A DNA stretch of 64,000 bases from Antedon mediterranea. Lineage: Eukaryota > Animalia > Echinodermata. Shown in pieces: positions 1 to 64,000 of this stretch; positions within the stretch are counted from its first letter, which is position 1, and each line of letters begins with the position of its first letter. Below the pieces are notes generated by a model. It was given only the letters and a program-made list of their open reading frames with translations, did no database searches and was not told the DNA's origin. A program made the translations under genes and the position numbers. The stretch spans positions 33,291,648 through 33,355,647 of the forward strand of contig NC_092673.1 in NCBI RefSeq assembly GCF_964355755.1. The letters run 5' to 3'.

Positions 1-1608
1 ATATGTTATAGCCAAAGCTATCTCCTTTAGCAGAGATTACTGTAAGCTCTTAATAAAAATACTGATGACATTTAGTTAAATAGATAGGTCAGCGGTCAAG
101 GTTCAGAAACTCCTTATGGTAAACATTGGTTTTTTTGGTTGGAGCTTTTAGGATAAAAATATGAAACCATAATCTGATAGCTAGTAGAATAAACAATTGG
201 GAGTGATTTGTTCAACAGGAATATACAATGAATGCATAACTTATGTACATTGGAAAAATAAAAAAATGAGTTAAATTGTTTAAAATGTTTTAATTAGGAA
301 GGACTGCAAATGCTAAGGTTGGCATGCTAAATTTGTTTAGCGGTTAAAGATGCACTTGAATTCGTGGACAGAACCAAGTGTTGAGAACCAAACATGCAGG
401 TAAAATACTATGGGAAATTTTTATGAATTATTTTAATATATTGTATAATAATAATATGTGAAAAACTATTGTATTGGTAGATTTTTAAGGAAGAGTTATT
501 AGGTACACATTAAAGTTGTTTTAAAAAGATGATGAAATATTCAACTTCTGCAGGCTCTAAAAACACATAGGACCGCATATGGGAATGTAGCAGGATATGA
601 ATTATTAGAGTACAAGGACATGCTTCACTGCGTTTCCAATGCAATAAGCTGTGTTTTGCATATGGCGGACGGTTTGCTCTGTATTAAATACCTTTCCTTC
701 GTTTACACTCATCACACCTGCCTTCTTCAACATGTTCTTTGTTCACAAAGGAATAATGACAAAATAAAAAATGTAAATATATAAATGATCCCTAGAAAGT
801 GAGGAAATGCGAATTCGGCCTTCTACGGTAAAACGGAAACACACTTGAATTGATGACAATTTTTCATGTACATATAGTGTCCTTCTGAATGATACAACAG
901 TAGAGCCTTGGGACACTACTATTCAGGGGACACTTTACCATCAATTTGAAATTTATACACTGCGGACACTTTGTTAGGTGGCAAAGGCTTTCCCTTAATA
1001 GGAGTTCTACTGTACTGTACGACAAGATAGCACGGACAGATCTCGAACTTATGCCTTCTCACACACAAGTTCAATACCATACCATTGCGCCGTCTTGCTC
1101 TCTATTAATTCTTTCAGGTTGTTTTGACACATCAATTGTTAACTCTTAAGTTAATTGAAAATACGCAAATTAATGTTAAGGATATATACACTTTTAAAAA
1201 AAGCTATGGGTCATTTGAGGTCAAACGCACGACAAACGAGAGGTCCATACCGTAAACCTTCTTTGGATAGGTTGGGTAATAACCTAACATTATCAAAAAG
1301 AAATAAAATGACAATAGAACGAAAAGAAAGAACACAGAATTAAAAAATAAACACAAATAAATAAGAGAGCTGTAGAAAATGAAAAAGAGAACAATACATA
1401 TATCGGTAACTAATTCTTAATTTAAATAACTCTACTATATTTTTATAATTTAAATTACTAAAATCATATAGAAAATTTCATAAAGTTTAATTTGGATTCA
1501 AGATTAAATATTATTACTTTTTAATGTAATATGTAACAAGATTTGTCTATCTATATTAAGTTTATATTAAGTTTCATTATACATAAAGCTAAAACATAAA
1601 ATTCATAC

Positions 1609-1713
1609 CACAGTCTGGAGGGACCAGAAGGTCTATTTTCTTCTCCGGTAATCGAGGCCAGAAGACTTTGACAGCCTCTCGTAATTCTCTATCGTGACGG
1701 TCACGATCGACAA
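1609..1713 (-). CDS. Cav2 exon 35 (pre-IQ): [35 protein letters not shown]
   Basis: 105 nt, phase 1->1, AG/GTATGA. Confidence 0.93.
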
Positions 1714-4700
1714 CTGAGGATAAATGAAAAAAAAGCTTGTTGAAATTTACACTTTTTATGCTATTAAACTTACAGTGGGTACCAATTCCAATCAAACCAT
1801 TATGTTATTTATCTACTATATACTTTTTTCTGTTGTGGTGAAATTAAATTTTGAATTGAATTGAAATTAAATTGAATTTTGGGGTTTTGAAGGGAAACTG
1901 AGATTAAATTTGATTTGGACTTACCATTGCCGATTTTAATATCTAATGCTGTTCTAATGAGAGCCATCAATGTCGTGGTAAAATGGACCTCCATCTTATC
2001 GTTAAGTGGCATGTTCATTCTGATCAATCGCTGAGAAAGGAGACAAAATACATTATATAATTGAAAAAAATTCTTATCCTTTTCAAAACAAGTGGGATCA
2101 GACTTTATGTGGCTGAAATTGCATACTATTCCAGGTATAGTAATTTCAAATATGAAAAAAACCTTAAAAATGCTTAGAAACATTTTACTAACCTTGTAAG
2201 CTATTCTAACAGGGCAATTTGCGCCAAATCCTACAGGAGGTTCCATTTTCCTCAACATGGTATACATTTTCTCATAATTTATCTTCCCCCTGAAAAAAGA
2301 ATATAGTTACAAAATAATTTTAACATATAAAATCGAATGATGTCAATAAAGTAAATTTGCAGACAAAATAATAAATTGTAACGCGATCAAAATAGTAAGT
2401 GCTTACGTTGCCGCAGGCTCAAAATCTCCCCAAATCCGAACATACTCATCTAAGTGATGAGCACCCAGAATTGATGCATCTCTTGTTAAATAATCAAAAT
2501 TGTCCATAATAACAGCAACGAAAAGATTTAACATCTGAAAATAAAACAAAACAAATGTTATTAGAATTGGAACATTCTTGCCTACACAGATTTATAGTAG
2601 TCTTGTCTACACCAGAGTTTTAGCAGTAGAATCTTGTCTAAACTGGTTTATGGTGGTAGGATCTTGTCTACACCGGTTTATAGCAGTAGAATCTTGTCTA
2701 AACTGGTTTATAGTGGTAGGATCTTGTCTACACCGGTTTATAGCAGTAGAATCTTGTCTAAACCAGTTTATAGAGGTAGGATCTTGTATAAACTAATTTA
2801 TTGTAGTAGAAATCTTGCCTACACCGGTTTATAGATGTAGAATCTTGTATAAACTGTTTATAGAGGTATAATCTTGTATAAACTGGTTTTTACTGGTAGG
2901 ATCTTGTGTACACCGGTTTATAGCAGTACAATCTTGTCTACACCCGGTTTATAGCAGTAGAAACATCACCATTTTAAAAAATAAACTATTTTGTTCACAT
3001 TTATAAATGTTGTGTCTCCAACATTTTAAAAAAAGACCCCTGAGGAAAAAAAATGTGCACAAATGAAAGGCATGATTAGACTGTAAAAAAATTAAATTTA
3101 CTTACCAAAAATGAGCAAAGGAAAATAAAGCTAACGAAATATACGTATGCAAATGGGGATCCACATTCATTTCCTGCTTTTCCTTCACACGCTCTACCCG
3201 ATATACATGCTAACATAATCAGTTGCCAACTCTCTCCTGTTGCACACCTATACACGTTAAGAAACGTCCAATAAAAATGCATATTAATATAAATTTAATA
3301 CGGAGTCAAAGATGAAATCGGTGGCATTGCCTATAATTTCAATATTAAATTATTTGGATATGGTTAATTTTTTAGAAAATAAATTTAGGATAAGATGCAA
3401 ATCATGCAATTGAATAAAATCCCCAAAAGTATAAAGAAGATTTGAGCAATATCTTAACTTAATATTAGAAAGGCAACTTCTACACAACAGGCTATTATCA
3501 CGCATTACAAATACAATGTTTAATGTTAAAACGGGAAAGTTGACTGTATACATATTTTCTGTCTATATTGCAAAACAAAAGCACACTTTTATTTTGAACT
3601 ATCCGCCATTTTGCTGCATTCTAAAGCATTCTAGCTGATATATTTTTTTTTTTTAAACCTGTTTAGTTTTGTTGAAAATATGCTCTTAAGATACATACAT
3701 TCATAATAAACAAAAGAAGGGATACAACATTTATTATATAGCCCTCTAAGATATATTGAATTGCAAAAAGAGTCTCTACAATAAGACAATTAAATATATA
3801 TTTTAAAATTTATAAGCTTTTAATTTAGACCATCAATATCACTTTTAAAGCCAAATGATTTTGTTTTTGTTTTTTTTAAACAAAAAAATTATAAAATTTA
3901 GAAGTTCTTTCTCAATATGAGTCAATTTAAATGTAAATTGGTTTTTTTTTCAAACAAGATTATATAATGTAGAGAATCTTTTTTGAATTAAAAAACATTT
4001 CTGGACGAACATTTGAACATTATTTGTTACAATAATTATTTTTATAATATAGTTTATAAAGAGAAAATGAGAATTTAATAAATATTTAATAATCCTTTTT
4101 GTGCGTGCTTGATTTGCCATATTTGCCATATTTTTTATCACGACCTGAGCGCTAAAATAATATTTTGATATTTCCTTGTAAATAATATTACAATTTTATT
4201 TATATTTTCACAAAAATGCTTTTAGATTAAATAATCATTTCTCTTTTAGAAAAACATATTTATTCCCAAGAAAAGATTTTTAAAAAATATAATGGTTAGT
4301 TTTGCAGTAAAGTTTCATGTTATTTTGAACAATAGAATTACACAATACTAAAGAAATGACAATATTTATTTTAGCAGAGAACTGCTACTGTAAATAAACA
4401 TAAATAGCAACATTTAGCAAAATAAAGAAATTCAAAAGAATAAAATTATATGTCAATAAAAGTACATAGAGTATTAAAGAATTGATTTTAACTTGATTTT
4501 ATCACATTGTTTTATAAAGAACTAGATTAATCTGGTTTGAACCAAAGTAAACTGGTAAAACAATACTGTTTAATAATTGGTTAACTAATTTATTACATTT
4601 AACCAGTTTAAACCAGTTAAAGATGTATTGTCCCTTGAAACACAAAAAAATGAAGGTCAAAATATTCTAAATTTAAAGTGGCCATATCAAAGTAATATTA

Positions 4701-7700
4701 AAGTTATTCACTTTAAGTCGAAAATTTGAGCAAAAAACAAGTTTACGTAATTAACAGGTAAATTAGTTTGATTACATTTCATCTGGAAAATCGTCACGAG
4801 CGAAAGTAAACAAAGATTTCAAACCATGAGTACGCATTATGCATATGCTAAATTAGGATTGTTTACAACTCGTCACGGTTAAGAACGTATTTTCACACAG
4901 ATCATGAGGAAGTTTTATGATTATGCATACAGAGTAGCCAAACAAGCGCGTTTCATTATGGGATATGTTTTGATTGAAAACTTTGACTGGAAGTCAAAGT
5001 CATTTTTTTACCAAAAAAACGTCTGTATTTCAGTTAAAAATTTTTTTTTTTCTACAAATTTTTGGTGATAGTTAATAACTATTATGATACTTCAAAATGA
5101 CCCACCTTTTTTCGAAATCTTTTATTTTTAATTTTTTTTGGAATTAGTCAAAGGGACAATACATCTTTAAATACAGACTGTAAGTAACTTTAGTTGGTGC
5201 ACATGTAGTAAAGGAGTTTCATGCAATACGCCAAACTTTTTTAAAACCTTGTTTTTTGAGAAAAGTATTAAATTTTGAATTCTAATTTATTTTTAAAAAA
5301 TGTTTTTTTATCTTTTCTTTTGCATTATATAGCAATTTTATTATTAATAAGAAAGAAATACGCAGGAAATTGATAGGTAAGGAAGAATAGTAATAGTTAA
5401 GGAACACTGTACAGGTATGAAAAGGCTATTTTGGTTGTAAAGACAGCAACGAATACATTTAGTAAAACCTTTAAACAATATAAAAACAAAGATGGTTATT
5501 ACATAAAAGATCATCACCCCATTTACACTTACTGGCCTAAAGGATGGTGAGTGTTTTAAAAGGGAGTTTATATTTTTTTAGTCCATTTCTATTTGGTTAA
5601 GTTTGTCTTTATTCATGAGTGACATTATGGTCACTGTTTGACCATAATATTTTGCTCTATGGTTTTGATGTAGGTCAAAATATATGTCAAATATGACACG
5701 CTTGATTGCATATGCCAGTCTAAACCAGTTCCAACCTAGTTTGAGGAGCTTACAGTAGGGTTGGCCCAAAAGTGTAAATGAGATGAAAGATACATACAAC
5801 AAATGCATTGATATCATGTACTGTATTAAGCATATAATGTAGCCCCTTAGTATGTGTTAGCAAGATAAAATTCCAAAAAAGATGACTACTATCCAGCCAG
5901 CAAGAAACATATTCCCGTCTAATAAACCAAACATTAGGTTCAGAAACCACATATAAAAGTTGGAATACTGAATATCAAAGTAAACGCAGTCAAATTTAAC
6001 AAAAATCAAAAGAAGTAAAGAATTTCAAAGAGGTAGCCAATACATATGGGTAAAAGGTAAGTGTCAGGTTGGGATTTATTAAAACATCTTTTTTCCACAT
6101 TGATGATAGGATAGTTGGTGTTACATCAAGGATCAATAGACAAGGATATATAGACGGGACACCAGACACAATTTTTAATGTTTCTGCTATTAGATTAGGT
6201 CTACCTGAATAGTAGTAGAAGAGCTGTAAAGAACAGCTGAAAATTGTTATGACTATTAATCTCTGTTTCATCATTGAGTTCTACATTTCCGAACATCTGA
6301 TGGCGTTGCATGCGTGTGTGGAGAGAAACAAAAAAAAAAGAAAAAACACCAATGCTTATTGTTTGAACGATTAAGTGAAATCAGTTTTTCAACTGATGAC
6401 CTAGATTTCCATGAATGTGAATAGGTATGTAAAAAATGCAAAAACTTTAAAGCTCAATTACAGTCTCTGCCATCCAGAATCAGAAACAATGACGTTGTGT
6501 ATTCATAATGACCTTATATTATTATTTTATTATTATATTATTTTTGTACTGCTGTAGTTTTTGCAGTTATTACACACCTATGCATACTCCCTGGTCTAAC
6601 ACATTTGTTTGGTTGGCATTTTGCCAGAAGTGAAACATTACCTGAACAATAGCAGGAGCGACATAAAAAAGTTATGAAAATTGTTGTGCGTGTTGATAGA
6701 GCTTGAAGTATCAGAATATTTAATATCACCGAATATCTAGATTCAAAAGCATAAATAAAGTTAACACATCCTTTAGAGACTTCCAGTCCCTTTAGAGTTG
6801 TTTCACCTTTGACCTATGAAGAAATCGGCCAGTAGATTATGTATCGCCCTCCCGCCCTACCCCACCCTTGGTTCTTGGCATGATAAATCCTATTCTACAC
6901 AGCTATACTAGAATTGAGTGCATTAGTTGAAACCATAACAGGGCAGGGAAGAATTTGAACCAGAACAATGGTGTGACTTCCACCACCAGAATTATGGACA
7001 AGAACCTCAAACCGGCTCAAATTTTATGCCCATTGGTTGTTGTAGTGCCCCCCCTGAATTAGCTTAAAATTTAATTTTCTGTCAACTAGCAAATCTAACT
7101 AGCTAAATGAGAAAGCAAACAGCCAAAAAAAAAGCAAATTATTATGTTGTCGAATTAATTGCTAGGGTAAATTTTCGAACCCTGTAACCGCTCAGTCACT
7201 CAACCTACGATACATTACGATCATTAAACTCCGTTATTTAATCACAAAATTCAACTGTAATAATGTCACTCAAACAAATTAACTACCTAAATACTATAAA
7301 AAACTTTAATCACAAATTGTTTAAAAACAAAAAAGGATATTTAATGTTTTGCATTATCCTAATAATCTAATCTAACCATTAACTCAACATCATTGCAAAT
7401 CACTCTCTCAATACACTCAACAACCTGATTTTGATGACATATCTGCTACTCCTATCCCCCCCCCCCCCCCAAAAAGCGAAACATATTATTTGTTAATTTT
7501 TCAAATCAAAAAATAATGTAATTATTAAATAAATATTAATAGGGGATTTTAGGAAAGAATGTATAGGGTAAATTCTTTTCTAAAATTCCTATTACAATCT
7601 ATTTAATAAATACATAATGCATTTTTTGTCTAACATCAATGCAGGCATTTAAGATAGAGTATTTTCTGTAGTCACCAAGTCTATTATAATTTTAAAAAGC

Positions 7701-10700
7701 AATGCTTCAGCGCACAAGGCTGAATATGATACAACATGGTTGTATGTGTATCACACATGACTTTTTAGATTCATGGACCTGGTTCTAACTTCAAATGATA
7801 AAAACAGACAAGGGAGAGAGAAAAATACTGCCAAAAAGACTCACCTGCATTCCAATAATTGCATAGATAAAGAAAAGCATTCCAATTAATAGGCATACCC
7901 ATGGCAATGCCTAAGACAAGTAAAAAAAGTGAAAAACAAAATATGTTAAATGAATGTAAATATGTTTGATTCTGGATGTTTGGGAACCCATAGAGTAGAA
8001 CCAACCTGATGTTTAACAAACTTGAAAAACATCTTATCAACTTGTTTTGTATAGTGTATAAAGATGGTTTTCCATTATAAAAATGTACTGCATACTCAGT
8101 ACATTGAGGAGATTCAGTGGCGTAACAGCTATGAGCGCTAACTGGCTAAACTCATGTGCCCCAGACCTTAAGGAGCCCCAGAGCATGAGCAGCCTCAATC
8201 AACTATCCAGTGTTGGAGGGCCCTATAGAAGTGCTACACCAGGGAGACTCAATATTTTTCGGATGAGACTTAAACCAACCACCTGAAGATCAATAGTCTA
8301 GTGTTCTTACTAAAAAGCTCACGCTGATAACTAGGGTTAGATAGAGTATGTAAATACAATAACGTCTATGGAAGGCAATATTACAAAGTCATAAGAAATA
8401 TCATTTTACCTTGAAAGACTGCACAAAAGTCCAAAGTAGGATTCGAATCGACGATCCTTGACGTAAAAGTTTGATGAGCCTAGCTGCCCGAAAAAGCCTC
8501 AAAACACTCAAATTAATAAATCCCTCCTGTAAAAACAAACAAGAAAGTGTGTCATATCAAATAAAAATTAAGTTATTCTGGTTATTTGTACCTGCTATAC
8601 CCTTTTACAACTACACAGAGAGAGATCAGTTTCCTCGCCACCCTTTAAGACTTTAAATATTTTTATTTTGCTTATCTATCCTATTTTTTTATATATAGTA
8701 GCAGTACGAAAGTTTGTCCCATAGATTGCAACATGCCATTTCCACATGCAATTTGAAATTCATCAAAAAACCTTTAATTTTATAAGTCAAGTATTTAAGT
8801 GACATAATTTGATAAAAAATATTGATATTCAACGCAACGAAAAGATATCTGGATTATAGACACTGTTGACAGATGGTAGCATGCACATGGATCTAGAGAA
8901 ATCTTTAAATCTATGACTAGTACTAAGTGCGTTTTGTGTGTTTGTATTATATGGTTTATATTACACAATACAGGACAGTCAAATCATTATGGAGAAAAAA
9001 GCGCAGAACACGTAGAGTAACTCACATCAAATGAAAAAATATCCTTTCCTATTGATAGTGTGATTCAGAATGAAATCAACAGATCTTTTTTCTTATGATA
9101 TCAAGCTTTAAATGTGTAACAAATTTGAAAAAAAAATAGTTTAGTGTGTTTTGACACTTTCTAAGAAATCCCTTTAGAGACCATTAAACGGGGAAAAAAC
9201 AAAAAGGTACATTTCTGGAACAATTTTCTCGATTTTCAAACAATTATCAGTGGTAAAGGTGTCTCAGAATTAAATCAACTATAAGTATTAATTATCAATA
9301 AAATACAAATACATTGAAAAAAACACACATTTGTTACAATTGTAAAATTGATGGATCTGTTGATATTTTTTTTGATTCCCTTGCTTGTTTCCGTCACAAG
9401 GTTTTGTCTAATGTCAGTAATATTTAAATGTTGTCTTGTTATCTGTTGATTTTTGCTTGTATATTATATGTTATATTTTACGACTTTCAGCCCTGTTAAT
9501 GGTGACGTTTGGTCACTGTAGGGTGATGATGAAATAAAATAAAAAAAAAAATAAATAAAAAAAAAAACAAAGTGTGAAAATTAATAGTTTTGAAAATTTT
9601 TTAGAATTTTGAAGCTTCTAGACGAAGGAATTCTAGGAATATTTGTGATAAAAAACAGCAATAAAAATTAGAGAGCAAAAAAAACAAAAACCAGAAATAC
9701 AAAAGATTAATGGGAAAAAGACATATCTATTTGTGGTGAAAAATGAATAACGTGAAAACAACACAATTTATCTTATTATCATAGAAGGAAATATAAAGAA
9801 AAGATTTCTTTGAAAATAAATTTGCTCTGCAAAAATACAAAAAATACAAAAATTGTATTATTTTCAGGAATGAATTTTGCCTAACCATAAACAATGTTTT
9901 AAGTATTAGTGGTTTTTGAAAAATTATTGTATCAGGACAAAGAGCAAACTGTAATTCACAAACACCAAGTTCGTCAAGAAATTTTTGACAAACTTCGGAA
10001 AACTATAGAAAACAGCAGCCAATCAAATTAAGTTATTGTAGTCAAGTGATCCAGCAGATGAACACAAAGTCAAAGAATATTTATGTGTTTAAACAACAAA
10101 ATACAAGACATAACACAAATGTATTGTCTCTTTAGTACTGCATCAACTGAAACAAAAAAAGTCGCAACTAAAGGAAAAAATAAAATAGCAAATTAAAATT
10201 CACAAACTTCAACAAATCATTTTAGGATGCACTTCAAAGTATTACATAAATATTGCATAATTTAATTTTCTAACATGTTAGTAAGAATACAGTATTAACA
10301 CTAAGTTACCCTAACAAAATGTATACGTTTAAAAAACATGTGTAATTTGTTGAAGATACACAAAAGATGTATTAATTTAAAATTACTTTAAATTATGAAT
10401 ATATTGCGAAGTTTAAATGACCATTTCAATATATCTAATAAAAATACCCTAATAAAATACAATGACTTTAAAACATAAAATTCTAAAAGTTAAAAGTATT
10501 TTTAAAGAAAGAATTTAGTTTTTGAATAAAATTACATAGGATGATATGATATATAAATATAATATTGCAGTGTGCATAATATCTAAATAAGAGTTTACAA
10601 TTGATTACATAATAATACAGGTTTGTAAAAAGTAGGTGGATCTGAGGTAGATAGAAAGATGCCTAGCAGATGGCTCTGCTAGAGAGCACCTTTGATTGCA

Positions 10701-13700
10701 GGCGTGAATAACTAGTCTGTAGACATTTGGGATTGCCACATTGCGGAAGGAAAGTCCAGTCAGAACATGTTCTGTTCAAGTAGAATAATGTACTGTATGG
10801 TAGTAGAGTATATTTTAGAAAATTAGCATGTCTGTATGCATTGTACATACAAAAGATAGTAGCTATAACTTGCCCGCTATCCCTTCTACCTCTGAATCCA
10901 TTTACTTTCCACTGTATAAAAACCCTGATTTTTGTAAAAAGCAAGCAACAACGTTACCATACAATTATTAAACACAACACGTTAGTAATATAAATATATG
11001 GTAGGTACCAGCCAAACGAAAGTGCAAGATATGGTGGTTTTTGTGAAAAATGTCAAACAAAAATTGAGTTATATAATAAAAATTCACAGGCATATAATAA
11101 TTACTAAACCGCCCAATGATATCTTAGAAATAAATTTGTTGAAACAGTAAAGATGTGAAAATCTGTGAGAATGAGAAAAAGCCACTCCAAGCAAGATTCG
11201 AACCAAAACCTTCCGCTTGATATGCAGATGTCCTAACCATTAGACCACTGGTTCAAAATTGATTGGATAGTGTTTCTTTAACACATTTAGCGTGGTGCAG
11301 CACAACATTGAATATCATTATTTTGTATTTAATTTGTATAATTTGAATTATTATACAATTTGAATTAATAACACAAATTTCACAATAACCAACAATAAAT
11401 AAATATAGGGGTGGAAACGGGGGGAGTTAGTTTAACAAATACACTATCATCTAGTGATATCTATATGATTAGTAATAACAAAAACACAAAGACACAAAAC
11501 ATGATGCTCTGAGCAGATCCGTGGCGACTAAACCTGAGATAGGAATCACCAACAAATTATAAATTTAGGAACTAAAACAAAATCATAATTTTATTCATTC
11601 ATTATTAAATTTTATATGCAATTATAGCATAAATAATCTTTTTATTAAAGTTATATAATTAACAAATTTAATTAAGATTTATTGATTGAAAGGCCGCTGC
11701 AAGAATATACTTAGAGACGTGACACTATGATTACATAATTGTTTGTGCATGAATGCCCAAGAGGCAAGTATGGTTCCAAACACAAGCATTCCACAGTGTT
11801 CGTGTGCATGGCAGCTCATGAGTGTGTGGCAGTCAATTAGAAAGGGCCACGTATTAATACTTACTTTCTATGTAGGTGAAAGAAAAACACAAAGGCAATA
11901 CATGGTTAGCAGAGAGGAATGGATATATAGGGGTAACACAGGAGGGGGGTTTTGTGGCAGAGGGGTGGCAACAGTTGATGAGGTGTCATATTAGGTATTG
12001 GCTGGTTAACTACTGTAATGTATATCCTTCATTGAAGGTTTACTAACAAGACATAGGAGTAGACAGTAATATATAAACAGATTATTATTTACATTAATGA
12101 ATATAATAATGATCAAAAGTAGAACATTTTTTTTTAAATTCAAATAGCAAAATCAAAATTAAAACACATTATATAAACAAATATTCATAACATTGGTAGA
12201 TAATATTATCTGACGGCGGAGAGAGGGAGGATGTAAATTGAAAAAGCTGTTTATTCGCACAGGTACATCCAAAAACAATATACAAGGGGTTTCCCTGTGT
12301 GAAATATTACGTCACCAAGCGTCGACTTTTATTCATTAAAGTTTTTCACTTTGTCTCGGTACAATAAGCTTGCATTTTTGCCGTACACTTAAAACAAAGA
12401 GAAACCCCTTTTTGAATGTTAATTTTAAGCAAGGCCTATGTAATGATATATGAATAGGTACTTTATCATCAGGGGGTTACGTTGGGGAGGTACATCTTTT
12501 TATCATCATTATTATAGCATCTAGTTTAAATCGAACCAATTCAAACACACACAGATGTAAGCAGGTCAATGACCTTAAGGTTAATGAACTCAAAGATTAC
12601 ATGAGCATGTTAATTTTAGCAGGTTAATAATATGGATGTTATATTTTTATCTATTTTTGTTAGAAATGAAATTATTTAAATGGTTTTAGCCATTCAATTG
12701 AAAAAAGTATATATAATAAAAACGTAAGGATCGTCATTTTCCGAGTAATTTTTTTTAATTTTCATTTTTACTTTATGTTCTAAAAAAGGTATATATGCAA
12801 TTGTAAATTAGTAAACAACACTTAAACCAAAATAAATAATTTTTGAATAAATACCTTTTTCTGAGACTATTTTTAATATATAACAACCCAAAGTTATACC
12901 GATAAAAATAAAAACCTGGCCAATTTTTAAAACTGATGCTTTCTGTGCATGCCTTAACTAGAATACTTTTTCATTTTTGGAAGAAAAGAGTTATCAGTTT
13001 TAAATAGAAGGAAAAAAAAACTTACCCCATATTCAGAGACTAGGATGTCTGTAATACTACCAACAACACAAATGAAGTCAAAAATATTCCATGCATCTCT
13101 GAAGTAATTCTAAAAAAACAATTAATTATATTTTATACACCTTTGTGTTTCCTTGCCACTTGATTGGTTGATATTGTTTTTTTTAAAAACTCTGTCTACA
13201 CTATCAAACTAGTTTGACAAAAAAAATGTGAGTGCTCAAATATGGTAGTGATATTGGCCAATATGGTAGTGATATGACATCATCGTGTTCATATATGGGC
13301 ACATCACATTTTTCTGTCACATAAAGTTTGTTAGTGTAGACAGAGCTTAAAACCTAGCCTTGTTAAAACAAAGAAACTTTTCAAAGAAGTCCCCAAGCCC
13401 GTGTGTACAGGGTCTGCAGACTATGTCTAGGAGGGGGCTTACCACCGCCGATTGTGTTGCGAAATAACATTGACGCTCTATCCCCTTTGATTACCATCCC
13501 AATGTCAATGCTCCTCAATATTTCAACTCTAGTACACATTGCATGGTATAGGAAGGACAGCAAATTAGAATTAAATGTCAGATCACTTACCCTAACTCCA
13601 TAAGCTACCAATTTTAGGATACATTCCACTGTGAACATTGTTGTAAAAAAAACGTTGAAGTATTTCAAAATGTCATCCAACTGATCAGGTTGATCATAGT

Positions 13701-16700
13701 ACTAAAATAAAATAAATATATTTAAAACTGTTTATCCATAATACTTAACAAAAACAAAATAAAATCAATATATATTTGGTATATTTTGAGATTCAGAAAT
13801 ATACCACAGTAAAAGATAATGGTATGAGATAATGGACAGAAAAAAGAGCCTATTTATAATGTACCCCTTGAGGGCTCTATTAAACTTGTTTATTTATTAA
13901 AGCATTATTTTTCTTTGGTATCTATTAACTTGGATAACCTTAAATTTTCTCACGTCTTTGCTCCAGCCAACTCTTTTGTGGAGTGGAGACCCACTTGATA
14001 GTTTGATTTAGTTCGCTTTTGGGAATCCTGTCTCTCTCTATTGTTTGTTATTTTTTGTTATAATTATGTGAGACAAAATAAATGAAATGAAAAAAAAAAA
14101 AAAAAAAATTCATTTTTCCACTATTCCTCATACATGTAAATAATAATTATATACAAATATACAATTTTTCAAATTTGAACTTCCAGGCTCGCGGCGGGCT
14201 ACAGTACTTTAGTTTACTTTTTCCATCCATTGCCAATTGTTTTTGTATTTTACTTTATTGTTTTGGCTAAATAAATGAATGTATTGGAGAAGTTGCCTAT
14301 GGAAGTTGGAAACAGATCAACCCTTAGTCTGCATTACTCTCTAATATAAGGGGTTTAAATGAGTTGTTCCCCATAAATTGTCCTGATGGTGAAACTTTAT
14401 AAGTTCAAAATGTTATATCCATATTCAATTCACAATCAATTTTAATTTGTATATAATTTATTTTAATGAGTTTTATCATTTAAAAAACTTTTCAAAAATA
14501 GTTAATATCTTTTGAAATGAAATACCTCAAACAATAGGTGTTATTTTAAGCCACTGAATGCTTTAGAGCACATTTTTTTATAACAAGGCATTATAATATG
14601 ATATGATTATTATATATAACAGATACTTACAGGCATCATGAGAGTTATCGTGTTGATTGCAATCAGTGCCATGATAAAATATTCAAAGGGGGATGACACA
14701 ACAAACGTCCACACTTTAAATTGAAACTTTGTCTGATCCTTTGGCATAAATCTGTCTACAGGTTTTGCAGTAATGCAAAATTCTATGCATTGTTTCTGAA
14801 ATACAACATTTATTTGGCAATTGTAACAAAATACTGTGGTTTGGTGGTTATGATGCTTGGCTACCAATCTAAGGGTCCTGGGTTCAAGTCCTGTCATATG
14901 TCAGGGTTTTTTCTCATGACAATTTACAACTCCACTCCCAAAGACTTAATAATAAGTCTTTGTTTATGTAGAGCATCTTGTGTATATGTTTGTCTTGTAA
15001 AATTTTAAATAGTTTATCCATCCTGTAATTGGCGCGTTACTCGCTGTTGGATGAGTATGAAATAAATAAAATAATAATAATATTAATAATCAGTAGTGGG
15101 ATGGGCAAAATCTTAAAGACCGGTTTTGACTGTGGACGATAAACGGCAATAATAGAAAAACATTTTTCTTACAGAAAACAAAGGATTTCTAGTTTCGCAG
15201 AAAAAGGTATAAATTTTATTTGAGGCTTAGGAGTGAAGCTGAAAGAGTTACAATTCTGCACTAGGTCAGGATTGAACCCTGGACCTAGGGTTGGAAGACA
15301 AGCATGTTAACCACCATACCATTATTAAAGCATAACCTGCATTTACGCCGTCTTTGATGAAAATAATAATTTTTTCGCAAGTAGTTTCAATGTAGTTAGT
15401 ACTAAAGTACGAAATTACGTCAGCGTAGGGCAAACTTCTGACCAATTAAATAATGAGCCTTAATCTAAAGATAATTTATCTCACCTGGTTCTTATCTATA
15501 TCACCATCTTCATACTGCGCGTCTCCCTGTTCCTGAAATGTAATGATGATGAGGGCAACGAAAATGTTCAAGAAAAAGAACGGAAAAATAATGAAGTACA
15601 CTACATAGTATATGGCCATCTGTGTACGTGAGTAAGGTGAAGGTCCCTGGCCCTCCACTGTGGCATCCATTGAGTATTTTAAAATGCTGGAAAAAAAAGA
15701 AGACAATTTTAACACATAAAAAAAAAGCATATACACCAATTAATGAGAGGAAATGTAGTCTGTGAATTGTATTAAAGATGAAATACACGCCAGTACATTG
15801 TTTTTAACAAGTCATTTTTAACATATTTATTTTTACATGAATACAGTTTTTTATTCCCTTCAACTTGGTAAAAGAGAAAAAAAAATGAGGTTCGGAGGTG
15901 AGGAGTCTGTTTAAAGTAGTTATTTTTATTTGATGTTTTTTATACATTTCTATTTTTAATCCGTGCCTATTTATAATTGTTATTTTATATTATTTTATTC
16001 ACTCATAAGCCAGAATTGCAAGAGTTTGATAAATAAATAAATACATATATGTCTAAAGAGATTTAATATTTTGTCTTGTTTTCTTTTAATGCTTAGAAGA
16101 AATCTTCCACTGTGTAGACCTTTTATTTTTTTTGTGCCTGTGTGTTGTTTAACTATAGTTGCATTACTAATTGGTCAACTTGGTCATATCACTACCATAT
16201 TTGAGCATATTACTACCATATTTGGGTAATTTCAACTTACTCAGGCCACCCTTCTCCTGTGGAAACTGTAAATAACGTTAGCATCGATGCGATAACATTG
16301 TCATAATGAAAATCGCGCTTTTCCCAAACTCGTGCCTCAACACTAGTAATCTCATCACCTTCATATCTGAAAAAATTTCCCCTGAAAAAAAAATATAGAT
16401 ATAGATTACAATAAGAGATATGTGTTAGTGCAATGTAATTGTCCTCATTGATGCGTGTTGTATTCTCTTCAGTATTAACACAATACAGTAACCCCTCATT
16501 GAGCCCATCCTCATTCAGAGGAGACGTCTATTAAGGCCAATTTACACAGACGAGTGGTAATGGTAATAAAAATATAGAATCCATGTTAATTGTTATTCCT
16601 GATGAACTCTTACAGATGGACACTTACACACAACACGGAGCAGCTGAGAGGTTTCTGCTCAGGATAGATTCAGATTCTATGTGGGACAAGCTTTATGGTT

Positions 16701-19700
16701 TTCCGCATATCGTTACCGCTCGCTGTGTAAATTGGCTTTTTAAAGACACTTTTCCATGAAATCAACAAGGGGTAATATATAACACACCTTATTAAAGGAA
16801 ATCTTTGTTGGGTCCTGAAAGTGTCTTCTTAAAAGTGTTTGTAAAAAACAATCTCAATTTAAATTCACCTTTTGATTTAGCTTTCTCTTCATTAATTTGT
16901 ATTTTTATTTTATTTTTAAGTAATTTCAATCTACTAAATCGGCAAAAAAAATACAACCTCTCTAAAGTATACAAGTTGTGTTTTGACACTCCATATCCTG
17001 GACACACATAAGTACGAAAGAAAGGGGTGAGGAGAGAGAGACGAAAGGAAAGGTGTGGATATTTTGTATAGAAATTGTCAGTTTCCATTGATTAGGAATA
17101 AACTTACATGCAATCTGGTTCTGTCACTTTAGACATGTCGGTACAATAATTAAATCGCCCCTTTAAAAGTTGAACACCTATGACCGCGAAGATGAACATG
17201 AACAGGAAGTAAACGATGGCGATGTTTACAACGTTTTTGACTGAATGTACTACGCAGTCGAATACAGCCTAAAATGATAAGAAAAAAATGTCAGTAATAT
17301 TGATTTTCAATCAAGTAGAACACACAGACTTGTATCTAGCCACAAATCAAACACATTGCTCGATCCATGGTTGTGGTGGTAGAAAAGTCTTTTCGGATAA
17401 GTACTACTACTACTGTATAAACCATGGTCCAGTGTACACATCTGGCTCATGTGCAATTTAAAGAACCCAGTACATCTTTCGAGGTGAGTAGGAGGTTACC
17501 CCGGTGTACTAGTATATACACAGCCAATGTCACACACACACACACTTATAACTCATCATGAGAGCCCCTTGATTGTCAGCATACGCTGTTTAGGGTCACC
17601 CTCTATAAATAAGGTTAAATAAAAATATAAAAAAAAACATTATATATAATCAGTTAAGACAATTTCTCCTGATATATAAAAAAAAAATGCTGAAATAAAC
17701 ACATGAAAATGAGGTACCTTTAGTTTTGGTATTCTTTTGATGGTTTTCAGAGGACGCAATACTCTCAACACACGGAGACATTTAATAGTACTTAGGTCTC
17801 CACTACCTTCACCCCCAGAGCTACAAAATGAAAAAATCAAATGAACATATATTTTTTATATAATTTACATACTGTGTAACCAAGCGGGTATAATCTGACT
17901 TTTAGTAAGCCCTGTTTACACTTGCACTTGTTGATCCTGTAGGGTATAAGTTTTAGTAAGTCCTGTTTACACTTGTTGATCCTGTACCGCTCAACATTCA
18001 ATGACTAGTGAATGAATATGAACCAATAGGTGAAATGCATACATTAATTTGCAACAACACATTGTAAAGTGGGCACCAATTACACATGTCATGGCCATGC
18101 TAGTTTGTGCCATTGATTAAATGGCATTTACACTAGACCAGTAGTGAAAGTGCCTATAAAGAGGTCTAACTAATGAACATTTCTTGGCCAAGCATACCTA
18201 GCAAGCAGGCAAATTTTCATCTACTAAGCTATGCTTAAAGGTGCCCATATAGACATGGTGATGTCATATCACTAGTAAATTTGGGCATATTACTACCATA
18301 TTTGGGCTTATCACAATTTCTTTGTCAAACTAGTTTGATAGTGTAGACAGAGATTAAGATTAAAATACTTACGTTGAATTAACACCAAATGCCACAAGGG
18401 CACAGATGACAACCGTAGCATCTAGAATGTTCCATATATCTCTGATATATGCACCAGGGTGCAATATCAGGCCCATATCCACTATCTTCATAATTAACTC
18501 AATTGTGAAGATTCCCGTGAAGAGATAATCAAGGTAATTTAATACCTAAAAGAAACAAGCAATAAACATTTTAAATTTAAAATTAGGGTTAGTTAGTTAA
18601 TTTAGACACAGAAACAAATAATGTGTTAAAACAATATTGATGAGGTGTCCTTTTTTCTCCCAATGTATTGTTCTAAATACAAGCAAGCACTCAGTCAAAC
18701 TCAACCGTTCTTTTCAGAACTACATACGTGGTATACCGCAAAAATTATATACATTCAGTCATTTTCACCAAACATCAGAACAAAACAGGTGCATTGTGGG
18801 ATAATAAATTTCTTTCTAACCAATCATTGTTTGCAAACTTCTATTTTTGTTATGGACCATGGTGACAATTGGCTAGCAATGGCTATGACTGAGCGCTTAC
18901 TGGCTAAACCTAGGATCCCCGAACTCAAGGCCAGAGCTGGGCCGGAAGGTAATGGCTATGAGCGCTTACTGGCTAAACCTAGGAGCCTCGAACTCAAGGC
19001 CAGAGCTGGGCCTGAAGGCAATAGCTACGAGCGCTTACTGGCTAAACCTAGGAGCCCCGAACTCAAGGCCAGAGCTGGGCCGGAAGCCCCAGAGCTGTTC
19101 TCATATCAGAGGGCCCCTTAGATTGCCGAAACCAGGGGCTTTCAGCCTCTGCGTTACGCCACTAATTGCATAGCAGAAATATTGAAAAACTTGCTTTGTT
19201 TCGTTCACTTTCTGTGTTGACCGGATCTTCTGCTGCTAACGCTATACTACTAAGACCAATTACAATCATGATGGTGATATCAAACCATCTGTTTATTACG
19301 CATTTGTGGACCAGCACACGGAAGCTGTAAACATAAAATAATAAATAAATATAAAAGAGTTTATGTTATGTATAAATTTTCTTACACCATTTTTAATAAC
19401 GGTTGGAGCTAATTTAAACCGGCAAATCATACTGGCAAAACCTGCATCGGAAGACCACAGAAGATATAAAAAGAAAAGAATGAGTCTTAGAGTTTTTAAC
19501 TTACGGATTTGTTGAACTGAAAATGAACAAGGAACTGAATGGGACAATTGCTTTTGGAACCCCTTCTTCTTCCTCCTCCTCTCCTTCTGGAGCTAAAAAA
19601 ATTATAAAAAAAATCAATTAGGTCAAAGGTTAAATGTGAACAGCTTTCAATTACACAGATTCTATGCACTACTGTTTCTCACAATGTCTGATGAATATTT

Positions 19701-22700
19701 TTGTATTAAAACACAATTCGACTTTAAACAACATATTTATGAAGCAGCAAAAATTAATATAAAATATATTAAGTAAATAGAAATAATAATTTTTTATAAT
19801 TTTTCGAATATAACATAATATTGGTTATCTAACTACAAATAATTGAAAGATAAAACAACAAAATCAACACTGTAGAAAAAAAACACAGTATATTTCAAAG
19901 TACAACATTCATACTAATTAATAACATTCATATCGACCTTTCGTTTTCACGAAAATAAAAGGGCAAATGTCAAAACACAAAATAACCTACTATATTTTGT
20001 AGGTATACCTAGTACCTAGATTAAGCACACACAGTTCATACCTTACATACTGGGTTCATTTCCATATATAATTACAATGGTTCGCATAAGTCTACTGTAC
20101 ATGTATACCTATCAATACATATCACCAGGGGCGGATTCAATGCGTGCGCGTACTGCCCCTTTGACAGACAAAAAAAACTACTTTTTTGATATCCTCTCTT
20201 TTAATGTTAGCACTCCTTCATTCGGTAAATCTAAGATCTGCCATTGACTGTCCAAGTTATAGTTGATGTCTGTGGGTTAAGAATCTATACTAACTAACTA
20301 TATTGCTCTATGGTCTAATGGTATTTTACACGCTTTGAATTCAAAAGGAATGATTTAATCCTAACAAAGTCATTCATTTTACACCAAAAAATTACTAGAC
20401 ATTTTAAATCGGAGTTTCTTTTTCGATTTAACTACATCATTTCTGATTATTGTATACTACTTATTTCAAATGTATTAAAATATTTCACCAGAATAGGAAA
20501 CAAAACTAGAAAACCTTCTTCTTCAGGATCTTTCGTCTTCTTCTTTATAGAACATTCACAATGACACGAACAAACCCAAGGACATTCACATTGGGGATAG
20601 GAACAAGGAAAATGAATTCCATTCACGTTAAGATGGTCATAGTATCTCTTTAACCGGACTTTCCACGTAGCGGTATCCGATTCTATTTCTTCTTCTAATT
20701 CTTTTAAAACAAAAATCATAGTTACAAATACACAGAAACAAAAACAAACTAAACTGTTAACTATCCCAAATAGGGCAACCTCGGGCTGGCAGAAAATGCC
20801 TGGCTTTGATGATTAAGAAAAAACACTTTGGTTTAAAAAAAAATAAATTTTCAGAGATTTTGTTAATACTATAGTCTAAATATTATTATTTTTTATTTTC
20901 GTAATTTCTTTATGTTTCAATGACAGAAATACAATTTTTATTTTTAGGATATTAAAATATTAATCAAAGGAACATTAATTCTTTATTATTGTTTTTTTTA
21001 TATCGTATTTTGAGATTATTTCCATATATTAATTATAACAATATTCAAGAATGAATTTTGTCATTAAGATTTAGAATAACATCACAATTAGATATTAATT
21101 TATTCTTTTTCTTAGTATAGTTTGGAAATTCAATTTTCTAATTGATTAAAAAAATTCAAAAGGAAATTATAAGGATGGTGTTTTCAAAATATAATCTAAA
21201 TGGCAAAGTGAAATTAAATAATCATTATTTTTCTATTAATTTGGGGTAATTCCCTTTAAAATAAATCTCAATTTAACAAAGATTTAAAAAAAGTGATTCC
21301 ATCTCATGCAGATGGTGGAAAAATTAAGTAATACAATTTTCATTTCAATGTTAGTTATTAATAATACATTAAGCATAGAAATACACCAAATCCATGATGT
21401 AAAGTGATTGAGAGAAAAGTAAATAAAAATGTCAGTGATGAAGAAATATTAAGTGCTTAAAATATCAGAGGGTATTAAATAATTTGCATTTAGAAAAATT
21501 GAGTATTAAAAATGTCTGTTTGACTATCGTCAGTGTCAGTATTTTAAATAATATGGCATGAATTCCCAATGTTAGTTTTTAATTTAGTATAGAAAATGAT
21601 AAACATGCCATGAAATGTGATTGAGAAAGTGTATATAAATATCATGTAAGAAATAAATAGTGCTAAAGAATATTTAAAAAATCAAAATTTATTTTAAAAG
21701 TAAAGACAATATAATCAGGGATGTGCCTAAATTCGGGGGGGGGGGGGGGGTCTACTTAGGACTAAATATTTCCGCCTGGCACCAATTTTCTTTTATAGCT
21801 GAAGCTGAATCACCGATTCAACTTTTTTTTTTTTTAAACCATATTTAATGAGGGTGATCCATCCAGCTGTTGCTGATCATTAGGGACCCTCAGAGGTTCA
21901 CAAGACAAACATATACACAAGATGCTCTACATAAACAAAGTCTTATTACAAGTCTTTAGGAGTGGGGTAATTTGGTCCTTAGAAAAAATCCTGACATGTG
22001 ACGGGCTTGAACCCAGGACCCTTGGAGTGGTAGACAAGCATCATAACCACCAAGCCACAACTCCACTCCAAATTGCAAATATATCCTGGAATTCGCTTGA
22101 CCAACTATACTACATTACGCCCTCAATCATTTATATTCTTCTGTGATATTTTTGGCGATAGTTAGCACAATGTTTTCTGTAGTGTGAAAAGGCCATTAGA
22201 CGATACAGCAAGAGGTGAGGTTGTTCATCCCAAAATTTAAAAAAAATCAAATGTATTTATTACTGTACAATGCCCCAATGATTTAAATTAATAAACATTG
22301 CCCAAAGGCGAAAAAAACTAAACCGGTCTCAACCAGTTCGGATCTCATCTAAACAGGTTATGAACATACCAGGAATTAACACAATCGTCTCTCTCCAGTA
22401 TCACATACAGTACATGAAAAATGATATCTTAAAACTATCGTTAGTATTACCACTACTGTACTATGAAACCATTGTCACATGATGACTAACCATGTTATAG
22501 AATGACCAACACATACTTTCAAAAAAGCTTGACACTCAAAATCTAAAGACGTATGGATGAAAAATTTACGAGCCTTTGTTCAAATTTTAAATCACTAAAT
22601 TTAAGCAAAATTTAGATTTTACTTTGAATCATAAAAAAGAAAAAACCTTAAAACAAACAAGAATTTACACAATGAATAAAGAATCAGTAAAAGAACAGTT

Positions 22701-25700
22701 GATTAGTAAATCTAGTATACCTTTATACCCATGTGCAATATTTTATAATGCATAGTCAGCGTGCCATAGTTTAAATTACCAGTGCATAATGTTCACCAGT
22801 GCATTTGTGTGTTAAACTAAACCAAATGGCATGTACCATTATCAATAAAGGTATAACATACCAACAATATGGAACTGAATCATTGTGATATTATTAAAAC
22901 AATTAATAGTAGAAATACATTTTTATACTATTGCTAATTGATTATTAAATAAATTAAAGTAGGATAAACCTCAGAATATCAGATCAGAATATAAATTTAT
23001 ATTTAATTTATATTTATTAAATCAAAATTATTGTTGATGCAAATGTTCGGATTATGCAAATTATATCAGAAGATTTCATTTCCTTTTTTATAGTGAATTT
23101 TTTAATAATTCCCAAAACCAATAGTTTCTACTTCATAATTCACTAATATTTGATTCAGTTCCAGATTGACATTTATTCAACCTTCTGATTGTTGCATTTC
23201 GACTACGAAAGCAATAGAGCATGACAAACATTTGAGCACGCTCAGAAGCCCATACTGACTTCAGGACCAGATGGTGATAGCTTTTGGGACTACAGAAATT
23301 GCATTAGTCAAAAGAAGAGAACCTTGTTTATGATTAATTGCTTTCGTAGTCGTGATTGTCGAATAAAGAAATGAAATGAAATGTCATATAGTTTAGCTTG
23401 TTACAATCAAACTAAACATGTAAGTTATGCTTAGATTTGCCTACCTCCTTCAGCCTTTTTATTTACGTCATTCGACTTCCCCTCTTCACTGTAAAACAAA
23501 AAATTATATAACAATATTTAATATTGATCAAACATAATACGAAGCAAAATTATACTGATGTTTTGGTTGATAGACTTCAGATAAAAACAGGAGGCTTCCT
23601 TGATGCAGTATCCAACACAATTTACAAACATAAAGAAATCAGAAGCCATAACCATAATGCCTGTGAGAGTTGAACATATGGCCTTCTAACTGGCCTAGAA
23701 AGGGTCAATTGAAGGACCTAGGGCCTAGCACGAGGTGAATGCATGGCCTACAGATTGGCCTAGAAAGAGTTAATATTGCAGGGCTTGACTATCCTAGAAG
23801 GATTTAAATAAATGGGCTTCCAACTGCCTTAGAAAGAGTTAATTCTAGGGGCTTCTTATTAACCAAGCAAGAGCTAGACTTACATGGCAAGTTGTCCTGT
23901 ATCAGGGTTTGGTGATCCCTTTCTGCTCATACTTGGTGTCTGTTGAACTAACGCTTCCATCTCTCGATTGATTTTATCCTGTTTCTCTGCGTTCTCTAGC
24001 TCTTCCAATCTGGAGAGCTCTTGAGCATTGGCTAAGTTATCCACGGCAATGGCAAGGAAGACATTCAACAGAGTATCTGAAGATCAGCGGCTAAGGAAAA
24101 CTTTATTTTTCATTATTTCATTCAATATGGCAGCAACAACGAGAAATAGTCTGGAGACTGGGAATTGAATGCTGGAGCCTGGGAATTGAATGCTGGAACC
24201 TGGGAATTGAATGCTAGACCCTGGGAATTGAATGCTAGGCCATGGGAAATTAATGTTAGACCCTGGGGATTGATTGCTAAACACCGGGAATTGAAATACT
24301 AGACCCTGGGAATTGAATGCTAGACCCTGGGAATTGAATACTGGACCCTGGGAATTAAATGCTGGAGCCTGGGGATTGAATGCTGGAGCCTGGGGATTGA
24401 ATGTTACATCCTCGCACTATTCAAGCAAGAGTTGAACTTGGCCTTGCAATGTTTAAAAAGGATACAGTTACCGAAGAGCACCAAAATGATAAAATAAATG
24501 CTAGCCCACATGCCAGATGGTACACCACCTTGTGAGACGATGCCGTTGTACATAACAGCATTCCAATCTTCCCCTGTCAAGATCTGGAATAAATCAAACA
24601 ATTGAATACCAAATTTAAAGAAATCACTGTAGCTTTGTAAAAAAAAATAACTAAAAGTAAGAAATTTAAGGGAATTCTTCAAAATGGTAAATCTACACAT
24701 CATTTGAAAGACTGTATGTCTGAGGGAGACAATCATTGATAAACTACATTGCGAAAAGGGTTATGATCCTTTAAGGCCAGAATATTGTTATCAAAGTCAA
24801 TAGACCAGCACAAGGTTAGGATTATACTCTGGTACTAGGTTGGGATTGAACCTTTAACCTTGGAATTATAAGGAAGGCAGGCAAGCAATCTACCACTACC
24901 TTTCTTTGAAATCTTACCTGGAATACAGTCATGAGAGCTATGGGGAATGTGTCAAAGTTGCTGGATGGTTTATCCTCATTAGGATTAATTGTATTGAAGC
25001 TAAAACAATAAAAAAACAATCATGTACAACTAGAGAATTTACTAATAATAATAATACACAATGTTACTACATTTTTTTCAGATTATGTTAAATTAAAGAA
25101 ATGATTCTACGTCAATTTCACAATTTCAAACTGAACTAAAAACATGTTATCACTATTGACTATATTCAAACAAGGTTAGAATTAGTCAATAATACTATTC
25201 ACAAAACACCTATTCTAATTGTTCTTTATAGATCAATAACGGCTAATCTTATATGATCAATACCAATCAATAATCTTCTAATAATTGTTGTTTAATTTTA
25301 ATATCATGACACAATGAAACATTGTAATGAATCATTTGTTTTGAAATACTTATACGTAAACATACTGATACATACATACATTTAATACATTTATTTTTTA
25401 AATATTAATCATATTCGGCTGTCTATTTCCAGCAAATCTATCTACTAATTTGACTGCTGTAAAGGACCAGATAATATACACATCAAATTTGTTTTATTTA
25501 GATAAATTTGCAATGAAGTAGAGTACAAAAAACAGAATACGACGCACGTAGTCTTCCTAAATTTAGAATTTTTCAAGAACACATGAATATATTATCATAA
25601 GTTATATTTCATTATATCGAAAACATGCATGCAATGAATAGGGGAATAAATTAGGTTGGGTTGAATATTGTGACGAGGTACATAAAATTGATGATTATGG

Positions 25701-28700
25701 GAAAATTAAAAAAAAAATGAATGAAATAATTTATCATTAAATTCGCTAAGGTAATATTCTAATTTTTAAAAGTATGATGATATTAATTTATTCTCTATTG
25801 TGCATTATGGGAAAATAAAAAAAAAATTTGAATGAAATATTTTATCATTAAATTCGCTAAGGTAATATTCTAATTTTCAAAAGTATGATGATATTAATTT
25901 ATTCTGTATTGTGCATTTTACAATGGATTTACTGTTATTGTTTAAATTGGATGAAAATTTAGATAATTTGTTTTTTTGTATATATATAGTTTGTAAAATA
26001 AAATTGTTGTCATTGGTCAACTCAATTGAATATTGTCCTTGCGTTACGTTCTAGTCGGAACAAATCTTTATAGGGGTTAGCATACAGAAATATTAATTTA
26101 TAATATAAATTTTATATATTCACAGTACACTGTATAACATGCAATACAATTTTCGCATTTTGCAATCCATATAATACACCCCCAATGCCCATTATTATAT
26201 GGTTTGATTGTTAAACACCTTATCAACAGTAAATCTGCTATAATATATGGTTAATTTGTAGTAATATATGATACCCACAAATTAATACTTAATGTATAGA
26301 ATAATGCAATTTTCATATATTTACAGCACCAACGAAAAACATCTTCCGTTTGTTAGCTAATCTCCCAAAATGAATGCACTGAAACTGTATTGACATTTCC
26401 CACAATGCATGTATTTCAAAATATTTCCCACAATCAGGATGTTAACATCTTCCACAATGCACTTTCCAATCACTCAACATTGTTTGTTTGGGGCGCATGG
26501 ATTGCGATAGGCGAGAATTGCTGCAATCGTAACTTTTCAGCTACCGCACACATAATTACCTTCCACCAAACAACTGCATCCCCAGCATAGCAAAGATGAG
26601 AATGAACAGGAAGAGTAGGAACAATAAACTCGCAATGGATCGTAAACTACTGAGTAGGGAGATGACTAAATTCCTTAGAGAGGACCAATAGCTATAGGTG
26701 GATCCGATGAATGGAGAATATAATGAAACAGAAAGATGAAGAAAATTATAAATTAATAATCAATGTAATATATATATTTAATGATCTGATAGGGTGATGT
26801 TGATTCCATTGTTTCTTGTTTGTTTACATTCATTGTAATAGTAACTTTTGCCATTTGGAAACGAGCCACCATTATCGTACGAATTTAGGTGAAAAATTAA
26901 TCGCAAAACCGTGGCAAACAATTTGAAATACGATTTGTTTTAAGCACTATTCAATTATAAATTTGTTTTTTTTCGATAAATTTCCATTAATTGTAGCGAA
27001 GTCGAGAAAACTTTAAATAAACATAAAAGCTTGGTTCCCACTATGATGTGCAGCGCAAGTAAATTTGATTAATCATGTCATGATTGGTAAAATTTCTTGT
27101 GTTGCGCCTGCGTTTTTGCTCGTGTCCTAGTGGGAACCAAGCTTACTAAAATTCAATTTATATATTTGTCCACCATGGGAAATTCAGATTGTTAGTTATA
27201 CAATTGTAAACAAGAAACAATGGAAGCTTGGATGTCTTCCATGATATGGTAGGTGGAGAGATGATTCCTCGTCTGCTACTTACTATCCACCAAATAGTTG
27301 CATTCCGAGCAACGCAAATATTACAAGAAACAGGAAAAGGAGAAAGACCAAGCTTAAAATCGATTGTAAACTATGGAACAAGGAGACTAGCAGATTGCGC
27401 ATTGTCTTCCAGTATCTGTGAACAAGGATGTTAATGTTTATTTCGGTACATATAAGTTAGACCTGACCTCTAACCTACAAAAAATATTCAGAATTAAAAG
27501 TTAACCATGTGCAGTTTGATATTGTCAAATTACTTTTCTTCATATCACAAATAAAAAATAAAGAAGCACGTTCATGTTATTTAATTTTTCGTTGCATACT
27601 TCAGTGAGACATGTCTATTGTTTGCTAGACTTTGAGAACGTAAACATCATGTCCGGATGATTTGACTTTTGGTACTCGTCACGATTTTTAGAAATTATTA
27701 TGTTACAGTTATTTTTCCTAGATTAATTTTTTTTTAAATATACTCGCCTTGTTACTTTGAAAATTCTAAGCAAACGAAGAGCTCGCAGGACACTGAGGCC
27801 AAACGATGAATCTTTGAATATTGACCAGATGACCTCAAACAAGCTCGCTAAAATGACCTGTGAAAAACAAACCAATAAACTCCTCAAAAAAGCTCAATTA
27901 AAAGTGCTATATTCCTGTGGGTATTTTGTCATTTTTTTCTCCTCACACACCCTCATCCATTCTCGAAGTTGTAATCCTGAATCCATTCTTGAAGTTAAAT
28001 ATACTTCACAACAAACCACCTCACATAACAACTTAAGATGTCGGCATGTATCATGAAACATTATGTTATAAAGAGGTTTTGTACAGAGCTAACAAAAATA
28101 TGCAAATTACACTATCATGTGCATTAACATACCATGCAATCAAACTTATTAAATGCTGACTTGAAATATATCTGAGGTCCTAAACCATACATTTTTATTG
28201 ACATCTCCAAGATGAAGACGCATAGGAATGTTATTTCCGCATAGACTGTAAAACAAAAGAAAGTTTTAAGGTTAGAAAATGCTAAAAATAGATCTGAATA
28301 GATTGGTGGTAAGATGCTTGTGACTGATCCTTATAAACCCTAGTTTTTTAGAGGTGTCCCCTGATTAGAAGCTAGTTTTAGTGTTAAAATTCCCCTTGCT
28401 CTTTCCACAGGAAGGTGTCTGACTATGGTGTTTCAAAGGAAGGGTATCCTAAAGGTTGGGTTCTATCGTTGGCATGCGAAAATAGAGTTTTACTGCCTTA
28501 CAATACATTTTTTTATGTGTATACATATTTGTTATTTATACGGTTGCGAAACCGCCGTAATATCTGATGGTATAAGATACGAAGGTCTATATTTGTATAG
28601 TATTTGATAAAACTCTTCACAACTTTTACAATATAAAAACATACTTACAGAGGAAGGTTCCGAGCCATGATGGTTGCGGATAGTGCTCAATAGCAACACA

Positions 28701-31700
28701 TACTGTATTCAGAAATACGAGCACAATGACGAGCCAGTAGAAGCCCTGAGATTTCACCATCTTACGAATCAATATCCGAAATTGGTACTCCTTCTTGCGA
28801 AAACCCGAACACTGCTTCTTTTTCTGCCTTTCTGGTTTTTTGGAGTGATTTTTGGAATTTGTTAGTGGCTCTGGGTTAATATGCATAACATAAAAATGGT
28901 AGGGAGGGGGATTGGGGAGGGGGTTGGGGAGGGAGGGTAGGGCATATTAATGAGACGGGTGTGTGTGTGAGGGTGAATGTTAACACATGCATAGGCAGTC
29001 GTTAGAAAATTCCAAATTAAATAAAGAGACGGGAAATTGTGTTAGTAAGTGGTTATGCAAATATCAAAGAAAACAAAGAGGATAATTGCCAAATAAAAAG
29101 TGAGATAAGCAAGCAGGAGAGGGTAGTGGAAAAAGAAGGAAGAAAAAGAAAATTTTCATTAAGAATCATGCGTTTGTACCATGTATGTTGATTTGATTGA
29201 CCAGCCAATCAAATTGGCCTTTCATTCAAGAGCGGTAAAGAGCTTCTGACCGCAACAAATGAAAGCATTCAAGCGTAGCAATGATCCGCCCATTTTACAC
29301 ACTGAATCAGACACAAATTTTAAGATAGTTGTAGCATGGAGTTAACTCATTTTATAGCTCTATGGTTGTAGAGTAGAATTTATCACAGAAGTCAATTTAA
29401 TCAGTGATTTATGAGCATGTGCAAAAGCTTGCTACGCTTGAAGGCATTTAAAAATTCTGTGTAGTCAAAAGTTCCCCATTGCTAACTTTTTGTGTACAGA
29501 TTAAAGAGTGTGCAATAATTTTCAACCATTAATTTTTTTTTTACTTGTTCCTAAATAAATTAAAACCAATACATATATTTTATAATTGGTTAAACATTAA
29601 TACTAGATCAAAGAGTAATACATCAATCTATTTTTAGATTTATTGATAGTACAATAGTCAACACTGTTTATCATTAATTTGTATATTGTAAAATTCCTAA
29701 TTTAATTGTATTAAATAAAAGAGTAAACAATTAATATTTAATTAGTAACACATAGATCACTACCACAATAGATACAGATTATTACATTTTAATTAATTAA
29801 TTAATAAGCAACCACTACATAAAACAATGTAATTAAATATTCAAATTTTTTTAAATTATACAATTTGGCATATGAAACATGCTAGAAATATCATAAATTA
29901 ATTCATACAATTTAAGTTAATTTTTAAGGTTGGGATAAAATCAACGGTCATTGAAAAACAGAATTAAATTATTGTAAATTGGTTTATGCAAATTAAATGA
30001 TAAACATGTGTTTAAAACAAATCTAAATATTTGTGTCTCTTTCTCTCTGTGCACAATGAATATGATGGATTGGCCAGCCTCTCTTAATATTACTATTATC
30101 CCACCTCCAAATGCTAAAACATTTACTTATTAAGAAAAGAAAGATTAATATATATAAAATATTAGACAAAGTGCTAGACCATAACTATAACATCACATCC
30201 ACATATAACTATAAATGATAGAACAAACTGAAGAGATGAATATATAAGCAGTGTAGATAAATAAGTGGCGCATGGAAATAGAAGCGGCGCAAGAGACATA
30301 ATCGGCTCAAGAAATTTAAGCGGTGCAGGAAATAAAAGCGGCGCAAGAAATATGAGCACCGTACTTGTAGATGAATAAAAAGCAATATGGTAGAAGAATA
30401 AGTGGTATAGAATAAACGGCGAAGAAGATGCGGTATAAAAGAATAAGCGGTAAAGAATAAACGGCGTAAGAATAAATGGCGAAGACTATGCGGTGTAAAA
30501 GAATAAGCGGTAAAGAATAAACGGCGTAAGAATAAACGGCGAAGACTATGCGGTGTAAAAGAATAAGCGGTATAAAAGAATAAGTGGTGTAGAAAAATAA
30601 GTGGTTTTAAAAGAGTAAGCAACGTATAGGAATAAGCGGCATAGCAGAATAAGTGGTGTAGAACACACGGCGTAAAGAATAAATGGTATATAAGCGGCAC
30701 AGAAATATAAGCCACTTAAGTGGCGCAGAAAAATAAGAGACATAGAGGAATAAGTGGCGCAGATAATCACTGTCATTCTATCATTTACAGTACTAAACTA
30801 TTCTTTTTAGACTTAGTCAAAGAAAGAAAAATAAAAGGGCTGAACCCAAGATTTGCCCAGACAATAACATTAATGAAATTATTAACAATATAACTCCTGT
30901 CGTACAAATAGCAAACAGCATGGTAAACAAAATGTTTCATTAGCAATAAATATATACGGTAAGCTAAACAAATCCATTCTATTAAAATTTAAATATTCTT
31001 TTCACAAATAAAACAAATTTAAATACTGTACTAATGAGAATAATTTAAATACTGTACTATGGTATTAAATCTTTTTAATGAGAATAATTTGTAATAAATT
31101 GGTTGTCATAACAAAATAATAAATTTCGATTTAAGCTGCTGTAAAATGTCCAATGTTTGCTCTATATATATATTCTAATATTCAATCAAATCTAACCTAA
31201 AATTCCTTGTAATATTCTTTCTACATATCGCTATACATCATGTATTTGATATAAAAAATACGCCCACAGATGTTTTATACTGGATACAGCTTTGCGGCAT
31301 CGTTAGCTATTGAACTTGGCGGTGTTAATTAATTTTGTATGCACTTACTTATTAGTGGATTTATATAACATGGAATACTTTTCTAGGAATTCTGCCTACA
31401 AACATCTTCTTAAGTATATTGGTAACCATGAGATCAAATGAACTATAACATTTGTTTTTAATATAATGCCAAAATTACCAATTAATAAATTTAGAAGTAT
31501 TTAAGAGCAATTTTAGTATTTAAAGTTTAACTTTTTTTTAAATATATGTATATTATGCTTTAATTTTGTAGTTAATACACAAATCTGGACCTCATGGGAG
31601 ACCAGTACTTTGTATTAAATGAGTTTTCCAGAATAAAGAAAGATATGAAATGAAAGTATTTTCTGTAACAGTTACAGTATTTTCTGTAACAGTTACAGTA

Positions 31701-34700
31701 TTTTCTGTAACAGTTGCAGTATTTTCTGTAACAGTTACAGTATTTTCTGTAACAGTTACAGTATTTTCTGTAACGGTTACAGTATTTTCTGTAACGGTTA
31801 CAGTATTTTCTGTAATGGTTACAGTATTTTCTGTAATGGTTACAGTATTGTCTGTAATGGTTACAGTATTTTCTGTAATGGTTACAGTATTTTCTGTAAT
31901 GGTTACAGTATTTTCTGTAATGGTTACAGTATTTTCTGTAATGGTTACAGTATTGTCTGTAATGGTTACAGTATTTTCTGTAATAGTTTCAATATTTTCT
32001 GTAATAATAATTACACTATATTCTATAATTACAATTACAGTATTTTCTGTAACAGTTATAGTATTGTTTTGTAATGGTTACAGTATTTTATTATTATATT
32101 TATTATTTCTATTTATAGTTTTTCAAAGTAGTTTCTGTAAGTTACAGTATTTTCTGTAAAATCTACAGAATTTTCTATAACAGTATAGTATTTCCTGTAA
32201 ATTTAAATTTATTACAGTATTTATAACATTATTTTTTATTTAAGATGAAGCTGCAATACCATTTCTAATTTTCGTGTACACACATTACAAGGGCCTAAAA
32301 TGACTTATTCATTAGAAACAGATTATTCCAAAACACTGTACGTAGAAATAAAAATCTGAAATTTGGTACATTTTTTGCACAAATTATTCGTTATTCATAA
32401 AATAATGAATGTTCAATAGTTTGATTTTTAAGAACTGTGAACATTTCAATGCAGAAAATAATTCTATGCTTGATAAGTATTATTGAATTTATGCATCAGC
32501 GCAAAACTGAGTCACAATAATTCTACATTTTGTCAAATTGGAAATTAGTCAGTGCTGATGAATCATGGGTAATATCTCGTGAATGATGGGTAATCAGTAA
32601 AGAAGAATGATGGTTAATAAGTAAAGAATCATGGGTAATAATTATGCACTGATGAATAATGTATAATAATGAATTATGGGTAATTTTCAGTTTATTTTAA
32701 TTAAGATGCTGCAAGGTGTGTATATAATTTACAACACAAGAATAATTGACTAACGATATTATAATTATTTTGTTTAATATCAAATATTTTATATTTTTAT
32801 TGAGCATACTGTAATTTTTAATTTATTTTTTTCAACTACTCTCTGGTTTTGGTTCTACTGTATATTTTCTTAATTGTTTGAAAATTTCAAAATGTTGTTC
32901 TTCTGCAAATTGAATTCTGTCACAAAATAATTATTTTTCGATTATCATATAAATAAATTTTAAATATAAATCAATACATAAATCATGAAACATTGTTTTT
33001 TACAAGATTTTCATTTCTTAAAGAGGAATTATTCAATAGCATATTTATGTCTGATCATTAATTAAATCATATTTCATATAATGTATGTTTTTTGGCATAA
33101 ATCATTGTGTGTATGCATGCAAATAGGGATGATGATATATCTACTGTAGTTGCACAGTATTCAAACAACATTGCTATTGTTCACATACTAAAACAAGGTT
33201 TTAGAATCTATTAGATGTTAAAATTGTACGACAACACAATCTGTTAAAAGCATGCCCAAAAGGGGAATAAATACAATATACTACAAATCCATGCTATTTA
33301 AGAAAAAAATGTATTAAATCTTCAAATATCAAAGGTCAAATATATATATGCAGTCTCTTGTACCAAGTACAAATTTGCAGACACTTTCAACTGACGAAAA
33401 AGAAGCAGTTCATCATTACGAAGTCTATTGTACATTTAACCAGTGGCGGATCCAACTTCCTCTTTTCTTTTGAAAAATTAAGATCGGTCGACGCCCTTTA
33501 ATTTCCTATTAAGGCGACCTTATCGGGAACAGACAAGAGGTGTTTTCTAAGGCCCCCGTAACAACTGTTTGTTGTAGCAGACTCCCCGTACCACCAGAGG
33601 GCGTTTTTTAAGGACACTGTAACAACATGCATGACCTTCCTTTGGATCAGCCACTGGAAGCCGTACAGACTTGACCAGAAAGAAACCTAAGAATACAGTA
33701 GAAAATAGACAAGACAGAAGAAGACTCAAAAAGTCTTGCACAAGCTACACAAGATTTCAAATAAGAAAGTTTTAGTTAGTAAAAAAGCTATGCTAATTCT
33801 GCTGTGGTAATCAATGAACAAATAGGCTTACATTACGCACTAGCCCATTGGGCTACTTGGAAGTTGATTCTAATAGCCCAAATGCCATTTTGCTAGGCCA
33901 GACTAACTTTACGAAACATTAATATTAATTTTGATTCTCCATGTGCAGTTTATGTACAGACTATAAAGAGTCATTTTTTCGGTTTGCTAGCCCAGCAATG
34001 ATATTTTAACTTTCTACATCGGGCTAGTATGACATTAAGCTTTATGTCTTAAGCTGTCTTTCCAAATCAACATTTTTGTCAAAAGGTTTATTGTATATAA
34101 TGTTGAAAAAGAATTTCATAACTTTATAAAAATGTCCAGTACAATGTTATAACCTTTTCTCCTCTTTTTTTCTCTACTAATATGTCTCAATAAACCTCTT
34201 AAGAAATATCTTGAACATTTATTACACACAGCAGATGAACTAATGGGATATGCTATAACGACAAAGGTTCATGAATATTCATCTCAAAGGTCAGGTCATT
34301 CACTACTTCTTGCAGATATGATTGTGGAGAATTTTCTTTAATATAAATCAGTGATTGTTAATTAGTTTTTAGTCCTATAAAAAAATTGTAAAATTGTTTT
34401 GAATATTTTAATCTAACCTATAAAATCCTACTAATTCTAATTATCAATTAAAACAAAAAAACAAACTCACAAATTCACTAACAAAAAACTGGCAGAAACG
34501 TCAAACAGTCACAAATTCTAATGCTAAATAAGCCTACTAGAACAACATCAACTATGTGCATATAACCATAGTATTCTTTCTATTTTTTTCTATGTATTTA
34601 TGTTTATTTATATAAAAGTAATGAATATTCATAAACCATGTCATAGATAGGCACACGTTGAAATATTATCTAGGTTAAATCTAGGAACAATAACTAAAGC

Positions 34701-37700
34701 ATAGGAGAAACTATTGGACGGTAACTTGTATAACTCCATAACTGCGTACTATTCAATTTGAACAGCGAGAATAATCTCAGTTTTCACAAGTCTTGCACCT
34801 TCAGTACAATTATATATTAAGATGCTATGAAAATTCTATAGGATTCATTTGCATACCGAATATAATTATGTTGTGATCTATTCAGAAAATTACAACACGC
34901 AAAATATAAAAGGAGTTTGTGATTGTTTTAAATCTCTAAAAAAAAAAACATTTTTGTCTCGTTATGTAGTTTAAGCTAAATTTTAATATTGGTCATTTTA
35001 TACTTTTTATGCAATATTATTTTAATATCTTGTGGCATCATTACATTTTATGAAATATGCCCAATATCAATTATTAATAAATTATTACTAGACAAACTAT
35101 GAAGAACAGAAGAAAGCAATCTGGATTTTGGAGAGTTTTCCCGTTTTCAGGGAATTTTTCTGCCGAAGACTTTTAAATCTGCCTGAATGTGTAACTGCTA
35201 CATTGATCCAAATGAAGGCGCTAGACTTGCAAAATACACGATTATGAAAATTGATTTGAATCTTTAATGGTTGTGCTCCACCACCAATGCAAATGAATAA
35301 TTACGCAATGTAATTTCTAAATGAATAAACATTTCAATCATTTATCTTTTTCCATGTATCAGTACTGAAGATAATTTTATTTTTAATAGTTATATATTTT
35401 TATTTTTGTTTTGATTGCAAGAGGTGTCATCGAAGCAAGCGACAAGATAGAGAGATGGTTATTTTCATTGAAGATCAAGCTTGATAAATACATCATCGTA
35501 AACATTTCATGTATAAAATTTATTTATAATGGTAAAATAAATAAAAACCATGAAAAGCTAGATGATGTAGTCTCTCAAACTTAATCTCAAACAAGCTTTA
35601 TATTCAAATTACAAACTAGAAGTTCAACTAGAAGTATGACAGACATAAGAATGCAACACTTCCAGGAACATTAGACAACTCCCACTACCAGAGACAATAA
35701 ATAAGAAATAGAGTAATAAAAAAAACAGCCGGCAAGCGACCAGGAAGGAGCGATTGGAGATATTATTCCAAGAGGGCCTACCGTTTTTCTTAACCTCGAT
35801 AGTGTCTATTTCTGCCACTACGGCGGCAACACCGTTTCCAGCATCCCCGTTAGTTTGAAGTTCTTTTTGTTGCATTGCAGCCGCCCGACGACGAGCTATA
35901 TAGAACGAAAGCAAACTCATGGAAAAAGCATGCATCACACAAAACACAAATGAGTGAAAAATAAAAACCCTTTAAATGATGCTCAAACAAAATAAGGATT
36001 TTAAAATGCAATATACAGTTCAGTGAACACCAACGGCAAAATCAAGTGAATAATATTTAATATAATTATTTTTCATTCATGTGCATGATATTTTAACATT
36101 CAAAACATAATAAACAGTATTATTAGTGCAGCCATTAACGTGGTATACTGTGCTGTTCAGTGATTGCAATTTAAAGGATTTTATATACTTTATTAAATCA
36201 AATGATTGCAAAAAAAGCAAAATAAACTTTTGCAATTAAGCTATGGACAATTGGGTGGCTAACCAGGGATAATAAGGTTGACATTTGACCTTTTTTACAT
36301 TTATAGTTAGGGTCACTTGATATGTAATAAGGAGCATCTTTGAGTTCAATATTTAATATCAATTTAATAAAAATAATAAATAAATATTTTAAATAAAATA
36401 ATAAAAAACAAATCAGTTATTTCAATATCATTTTATATTATTTTTCACATCAGAAAAATACAAAAATTAATATTAGATTTAATTTTAGGTTTTCATGCAA
36501 TAATTTGTTTTTATTTCATTCGCAATAGAGTTTATAGCATCACAGGACCATGTGACCTTCGTTGTCAACAGAGATCGCAAATAATGTCTGTAACATTTAT
36601 TGGTCAATTCTCATTGGTTGGTTTACATTGTTTCTGTAGCAACGGAGTGGTATCACATGGTATTGTGATGGAAAACTTTCAAACTCTATTATATGTTAAT
36701 TTTTACCTTCTATTGCTGCCCGTTCTTCGTCTGTTATTGATGTGTCGTTAAGCAACACCTCCTCAGCTTTGCGAATCCAATCTATGTAACCGTCTAATTC
36801 TCGTTCCGTTTGCTGCTGGCGCCGCATTTTTAAAAAAAGTCGTCTATTTTCTACACGCTCTCTTTCTTTAGCGAATTCTCTGTTAGAATTTAATAAAATA
36901 GAAATTTCCTTAGAAAGGAAGCTCTGGAGGGGATTTTTATAAGTTACCTTTTTTTTAATGATTTAAATTATATCATGTTCACATGTTTGCCAATCAAGAG
37001 CTGCTCATGACCAATTGCTCATGAGTGCAAATGGCATGATGGATTAATTGGAGCTTTATCCTGGCAAGCTGATAAGCTTGTTTCAGATTTCCTCATTCCT
37101 CACCCAATCGAGATTAAGCTTGATCAAGAGCTGCTCATGACCAGCTTTTTAAGTGGCTGTTCACACAAGAGTTGACCATAAGCCAACACACCAATCATGA
37201 GCAACCTCTGACATGTGAATGCGATATTAGTTTATAAAACTTACCCACTCAGTACACCAAGTACTAAATTAAGCATGAAGAATGATCCTAAAATGATAAG
37301 GGGGATGAAATACAACCAAACGAATGCGCTTCCATGAGCATTCGCACACTACAAAACAAAATAAAAAAATATAGTTAGGCTATATAGCAAGATATTACAC
37401 ATAAACATATGGCTTGTAAAGTATAAAATTCATCGCTAACAAAGTTCTGAATTGAACTTATTTGAGCAATTTATTTGTGGTTATAGAGCATCAACTTTCA
37501 GCCAATTCTCAGTACTGTATCTCCATATATGCCATTATCTGTCAGTACCATAAATAGGCAAATGCTATAAACAGTGTCACATATGTATCACATGTGGTGT
37601 CTGTATTAATGTTACGGTTAAGGTAAGTATGGTTATGTCCTGCTGATACAGTGTATAGAATTTGCCTATAAACTGGACAAATGATAGTATGTAATATGAT

Positions 37701-40700
37701 GCCTTTATTATGTTAAGGTAAGTGGACTGATACAGCATCACACATGATACATATGTGACAGAGTATTAAAGAATTTGCCTGTTATACTGGAAAAATGCGA
37801 CTCCACTTACATCATACATTACTTCTGTCCATCCTTCCATAGTAATACACTGAAATACTGTTAACATTGCAAATAACATATTGTCAAAATTAACGATTCC
37901 AAACTTAGGACCGCTCCAATATTCGGTACACTGCGACTGATTTGAACAATGCCGACCACTACCATTCGTAAAGCTACACACCATGGGTTCATCCTCAGCG
38001 AATACCCCTATAAAATGAAGAATAACATTACTAAATGTTTTTCACAAAATCATATTATTAAAGGGATCATGTAAACATTATTATAGTACAATTTACTGCA
38101 TATATATTATTTACTGCAGTAGAATAATTTGAAATTGGATTATTCGAACTGTCACTTGTGATTGGTCAATTAGCTTGCGTCCTCTTGTTGCATCCCAGCC
38201 GGAATAAAGATAAGATATCAAAGTAAAGCAAAGCAAAGTTTGCACTGTTTATTTTATTTTATGAGTGGAATGGATATAATATTTTCATATATCGAAACAT
38301 AGACCAGTTTGTCTGTTAAAGATGTATTTTCCCTCTTAAAAAAATAATTCTTTTGAATATGCCATTTTAATGTCACATAATAGTTATTCACTTTGACCAA
38401 AAATTGAATGAGATAAAAATAAAAATTTACCTGAAAAAACTGTAATTTAAAGCAAAAAATAGTAAAATTGGCCGCTACCAGCCTATGGGTTTTTGGTTGA
38501 ATTTAACCATTTATTTTGTCATTTCACAAGTGAAAACATTTTTTTCTATGAATGTTATTAACTTTATTAAAACTACGAAATAACCTATTCAAAGTCTGAT
38601 TTCATTCATCTTCATTTTTCATGTTTTTTGGGGTACAATACATCTTTAAATAAATCAACGAATGAAAATATTCTATCCATACAAATCATTCATTATTTGT
38701 TTATTAACACACCCATTTTTGATTTGTCAATGATAAATAAACAATACTTACATGTTCTTGTCTCTGTTCCAGTAACATTACTTAATTTAAAGCATGTTTT
38801 ATGGAAAGATCCACGGAAAAACTCCATTCCGGTGATGGCAAAAATAACGATGACAAAGAAAATAAGGAGGGCAATTTGCAGCAAAGGGGCCATTGCACAT
38901 AAAATAGATTTGAGTACAACTTGTAAACCTGTAGGGAAAAAGTGTACGTTAGACATGTTTGGATATGTTGCATAATCACAGTGGTCTAAAGGTCCGATTC
39001 CATGCTAGTATTCTGGAGATTATGGGTTCAAGTCCCATCAATAGTATCATTTTTTTTTCACTAAATTATTAATATCATTTATATCCTATTAATTTTGTTA
39101 ATAAGGTTTAAAGTAATTCAATTGTTTTTCTTTTTTATTAATTAATGTATAAAATAGACTTTTTGTTTAATGTTTAGATTTTTCACAATTAATTTTTCAC
39201 TAAATGCAAAACAGATCATGTTTTAGATCATTTTTCGATAAATTGTGTGTTACAATATATAATCTTGATCACTTTTGATGCAGATTATCAAATGTTTTAG
39301 ATTATTTTTAGATTCTATGTTTTGATCTATAATCTATTACCATCTACATATCTACCAATATAAACCCTTACACCACTATTCTATGTAAAAAAAAAATTAA
39401 AATCATAAAACTTGATATTTGGAATTTAACTGATGAAAGAAATAGATATCACTAATTGTTTTGCTTTATAAAAACTAATTTTAATTTAACATTTTGTCAT
39501 AGCTTTTTAAAATAATTTTAAGATTATTTAATTAAGTGTGTTTAGGTATTTCTTTTGAAAAGTTAAAAAATAATAAAGACCAATATAATTATTAGTAATT
39601 AGTGCTGTATTAATCTGTTGGATTAATTAGGCTTACAGATTATTACAGATTAACACTGATTACTAAACCAGTATCAATAATATATCACATACAAATTAAT
39701 ACAGATTCAGGGATTACTGGTTGTTAGCTAACAATAATTAAGTCAAATCCAAAAATATAAATGGATTAGTTTGAAATGGGGATCCCTTTTTTGGGATTAA
39801 ATTTTATAAATTAGTAAACGGATTACTAAAAACAAAATATTTTATTACAGTATAATATATTAATATAGAGTTTTAATTTGAGATTAATACATGTAAACCA
39901 TTTCTTTCATCAGTTAATTTACAATGAAATACATTTGAAAAAACCACAACATACATTCATGGTCAGTAGTAATAGCAGGGAATTTAAAATGAAAAGCTGA
40001 AACTAGTTAAAGGTTTTACCTGGCTTGCAAGTGCAAAATGCCATATTCTCTTACTTGTTGTATATTCTCAGCTATTTTGATGTGCAAGAAATCTAGAAAA
40101 TGTCTATCCAGACACTGCTGTATATCTTTTACATGCAAATTTGTATTTGATAGAAAGAAATTTTGAATTTAGTAGCCTAAAGCAAATTGGGTATGGCAAT
40201 GGCGCTATTGATGTTGGTATTATATGTTATTAATAATGATATCATTGGTGATAATGATGTCATTAGTGATAATGTCATTGATATTGGTGATGGTATTATA
40301 GGTTATTAATGATGAAATCATTGGTGATAATGATATCATTATAGGTTATTAATGATGAAATCATTGGTGATAATGATGTCATTGATGGTGTTGGTTAGGT
40401 TATTAATGATAATATAATTGGTGATAATGATGTCATTGATGTTGGTATTATATGTTATTAATGATATCACTGGTGATAATGATGTCATTGATGTTGGTAT
40501 TAATATTATACGTTATTAACGATATAATTGGTGATAATAATGTCATTGATGTTGGTATTATACGTTATTAATGATATCATTGGTGATAATGATGTCATTG
40601 ATGTTGGTATTATACGTTATTAATGATATCATTGGTGATAATAATGATCATTGATGTTGGTGGTGGTATTGATAATGATGATATTGTTGACAAGTAATGG

Positions 40701-43700
40701 TGATGTCATGGTATTAATGACAATGATTATATTGAAAAATGCCACTCGCGATTGTGCTGGTCAAAACATGGTCATAATTTGGATGGTGACTGAAAAAAAA
40801 GTGTTGTAATTTGTTAGGGGATTAAGTCACTCCATCAATTGTATCTTTTCTAAATTATTTTTTTACGCATAATGCTTGTTATAATAAACCGTCAAGAAGC
40901 ACTGCAAGCCTGCCCTCAACTTACTTGGTATCCCTGACACAAGTTTGAGAGGTCTTAGAACTCTGACAGCTCGCAATGTATTGAAATCAAATCCTGTATC
41001 CTCTTGTTTTTCCCCTTCTGGAGTTATAATGCCTAACACAAATGTGACAAGTCTGAAAGGGACATGCAACGGGTAAAAAGGTCAAGGGTCAGCTGGGTTA
41101 AAGGTCAAACAATGTGTTGTTAAAAAGGTGAGCACAATTAAAAGATGAGGAAAGAATCAGGGTTGCGAATAATTAATGAGCAATTTGCATTTTTGAATAG
41201 TAAACACCACTTGGAATAATTATAAACTTGCAACTTGTACAGTACATTCAACTGCCTTAAACACTCTATTCAATCCAACTATAAAGTACATACTATTCAA
41301 AAACACAAAAAGCCATCAATTACACAACTATAACTGTAGCAACGTAGTTTTATATAAAGAGCGTATATATTCAGTTTGTTATATCACTGAAAAAAGGGAA
41401 AAAATTCTCTCTTTTTTGTGTCAAATTCACAATAGCTATTAGTCTATGCTTTTTCCTATCTGACATCAAATTTCTTTCCATTTTTAACAATTTCAAAACA
41501 ATTTTTTTATTTTAAATCTTAAATGTAAATAAATTAATTATAAATGTTTTTAATATAGTCGCATTAAATCGAAAAAATGAAATGATTTCAGTTTTCTTCT
41601 CATAGATACTGTCTATCATTTGTACAGTATTATACTACACAGGTGTCACATGTTATACATGTGACACCTGTATTGTAATACTGTTTTATATGTTGTGTTA
41701 CAGAAATTGCCTATGGAAGATGCCATAGTTTGAGATACAGCACAGAGAATAAGATTCTTTTCAAGTATCTTAGCACATGATATCATAACACAAAAATTGC
41801 ACCACCAAATTTTGTCAATGTGTTTGCCACACAAATTAACTTTGAACAAAACATTGTTTTCTATGAATTTGTCATTATGATTACAAATTATGATTTACAA
41901 ATTTCATCAAAATAATTATGCACCCAACTGTTAACTATTGTGAATTTCGCTTCTTTTTAAAAAAAAAAAAATGATTTTGTACATTGTACAAATTTGGACA
42001 AATGGAAAATCTGGAGGCGAAGCTAAAAATAGATTAGGAGAGAGAATAGGTTATGTCTGCTAAAAAACATTGTAATAAAGATATCATTTTTTAGAACCAT
42101 ATATCAACGTCAATTATTTTCATCCCCCTCAATATATAAAAATTTACGTTTTTCCAACAAAAAAAAAACACTTGACACTGATGATAGGTCTTAAAAAAGG
42201 ATCTATCTAGAATATCTGGTAAATATAGAAGGAATGACAGTTAAAAGGGGATGGCGCTGTGCAGGATCCAATCTACAGCTAGTAAGAAAATTAGTCCAAA
42301 AAATGGTTGAAAGGTTTTTATCTGCTGTAGTTGACTTACTTTCAAAACCTGACACCAATTTTAAGGGTCTTAAAACTCTGATGGCTCGGAGAGCTGGCAC
42401 GTTAAAGATGGGATTTAAAATGCTTAGTAGCCTGAAGAAACCCAGGTATGTGTTTATTGCACAAGGCGAAAGATTGCAAGAACGAGAGCAAAAACATTAT
42501 GATAATATATGATATAGATAATGAGTTCAATTTGGATCATCGCATCGAGCAAAGCTCATCAACGAACGTTCCATTTAATTGTATGAAAAAATGTCTAGCC
42601 GGATTCGAACAAGTGACATGTGGTTTACATGATAAGCACAAAACCATGCTTCACAGATTTCTATCCTTCAGACATATTTTCATACAAGCATACATTTATA
42701 CTGTGACTTAATCTAAAATTACATCAAAACAGAGCTCAATAGTTTGTCTTTTAATTTATTTAAATTTGTTTTATCTATTCAGATTTATAACAGTAATAAT
42801 TGATTCATTGAATTGATTAGAAAAATCTGTATAAAAAATACATTAATTAATGACACTCAAAAATTATTCATACACATTTTTATAAAAGATTTTCTAGGAT
42901 ACCATTCCATTAGTATCCTTTTAGAATCTAAAAATAAGTGTATTATAAGCAGGCTCCATTTCTTTTGTGGTGTCAACCACAACTTTTTTTCAATAATATA
43001 TCTTATTGTTAATTGTGGTGGCCAAGGACCAAAATCATGTTGGTTAAGCACAATGGGTTTAAACACCAACCTGTCCAATTTTTTTAACAGGACACTTTAT
43101 TTGAGCTCTATTTTGAATTTTCTTTAAAAAAAAATTAACCTGGAACAAACCACCAGAAAATGCTTGAATTAATTGATAACACAAAAATGTGTGAATTTTT
43201 TTTTTAATTTGCAAGAATGTATTGTTAATGTTTTAAACAAAAAAATAGAGTATAGTGAACCAAATGTTTAAACATCTGTCTGGTTTAAAACATTTAATAG
43301 TAGCTGGTTCCGAAGGTTTATATAGTGAGATTTCAGATTTTTCAATTGTATGATGGGACATGAATCAACAGATCGTTTCAAATCAACCGATGCTCACAAA
43401 CCAGTGCAGTATCTGCCATGATCTATTTTTGGTTCGTAATTATCATTTTGTACCTCGTAACAATTGAAAAATCTAACGTTTTTAAATATCTCCTGAAAAA
43501 AAAGTTGCAACACAAAAAATATACAACAAAATAGGATAGAAAAATGTTATGGAATCATTGTGTAAACCAGAGAATAATTGTATACATTTATTGAAAAAAT
43601 ATTTGTTCATGCCATTGTTGTCAACAATAAAATAAATTTTAAGAAAAAAGAATATTTATATATAGGCTAGAGTAGTAGGCCTACGGTAGGTCTAGTAGTA

Positions 43701-46700
43701 GGCCTACTAGGGGCCTGGTATTTTATTAAATTAATTGAAATAAAATGGCATAAATAATTTTAAATAAAATGTTATAGGGCCTACATACTACTATAGTACT
43801 AGGTAGCCTAGTTAGGGGGCCTAGTTAGTGGTGGGGGCCAGGCTAGGCTAGGCCTAACAATTTAGGCTTACTGTATTTTAACAACTTCACCAGCAGGAAT
43901 GTGGTGGTAACAGAGAATCATCATTCATAAAACAAATCCCCTCACCAAGATGGATAACATCTAACCGTAGCCCCCAGCCTACAGCAGTAGGCCTAGGCCT
44001 AGGCCTTCTAGATAGCCCTAAAAGGCACCACGAAGAGTGCGGCAGGGCCGTCACGTCAGCTCATCACACACGGCTGCCTAGCTAGCCTAGCTAGCCTCCG
44101 CCAGAGAGAGGTTGGCCTCATCATGGTCATCATATTTCATCTTCCACCTCATAATCTCAACTGCATATCTAGGCCTCCTAGAGTAGACTAGTAGGTTCGA
44201 AAAACATAACCAACTAGCCTAGGCCCTAGCCTAACTATTCTCAAACAGAGACCACCATCCGAGAAGGCGGGTGGGGGGGGGGGTGTTACGGTTCAATAAT
44301 TTCATCTCACGCGGGTTTTGAGACGAGCGACGTCGGAAGAATAATAGGGATAATAATATCATTTTGTTCTTGCATTTTTATTTGTTATAATTCAAAAGTA
44401 GGAAAAAACTAAATATTTCTACTTTCATATAGAAATATAAATTATATGCTTTACATATTAATACATCAAATAATGGAAAAAACAAACAAAATAAAGATCA
44501 CATAATAACCCGCTTTAACAATCGACGATTCTATAAAAAGTTTTTGTAACGAAGAGGGCGACACACACACGAACTTACTTTAACTTTTGGTGCTTTTGTA
44601 CAATTCTATTCGTGATTATTGAATTCCATAATAATATTAAAATAATACAAATGCTAAAACCAATAAGCACAAATAAAGGTTTTTAACTTACCCAGAAACT
44701 ACTACTACAAAATCCATTATATTCCATCCGTTTCTTAGATAAGAACCTTGATGTAATAAAAATCCCTGCCCCGTGACTTTGATGACAAATTCAAAGCAGA
44801 AAATTACTAAGAAATACAGTTCTGTTGCTTCCTATATAAAGAACACAAACACATGCAAATTCAATACAATACAGTGATCATATTCACCAATCACACTTAA
44901 GTGAGATATTCCCTTTTAAGTACTAAGTTCACTTAAGTCAATACATATTAGAATTTCACTAAAGTGGTATTCCCTTTAAACTTGAATTGGTAGTCCAATG
45001 GAGTAATAACTTATTATTTCTCCATGTGGTAGGCGTGAGTCGGTGCGTTTTAAGAGAATATCGGAGTGTTTGTGCCTTATACAATATTTACTACCCATCT
45101 AACCTATAAACATGGGTATCAAAAGGAATGGTACTTAAATGGTTTTAAAATATATTTGAAACACGCACTGGAGGAGATTGTATCCGGCGTTGTGTTTATA
45201 TTTCCACCCAAATACGACGAAATACTGTCTCTTTCTTTCCATTACAGAAAAAAACTCAAAACTCAATCTTCTTATAATAATAATAACAATATTATATTAA
45301 ATATATTTGATATATATAAACATTAAACACATAAAACCTATATAAATTACTTTAAATAAGAAGATAATTTGCTTGGTGTGAGAATAGAATTAAAAGAAAT
45401 ATTGCATTGCGCATGTTGTTTGACAATATGTATTGTCAAATTTACACAGTCCATGGTAATTCTGGATTAAATTCGGATTAGACAATACAATCTTATCTAT
45501 TCTCAATATCAAATATGTACCGTTAAAAGTATACAGTAATATGTGCATTTTTTGTATTCCTGATAAATACGCGTCACTGTGTATATACATATCTAATCAA
45601 TAGTTATCGATTTTCCTATACATGTGTTAAGTTCAATTACATTAGAATTACACTGGACTGAATTGCCATGTTCAAACCAAATGAAGTAAACCCATTATAA
45701 TTAGTATTAACTGTGCAAGAAAATTGTTCTCTAACGTTCACGTTTATTCCGAAATAAGGATTTTAGTATAAATGTAAATTAGCTTGCTGCTGTTGCCGAT
45801 ACATAATTTATTTAACGTCGATGACGAGAGAGATGCCTTAGTAATAATCTACTCCTTAACGCTGAGGGGGTAGGATAGGGTGTTTTTAGATAATTAAAAT
45901 TTGCTTTTATTATTCGTTTCATTAGTACGCGCGCCATATTTAAACTGAAGTAATATTATTTAACATCAAATCATCAATTTTCTAATTGAAAAAAAAACCA
46001 GTAACAACCGTCGTGACTGTATGTCATGTCATAAGTTAGTACATTATTCATTAACTTTCAAGTTCACTAAATGCCATTTTGTATGTTCCAAATATCGGAT
46101 CAATTCGGTAAATCGATTGGAAAATTCATGGCAAGAATGGTAAAAATGGTCTACTTTTCAGGCTAATATCGAACAGTTTTTTGTTACGTCGAGTGTGGAT
46201 GATCGGATTTGGTAGTGGAGGTGATCATTCAAAGTGATCTTATCGGCAATCTAAAAACTAAATATTAATTTAGAGAACGATGCTTTTTTTCTCTATCATC
46301 TGAAACCCTACTGCGATTATCATGTGCAGTATGTTTAAGGTCACATGATACGCCTGAACATTGTCCACGTCATGCTTTCCTGTGTGTGGGTTATTACAAC
46401 GCATCCCCCTCGACACCACGTTACGAATATTGACGTAACGATTATGAGGTGTTGTCTTCATGTTTGTAGACTGTTGACAAGGTCAAATATCATTATCATA
46501 AAGTTGACGCGTGCGTTCAAAGATTGATGATAATGGTATTCAACAGTTGTACGCGCGCGCGCCAACTATGACGTAACCAATTACACTTTATAGGATACAT
46601 AACAAAATTGTTTATTGTTGAATAACTGGCATAAAGTGTCATCATCATAAAGTTCACGCGTGAGATGACAATTAGTTTACAACCTTTGTACGCGCGCGCC

Positions 46701-49700
46701 AACTATGACGTAACTAACCGCTAATACAGGTCACATGACTAATCGCTATTTTGATACAATTGATAAGTAAATAGGAGGAAACTTACCAGTTGTATTGACA
46801 GTGGTGTTTTATCCCGTTCTGGAAGATGGGTCTCCAAAGCTAAGACGACACAGTTGGCGATAATTGTACATAAGATCAGATAATCAAACGGAGTAAACAT
46901 TTCGTTAAGGAAATTCATATTATATTCCATCACATTAATTATTTTCAAAACAATATCATTAAACAGACAAGCTTAAATATGAACGCTGGCATGTTAAAAA
47001 AAGGAATTAAAATTAAAATTAAATTAAAAAATATATATATATTTTTAAATGTTAAGCAACGAAAGCAAAATAACAAAAAACAATACAACAAAAATTTACC
47101 AAAATAAATATTAGGCTTAACGGATACCAAAGCACGATGGGACATAAAGGCTGTCATGTTTCAAAATTATTATAATCATATCATTCAATATCAAATCAAT
47201 CAATCAATATAATTTCTATATAATCATAATAATATACAAAATGATGGAGGCACTGATTTTGCTGAAAGTGCCAACCGAAAAAAAGATAATAAAATAAAAA
47301 CAATTGACATTGATCAAGCTTTTAATATGGAATATAAAAGTAGGTCTGTACAATGACAACTATTATACTAATATATTCCGCCATCTTATTATGATTTATT
47401 CAAACTCGTGCAAAAAATCATTGAGCGTATCTTGGCCTTCTATAGCCAGTACGTACAGCAGTTTGAACATTCTAATAGCTTTATCGCCATGCAGGTACAG
47501 CGTGTGCAATCTAATACGTGCATGATTCAACCTGTACTGTAATAGCCATAGCCATAATGAAGAATAAATAATGCATACGTATCGTTTCAATGTGTCGTTT
47601 TTTGAATATCTATATTCGTATAATACACGGACGTATTTAACACATCCTCAAAAACTAAACCTTTAAAATTACGTTGTGTCGGAATAATATCCAGAAACAT
47701 AACTACATTACGTTTTAAGATTTTTGTTATCATCACATTAAGTTTATAACGGAAATCATTATGATTATAATATTGATCAATGATTAATATTGATGATAAT
47801 GAAAATGAGTGCAATGATGAACATTTTGTGATTATGATGATAATGACCCTGACGAGAAATATGATGAAAATGATGGACGATAATTTTAAGTTTTGATGAT
47901 GATAATTATGATGATCACGATGATGATGATCACGATGATGATCACGATGATGATCACGATGACCATAATCACGAAGATGATGATCAAGATGATCATGAAG
48001 ATGATGATAATGACGCTCATGTTTCTGCTGCTGATGATGTGGGTCGCTAACGGTGATCACTTTGATCATGACGATGATGATGATGACGGAAATAATGGTA
48101 AGTAGTAATGATTAATATTTATATTAAATTGAAAATGATGATACTTGAAATGATCATAAATTTACGATGATTTGTTTACATTCGGTTTAAGACTGAAAGG
48201 AAAACTAAAATTTAAAAAAAAATCATGAAAAAAAATGTTTGACCTTTCGAGAATAAGCATAACCATCATTAATGTTATTAACATTACCATAAGCACATTT
48301 TCTCGTGCTTGCCTCAACCCTATAAAACTTAAATTAAACGCACGAGAATGTATAATGACAAAAACAAGCTCATCTTATATTTCTTCGCTGACGTCATTGT
48401 TTTTTTATCTGTAGTCAATACCAAACCATAATATAAGCTGTACGCTTTTTATGTAATATCAAACTTAATGAGAAATGCAAGTTAATATAGGCCAATAGTG
48501 AATACAATCGAATTGAAATTTGCACGTGAGATAATGCTAGACATCGTATTTTATTATTACAAGCATTAATAACTAATCATGTTTACGTTCTGTTTCAGGT
48601 TGGATATGAAAAAAACATGTATATTGAAAGTGTTTTAAGCATCTGATATTGATGTTAGAGAATATAGGAGGCGCGGAAGAAATATAAGCAGAAACACGCA
48701 TTCACGCGCGCGTATAAATACTGATGATATTATAATCTTTTTTTTTGTCTTGTACCTTTTGTCATGCCTCCTAACTTTGGCTATAGTCCTTGTCCAAGGT
48801 AAGCATGTTCTCTGGACTTTATTAATTTTTCTTATTTCATTTGATTGTGCTCTGTTCGATTTGCTTTTTTTTTGTATAAATATATATTGTATAAAGCTCT
48901 ATCTACAAACTTTAGGCCTATGTGACAAACAAATGTGATGTGCCCATATATGGACATCATGATGTCATATCACTACCATATTTGAACATATCACTACCAT
49001 ATTTGGGAACATCACACTGTTTTTGTCAAACTTGAAAGTATAGACAAAACTTAAAAGTGGCTTAAATTAAGTAACAAAAGTAACTAATTTTGTACGCGAA
49101 TAATTCCTCTAGCCATTCTACTATTGGAATCAATGTAAATATATATCAATAACAATTCATATATTTATATAGAACATATTAATTATTACTATATTTATCA
49201 CTAACATGCTTATAGCACTGTCCTCATTTATTATAAAAATTTCTCTAATCATTATCGATTGTTTAGTGCTTTTAGAATAATTAGCGTGAAATATATTGGA
49301 TTGCAAAGGTCAAGTAACGCATATGCATATTCAACGTAGTCAATAATCATCAAAATCGAGTTGAAAATTCTTATATGAGTTATGCTCTGAAATTTAGAAT
49401 GAGTTATGTAAACAATACCACTTAAGGATGTATTGTCTCACAAAACATGAAAAAAGATTAATTAAATCTGAATTTGAAGAGGTTATGTTAATCAGGTAAT
49501 CACTTCCGTAGGAAAAAAAACGAAACAAAAAAAGTTTTCACTTAGGCCTACAAATTACTGTTCGTTTGTTTTATTCGGTATTCAAATAAGATACCGGGAT
49601 ACCCTATTAAAGCTGAAACAACTTATTTCCAATGGGGTCCTTATTTAAGTTACAAAAACGTAGTTTTGCCTTATAAAGTTATTGGCGTACAGTAGGCCTA

Positions 49701-52700
49701 ATATTCTGACTACTACAGCAAATTCAACTCTGAATCGAGTGGTTTTGACGTGTGTTTCCGCTCGTACACAGCCATACGGTGTAATCAACATTTACAATGG
49801 TATTTAAGTTTTATGTCATGGAGTAACTGTTAACCGAATGACCCACAGATATACACATTTATTAATGAAATGGGTCATATAATGACAGAGCTTAAATTTG
49901 AATTGAATCTTTCCTTTGATATTATCCCAAGGTCTAATGATTGACAGAGACAGTGTAAAGAGTGTATAGTTATAAAAACGGTTCAATGTAGGCCTCATAA
50001 CCACTATTATATTCATTCATTTCACAGAATCTACCGTGACATAAGACACATAGGTCTAGGAAACAGGCATACACGTCCATTAACGAGTTTTCAAATTATA
50101 GAGCACTTTTTAAATGATATTATAATTTATTCGAATTGAATTATAATAGCTTAAAATGCGAGAGATAATTAAGCAGCTTCTACATTTTGCTGAGCCCCGA
50201 TTCTCGGTGTGCTGTATCTATAATAATTGTCCAGTATCATGGACGTTCCGTAATACAGTATCACACGTGGTTTCTGTATAATGCAAGGTTGGATTATGGT
50301 CTATGATACAAGGTGATACATGTGAAAAACATGTAACGCTGCATCATGGTATTTTCCTATCTCGATAAATTGATATACAGTACCGAGAATCGGCTAAGCT
50401 GTGGTTTTTCGCAACAAGAATGAAACGTTTGAATGGATGTTCAAAATAATAACTGTTCTACCTTCACTTAATAACTTCAATAATGCTTATTATACATACA
50501 GGAAAGAATAAATCAATTATTTATTGAGAAGGCATTCTCATTCAACACAACAATATCAATAATAATGAGAATAGTGATTAATTAGCATATAATATTGATA
50601 GTAAGTCTACACAAAACTCGATTGAGCTTTGTATAATAATGAGTAGTAACACAGGCAAAGTCGGCGCCTGTATATCAAATGAGTATTGCTTCTAATGACC
50701 CTTCAGTCTAACAGCTGAATTAAAAAGTAGTGAGGAGGGTGTTAGAATGGAAATACAGAAGCTAGAATGCAATAACAGAACTGAGGGGATTGAAGGCTAA
50801 GTCAGCACCTTTTGCATAATGCCTTGTTGGACATTGACAATTCAGCCTGGATAAAAATAAGCAAATGGGCGGGGATCTCACAAGTGAATTATCGGTGGCT
50901 TAGGGGTGCCTCACAAGTGAATTATCGGTGGTTTAGGGGTGCCTCACAAGTGAGTTATCGGTGGTGTAGGGATTTCATGATAATAGAAAAAATAAAGGCC
51001 TGTCTGCATACACGTAATTATGTGCTGCACTACACGTTAGTCGGCATTTCATAGTGTCGAATATGTGTAGTAGTCGGCGTTCCATAGGGCACGAACGTAT
51101 TACACGTAACATTCAATATTATAGGGGCTTGCACCTGTCATGGTCGCACCAGGACTTCGTCATGTAGAGAAGATCATCATGTACAGTGTACATATGTAAA
51201 TTGAACAGTTACCCTGCAGCTAATATCGAATTACTTTCTGTCTTTCTAAAATAAATAATACATGTACTATGCTAATACAATGTACTGTGTTAACTTTCAG
51301 AAAGAATTATACAATATTAATTTAAAATTTACAGTTTTTATCCGTTTTCATTAATTATAATTAAAATTATATCGACATTAGTACAGTAATTATTCTTAAC
51401 TGTATAGCATCATACGTGATATGAATATTATAGTATTGATAACAAAGAGACATAAAGTGGACGCGCGCGTATTGTAATTGTCATCAGTTTGTTAACGCGC
51501 TTGTTAAACCATGCATGGTCTTTCTCGTGTCACTGCTGGATATTTAATAGCAATCTTTATAAATCTATCTAACATTAAAATCCCTTTTCTAAAAAAGCAA
51601 AATATATGTGCCTTTTTACAACAAATGTAGGCTAAACACTATGAACATGTTTAGGCAGACTTAAGTAATACTTGAGCAGCACGCATATATTGTTAGATTC
51701 TTTTCGAAGACGGAATTACCATGTTAAGCTCGGCAAATCTGAACTCTGCAGGTAACGCTCCGTCTTGCGAATTATTAATTACCCGCCAGTATTAATTAAC
51801 TTCGGCGAGTCGCACACATTTATCTTTAGTGCTAGGAACGGCACGAATATAGCGATATATGCTAATGCGTATATATTTTTTCATTTCATTTATTCCACAT
51901 TTATTTAGTCATCAATTACAGTACATCATAATTACAGTACAACTGAGAACAGGGATCCTGCATAAAAAAGCTATAGCTTCGTTTTTTTGTAGGACCCTTT
52001 TACATAAGAACAAGTATATAGAACTTAAATAAACAAAGGTGTTGTTAATCAGCATATAGTGATAAAAAGTATTTTTTAACCTGTTTTTTTATACATTTAT
52101 TTTGTTTCTTTAAGATAACCGGTTTATTACCCCCATTACAAGTGAATTCTTTCCACAATTTTGGTCCATATATGTGTATAAACTGTTGACTGCAAGTTAG
52201 TCTTGTGAAGGGAATTTCGAATTCAGTTTCTGTTCTGAGGTTATGAGTAGGCCTAATACTGTCACAGTAATTAAAAATATTTAAAATGTGATGTGGTAAT
52301 TCATTGAATTTTACGTTTGCCATAAATCCTATGACGTTTACTTTGTAAATATCATAAACGTTTAATATTTTTTTTTTTGCATTAAGCATTTATTAGCATT
52401 AGGCATTGCATATGATTATTATGTATGTGATTATAGATGTTTTATCTAATACCTTAGTTATCAAACGAGTTGCCCCCGCTGCACACACTCTATATCGATC
52501 TTTCGATGTCACTTCTCAGTATGATTTGCCTGATCCAATTACAAAATGAATCAAATTTAAAAATCATTTTTTATGAGTTCACGCGGTAGGCCTAACTATT
52601 ACATTTTCATGAAATCCGCAGTAGTGCACAGACCACAAATTATACCTTCCTTGAACATTTAAAAAAATCAATTTGAACACCAACTTTAGGAATGCTGTTT

Positions 52701-54317
52701 CATTCATTAATTATTGTAATCCACTAAAATTCCTAGTACAAAAAAAATGACTTTCATTAGGAAAATACCATTTTTTCTTTGATTTCTTTACAAAAAAAAG
52801 TAAAATACGCGAAAGAAAAAAATATTGCAAGTATTTTATTGTTATTAACATTCCTGGAAGGAATACAAAAAAATAGTAGATTCTGGTTAAAACATTTTTT
52901 TTCCTAATCTATAGTTCTAAAAATAGAATAATAAAGAAGACATTATTACAGATAGACATAAACAGTATAATCTTAAAACCTAAACGACGAAAACCTAACG
53001 TTCAAAATATAGCTGCACTAGTAGATACTATAATACTACTGCATCTCGTATATATTATGTATGCGGTTGCTAGCAATTTCAGATCGAATGGGAAACGTGA
53101 CGTCACGAAGCGCTATTTGAATGTAAAAAAAAACAACGGAATATTAACCGTCTGATCTACAGAATTGCGTTTTATTAGTTTTACAGCCTCTGTCGTTGTT
53201 GTGTCAGTTTATTTTAGAATCTATTTTGGTATTATTAAAAAATTATAATACGTTATAGCGCATGCGCAGGAGGACGGTGTAATTTTGTTCTTGGGTGTGG
53301 ATGGTATTATGGTTTTATGCGAAAAAATACACGTGACTGAAAACAACCAATAAAACACGCACATTTTTGTCATTAAAACACATTTCGAGTCATTATTACA
53401 ATATCGTGCTTCATTTCGAGATGGGTATAATTGTTGGAAACTAATTTTGGATTCGTGACATGTGACCCGTGACCCAATTAGGCTTACGAACTGTGTGTGA
53501 ACAGATATATTATTTAACAGTACAGGCCTACATCCATTTAATGATTATTTTCATCCGGAATAATCCATGTGAATGTAACCTAAAGACATTTCACAAATGT
53601 TAAACAATGTCGTCACATTTCATAATTAAAACTCTGCTCACGTTCGTCTGCTTCGAGTTACTCCCATGAGTCTCGGCTAGATCGTTACAGTATTGATGAT
53701 GTTTATAATTTTAATTAATGTACGCGATAAACTAATTATGAAGATGAGTAATATTAGCCGCATCATGTATTCGAAGAATATACTATTACGAACATAGATA
53801 GCCAAGGAATACGTTTGTTATTATTGAGAATGAGAATATACTGAGAAGAATGGCGTACAAGAATTTATGTTGTTTTTTTATATACGGATGAAAATAATTG
53901 TGAATGAAATAATTAAAAATTAATTAAAAATAATGGAATAATAAAATAATTTATGTTGATGTTGGCTGGTAAGGATTCACATGATAATGATTATGAATAT
54001 GATTTTTAAAAAGATAGGCCTATTATGAATATGATAATAATTACAACGTTGGATTTATTGTGGTAACGTTATTTATGAATATGAATATATGATTATGCAA
54101 TGATAATAATTATGAATTATGATGCTAGTGATTAAGAGAAATTCATGATGATATGATAATGATGACAACGTTGTTTTTATGTGTGTATAATTATGAAAAT
54201 ATGATTTATGGTGTAAAAAATAATAATAAATATATCATTATTAAATAATATGAAGAATAAACAATGTCGAAGATTATTGTTGTTATATACAGCAGTATTA
54301 TTTCATATTATATTATT

Positions 54318-54348
<31 letters not shown>

Positions 54349-57300
54349 GTATTATGTTACCAGATAATTGTGAAGACGACATGACAGTTTGGTGATGACA
54401 TCCCTAATAAGGGGAGATTTTGTTGATCATACAGTCTTCCTTTATTATGGGGCAGGGGTCATACTGTACCCTAATCACTTCTCAACAGCATTTTAAAGAA
54501 CAAAAACCGAATCCTAGGCTTAATAAATAACAGAATATGTTTCCGTGGATGGATTTAGGCCTATTTGCGGTATGCAACTGAACGATGTACTAACAGTTAT
54601 GACTATACGAAACCCAATGGCGTAGGTATTCCGTACATGTATAACCATGTAGGCCTACAATGTACAATACCAACTAACGAAACTATTTCTTTAAACAGAA
54701 AGATATGTCCTATAGAAAGGTATGTCGTTATTATTGATACAGTGGACATGTGTATTAGGACTCCTTGGGGATGGGTTACATTTTATTCCGCTATATACAA
54801 TGAGTGGGCTTTACTCCGAAAGAAGATGATACACACAGGAGCAGTTGGCACGCGCAGCCACCATTGACAACAATTCTCGGTCTCATTGTTATCTCTTATT
54901 TTACATCACAGCTTGGAGATGCTGAAGAGGAATGATTGAGATAAGATAATGATGATCCAACAATGACCTTAGTAGGGGTAATATTATGGATTATGAAAAG
55001 TTCATCATGAAATATTTATCCAAGATCAAGATGAATATTAAAAATTAATCAAGGTAAATAGCATAAAGTCATAATCATAATAATAATATAATAATAACCG
55101 GATTTTTATAGCGCACATACGCTCATGATGAAGATATCGTGATGATTATGTAAATTTAATGATTATGTAAATTTAATGATGATGAAACTTAATCGTGATG
55201 AAAGTTAATCGTGATGATAATTAATCATGATGATTATGTAAATTTAATTACGATGAAAGTTATAATCGTGATGAAAGTTAATCGTGATGATTATGTAAAT
55301 TTAATCATGATGAAAGTTAATCGTGCTGAAAGTTAATCGCGATGAAAGTTAATCGTGATGATAATCCAAAGTTTATCGTGAAAATTAATCATGGTGATTA
55401 TGTAAATCTAATTACAATGAAATCTAATCGCGATGATTATCCAAAGTTAATCGTGATGAAAATTAATCATGGTGATTATGTAAATTTAATTACGATGAAA
55501 TTTAATCGTGATGAAAGTTAATCGTGATGATTATGTAAATGTAATTATGATGAAATTTAATAGTGATGATTATAAAGTTCGTGATGATTTAATATGTAAA
55601 GTTAATCGTGATGAGTACGTAAAGTTAATCGTGATGAAAGTTAATCGTGATGATGTCGGTGGTGAAAAATTATTTAAGGGGTACTTTTGACCACACAACG
55701 TCAGTGATACATTCACAACAATAAAAGTGACAACGCCATTGAATACGTATCATTAAAACTGTTCTCTAAATCCATCCTTTCGAACAAAACGAAGATAATC
55801 ACTTTTGATAAATACATTTCGAAACAAAAGGTATTACGAACTAAATCATGACACAAGTATAAATGACGTCATTACTTTATTACGTAAGTTGTAATAATTA
55901 ATTTTGGTAAAGTAATGAGATTTTCCCATGTTAGCTGAGTACATGTTTATATATCTTATTATAATATGTTTGGTTTATTGGATTTAGGTTATCAAATTTC
56001 TTGTATCGTCTTCCAAAGTGTTAAAGCTTTTGGCATCTGCATTCTTATTAAAATAATTGTATATAGTATAAAGAACACGACGATACTTGATGGTTGTAAA
56101 TAATTAAAAATTGAAATAAAATATACCGAAGTGTATAAACTATTGATCTAATTGTTAGGTTATTGTGAAATTCCATTACTACGACCTTTATATAGTGCAC
56201 TCGAAATTCTGGGTTGGTACGATGAACGATTTATAGTCCGAAAGCACTTCAGCTTCAGGTTATGTTGGATCTAAAAAGCTTGAAACGCGTTAAAAATCCC
56301 CATGTGAAAGATAGCCGAACTACTTCATAAATATAACTAAACCTAATAATCTCTCTCTCACTATAAAGTAAAAGCAGTAGCTCATGGGAATCGAACCCCA
56401 TACATCGACATGTAAAGTCCATAGTCTTATCCACTCGACTACACAGACGGCTCGACAGAAATCGTTTGCATTAGCGAATTGTAGTTAGCTTAATTCTTAC
56501 GTCACACCTTATAGATATGCCTAATGAATATTCATGTGTATTTTGTGACGTGAGGGGTCCCCAACTTATGTACGAACAGAAATATCGCCTCCCGGGCGCC
56601 GTTTACCGTACCTAAAGCGCTAACAATTCCATGGTTCTAGGTTCGCTCCTATGTGGAACATGTGTTCTCGGATAATTAGGGATAAGGACTATAAACCGTA
56701 GGTCCAGTACACAATTTGCTCGTATGGACATCTTTCGAGACGAGTAGGGGTTACTCCAGTGAATCGTTTCACAAAAAAACGTCTGTGCCAGGGCGAGTTA
56801 CCAACTATCTGATATGACAGTGATTAATTTAATGGTAGGCCTAATCCTGAAAATAAAATAAATAATAATAATAATAATAATACCACGGTTCCACCATATA
56901 AGAAATAAGATATAACTAGGCCTACTGGGTACGTATATAAGAAAATGGGGGACAATTACATAAAATAGGCCTACTAGTACTCTTAGTGGAATTTCAACTT
57001 ATTGTAGGGGAGATAGATTCGAGACAAAGGGTTTGAGAGAAAACTGGAACCTACACTATCACAGCATTCCGGCTCTTGTAATTCTTTTTTAGATAACAAA
57101 CAATCGAATATTGTTAACTTCGCTTCGATTATGATAATTTGCATATCGACAAATAATTCAAAAGCAAGTACATTCAACTCTCATTGCTCGAACACGACCT
57201 CGTGTGGCACACCAGTTTCAAAATGTTTACAAAAATCTGAACGCACACGTGCCTAAATATCGCTATTAAATATCGCCATTAAATATCGCTTTTCAATCAA

Positions 57301-60300
57301 GTAGAACTAATACACAACGGCACGTGATATACGATATTAACCAATGAAATTACAAGGAATTAATCAGGTGCGCTATCATAAAATATAATACGAAACATAG
57401 CTTAGGCCACATTAATGGAATAAATCATGCTCTTTTTTTCTATCGAGGTAAATTGCAATATATATCGGGGGTAAATATATTCTGCTGCGTTCAGACGCCA
57501 AACATTACACCGGTTAAACATCCGACATTATACCTCCGATGGAAAGTGCTAGGCCACCATGTGAACGGTGGCTTAAATGTAGATTCTATCGTGAGCGATC
57601 AACGAGACAGGTCGCTTTCGATTCGCTCTCATAAATCAACTCGCGAAGCATGTGATCGAGGCTTTACTTATCTTCTCCACGATGATGAACACGTTTCCAC
57701 GAGGACGCCAAATAAATGAATACATTTATTTATAAAACGACCAATTTTTCAGTATATGTAATTAAGATATAAATACTTTAAAAATGTAAGGTCAATTAGT
57801 AGTGAATATTCATTTAGTTTCGCGACCTTCGCAATTGTGTCGTTAATAAATATTATGCTTTCAAATGTGGTGGTAGGGAATTCAACATGATTTGAACTGG
57901 AAGGGAAAAAAGAAGTAGATATAATTTTTAGAATCCAGACCTGGCCTAGTAACAAGTAACATACCTTTATGTATACTAATAGATAACAATTTAAAAATCG
58001 TAGGCCTATTGCACATCAATTCTTCAGAGATATGACAAAACGTTGAAGAGTCGTCAGACAATCAAAAGCACCGCAGTTTCTTGTCTATTGACTACAAACT
58101 GTCTATGCACAGCCTCTTCAAATACGTTATCGCTTTTCTACAAGCCAGTTGAACTGCATAGTTCCAATCGGAAGAGAATTTTCCCCTTTCCCCCTTTTTT
58201 TTTATAGTAAGAGAGATTGTTTAGAGGGTTCAAGGTTCAATTAATATTTCTGTTTTTGGACATAACAGAGACATTCGCGAGTTTTGTTACCGCGCTTGAC
58301 CTGAAACAGCCCTGCAGTTTATTGGCTCTAGACATGACACCGGCTGCGAGAGTCGGCAGCTTATAATGTTGGTGTATTAATGGGGGAAAATGTAATCATC
58401 ATGGTTATCTTTAAGTAGGCTTATAGTAGGCATATTTGATTCTTCATTTAGTAACTAACCTTAAACGCATTCATTAAATCGAATTCCTTAATTTAAAAAA
58501 AAGTGGATGACAGGCGGAACCTTAAGGTCCCTATACAACTGTAGTAAGCCACCGCTATAAATTATAAATTTAAAAATCCATTTCAAAATTTAAGATATCA
58601 TTCTAGCATGATATGAGTCACTTTGAAATAGTAAAGTGTAGTAAGCATAGAGTATGCGTGACATGCGCAATGCAGAACATTGGACCGTGGCATTTTGATG
58701 TAATTATGCGAACTATTAGGGTGATGATTAGGACTGTAAATTAAATTCCACGATCGAAGCGAATCTGCATATATTGATGACTATTATTTGACTTGTCAAA
58801 AAAATCGTTGCTTGAATAAATACATAAATAAGTCAGTACATATCTTGTATTAATAATAAGGTCAAAAGTTGTTTTTTTTTCTAATAACGGAGGAAGCTGT
58901 ACAGTATATGTCTTTAATAGTATACATTATACGCATAGTATGAAAGGTTGACGCTTGGTATAAAATGTTGACGCTTGGTATAAAAGGTTGAGATATGGTA
59001 CGAAAGGTTGTAACGTGATCACAAAGTACACGTTGCGTGTATCTCCGTGCCACTGTTATTTGTATTATTTGTTTTTATCGTTCTCTTTAAATTTAAAAGT
59101 CCTTTTCTACAAATTCGACCTGATTTTTGTACTGACAGCATTCATCATGACGACTTGAGAATCTACTTAAGTATTCTGTATTGCGCAATTTTATAAATTA
59201 AAGATGAAGATCTACCATAAAAGTGACAAAAAGCAAATAGGTGATAGCTAACGACATAAATTAACAGACAATATACCATATTAGATCGTGCTTGGATATA
59301 ACAGCCTCGCAAAACGCACGCGAAAATTATTCGTGAAATGACGAATACTTTCGAGGAAAGACAATATCAAAAGGCACATTTTTGTTACCTTTTCCATTTA
59401 ATGAGATACGAGAAGACAAATTATTGTTTCTAATTTCCTTTTGGAAAATTTAATATCTTCCGGGTATATTACTAAGAAATATTTTCAATTTATAACGTTA
59501 TTAATAATACCGTAGGCCTAATTATATTCATTAATAATACATATTACAATTGGTGTATATTAGACTATACCACGCTACGAATATAAAGCGTATATATAAA
59601 TGCCCTAGACCGTGAGTCTAGGGACGACGAAGACGACATTAATATAGAAATGCGAAATAGTTCGTCCATAACATATTATTTAGTAGGTAGTGGATTCTAT
59701 AATTACAAACTACAACAAAATTAACAAGTTGATTGGCATTCATACGTCTTAAATGTACTACGTTCTAATCAAAGATAATGAATGAATGAAGTGAATCTTA
59801 GAACGAACTAATCATTACAGTAATTAGATGCTGATGTGGTTAGGACGGCAAGATAAGTCGTGTTTACACGCACTAGAGTTAAGCGGCGAGGTATTGAGAA
59901 GATACGTACAGTAATACTGTAGCGCATTATGCGTGGTTACCACTAGAACGCAACGCAGAAGTATCGACGCAAAGGGCTGTATTGCGTAATCACAAGTGGG
60001 AACCGACGACGCAACAGTGCTGCAAAAAGCAGCTCGAGGATGATAAGTTGTGTTAAAAGGAGTTTAAAGATTGTTAGTTTGTTTTGCAAAAAGGAACCAT
60101 TTTAATTATGGTTGGTGTTACTGACAATTGCAGACTGCAGTAAATTGAGCTGATTTGAGAGCAACTTGTTTTTAATTGTAACTATACTAAGCTGTGTAAA
60201 GCTTGGTTCCCACTAGAACGTAACGCAAGGACGTAAACGCAACGCAACGCAAGCGTTTTAACCAATGACAAGCGAAGTTATAGACAGTTAGCAATGACAA

Positions 60301-63300
60301 GCAAATAGGCCATCGCTTGTGATTGGTCAATTCACTTGCGTTGCGTTACGTCCTTGCGTTGCGTCGCTAGTGGAAACCACGATTTAGCGTGGTTCCCACT
60401 AGAACGCAACGTTTGGAAGGACATTTTCTTACGTTGCTTAGATTGCGTTACGTTGCGTAGATTGCGTTACATTGCGTCGCTAGTTGGCACCAAGCTTTAG
60501 TGTGTATATCTATAGTGTACATGAGAACGGTCGTGCTAGTTGTGGTCGGTGTGGTTGATGGTTATGACTATTGAAAATGATGATGATATTAATATGATAG
60601 AGATGATAACATTAAGGACAGGTGATGATAACAAATGTTTATGACGGCCATGATAAAACACATGTTATTATTTGTTAAGCTTGGTTCCCACTAGAACGTA
60701 ACGCAAGGACGTAAACGCAACGCAAGCGTTTTAACCAATGACAAGCGAAGTTATAGACAGTTAGCAATCACAAGCGAATAAGCCATCGCGTGTGATTGGT
60801 CAATTCACTTGCGTTACGTTACGTCCTTGTGTTGCGTCGCTAGTGGGAACCACGCTTTACATGTACGAGTAAATTCTAGAAGTTTAAGCAGAAATTATGT
60901 TCTAAGAGGAGAAATAAGTGGTTGGTTTGTGTCCAATGGTAAACGTGTTTTACACGTTTGAATTAGGAAAAACGAATGAATATCTACAATTAGGCCTAAT
61001 CAAATTTGTCATATTATCATCGTTTATAAATTCTACTTGTCCATATAATTATGAAGACAATGTTCGTTATCATACCATGAACAGATCATTAGATACACGC
61101 TGATTAAGATAGTAACGAGTTGTGTACGCGCGCGTTAATTCTGTGCCACTTCATACGCGTCACTGCCGACATAATATACCTGTAAAAACGCAAAGTTAAT
61201 ATACATAATATGGAACGCCAATATTAGAAAGCCAATGGATATTTATAATTATGCTATGTATTGACTTTAATAACAATGCATGTTCTATCCTTGACAATTA
61301 CAAGTTATTGATTATTCGACGTGACATTTGACATGCAAAACTCAATGGACTGAAGAGCAACGACAACAGCCTTGTCATCGTTTGGAATTATAAAAACTCA
61401 TTTTAAATTGGATTAATGTAATTACTCTCGTCGTTGGCTAATATCTAAAAAATTAATTAGTATCGAATATAGACCTAATAAATGTGATGTTTTGAGTGGC
61501 CGGAAAAAAAAGTATGCGACGTACTAGTGTGAATTATCGGATCGCTTATATATATTATTTTCTTGAACTGGATTAAAGTGGATTACACTATTTGGTCTTG
61601 TAGGCTAATTATGAAATGCATAATTATGAATAGTAAAATGATCTCTTTATTTCCTTTATCCATGTATCATCCTATTGTTAAAGTGGTATCATAGCAAATA
61701 GTTTGTTAGTAAGTCTGTCAGTATTGATGCCTACAAAAGACCAATCTCAAATTTACGGCAGAAATTATATTTTTGAGTCCAGTTTGGTGATTTAGTAGAT
61801 CCGCCCTTGTATACAAAAGTGAAATGCGTAAAATATAATATGAAAGAAAAAGGAGTAACCATACAAACAATGGAGAGGTAGACCTACAAACATACATATG
61901 GGATTGACAAAAGATCAATGGATGTCACTGTTCCGTAGACCTAACATTTAGCAGAAATTTTGCGCCAGGTCGGACCATGCCAAGAACTATCTAAAATAAG
62001 ATACTATAGGCCTAGAAATAATGAAACCAAACACGACGAAACAAATTTACGACGAGAAAATCAGTATTATCATTTTGCAGTCTATAAATCATAATGATAA
62101 AGGGACTAGGCGTTAACACACCAGACGCATTAACAGTATTCTGAATAAGATATGTGAAATAAGTATAGTATACAGTCATATTGCTAATAAACTAGGCCGT
62201 TGTGGTCATCCCACTAGGCCGTTGTGGTCATCCCACTAGGCCGTTGTGGTCATCCCACTAGGCCGTTGTGGTCATCCCACTAGGCCGTTGTGGTCATCCC
62301 ACTAGGCCGTTGTGGTCATCCCACTAGGCCGTTGTGGTCATCCCACTAGGCCGTTGTGGTCATCCCACTAGGCGTTAAATACACAAAGATCCGCTGCATC
62401 AGATACATTAGAAACATTAGAAATAAATTAACTAGGCCATGTAGGCCCAGGCGTTAATACAACAGGAGCTACATTACAGAAAAATGCCATGTGTAGTTAG
62501 TGAAGAGATAGTCAGACATGAAATGGTAAAAGACCAGCTGCTGGGCCACTATTTAACATCTGTGAGAGTGACAAAGTTAATCTGGATACTTCTTATATTA
62601 ATGCATTATGATGACGATATAAAACTGTTGCATAATTCATGAGAAGCAATTATTCATAAGAATATGGAAATATGTATCATGCGTTATGTGTTGATTTCTG
62701 TTGAAAGCAGAATAAAAAGAAATAGTGATGGCCATGCATGAATATTACTGTATATTATAATACTATTATATAATATGTTATATAATATATGCATTTAAAA
62801 TAAATAAGTTGACATAAAAAGTTCCCGTTGCAATTTATACTCTTCTCCAGGTAACTAATAACCAAAAAAATGGTAGGCCTAGTAATCCAACGTATACACA
62901 TAATTACAATACAATTTCAAATTGACCAATATATAAAGTCAAATAAGAACGAATTTCAGTCAAATAAATTAATACAAATGTCAAGCAAAACGTAGGCCAC
63001 AAAATAATATAAAACATTATCAAAAATATAAGTGTACGGTCGATAAATACGTATGAATAGTCTGTCATAATAGGAATATCCTTCCACGAATAGCTGAGTA
63101 GTATATAATGATTATAATATTATAATTACATAGAGACGGAAATGTCAAAATCTTCAAATAAAGACGAATAATAATAAAGTTTACTTGCTTAGACGTTTTT
63201 AAAATATGTAGCAATGTTATCATTAATTTCTAATTGATATTTTAATTAATCACACTATTCAAAGAAATAGAATCAATTGCTTCGTGTAGGTATTATACGG

Positions 63301-64000
63301 TACTAACCGAATGGGTGGGGACGGTGCCTATCATATTATATTCAACGTCAATAAATATTATAATTAATACGGGTTAGATAACGCAATGTATGACAGATGC
63401 TTTGAGCATCGTCTAAGCGCTGGTCAAACATAGAGAACGGCTGTTAGGCCTAAGTAACTGTATACGGTATTTTTAAAGGGGCGTGATGATGCATACTATC
63501 ACACGGTAGAATAAGCCAATATTGGGACGCGTGCATAAACTGATAAGTCATAAAAAATGAACTGATGGAATTTTCGAACAATTTGGATTTATGATGACAT
63601 TAACATTAATGTTTAATAATAATAATGTATAATGAGAGGTATTTAAGGGTTATTGTACGGGGGAGTGATTTGCATATTTTAGTATTTACATTCTTAAATT
63701 GCATAGTAAAAGAATAATAAAAATAATAATCTTACCTTTGTTAACTGTAGAATATAATCATATATAATATAGAAAGCAAATATATAGAATATCACAAATA
63801 ATAAAAAAATCAATAGATAAGGATATGGCCAGCTTATTACCCAGTTGGCGCACCGTCGTATAAAATTCTCCTCGCTCAATATGAACAAGGCTCTGTTACT
63901 GCACAGGAAATCCCAGATAAATCGAAAAACGGTTCTTTTTTCCTGGGTCTCGGCCGGCGCCCGACCGCCTCCTTCCCCACCATTTGGTTTGTACGCTACC
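1609..64000 (-). CDS. CACNA1A/B/E-like (Cav2): Voltage-gated calcium channel alpha-1 subunit, Cav2 type; multi-exon gene, incomplete at both window edges
   Basis: Spliced exons give four S1-S6 repeats with R/K-x-x S4 segments, an EEEE filter, an AID with QxxER ([14 protein letters not shown]), and Cav2-type motifs IIITFQEQG and RLIKLLRQG; phases are consistent throughout. Confidence 0.97.
1925..2030 (-). CDS. Cav2 exon 34: [35 protein letters not shown]
   Basis: 106 nt, AG/GTAAGT. Confidence 0.95.
2193..2289 (-). CDS. Cav2 exon 33 (EF-hand region): [32 protein letters not shown]
   Basis: 97 nt, AG/GTTAGT. Confidence 0.95.
2407..2534 (-). CDS. Cav2 exon 32: [43 protein letters not shown]
   Basis: 128 nt, AG/GTAAGC. 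Confidence 0.95.
2590..2962. repeat. 30-bp minisatellite (~12 copies), partly alternating as a 60-bp higher-order unit
   Basis: TAGCAGTAGAATCTTGTCTAAACTGGTTTA alternating with TRGTGGTAGGATCTTGTCTACACCGGTTTA. Confidence 0.9.
3106..3247 (-). CDS. Cav2 exon 31 (domain IV pore TGESW, IVS6): [47 protein letters not shown]
   Basis: 142 nt, AG/GTAAGT. Confidence 0.95.
4621..5166. mobile_element. Non-autonomous DNA transposon with TTAA TSD (Kolobok-like)
   Basis: TTAA|AGATGTATTGTCCCTT ... AAGGGACAATACATCT|TTAA; related copy at 38320-38645. Confidence 0.8.
6205..6296 (-). CDS. Cav2 exon 30b (domain IV turret, alternative): [31 protein letters not shown]
   Basis: 92 nt, phase 0->2, long polypyrimidine tract then catcAG / CAG|GTAGAC. 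Confidence 0.88.
6642..6736 (-). CDS. Cav2 exon 30a (domain IV turret, alternative): [32 protein letters not shown]
   Basis: 95 nt, phase 0->2, tctAG / CAG|GTAATG. Confidence 0.88.
7845..7910 (-). CDS. Cav2 exon 29 (IVS5): [22 protein letters not shown]
   Basis: 66 nt, AG/GTGAGT. Confidence 0.95.
8410..8526 (-). CDS. Cav2 exon 28 (IVS4): [39 protein letters not shown]
   Basis: 117 nt, S4 motif. Confidence 0.95.
11865..11867 (-). CDS. Candidate 3-nt microexon (AAA, Lys) in the IVS3-S4 linker
   Basis: ctgctaac...tattgcctttgtgtttttctttcacctacatAG|AAA|GTAAGT; ~130-nt AG-free upstream zone; phase-0 intron. Confidence 0.62.
13026..13109 (-). CDS. Cav2 exon 27 (IVS3): [28 protein letters not shown]
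   Basis: 84 nt, AG/GTAAGT. Confidence 0.95.
13187..13348. mobile_element. MITE with TIR CTCTGTCTACACTA; relatives at ~18240-18356, ~48894-49052 and ~16180-16230
   Basis: Terminal inverted repeats plus a shared internal ATATGGTAGTGATAT motif. Confidence 0.8.
13591..13701 (-). CDS. Cav2 exon 26 (IVS2): [37 protein letters not shown]
   Basis: 111 nt, AG/GTAAGT. Confidence 0.95.
14631..14795 (-). CDS. Cav2 exon 25 (III-IV linker, IVS1): [55 protein letters not shown]
   Basis: 165 nt, AG/GTAAGT. Confidence 0.95.
14833..15085 (+). mobile_element. tRNA-derived SINE; inverted copy at ~21900-22062, fragment at ~15230-15325
   Basis: tRNA-like head (GGTGGTTATGATGCTTG...GGGTTCAAGTCC B-box), shared body, AATA-rich tail. 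Confidence 0.8.
15485..15686 (-). CDS. Cav2 exon 24 (IIIS6): ILKYSMDAT...[32 protein letters not shown]
   Basis: 202 nt, AG/GTGAGA. Confidence 0.95.
16241..16381 (-). CDS. Cav2 exon 23 (domain III turret and pore, TGEGWP)
   Basis: 141 nt; GNFFRYEG...[28 protein letters not shown]. Confidence 0.95.
16533..16738. mobile_element. MITE with TIR GCCAATTTACACAG
   Basis: AAGGCCAATTTACACAG ... CTGTGTAAATTGGCTT. Confidence 0.7.
17108..17268 (-). CDS. Cav2 exon 22 (IIIS5): [53 protein letters not shown]
   Basis: 161 nt, AG/GTAAGT. Confidence 0.95.
17357..17640 (+). mobile_element. SINE with Deu/Nin-like central domain; degraded relative at ~56625-56880
   Basis: TAAACC..GGTCC...TTAAAGAACCCAGTACATCTTTCGAGGTGAGTAGGAGGTTACCCCGGTGT resembles the Deu-domain core as recalled; A-rich tail. 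Confidence 0.55.
17718..17820 (-). CDS. Cav2 exon 21 (IIIS4): [34 protein letters not shown]
   Basis: 103 nt, S4 motif. Confidence 0.95.
18373..18545 (-). CDS. Cav2 exon 20 (IIIS2-S3): [57 protein letters not shown]
   Basis: 173 nt, AG/GTAAGT. Confidence 0.95.
18880..19162. mobile_element. MITE remnant containing a 69-bp unit repeated three times; relative at ~8116-8240
   Basis: Units start at 18891, 18960 and 19029; end GTTACGCCACT is the reverse complement of AGTGGCGTAAC at 8117; both share GAGCGCT(T/A)ACTGGCTAAAC. Confidence 0.7.
19195..19324 (-). CDS. Cav2 exon 19 (IIIS1): [43 protein letters not shown]; GC donor
   Basis: 130 nt; AAA|GCAAGT is the phase-0 donor matching the next exon. 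Confidence 0.9.
19505..19592 (-). CDS. Cav2 exon 18 (end of II-III loop): [30 protein letters not shown]
   Basis: 88 nt, PxSSxFIFSxTNP motif, GTAAGT. Confidence 0.93.
20515..20700 (-). CDS. Candidate cassette exon in II-III loop, Cys-rich: [62 protein letters not shown]
   Basis: 186 nt open, phase 1->1 (symmetric), coding-like composition; weak sites (aaaAG, AAG|GTTTTC). Confidence 0.6.
21900..22062 (-). mobile_element. tRNA-derived SINE, same family as 14833-15085
   Basis: Near-identical reverse complement of the head and body. Confidence 0.8.
23445..23488 (-). CDS. Cav2 exon 17 (II-III loop): [15 protein letters not shown]
   Basis: 44 nt, phase 2->1, needed to restore frame; ttttacAG / GTAGGC. 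Confidence 0.82.
23884..24076 (-). CDS. Cav2 exon 16 (IIS6 end, start of II-III loop): [26 protein letters not shown]...PDTGQLA
   Basis: 193 nt, phase 1->2, GTAAGT donor. Confidence 0.93.
24077..24465 (-). other. U12-type GT-AG intron (389 nt)
   Basis: 5' GTATCCTTT; branch-like TTTTCCTTAGC shortly before cAG; no long polypyrimidine tract; joining gives [15 protein letters not shown]. Confidence 0.85.
24150..24404. repeat. 21-bp minisatellite (~12 copies) filling the U12 GT-AG intron
   Basis: CTGGGAATTGAATGCT(G/A)GA(G/C)C units. Confidence 0.9.
24466..24583 (-). CDS. Cav2 exon 15 (domain II pore TGEDW, IIS6): [39 protein letters not shown]
   Basis: 118 nt; ends AAC T|GTATCCTTT (U12 GT donor). 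Confidence 0.95.
24918..24999 (-). CDS. Cav2 exon 14 (domain II turret): [27 protein letters not shown]
   Basis: 82 nt, AG/GTAAGA. Confidence 0.95.
25694..25915. repeat. ~110-bp direct tandem duplication
   Basis: ATTATGGGAAAAT...ATTCGCTAAGGTAATATTC...TATTGTGC occurs twice. Confidence 0.85.
26560..26691 (-). CDS. Cav2 exon 13 (IIS5): [43 protein letters not shown]
   Basis: 132 nt, AG/GTAATT. Confidence 0.95.
27027..27144. mobile_element. Palindromic MITE, TIR AAGCTTGGTTCCCACTA
   Basis: AAGCTTGGTTCCCACTA ... TAGTGGGAACCAAGCTT; same family as the 60.2-60.9 kb cluster. Confidence 0.8.
27748..27857 (-). CDS. Cav2 exon 12 (IIS3-S4): [36 protein letters not shown]; GC donor
   Basis: 110 nt; AG|GCGAGT is the only nearby donor in phase 2. 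Confidence 0.92.
28133..28245 (-). CDS. Cav2 exon 11 (IIS2-S3): [37 protein letters not shown]
   Basis: 113 nt, AG/GTATGT. Confidence 0.95.
28649..28870 (-). CDS. Cav2 exon 10 (end of I-II linker, IIS1): EPLTNSK...[43 protein letters not shown]
   Basis: 222 nt, phase 1->1. Confidence 0.92.
30260..30765. repeat. Degenerate short-period repeat (AGAATAAGCGG-like) with a local 60-bp period
   Basis: Repeated GAATAAGCGGT / GAATAAACGGCG; gives low-complexity ORFs. Confidence 0.8.
31655..32200. repeat. 21-bp minisatellite with an internal hairpin (TTACAG TATTTT CTGTAA)
   Basis: GTTACAGTATTTTCTGTAA(C/T)(A/G) repeated ~20 times; explains ORF 31650-32159. Confidence 0.92.
33440..33657. mobile_element. 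MITE with TIR CCAGTGGCGGATCCAA
   Basis: CCAGTGGCGGATCCAA ... TTGGATCAGCCACTGG. Confidence 0.7.
35782..35895 (-). CDS. Cav2 exon 9 (I-II linker): [38 protein letters not shown]
   Basis: 114 nt, phase 1->1, tatAG / GTAGGC; ARRRAA continues the post-AID helix. Confidence 0.82.
36707..36879 (-). CDS. Cav2 exon 8 (I-II linker, AID): [57 protein letters not shown]
   Basis: 173 nt; beta-subunit AID with G-beta-gamma QxxER motif. Confidence 0.95.
37245..37348 (-). CDS. Cav2 exon 7 (IS6): [35 protein letters not shown]
   Basis: 104 nt, AG/GTAAGT. Confidence 0.95.
37811..38007 (-). CDS. Cav2 exon 6 (domain I turret and pore, TMEGW)
   Basis: 197 nt; ...[26 protein letters not shown]. Confidence 0.95.
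38320..38645. mobile_element. Second TTAA-flanked Kolobok-like non-autonomous element
   Basis: TTAA|AGATGTATTTTCCC ... GGGTACAATACATCT|TTAA; internal similarity to 4621-5166. Confidence 0.75.
38752..38928 (-). CDS. Cav2 exon 5 (IS5): [59 protein letters not shown]
   Basis: 177 nt, AG/GTAAGT. Confidence 0.95.
40210..40690. repeat. ~50-bp degenerate tandem repeat (GAT/TAT rich)
   Basis: GATGTTGGTATTATACGTTATTAATGATATCATTGGTGATAATGATGTCATT units. Confidence 0.85.
40925..41052 (-). CDS. Cav2 exon 4b (IS3-S4 linker + IS4, alternative): [42 protein letters not shown]
   Basis: 128 nt, ccctttcAG / GTAAGT, phase 2->1, S4 motif. Confidence 0.92.
42340..42431 (-). CDS. Cav2 exon 4a (IS3-S4 linker + IS4, alternative): [30 protein letters not shown]
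   Basis: 92 nt, tttcttcAG / GTAAGT, phase 2->1, S4 motif. Confidence 0.88.
44692..44831 (-). CDS. Cav2 exon 3 (IS2-IS3): [47 protein letters not shown]
   Basis: 140 nt, [19 protein letters not shown] motif. Confidence 0.95.
46787..46892 (-). CDS. Cav2 exon 2 (IS1): [35 protein letters not shown]
   Basis: 106 nt, AC acceptor, GTAAGT donor. Confidence 0.95.
47890..48090. repeat. (GAT)n / GATGATCAC microsatellite
   Basis: Produces the Met/Ile- and His/Asp-rich ORFs. Confidence 0.9.
48894..49052. mobile_element. MITE, same family as 13187-13348 (opposite orientation)
   Basis: AAGCTCTATCTACA...TATAGACAAAACTT; ATATCACTACCATAT repeats. Confidence 0.7.
50877..50972. repeat. 33-bp tandem repeat, 3 copies
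   Basis: CTCACAAGTGAATTATCGGTGGTTTAGGGGTGC. Confidence 0.85.
51876..52395 (-). mobile_element. 5'-truncated LINE (CR1/L2-clade-like) 3' end: C-terminus of RT ORF, 3' UTR hairpin and tail
   Basis: ORF 52045-52389 LNVYDIYK...THNLR...GPKLWKE...KKQVKKYFL is typical of the ORF2 C-terminus; stem-loop at ~51952-51998; AATAAATGAAATGAAAAAA tail. Confidence 0.75.
55130..55655. repeat. Degenerate TTAATCGTGATGAAAG tandem repeat
   Basis: Repeated AAAGTTAATCGTGATG and GATTATGTAAAT. Confidence 0.85.
60199..60857. mobile_element. Cluster of three palindromic MITE copies (60199-60384, 60386-60497, 60677-60857)
   Basis: AAGCTTGGTTCCCACTAGAACGTAACGCAAGG ... GCGTCGCTAGTGGGAACCA; first and third copies nearly identical. 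Confidence 0.85.
62191..62372. repeat. Perfect 22-bp tandem repeat, 8 copies
   Basis: ACTAGGCCGTTGTGGTCATCCC x8, no spacers. Confidence 0.95.
63827..64000 (-). CDS. Cav2 exon 1 in window (N-terminal tail, truncated at window edge): ...[58 protein letters not shown]
   Basis: Cav N-terminal NRxLFxxSExN...W-P motif; ends TGG CC|ATATCCTT (U12 AT donor). Confidence 0.9.

Follow-up and report, generated by a model that had tools for sequence, protein, structure and literature searches.

Two tandem, alternatively spliced exons for the domain IV S5-P loop and P1 helix in a crinoid Cav2 channel gene

Introduction

Most invertebrates possess a single Cav2 gene that is diversified by splicing, and the Cav2 splice switches studied lie in the voltage sensor and in cytosolic linkers. 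Duplicated exons are common in four-domain channels. In Drosophila, the one Cav2 gene, cacophony, is diversified by exon choice at IS4A/B and I-IIA/B, i.e. in the voltage sensor and a cytosolic linker, and these are the only pairs named as mutually exclusive in the accessible text of the two reports (PMC11828482, PMC12370356). Three cacophony duplications have been counted, the third of which goes unnamed in the accessible text (PMC9741552), and we did not find it identified in the available portions of the supplements of PMC9741552, PMC8373072, and PMC7954323; it may be the site described here.

Pore-region pairs are known from related channels. Exons 12a and 12b of the T-type channel Lymnaea LCav3 are tandem, mutually exclusive S5-P loop exons that leave the filter ring unchanged; they belong to domain II, are cysteine-rich, and form a proven Na/Ca switch that depends on a domain II Lys-Asp contact together with the cysteine-rich loops (PMC4436565, PMC9694082). 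NALCN exons 15 and 31 are duplicated pore-region exons of a four-domain channel, echinoderms included, and contain the filter residue (PMC6259924). Aplysia Cav2 has a mutually exclusive domain IV pair, exon 33a/b, which encodes IVS1-S2/S2 (PMC5818475, PMC10657410).

Here, we describe an exon pair in a Cav2 gene of the crinoid Antedon mediterranea that is likewise tandem and probably mutually exclusive, but encodes the S5-P loop of domain IV together with the P1 helix. It thus differs from the cacophony pairs in affecting the pore loop, from Cav3 12a/12b in its domain, its lack of cysteines, and its inclusion of P1, from the NALCN exons in stopping five residues before the filter residue, and from Aplysia 33a/b in the segment encoded. 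A reading of the DNA made without database searches (the sequence-only reading) had proposed the pair and named no equivalent domain IV turret pair for Cav2, and we found no description of a domain IV S5-P exon pair in Cav2 in the open-licence literature, which takes in a minority of subscription journals. RefSeq/GenBank Cav2 isoform pairs from other species do show alternatives at exactly this segment, as automatic annotations for which we found no accompanying paper. As far as searched, the pair is therefore new as a described feature, though already annotated automatically.

Results

Host gene

The window, i.e. the whole stretch of 64,000 nucleotides analysed, contains part of one gene:

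Host Cav2 alpha1 gene (part): 1610..63999, minus strand; N-terminal region to proximal C-terminus, extending beyond the window

Compared with solved structures, the host protein best matched Cav2.2, 2.1, and 2.3, with 1866-1948 bits for Cav2.1-2.3 against no more than 1441 for Cav1 and 604 for Cav3; it resembles Cav2.x more than it does Cav1, Cav3, or Nav. Among the matches, the closest named protein belongs to a crinoid, Anneissia japonica (91% within the part that matched). On these comparisons, the gene is assigned to Cav2 alpha1. Its four-repeat selectivity filter reads EEEE in the isoforms with either alternative exon.

Several other features of the gene were recorded. An optional exon of the II-III linker (20701-20516, minus strand) encodes a cysteine-rich cytosolic stretch and is present in 14 of the 15 listed own-species models. 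Two introns are GC-AG (window positions 27747 and 19194, minus strand), one of these being the donor directly upstream of the domain II pair described below. High-copy repeats occupy ~4615-5170 and 8026-8276; within the first, 4616-5167 is missing from the contigs of all four sequencing runs compared, which suggests a polymorphic insertion.

Two intact homologous exons between IVS5 and the pore exon

The pair and its surroundings are as follows:

Alternative exon a: 6736-6642 (95 nt), minus strand; domain IV S5-P loop and P1 helix, one residue longer than b
Alternative exon b: 6296-6205 (92 nt), minus strand; domain IV S5-P loop and P1 helix, with an orthologue in Anneissia
Intron between a and b: 6297..6641 (345 nt), minus strand; GT-AG
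Constitutive IVS5 exon: 7910-7845 (66 nt), minus strand; common upstream donor at 7845, joined to both a and b
Constitutive pore exon: 3247-3106 (142 nt), minus strand; domain IV filter Glu, P2, and start of IVS6

Both alternative exons are intact, each with an AG acceptor and a GT donor, and run from phase 0 to phase 2; the IVS5 exon ends in phase 0, and the last base of the split Arg codon comes from the pore exon. Translation gave an open frame with a alone or b alone and early stops with both or neither. The sequence-only reading had been accurate on all of these points, from coordinates, lengths, translations, and splice-site ends to the 345-nt spacing, the phases, and the frame shift caused by including both exons or neither. 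Two of its statements could be refined. What it called turret exons do encode the S5-P loop, and in addition the P1 helix, stopping five residues short of the filter Glu; and the Arg of the usual R-H-N-N-F motif is missing from both copies.

With 126 distinct turrets of domain IV as its basis, a profile recognised the two exon copies with E values of 1.7e-16 and 3.7e-15. A third turret copy was rejected for the 64-kb window, where no further locus matched the profile better than E 1.8. Lying next to each other, homologous, similar in length, and equal in phase, a and b fit a tandem duplication. They are identical at 16 of 30 residues (47% amino-acid divergence) and at ~54 of 90 bases; half of the residues in common (8 of 16) are spelled by different codons. 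Low identity at both levels and these codon differences mark the duplication as old.

Probable either/or splicing

Assembled contigs of four sequencing runs were compared with the window, and runs X1 and X3 were then examined over 5400-8000. In X1, whose record does not list it as RNA and whose RNA status is a guess, contigs join 7845 to 6736 (depth 97.8) and 7845 to 6296 (depth 69), both with CT..AC ends, with only 23-28 letters on the short side of the joints, below our 31-letter bridging rule. Loose ends at the donors of a and b (depths 103.7 and 98) read into the pore exon, giving the joints 6642-3247 and 6205-3247. Each exon is hence joined to both flanking exons. The contigs of the flanking exons have depths of 161 and 206.5, near the sum of the two branches, contig depth being a poor measure of expression. 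None of the four junctions occurs in the DNA-like run X3 over 5400-8000. No a-to-b or exon-skipping joint was found among the X1 contig joints, and assembled contigs cannot prove absence. X1 also holds an unspliced contig spanning the a-b intron (depth 30.5).

A public protein cluster of 17 members matches the window exon by exon; among the 15 listed, 13 use a and 2 use b, counts that reflect annotation and not expression. The four single-exon junctions, which the sequence-only reading had singled out for checking, are thus all present, in one run and in contigs with short overhangs, and together with the own-species models using each exon they support the mutually exclusive splicing it had proposed. 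The Cav2 turret feature is real and, on this evidence, probably spliced either/or.

The presence of b in only 2 of the 15 listed models might suggest that one of them has decayed into a pseudo-exon or arose as an artefact of assembly. We regard this as extremely improbable: both exons are joined in X1, at similar contig depth, a single DNA contig covers both in X2, X3, and X5, and the version annotated in Anneissia is b. These observations contradict the case of a never-spliced or decayed copy, by which the sequence-only reading would have fallen. No exon-internal variant was seen in a or b in X3, where 7 substitutions and 4 indels over 5400-7216 would lead to an expectation of about one in the exons.

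Protein segment affected by the exon choice

In human Cav2.2 (7MIX), the counterpart of exon b by alignment is residues 1620-1649, which make up the short S5-P loop and the P1 helix. A predicted fold of the 30 residues of exon b in isolation is one helix, which out of protein context carries no information. The filter Glu of domain IV is encoded by the constitutive exon 3247-3106 and is followed by Ser in both isoforms. In human Cav2.2, ziconotide contacts D1628 and D1629 on the domain IV loop, and alpha2delta contacts loops of repeats I-III (PMC10761187). The residues at the positions of D1628/D1629 are D and E in b, D and S in Anneissia b, and D and T in a under an alignment begun at the N-terminus, the assignment for a depending on where its extra residue is placed. 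The "two outer vestibules" of the sequence-only reading therefore gain a structural position that includes the ziconotide contacts, and are themselves predicted from that position. Its net loop charges of -1 for a and -4 for b are correct for this species. As a conserved feature, the charge contrast fails: Anneissia b carries -1, the urchin pairs 0/0 and -1/-1, and insect pairs range from 0/+1 to -3/-1. In arthropods, a steadier contrast is found at the start of P1, where Arg in one version faces Gln in the other in 9 of 10 paired species; the crinoid has His versus Gln.

We consider it likely that this Cav2 channel, by splicing in a or b, keeps the same EEEE filter and takes on another domain IV outer loop and P1 helix, which would tune the channel mouth and not its selectivity. 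The tuned properties would be block by peptides or divalent ions, conductance, and possibly gating. Exon choice may be cell-type-specific and may alter channel properties. Counting against this, the swap of another domain IV exon pair in Aplysia made no difference to synaptic depression (PMC10657410).

The sequence-only reading had drawn an analogy to the selectivity change in Cav3. In such a switch, a basic residue in one loop would neutralise an acid beside the filter. It has its precedent in the Cav3 domain II loop (PMC9694082), and exon a indeed has a Lys that is absent from b; the Arg/Gln contrast of the arthropod pairs would also fit. However, the Cav3 mechanism needs a domain II Asp next to the filter, whereas here Ser follows the filter Glu of domain IV, and the same loop position is Lys in Anneissia b and in single-exon molluscs as well. 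A domain II loop with a differing cysteine pattern, as in Cav3, is not what we found, the pair being in domain IV with no cysteine in a or b, and the domain IV loop (L5IV) is described as always short in PMC6259924. With the EEEE filter encoded elsewhere than in the alternative exon, a switch between Ca and Na as in Cav3 is improbable, and the analogy is weak. Between the two, we favour tuning of the outer mouth or gating.

What has been selected might instead be a difference in P1 and in how this helix packs against S5/S6, with an effect on gating, folding, or surface delivery and not on the outer mouth. Exons a and b encode different residues at the first five P1 positions, and P1 patterns typical of each class return in echinoderms and arthropods, unlike loop charge; yet the loop holds the indel and the majority of the substitutions, and we judge this reading unlikely.

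Distribution across species

The sequence-only reading had treated the pair as a rarity. This does not hold, as the same site is annotated with alternatives across echinoderms and arthropods. Listed isoforms were grouped into species sets free of fragments, cross-species cluster members, and species with one model. Among the isoforms listed, at least 14 of 36 sets have two or three versions of the segment and 22 have one, a single version among listed cluster members being no proof that a second is absent. Paired sets among these isoforms make up at least 4 of 9 echinoderms (this species, Strongylocentrotus, Lytechinus, and Amphiura with three versions) and at least 10 of 19 arthropods. RefSeq/GenBank isoform pairs of the latter come from Limulus, Tachypleus, Varroa, Oedothorax, Cherax, Amphibalanus, Macrosteles, Halyomorpha, Plodia, and Cydia, and the spider gene model P0570 has both versions in tandem. 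No second version was found among the listed isoforms of five molluscs, one hemichordate, and two others. Vertebrate Cav2.2 representatives among the listed matches, not counted per species, show one type of segment. The turret pair is widespread and not peculiar to this animal.

The hemichordate Glandiceps (P0558, P0560 versus P0451) has one turret version and two versions of the next exon (filter, P2, start of S6), both of which keep the Glu.

Exon b is 77% identical to its Anneissia orthologue and grouped with it at 100/89 and 99/95 in two trees, the only grouping firm in both. A 59-row tree of 31 columns placed b with Anneissia and hemichordates (96/85) and a with other echinoderms (92/86), an arrangement that the 29-row tree failed to recover. 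Four histories were compared by AU test and none was rejected: a duplication confined to crinoids (p 0.33), orthology of b with urchin version 2 (p 0.28), a single clade of all echinoderm copies (p 0.49), and a placement of b with arthropod version 2 (p 0.25).

Could a and b be functionally near-equivalent, and kept through split expression or drift? The 22 of 36 species sets with one version among the isoforms listed would fit, as would the resemblance of the three Amphiura versions to each other and the description of fly cacophony with only two mutually exclusive pairs in the accessible text. Against it, frames and splice sites have been kept despite 47% amino-acid divergence, b has stayed 77% identical to that of Anneissia, and distinct turret classes persist across chelicerates, crustaceans, and insects. 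We give near-equivalence little credence and continue to favour tuning of the channel mouth.

A predicted stem in the a-b intron

The intron between the two exons contains an inverted repeat of 34 nt (82%):

5' arm of predicted stem: 6556..6589, minus strand; starts ~50 nt after the donor of a
3' arm of predicted stem: 6413..6446, minus strand; ends ~115 nt before the acceptor of b

A stem of ~40 pairs is predicted in both the minimum-energy and the centroid fold, and a 22-nt probe from it matches the two arms only within the window. Among the 32 introns of at least 300 nt (five shorter ones were left out), the a-b intron ranked first for pairing between donor flank and acceptor flank and the intron of the domain II pair second in two tests, the windows of the first having been set after the stem was seen; a constitutive intron ranked third, and the IS4 pair intron gave no signal. 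Stability as such is modest: the whole a-b intron fold reached z -1.34 against shuffles (7/100), and among 1060 windows taken from the gene, 51 reach the stability of the 201-nt piece selected.

Branch-like motifs lie at -88 and -78 of the a-b intron, and the nearest upstream AG 60 nt before b; the AG-free zone of 56 nt is unremarkable (rank 12 of 32 introns). U2/U12 incompatibility was rejected as a mechanism of exclusivity, all three introns being GT-AG. The steric limit for mutually exclusive exons is <50 nt from donor to branch point (PMC5740500). A simple steric block does not apply here because the linear distance is ~260-270 nt. With stems collapsed, the predicted distance is 35 nt (26-46), the branch point being itself predicted and not mapped. 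The long stem in the 345-nt intron may therefore bring donor and branch point to within ~35 nt and sterically block a-to-b splicing. A similar structure-aided block operates at Dscam exon 17. Transcripts with both exons or neither would meet early stops and presumably be removed by nonsense-mediated decay, so that the frame rule would serve as a safeguard.

Other alternative pairs and stems in the gene

A domain II pair (27415-27284 and 26691-26560, minus strand) encodes the S4-S5 linker and S5. Both copies are intact and 132 nt long, and joining both therefore stays in frame. The upstream copy is used by none of the 15 listed own-species models, and its class is found in Amphiura, Diadema, Strongylocentrotus, Lytechinus, Apostichopus, Patiria, and the hemichordate Glandiceps. 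The domain II pair may predate the turret pair and be better conserved than it. Its intron contains a perfect 18-bp inverted repeat (26804-26821 / 27208-27225) and a nested 20-bp one, with a geometry like that of the turret stem, ~58 nt downstream of the donor and ~112 nt upstream of the acceptor; the intron as a whole has z -4.49.

An IS3-S4 pair, 42431-42340 (92 nt) and 41052-40925 (128 nt) on the minus strand, is used by 1 and 14 of the 15 listed models, respectively. Lytechinus also has two versions, and the region is that of Drosophila IS4A/B. The constitutive intron 36880-37244 (IS6 to I-II linker) has a long predicted stem as well (z -2.46).

Discussion

The present work places a probable two-state exon switch at the outer pore of Cav2. 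A bolder proposal, put forward tentatively and on balance doubtful, is that the turret/P1 exon marks a hot spot of repeated duplication, as yet undescribed, in echinoderms and arthropods and yields presynaptic channels with other pore-blocker pharmacology or permeation, and that the crinoid hairpin enforces the choice.

An outer-pore switch is annotated in chelicerates, crustaceans, insects, and echinoderms, and has no description for Drosophila in the accessible text of PMC11828482 and PMC12370356. The predicted intron stem represents a directly testable splicing mechanism, with a second example, at the domain II pair, in the same gene. Besides, the pair would offer a natural two-state experiment on the roles of the short domain IV loop and the P1 helix, and exon choice could explain cell-to-cell variation in invertebrate Cav2 pharmacology.

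Follow-up and report, generated by a model that had tools for sequence, protein, structure and literature searches.

Within a 64-kb stretch of Antedon mediterranea DNA (the window, 64,000 nt), the trinucleotide AAA at 11865..11867 on the minus strand is likely to be a genuine cassette exon of 3 nt in crinoid Cav2, one that is skipped most of the time. This candidate exon, in phase 0/0, would encode a single Lys, and was recognised from its sequence, its splice-site score and the proteins of related animals.

The Cav2 gene and the intron containing the candidate

The minus strand of the window (692..63999) carries part of a Cav2 alpha-1 gene, in which 37 exons were mapped (P0376 residues 97-1686). 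The exons match exactly the annotated 2489-residue protein (P0376) of the window's own cluster. The channel was assigned to Cav2 as it groups with Cav2 orthologues and contains the IVS4 motif RLFRAAR, and the top named matches of the window protein were echinoderm Cav2 channels. A quick tree with 24 rows, the root of which is not dependable, placed the window channel as sister to P0261 of Anneissia japonica (SH-aLRT 81), with which it shares 1346/1509 aligned residues (89%). A 50%-cluster search returned no crinoid sequence beyond those already found, and a profile search was dominated by vertebrate channels.

The candidate lies in a 4499-nt GT-AG intron (8527..13025, minus strand) of phase 0, located between the exons for IVS3 and IVS4. 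The upstream constitutive exon (13026..13109, minus strand) is an exact match to P0376 residues 1359-1386 and ends ...SEYG, and the downstream constitutive exon (8410..8526, minus strand; residues 1387-1425) begins EGFINL. Sequence alignment to 8X90 and 7MIX placed their junction nine residues N-terminal of the first S4 arginine, where human Cav2.2 (7MIX) bears its ET. An earlier, sequence-only reading of this DNA had equated the junction with that of the vertebrate Cav2 microexons, and both the aligned ET and the identity of the gene as a Cav2 orthologue support this.

Skipping of the candidate was observed directly. Run X1 was taken as RNA from its spliced contigs, and X2-X4 behave as DNA. 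A spliced X1 contig (depth 159) joins the two constitutive exons, 13026 to 8526, with nothing between, removing the intron whole; its short side spans only 28-30 letters, below the 31-letter bridge bar. No AAA-inclusion contig was listed in X1, a single run of unspecified tissue analysed at the contig level. Rare forms are lost from contigs, so X1 is evidence for skipping but not evidence against inclusion. In the comparison of inclusion with skipping in RNA proposed by the earlier reading, the one RNA-like run thus gave the skipped junction, but not the AAA junction. AAA is also skipped in 15/15 listed isoforms of the gene (17 annotated). The expectation that annotation would miss such an exon holds for the gene's own models, but not for the RefSeq models of Anneissia and Patiria, which carry an extra residue at this position.

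Several other features were noted along the gene. Two mutually exclusive exons encode S4 of domain I together with the preceding S3-S4 loop (~42470-42340 and 41052-40925, minus strand), used in 1/15 and 14/15 of its own listed isoforms, respectively; no such two-form pattern was found in the other echinoderm isoform sets listed. Drosophila cacophony has an IS4A/B pair, which is said to be absent from vertebrates (PMC11828482). A second, annotated pair covers the domain IV S5-pore loop (6736-6642 and 6296-~6205, minus strand; 13 vs 2 of 15 listed isoforms), and alternative forms of this region are present in Lytechinus, Strongylocentrotus and Amphiura. The II-III linker includes an optional 62-residue cysteine-rich exon (CPC/CxC-rich; 20700-20515, minus strand) that is present, with variation, in other echinoderms. 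No good microexon candidate was found in the domain III S3-S4 intron (18372-17821, minus strand), the site of vertebrate e24a; at that junction, sea urchin channels carry optional inserts of 7-16 residues. Finally, 13186-13350 is a very high-copy MITE-like element with terminal inverted repeats, with a depth >1e5 in contig pile-ups and a partial copy near 18351.

Splice signals and their chance expectation

AAA is directly preceded by a TAG acceptor (11868..11870) and followed by a consensus GTAAGT donor (11859..11864), and is the only YAG-NNN-GTRAG on the minus strand of the window. Moving upstream on the same strand, there is a U/C-rich tract that fills the interval from a UGC to the acceptor (11871..11894), the UGC itself (11895..11897, 30 nt 5′ of AAA), and then UCUC followed by the branch-point-like CTGCTAAC (11905..11915). 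The latter, at 11912-11905, is the sole CTAAC within 200 nt upstream of AAA, and 11906 is its predicted branch A. The nearest AG 5′ of the acceptor is at 12003, 134 nt upstream, which leaves a 134-nt AG-free zone (11869..12002, minus strand). This zone is inside an island of ~300 nt with 42-44% GC, compared with 31% GC in the intron background. The arrangement of TAG, AAA, GTAAGT and branch-like site described by the sequence-only reading was therefore recovered in full, as was its interval of ~130 nt free of AG. Contigs from 4/4 sequencing runs, derived from two samples, span the site with no differences listed there. Over 11222-13157 the X2 contig agrees with the window at every position, without gaps, so the element is not an assembly error.

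The proposed product, EYG-K-EGFINL, is consistent with the phase-0 frame and with splice sites belonging to AAA itself, but its inclusion was not observed. The Lys does not come from a NAGNAG acceptor or a shifted donor, as the annotated sites yield no Lys without a separate element. A 62-codon stop-free run 3′ of AAA has no counterpart in any orthologue.

We compared the site with the background of the window. A 4th-order Markov model built on window introns predicts 0.085 YAG-NNN-GTRAG motifs in an intron of 4.5 kb and 1.1 in the window; the bare core motif is unremarkable across the whole window. About one such motif per window is what would be expected if AAA were a chance or decayed motif, included never or at noise level, and the extra residue of Anneissia and Patiria an unrelated fixed insertion. 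We consider this explanation unlikely. It would account for the exclusive skipping in X1 and in the listed isoforms, and also for the weak acceptor, which outscores only 3/35 annotated acceptors (the same acceptors that trained the matrix). The length of the AG-free zone argues against it: only 21/2415 intronic AGs (top 1%) have an AG-free stretch of at least 134 nt, and the zone exceeds that of 34/35 annotated acceptors. Motif and AG-free zone are jointly expected ~0.0007 times per intron and ~0.01 times per window, values that are the product of two rates and apply to post hoc criteria, set after seeing the site.

By splice-site score, AAA ranked first among 138 possible 3-nt exons in window introns, narrowly (15.1 vs 14.6), and seventh among 3761 candidates of 3-30 nt. 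Candidates of 3 nt with scores at this level are expected 0.015 times per intron and 0.19 times per window, and the score by itself does not make the site special. The runner-up of 3 nt (7102-7100, minus strand; 14.6) would disrupt helix IVS5. Like 39380-39372 and 38439-38431 on the same strand, it has a high score, a short AG-free zone and no orthologue support, and we regard all three as background. The GTAAGT donor outscores 21/34 annotated donors. What distinguishes the AAA site is the combination of a consensus donor with a long AG-free zone.

Inserts at the same junction in other animals

The homologous or convergent microexon envisaged by the sequence-only reading gained support from inserts of 1, 2 and 8 residues at the same junction in other echinoderms. 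Anneissia P0261 reads EFG-N-EGFINL in a single model, with one additional residue (Asn) exactly at the junction. The protein has no other indel from reference position 943 to 1456 (513 residues), and just 3 one-residue insertions, including this one, occur over ~1590 positions. Genetic-code reasoning excluded two other origins of the Asn, since a donor shift would start with Val and a NAGNAG shift would give Gln, Lys or Glu. Patiria has an additional Ala in 4/4 isoforms. In Asterias rubens, Pro-Asp is inserted in 7/8 listed isoforms and absent in 1 (0/8 in A. amurensis), and Amphiura has 8 additional residues in 12/15 listed isoforms, with 3 lacking them. Because the inserts of Asterias rubens and Amphiura are optional and not obtainable by a splice-site shift, these isoform sequences indicate that cassette microexons exist at the echinoderm IVS3-S4 junction. 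For Anneissia and Patiria, the additional residue may instead be a fixed exon-edge insertion. No insert was present at the junction in sea urchins (Diadema 12/12, Lytechinus 15/15 and Strongylocentrotus 15/15, i.e. 42/42 listed isoforms) or in the 5/5 Apostichopus isoforms spanning the site.

Outside the echinoderms, Cav2.2 of the minnow Pimephales promelas (P0198, P0622 and P0623) has an additional Thr at the e31a position in 3/3 members spanning the site, possibly representing a teleost e31a of 3 nt. In amphioxus, the one isoform available has 4 more residues at the junction, and ladybird isoforms have optional inserts of 10 and 21 residues. The insert was absent in Saccoglossus (1/1) and Owenia (3/3), and the account of an Aplysia transcriptome in PMC10657410 gives none at the junction.

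A metagenome scan (16 of 64 parts) provided 75 loci, none of which had the echinoderm-type GSSIR; they included no genomic orthologue from an echinoderm or a vertebrate with this intron. Both exons and an intron call were available for 25 of the 75, some of them with doubtful sites or paralogues. Clean in-frame cassette candidates were predicted from DNA in 4/8 homologous phase-0 introns >1 kb on animal contigs. At one locus, the DNA predicts a 9-nt HDP exon (L007:8230-8238) with a 146-nt AG-free zone. The optional exon of Drosophila cacophony has the sequence HDE, and we take the HDP candidate to resemble it. Related in-frame exon candidates of 24-27 nt were found at L005, L011:2643-2666, L012:6618-6644 and L019:6194-6217; these are of the R-M/L...G-S-G type, with GTAAGTA donors, and lie in the Cav2 IVS3-S4 intron.

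These comparisons bear on the chance explanation from both sides. An indel-tolerant loop could hold unrelated insertions, and the residue is Lys here compared with Asn in Anneissia. However, the intron is the very one in which optional microexons recur across animals, and the Anneissia insertion is exactly one residue long and exactly at the junction. Very improbable is a third explanation, in which no Lys reaches the mature protein as AAA marks a spliceosome intermediate (ratchet or recursive type) or the end of a longer unproductive exon: an acceptor and a strong donor 3 nt apart would suit it, and 5/5 upstream AGs tested gave stops or frameshifts (poison-exon-like, and the ground on which a longer coding exon was rejected), but recursive splice sites generally have AG immediately followed by GT, the intron is merely 4.5 kb, an X1 contig is continuous over 11223-12717 with no joint to the AAA site listed, and orthologue protein models show in-frame inserts.

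Regulation, function and relation to known microexons

If AAA is a cassette exon, its weak acceptor, 3-nt body, distant branch point, long AG-free zone and strong donor would result in skipping by default, and inclusion would require a factor specific to certain cell types, neurons being the most likely. Microexons controlled by SRRM3/4 are reported to have a strong 5′ site, a weak 3′ context, and UCUC followed by UGC (10.1101/2024.09.17.613571). The AAA site has the corresponding layout of strong 5′ site, weak 3′ context and distal branch-like site, and resembles the SRRM3/4 (eMIC) neural microexons, which are 3-27 nt long, in its size, donor, acceptor context and upstream UCUC and UGC. It differs from them in that the UGC, at -30, is 5′ of the U-rich tract rather than between tract and AG. 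The Srrm3/4-type signature read from the sequence earlier thus fits in part; its long AG-free tract and UGC are present, but a UGC occurs within 60 nt of the AG at 14/35 annotated acceptors too. The YCAY motifs pointed out around the exon were not enriched: the 200 nt upstream hold 6 (P = 0.67 against shuffles) and the downstream flank 7 (P = 0.14), and the overall count of 13 in 403 nt compares with 11.2 in shuffled sequence (P = 0.29). Vertebrate e31a is reported to be repressed by Nova2 (PMC12149502, PMC5633781), which together with the partial fit weakens the case for Srrm3/4 control; the candidate itself has no YCAY excess. Our first guess is that an Srrm2/3/4 eMIC-type activator drives AAA inclusion. 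Fly eMIC targets include calcium-channel subunits, with cacophony not among the named ones (10.1101/2021.02.24.432780).

Inclusion would place one Lys in the extracellular IVS3-S4 loop, with a computed shift in loop net charge from -2 to -1. From e31a and work on the Cav1 loop, we would expect a modest change in activation kinetics and in the surface for gating-modifier toxins, chiefly through a longer or reshaped loop. The vertebrate domain IV insert has been reported to alter activation kinetics (PMC10657410) and agatoxin sensitivity (PMC11828482), and in Cav1 the flexibility of the IVS3-S4 loop is reported to set activation (PMC5279877). As relatives insert Asn, Ala, Thr, Pro-Asp or Glu-Thr, which are uncharged or acidic, loop length or geometry appears a likelier shared effect than the charge of Lys. 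This weakens the earlier emphasis on the positive charge that Lys would bring. By analogy, a Lys-specific effect is possible; such an effect has been modelled for the domain III insert (PMC11580629).

The closest known system is vertebrate e31a (6 nt; NP in CACNA1A, ET in CACNA1B), seen as EFG-NP-NN at the junction of P0112. AAA shares with e31a the IVS3-S4 junction and preservation of frame and, as in an e31a-type cassette, has its own AG and GT within the phase-0 IVS3/IVS4 intron. e31a is optional in vertebrates; the candidate is predicted to be optional, with only skipping observed. In contrast to e31a, AAA has one codon rather than two, adds a basic residue and belongs to an echinoderm. 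e31a proper is 6 nt and encodes NP or ET, whereas AAA is 3 nt and encodes Lys. By analogy AAA would work like e31a, but we do not class it as e31a because the two differ in size and sequence and need not share one ancestral exon. Drosophila also has an alternative exon at the IVS3-S4 junction (PMC10657410); cacophony-type exons are likewise optional and in the same place, but have three or more residues rather than one. Reported 3-nt microexons include those of mouse Ncam, Drosophila troponin T (Lys) and cytohesin (Gly), and the single-codon exon of cytohesin-1 changes function (PMC8042270, PMC6314551). Like the candidate, these are single-codon exons, and they are regulated cassettes, but all of them lie outside echinoderms and outside the voltage sensors of ion channels. 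We found no mention of cacna1 in PMC12626420, and no echinoderm or single-codon case at this junction among the papers listed in literature searches; supplementary microexon tables for fly and zebrafish could list one. Splicing at the junction in vertebrates and fly, and 3-nt exons as such, are already known.

The AAA candidate reveals no new mechanism. If real, it would reduce a classic splice event in channel tuning to its smallest possible form, and would extend this event to echinoderms, bridging flies and vertebrates. We propose, tentatively, that a microexon at IVS3-S4 could be ancestral to bilaterians or repeatedly regained, ranging from 1 to >20 residues with crinoids, Patiria and the minnow at the one-codon minimum, and that in echinoderms an eMIC-type programme might use one residue to retune the presynaptic channel in particular neurons. 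With the natural series K, N, A, T, PD, NP, ET, HDP and 8-9 residues, the effect of loop length on gating could be told apart from that of residue chemistry, and an ancestral microexon from one reinvented repeatedly.

Follow-up and report, generated by a model that had tools for sequence, protein, structure and literature searches.

Either-or splicing of the domain I voltage sensor of Cav2 calcium channels has so far been studied as a fly feature that is absent from vertebrates. The closest described system is Drosophila cacophony, in which the IS4 exon unit is present twice, a divergent upstream copy (IS4A) being rare and a canonical downstream copy (IS4B) dominant, as far as the available text of the reports extends (PMC11828482; bioRxiv 10.1101/2024.11.08.622738). 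The accessible part of the first report describes IS4A as sparsely expressed and IS4B as required for sustained high-voltage current and for active-zone localisation, and states that vertebrate Cav2 genes carry no duplicate of the IS4 exon (PMC11828482). The wider event class, tandem exon substitution in voltage-gated channels, has been surveyed, and the available sections of that survey report a Cav3 pair conserved across protostomes and gene duplicates that each kept one exon of a tandem pair (PMC9741552). The same sections describe no Cav2 IS4 pair common to deuterostomes and protostomes, and the words "echinoderm" and "sea urchin" are absent from the main text as available. In Aplysia, five alternative sites are reported, none of them in IS4 in the accessible portion of the paper (PMC5818475).

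The echinoderm locus described here resembles cacophony in several respects: it is a Cav2 gene, the same IS4 exon unit is duplicated, the divergent upstream copy (exon 4a) is rare and the canonical downstream copy (exon 4b) is dominant. According to the available text, the two fly exons have the same length and IS4A exceeds its partner by one positive charge; 4a and 4b differ by 36 nt and have equal S4 charges, so the charge difference of the fly pair has no counterpart here. The event class, the fly pair and the 4a isoform, which is present in public annotation, are already known. A literature search, with most subscription papers outside its reach, found no description of an echinoderm or flatworm IS4 exon of the 4a kind. 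Our overall reading, held with moderate confidence, is that 4b is the major and 4a the minor member of an echinoderm Cav2 pair, and that 4a likely stems from a duplication preceding the protostome-deuterostome split and is predicted to alter coupling of the voltage sensor to the gate. A deuterostome pair whose minor exon matches the segment of one parasitic-flatworm Cav2 suggests an old second sensor design.

The Cav2 gene and its two IS3b-S4 exons

The window, that is, the whole 64,000-nt stretch of DNA that was analysed, contains most of a minus-strand Cav2 alpha-1 gene, and exons from all four domains map to it. Each of the four selectivity-filter motifs of the annotated isoform P0140 has Glu, as expected of the alpha-1 subunit of a Cav2 channel, and the best solved-structure matches of exon 4b are Cav2.2, Cav2.1 and Cav2.3. 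Once the IS3b-S4 segment is taken out, a quick 27-row tree with no Cav1 outgroup places the gene beside its Amphiura and Diadema counterparts (SH-aLRT 100), which marks the animal as an echinoderm. The exons concerned are as follows, X1 being the sequencing run taken as RNA-like.

46787..46892, minus strand: exon 2 (IS1); joined to exon 3 in X1 and used as the expression-level reference
44692..44831, minus strand: exon 3 (IS2-IS3), 140 nt, upstream constitutive exon; donor in phase 2, joints in X1
42340..42431, minus strand: exon 4a, A-type IS3b-S4, 92 nt, phase 2 to 1, minor alternative; used by annotated isoform P0140, with homologous exons in flatworms and metagenome contigs
40925..41052, minus strand: exon 4b, canonical B-type IS3b-S4, 128 nt, phase 2 to 1, long acidic linker, major form; joint in X1, used by 14 of the 15 isoforms listed
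38752..38928, minus strand: exon 5, encoding the IS4-S5 linker together with IS5; constitutive, downstream of the pair, with a phase 1 acceptor

The first-pass annotation had described duplicated exons of 92 and 128 nt, both phase 2 to 1 with GTAAGT donors, of which using both or neither breaks the frame, and the splice sites and frames bear this out. AG acceptors and GTAAGT donors are present at all the junctions of exons 3, 4a, 4b and 5; the frame stays open through exons 3, 4a and 5 and through exons 3, 4b and 5, and stops are hit when both alternatives are included or when exon 3 is joined directly to exon 5. Exons 4a and 4b are adjacent, homologous and equal in phase, as tandem duplicates should be, and the stretch from exon 3 to exon 5 yielded no third IS4 copy. 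An assembly artefact was rejected, given that both X2 and X4, which come from one sample, contain a single contig that runs through the two exons. A short high-copy repeat lies at 44872-44916, just upstream of the exon 3 acceptor, where depth is far over background in all four runs, and downstream of 4b a tandem array with 52/110-nt units occupies 40207-40716.

Both exons encode [15 protein letters not shown], with the same four basic S4 residues, and their last 22 codons comprise 8 identical, 7 synonymous and 7 non-synonymous pairs. The translations agree with the earlier description of a GFES end in 4a (GIPS in 4b) and of a linker in 4b that is 12 residues longer and acidic (5 acidic residues and 1 basic). 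The outer S4 Arg is absent from both, being replaced by Pro in 4a and Asn in 4b. The major exon (41052-40925) thereby lacks a residue found in most canonical exons; two tunicate-type exons have Gln there.

Five public runs cover the region, none of them recorded as RNA, and four were examined, all as contigs. X1 was taken as RNA-like on account of its intron-skipping joints, which are lacking in the other three, DNA-like runs. These joints connect exons 2 and 3 (depth 131.7) and exons 3 and 4b (44692-41052; depth 120.8). No joint from exon 3 to 4a (at 42431) was present among the X1 contigs at the 5% listing threshold, and a contig at 42193-42904 runs unbroken across 4a at a depth of 8.73, the level of the flanking intron. 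Since contigs drop rare forms and the threshold is 5%, X1 indicates dominance of 4b in that sample and not silence of 4a. Thus, of the two junctions that the first-pass annotation proposed to compare (44692 to 42431 and 44692 to 41052), the second was observed and the first was absent from X1.

Annotated isoforms of this sort are usually based on RNA junctions. Seventeen isoforms of the gene are present in the protein collection; among the 15 listed, P0140 joins exons 3, 4a and 5, the other 14 use 4b, and none has both exons or neither. One 4a isoform among 15 makes 4a a minor form, and this single gene model indicates its probable use in transcripts. The claim of either-or use is supported by the frame logic, by the exon 3-4b junction in X1 and by annotated isoforms with one exon each. 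The first-pass annotation had also raised the case that 4a is never expressed and is degenerate in relatives; the comparisons do not bear this out: an annotated isoform uses 4a, and its signature is intact in homologues.

Signature and distribution of the A-type exon

Exon 4a belongs to a group of A-type exons encoding 30 residues, with Pro-Ala at the outer S4 Arg position and GF[E/S]S in place of G[I/V]PS. Such exons recur in fluke and tapeworm Cav2 genes and in animal metagenome contigs. A search with 4a against 1.84 billion representatives gave seven matches, namely P0140, the Schistosoma japonicum Cav2 and five ORFs, and a separate protein search with 4a, from which P0121 was taken, was weak, with one hit among 21 candidates. 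When the Schistosoma segment was used as query, the best 13 matches were all fluke or tapeworm Cav2 proteins with an A-type exon. In these parasites (Schistosoma, Trichobilharzia, Cryptocotyle, Mesocestoides and Echinococcus; e.g., P0141 and P0171) the IS3b-S4 segment has 30 residues, its S4 opens with PA[LV]R, its end is GFES, and 17-19 of its last 24 residues match 4a. In the flatworm Cav2 proteins that were fetched, only the A-type segment was seen; the echinoderm gene has both A and B.

A metagenome scan by a pattern blind to the A-type signature collected 117 loci from 21 of 64 parts, 116 of which could be scored. Pro and Phe occurred together in 5 of these, neither occurred in 111, and in no locus did one occur alone. 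The five loci all have exons of 92 nt in phase 2 to 1; they share one identical 21-residue core and were counted as one lineage. A tree built from the peptides of exons 2 and 3 left L061 unplaced. In a comparison of 50 exons, the outer-Arg position was occupied by Pro in 14/14 A-type exons, most of which were selected by likeness to 4a, and in 0/36 others, and Phe at -2 in 14/14 and 1/36, respectively; neither residue occurs at these sites in any of 30 canonical exons. The length of 30 residues was read independently for nine of the 14 A-type exons, the five ORFs having been cut at 30, each after an acceptor-compatible Arg.

Against four A-type loci, 4a shows 14-19 synonymous and 8-9 non-synonymous codon differences out of 30. 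Judged by its sequence, 4a is not degenerate: acceptor, donor, length and all signature residues are intact, and synonymous change far exceeds non-synonymous change.

Canonical IS3b-S4 exons encode 30 to 44 residues, and that of Amphiura is also long and acidic. The vertebrate Cav2.1, Cav2.2 and Cav2.3 channels (PDB 7mix, 8x90 and 7xlq) are the best structural relatives; they end in GIPS as 4b does, and the IS3b-S4 segment of Cav2.1 and Cav2.2 has 30 residues, the length of 4a. Two other loci, the vertebrate-type L058 and the tunicate-type L068, likewise have an exon of 92 nt, so the 4a linker is not shortened; it is that of 4b which is long. Of the contrast between a short 4a linker and a long 4b linker drawn in the first-pass annotation, only the second half therefore stands, and the emphasis on linker length was misplaced: canonical length varies, and what is conserved in 4a is the Pro-Ala that opens S4 and the Phe-Glu that closes it.

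Age of the pair and alternative origins

In a tree of the exon alone, the A-type exons form one clade (99/98; 33 columns and 50 rows, with bootstrap values unsettled and a long-branch warning). On the same 33 columns, AU tests rejected a forced grouping of 4a with 4b (p 0.021) and of 4a with the echinoderm B exons (p 0.003), and rejection of the 4a-4b grouping speaks against a recent duplication. With the exon removed, the flatworm A-type genes sit with Macrostomum, whose exon is canonical, and so do not represent a deep separate paralogue. The flatworm Cav2A and Cav2B genes are reported to have arisen within flatworms (PMC11405698, in its available part). An origin of the A-type exon before the protostome-deuterostome split, followed by many losses, is likely on these comparisons, and the simplest reading would be that the ancestral gene possessed the two exons, which were sorted afterwards. 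Other lineages would have lost one copy, and some gene duplicates may have kept the A-type only or the B-type only. Many losses are required because a single B exon is present in many loci spanning exons 3 to 5 (e.g., L012, L013, L038, L049, L051, L060, L029 and L068). An A and B tandem was not seen in a second species, and among other echinoderms only B-type segments were found, in Amphiura (15 listed of 29 isoforms) and in two Diadema proteins. The first-pass annotation had posed the choice between an ancient shared duplication and a convergent one: 4a does look ancient, with flatworm exons and metagenome contigs as its kin, and kinship with fly IS4A is unsupported by the best tree, although a joint clade was not rejected (p 0.376).

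That last result bears on the alternative that 4a is orthologous to arthropod IS4A, a single duplication in the bilaterian ancestor having been followed by different divergence of the upstream copy in arthropods. We regard this as possible, if rather doubtful, and it is compatible with an ancient duplication as the source of 4a. The arthropod-type pairs in L033, L050 and the centipede protein P0176 match 4a in exon unit, phase and upstream position (the IS4A exons of L033 and L050 have 101 nt, are phase 2 to 1 and lie upstream of the canonical exon), and the centipede copy starts with LL and has Phe at -2, as in 4a. However, the best tree places three arthropod IS4A exons in the canonical group, away from the A-type, and 4a matches arthropod IS4A at 10-13 of 24 residues, below its matches to canonical exons. 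The arthropod exons also keep the outer Arg and a final Pro and have RSF, and the IS4A signature includes an extra basic residue near the end; 4a has Pro-Ala, RAI and GFE, and the combination of Pro-Ala with GFES is absent from arthropod-type IS4A exons. The centipede (Strigamia maritima) model P0176 itself runs IS4A and IS4B together in one protein, which is probably an annotation error at an either-or pair.

A bolder extension of the ancient-duplication reading, which we offer as speculation, would give the protostome-deuterostome ancestor a Cav2 with a switchable domain I sensor, one form canonical and the other A-type, with a Pro-capped S4 and a Phe-Glu hinge. This echinoderm would then keep both, chordates would have lost the A-type, flukes and tapeworms would have fixed it in one paralogue, and fly IS4A would descend from it in diverged form; with the addition of the domain II S4-S5 linker pair that three echinoderms share (see below), these would make up an undescribed second gating class of Cav2.

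Canonical-type duplications of the same exon are also on record. Two Haliotis asinina proteins (P0201 and P0283) have alternative canonical-type IS3b-S4 segments, used by 11 and 4 of the 15 isoforms listed, which points to a further duplication. In L102 (whole locus, 779 nt), likely from a non-bilaterian animal, two 107-nt IS4 exons lie in tandem 40 nt apart, and so short an intron could force either-or splicing.

These cases indicate that the site duplicates readily. They fit the alternative that the pair arose within echinoderms and that the resemblance between 4a and the A-type exons of flatworms and others reflects convergence on a favoured gating solution. Duplication here has happened repeatedly (arthropods, Haliotis, L102), the available text of the channel survey puts at ten the tandem exon duplications that arose independently in calcium channels of human and fly (PMC9741552), the A and B tandem was seen in this species only, and tests on a 33-column tree cannot separate descent from strong convergence. 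Against this, no fewer than two or three lineages would each have had to gain the same length, Pro-Ala and GF[E/S] on their own, Pro and Phe at these sites are absent from all 30 canonical exons, and the AU test places 4a apart from the echinoderm B exons. We therefore consider convergence unlikely. That 4a is an old, near-silent relic included in this species as splicing noise only would fit its intron-level depth and missing junction in X1, its single isoform among 15 and its absence from the listed Amphiura and Diadema models, but is improbable given its intact splice sites, length and signature, the excess of synonymous change relative to distant homologues, the absence from 4a of all 24 listed single-base differences among the four runs, and the example of fly IS4A, which is sparse yet functional in the available text of PMC11828482.

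Predicted splicing and gating, and other alternative exons

To return to the main reading, the simplest account of exclusivity is that frameshifted products decay and 4b is the default choice. Transcripts with both exons or neither would be removed by nonsense-mediated decay, 4b would be chosen by default, and 4a may be picked in few cells or stages. Steric exclusion is unlikely with a 4a-4b intron of 1287 nt. A search for an RNA-pairing switch between exons 3 and 5 returned 85 inverted-repeat pairs, of which the 25 longest are mostly A/T-rich and none overlaps the 4a or 4b splice sites; no candidate for such a switch stood out.

Because the S4 charges are equal, any gating difference between the isoforms would be due to the S3-S4 loop, the S4 start and the hinge rather than to the number of charges. 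Such a difference is predicted from Pro in the first turn of S4, from an uncharged (4a) versus acidic (4b) S3-S4 loop and from Phe-Glu versus Ile-Pro at the S4-S5 hinge. In an A-type flatworm fragment model of moderate confidence, the first S4 turn contains Pro, the helix breaks at Phe and the linker helix begins at Glu, and a canonical model has Ile-Pro where the A-type model has Phe-Glu; both models are fragments from other species (P0326, mean pLDDT 67; P0002, 60) and give helix limits only. Vertebrate Cav2 channels keep the outer Arg (R189 in 7mix) where 4a has Pro and 4b has Asn, and this position we take to be the R192 site of Cav2.1. In the available text of one study, R192Q in IS4 shifts activation leftward, IS4 is rate-limiting in Cav1.2 and S4-S5 linkers couple to S6 (PMC6096772). 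The pair offers a clean two-isoform comparison for sensor-to-gate coupling at equal S4 charge, and the 4a signature flags a position that distinguishes fluke and tapeworm channels from vertebrate ones.

The gene contains further alternative exons. A second pair on the minus strand (27415-27284 and 26691-26560, 132 nt each) encodes the domain II S4-S5 linker and S5, and the exon preceding it has a GC donor. Each length is a multiple of three, and the reading frame by itself therefore cannot make the two exclusive. The divergent upstream type is used by none of the gene's own 15 isoforms listed; its presence in annotated Amphiura P0124 and Diadema P0136 indicates that it is shared across echinoderm classes. 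A third pair, at 6736-6642 (95 nt) and 6296-6205 (92 nt) on the minus strand, encodes the extracellular loop after IVS5, and its members are used by 13 and 2 of the 15 isoforms listed. Cassette exons in the I-II and II-III linkers (about 35900-35770, 28870 and 20700-20520) vary among the isoforms listed, and one II-III linker cassette insert is cysteine-rich.
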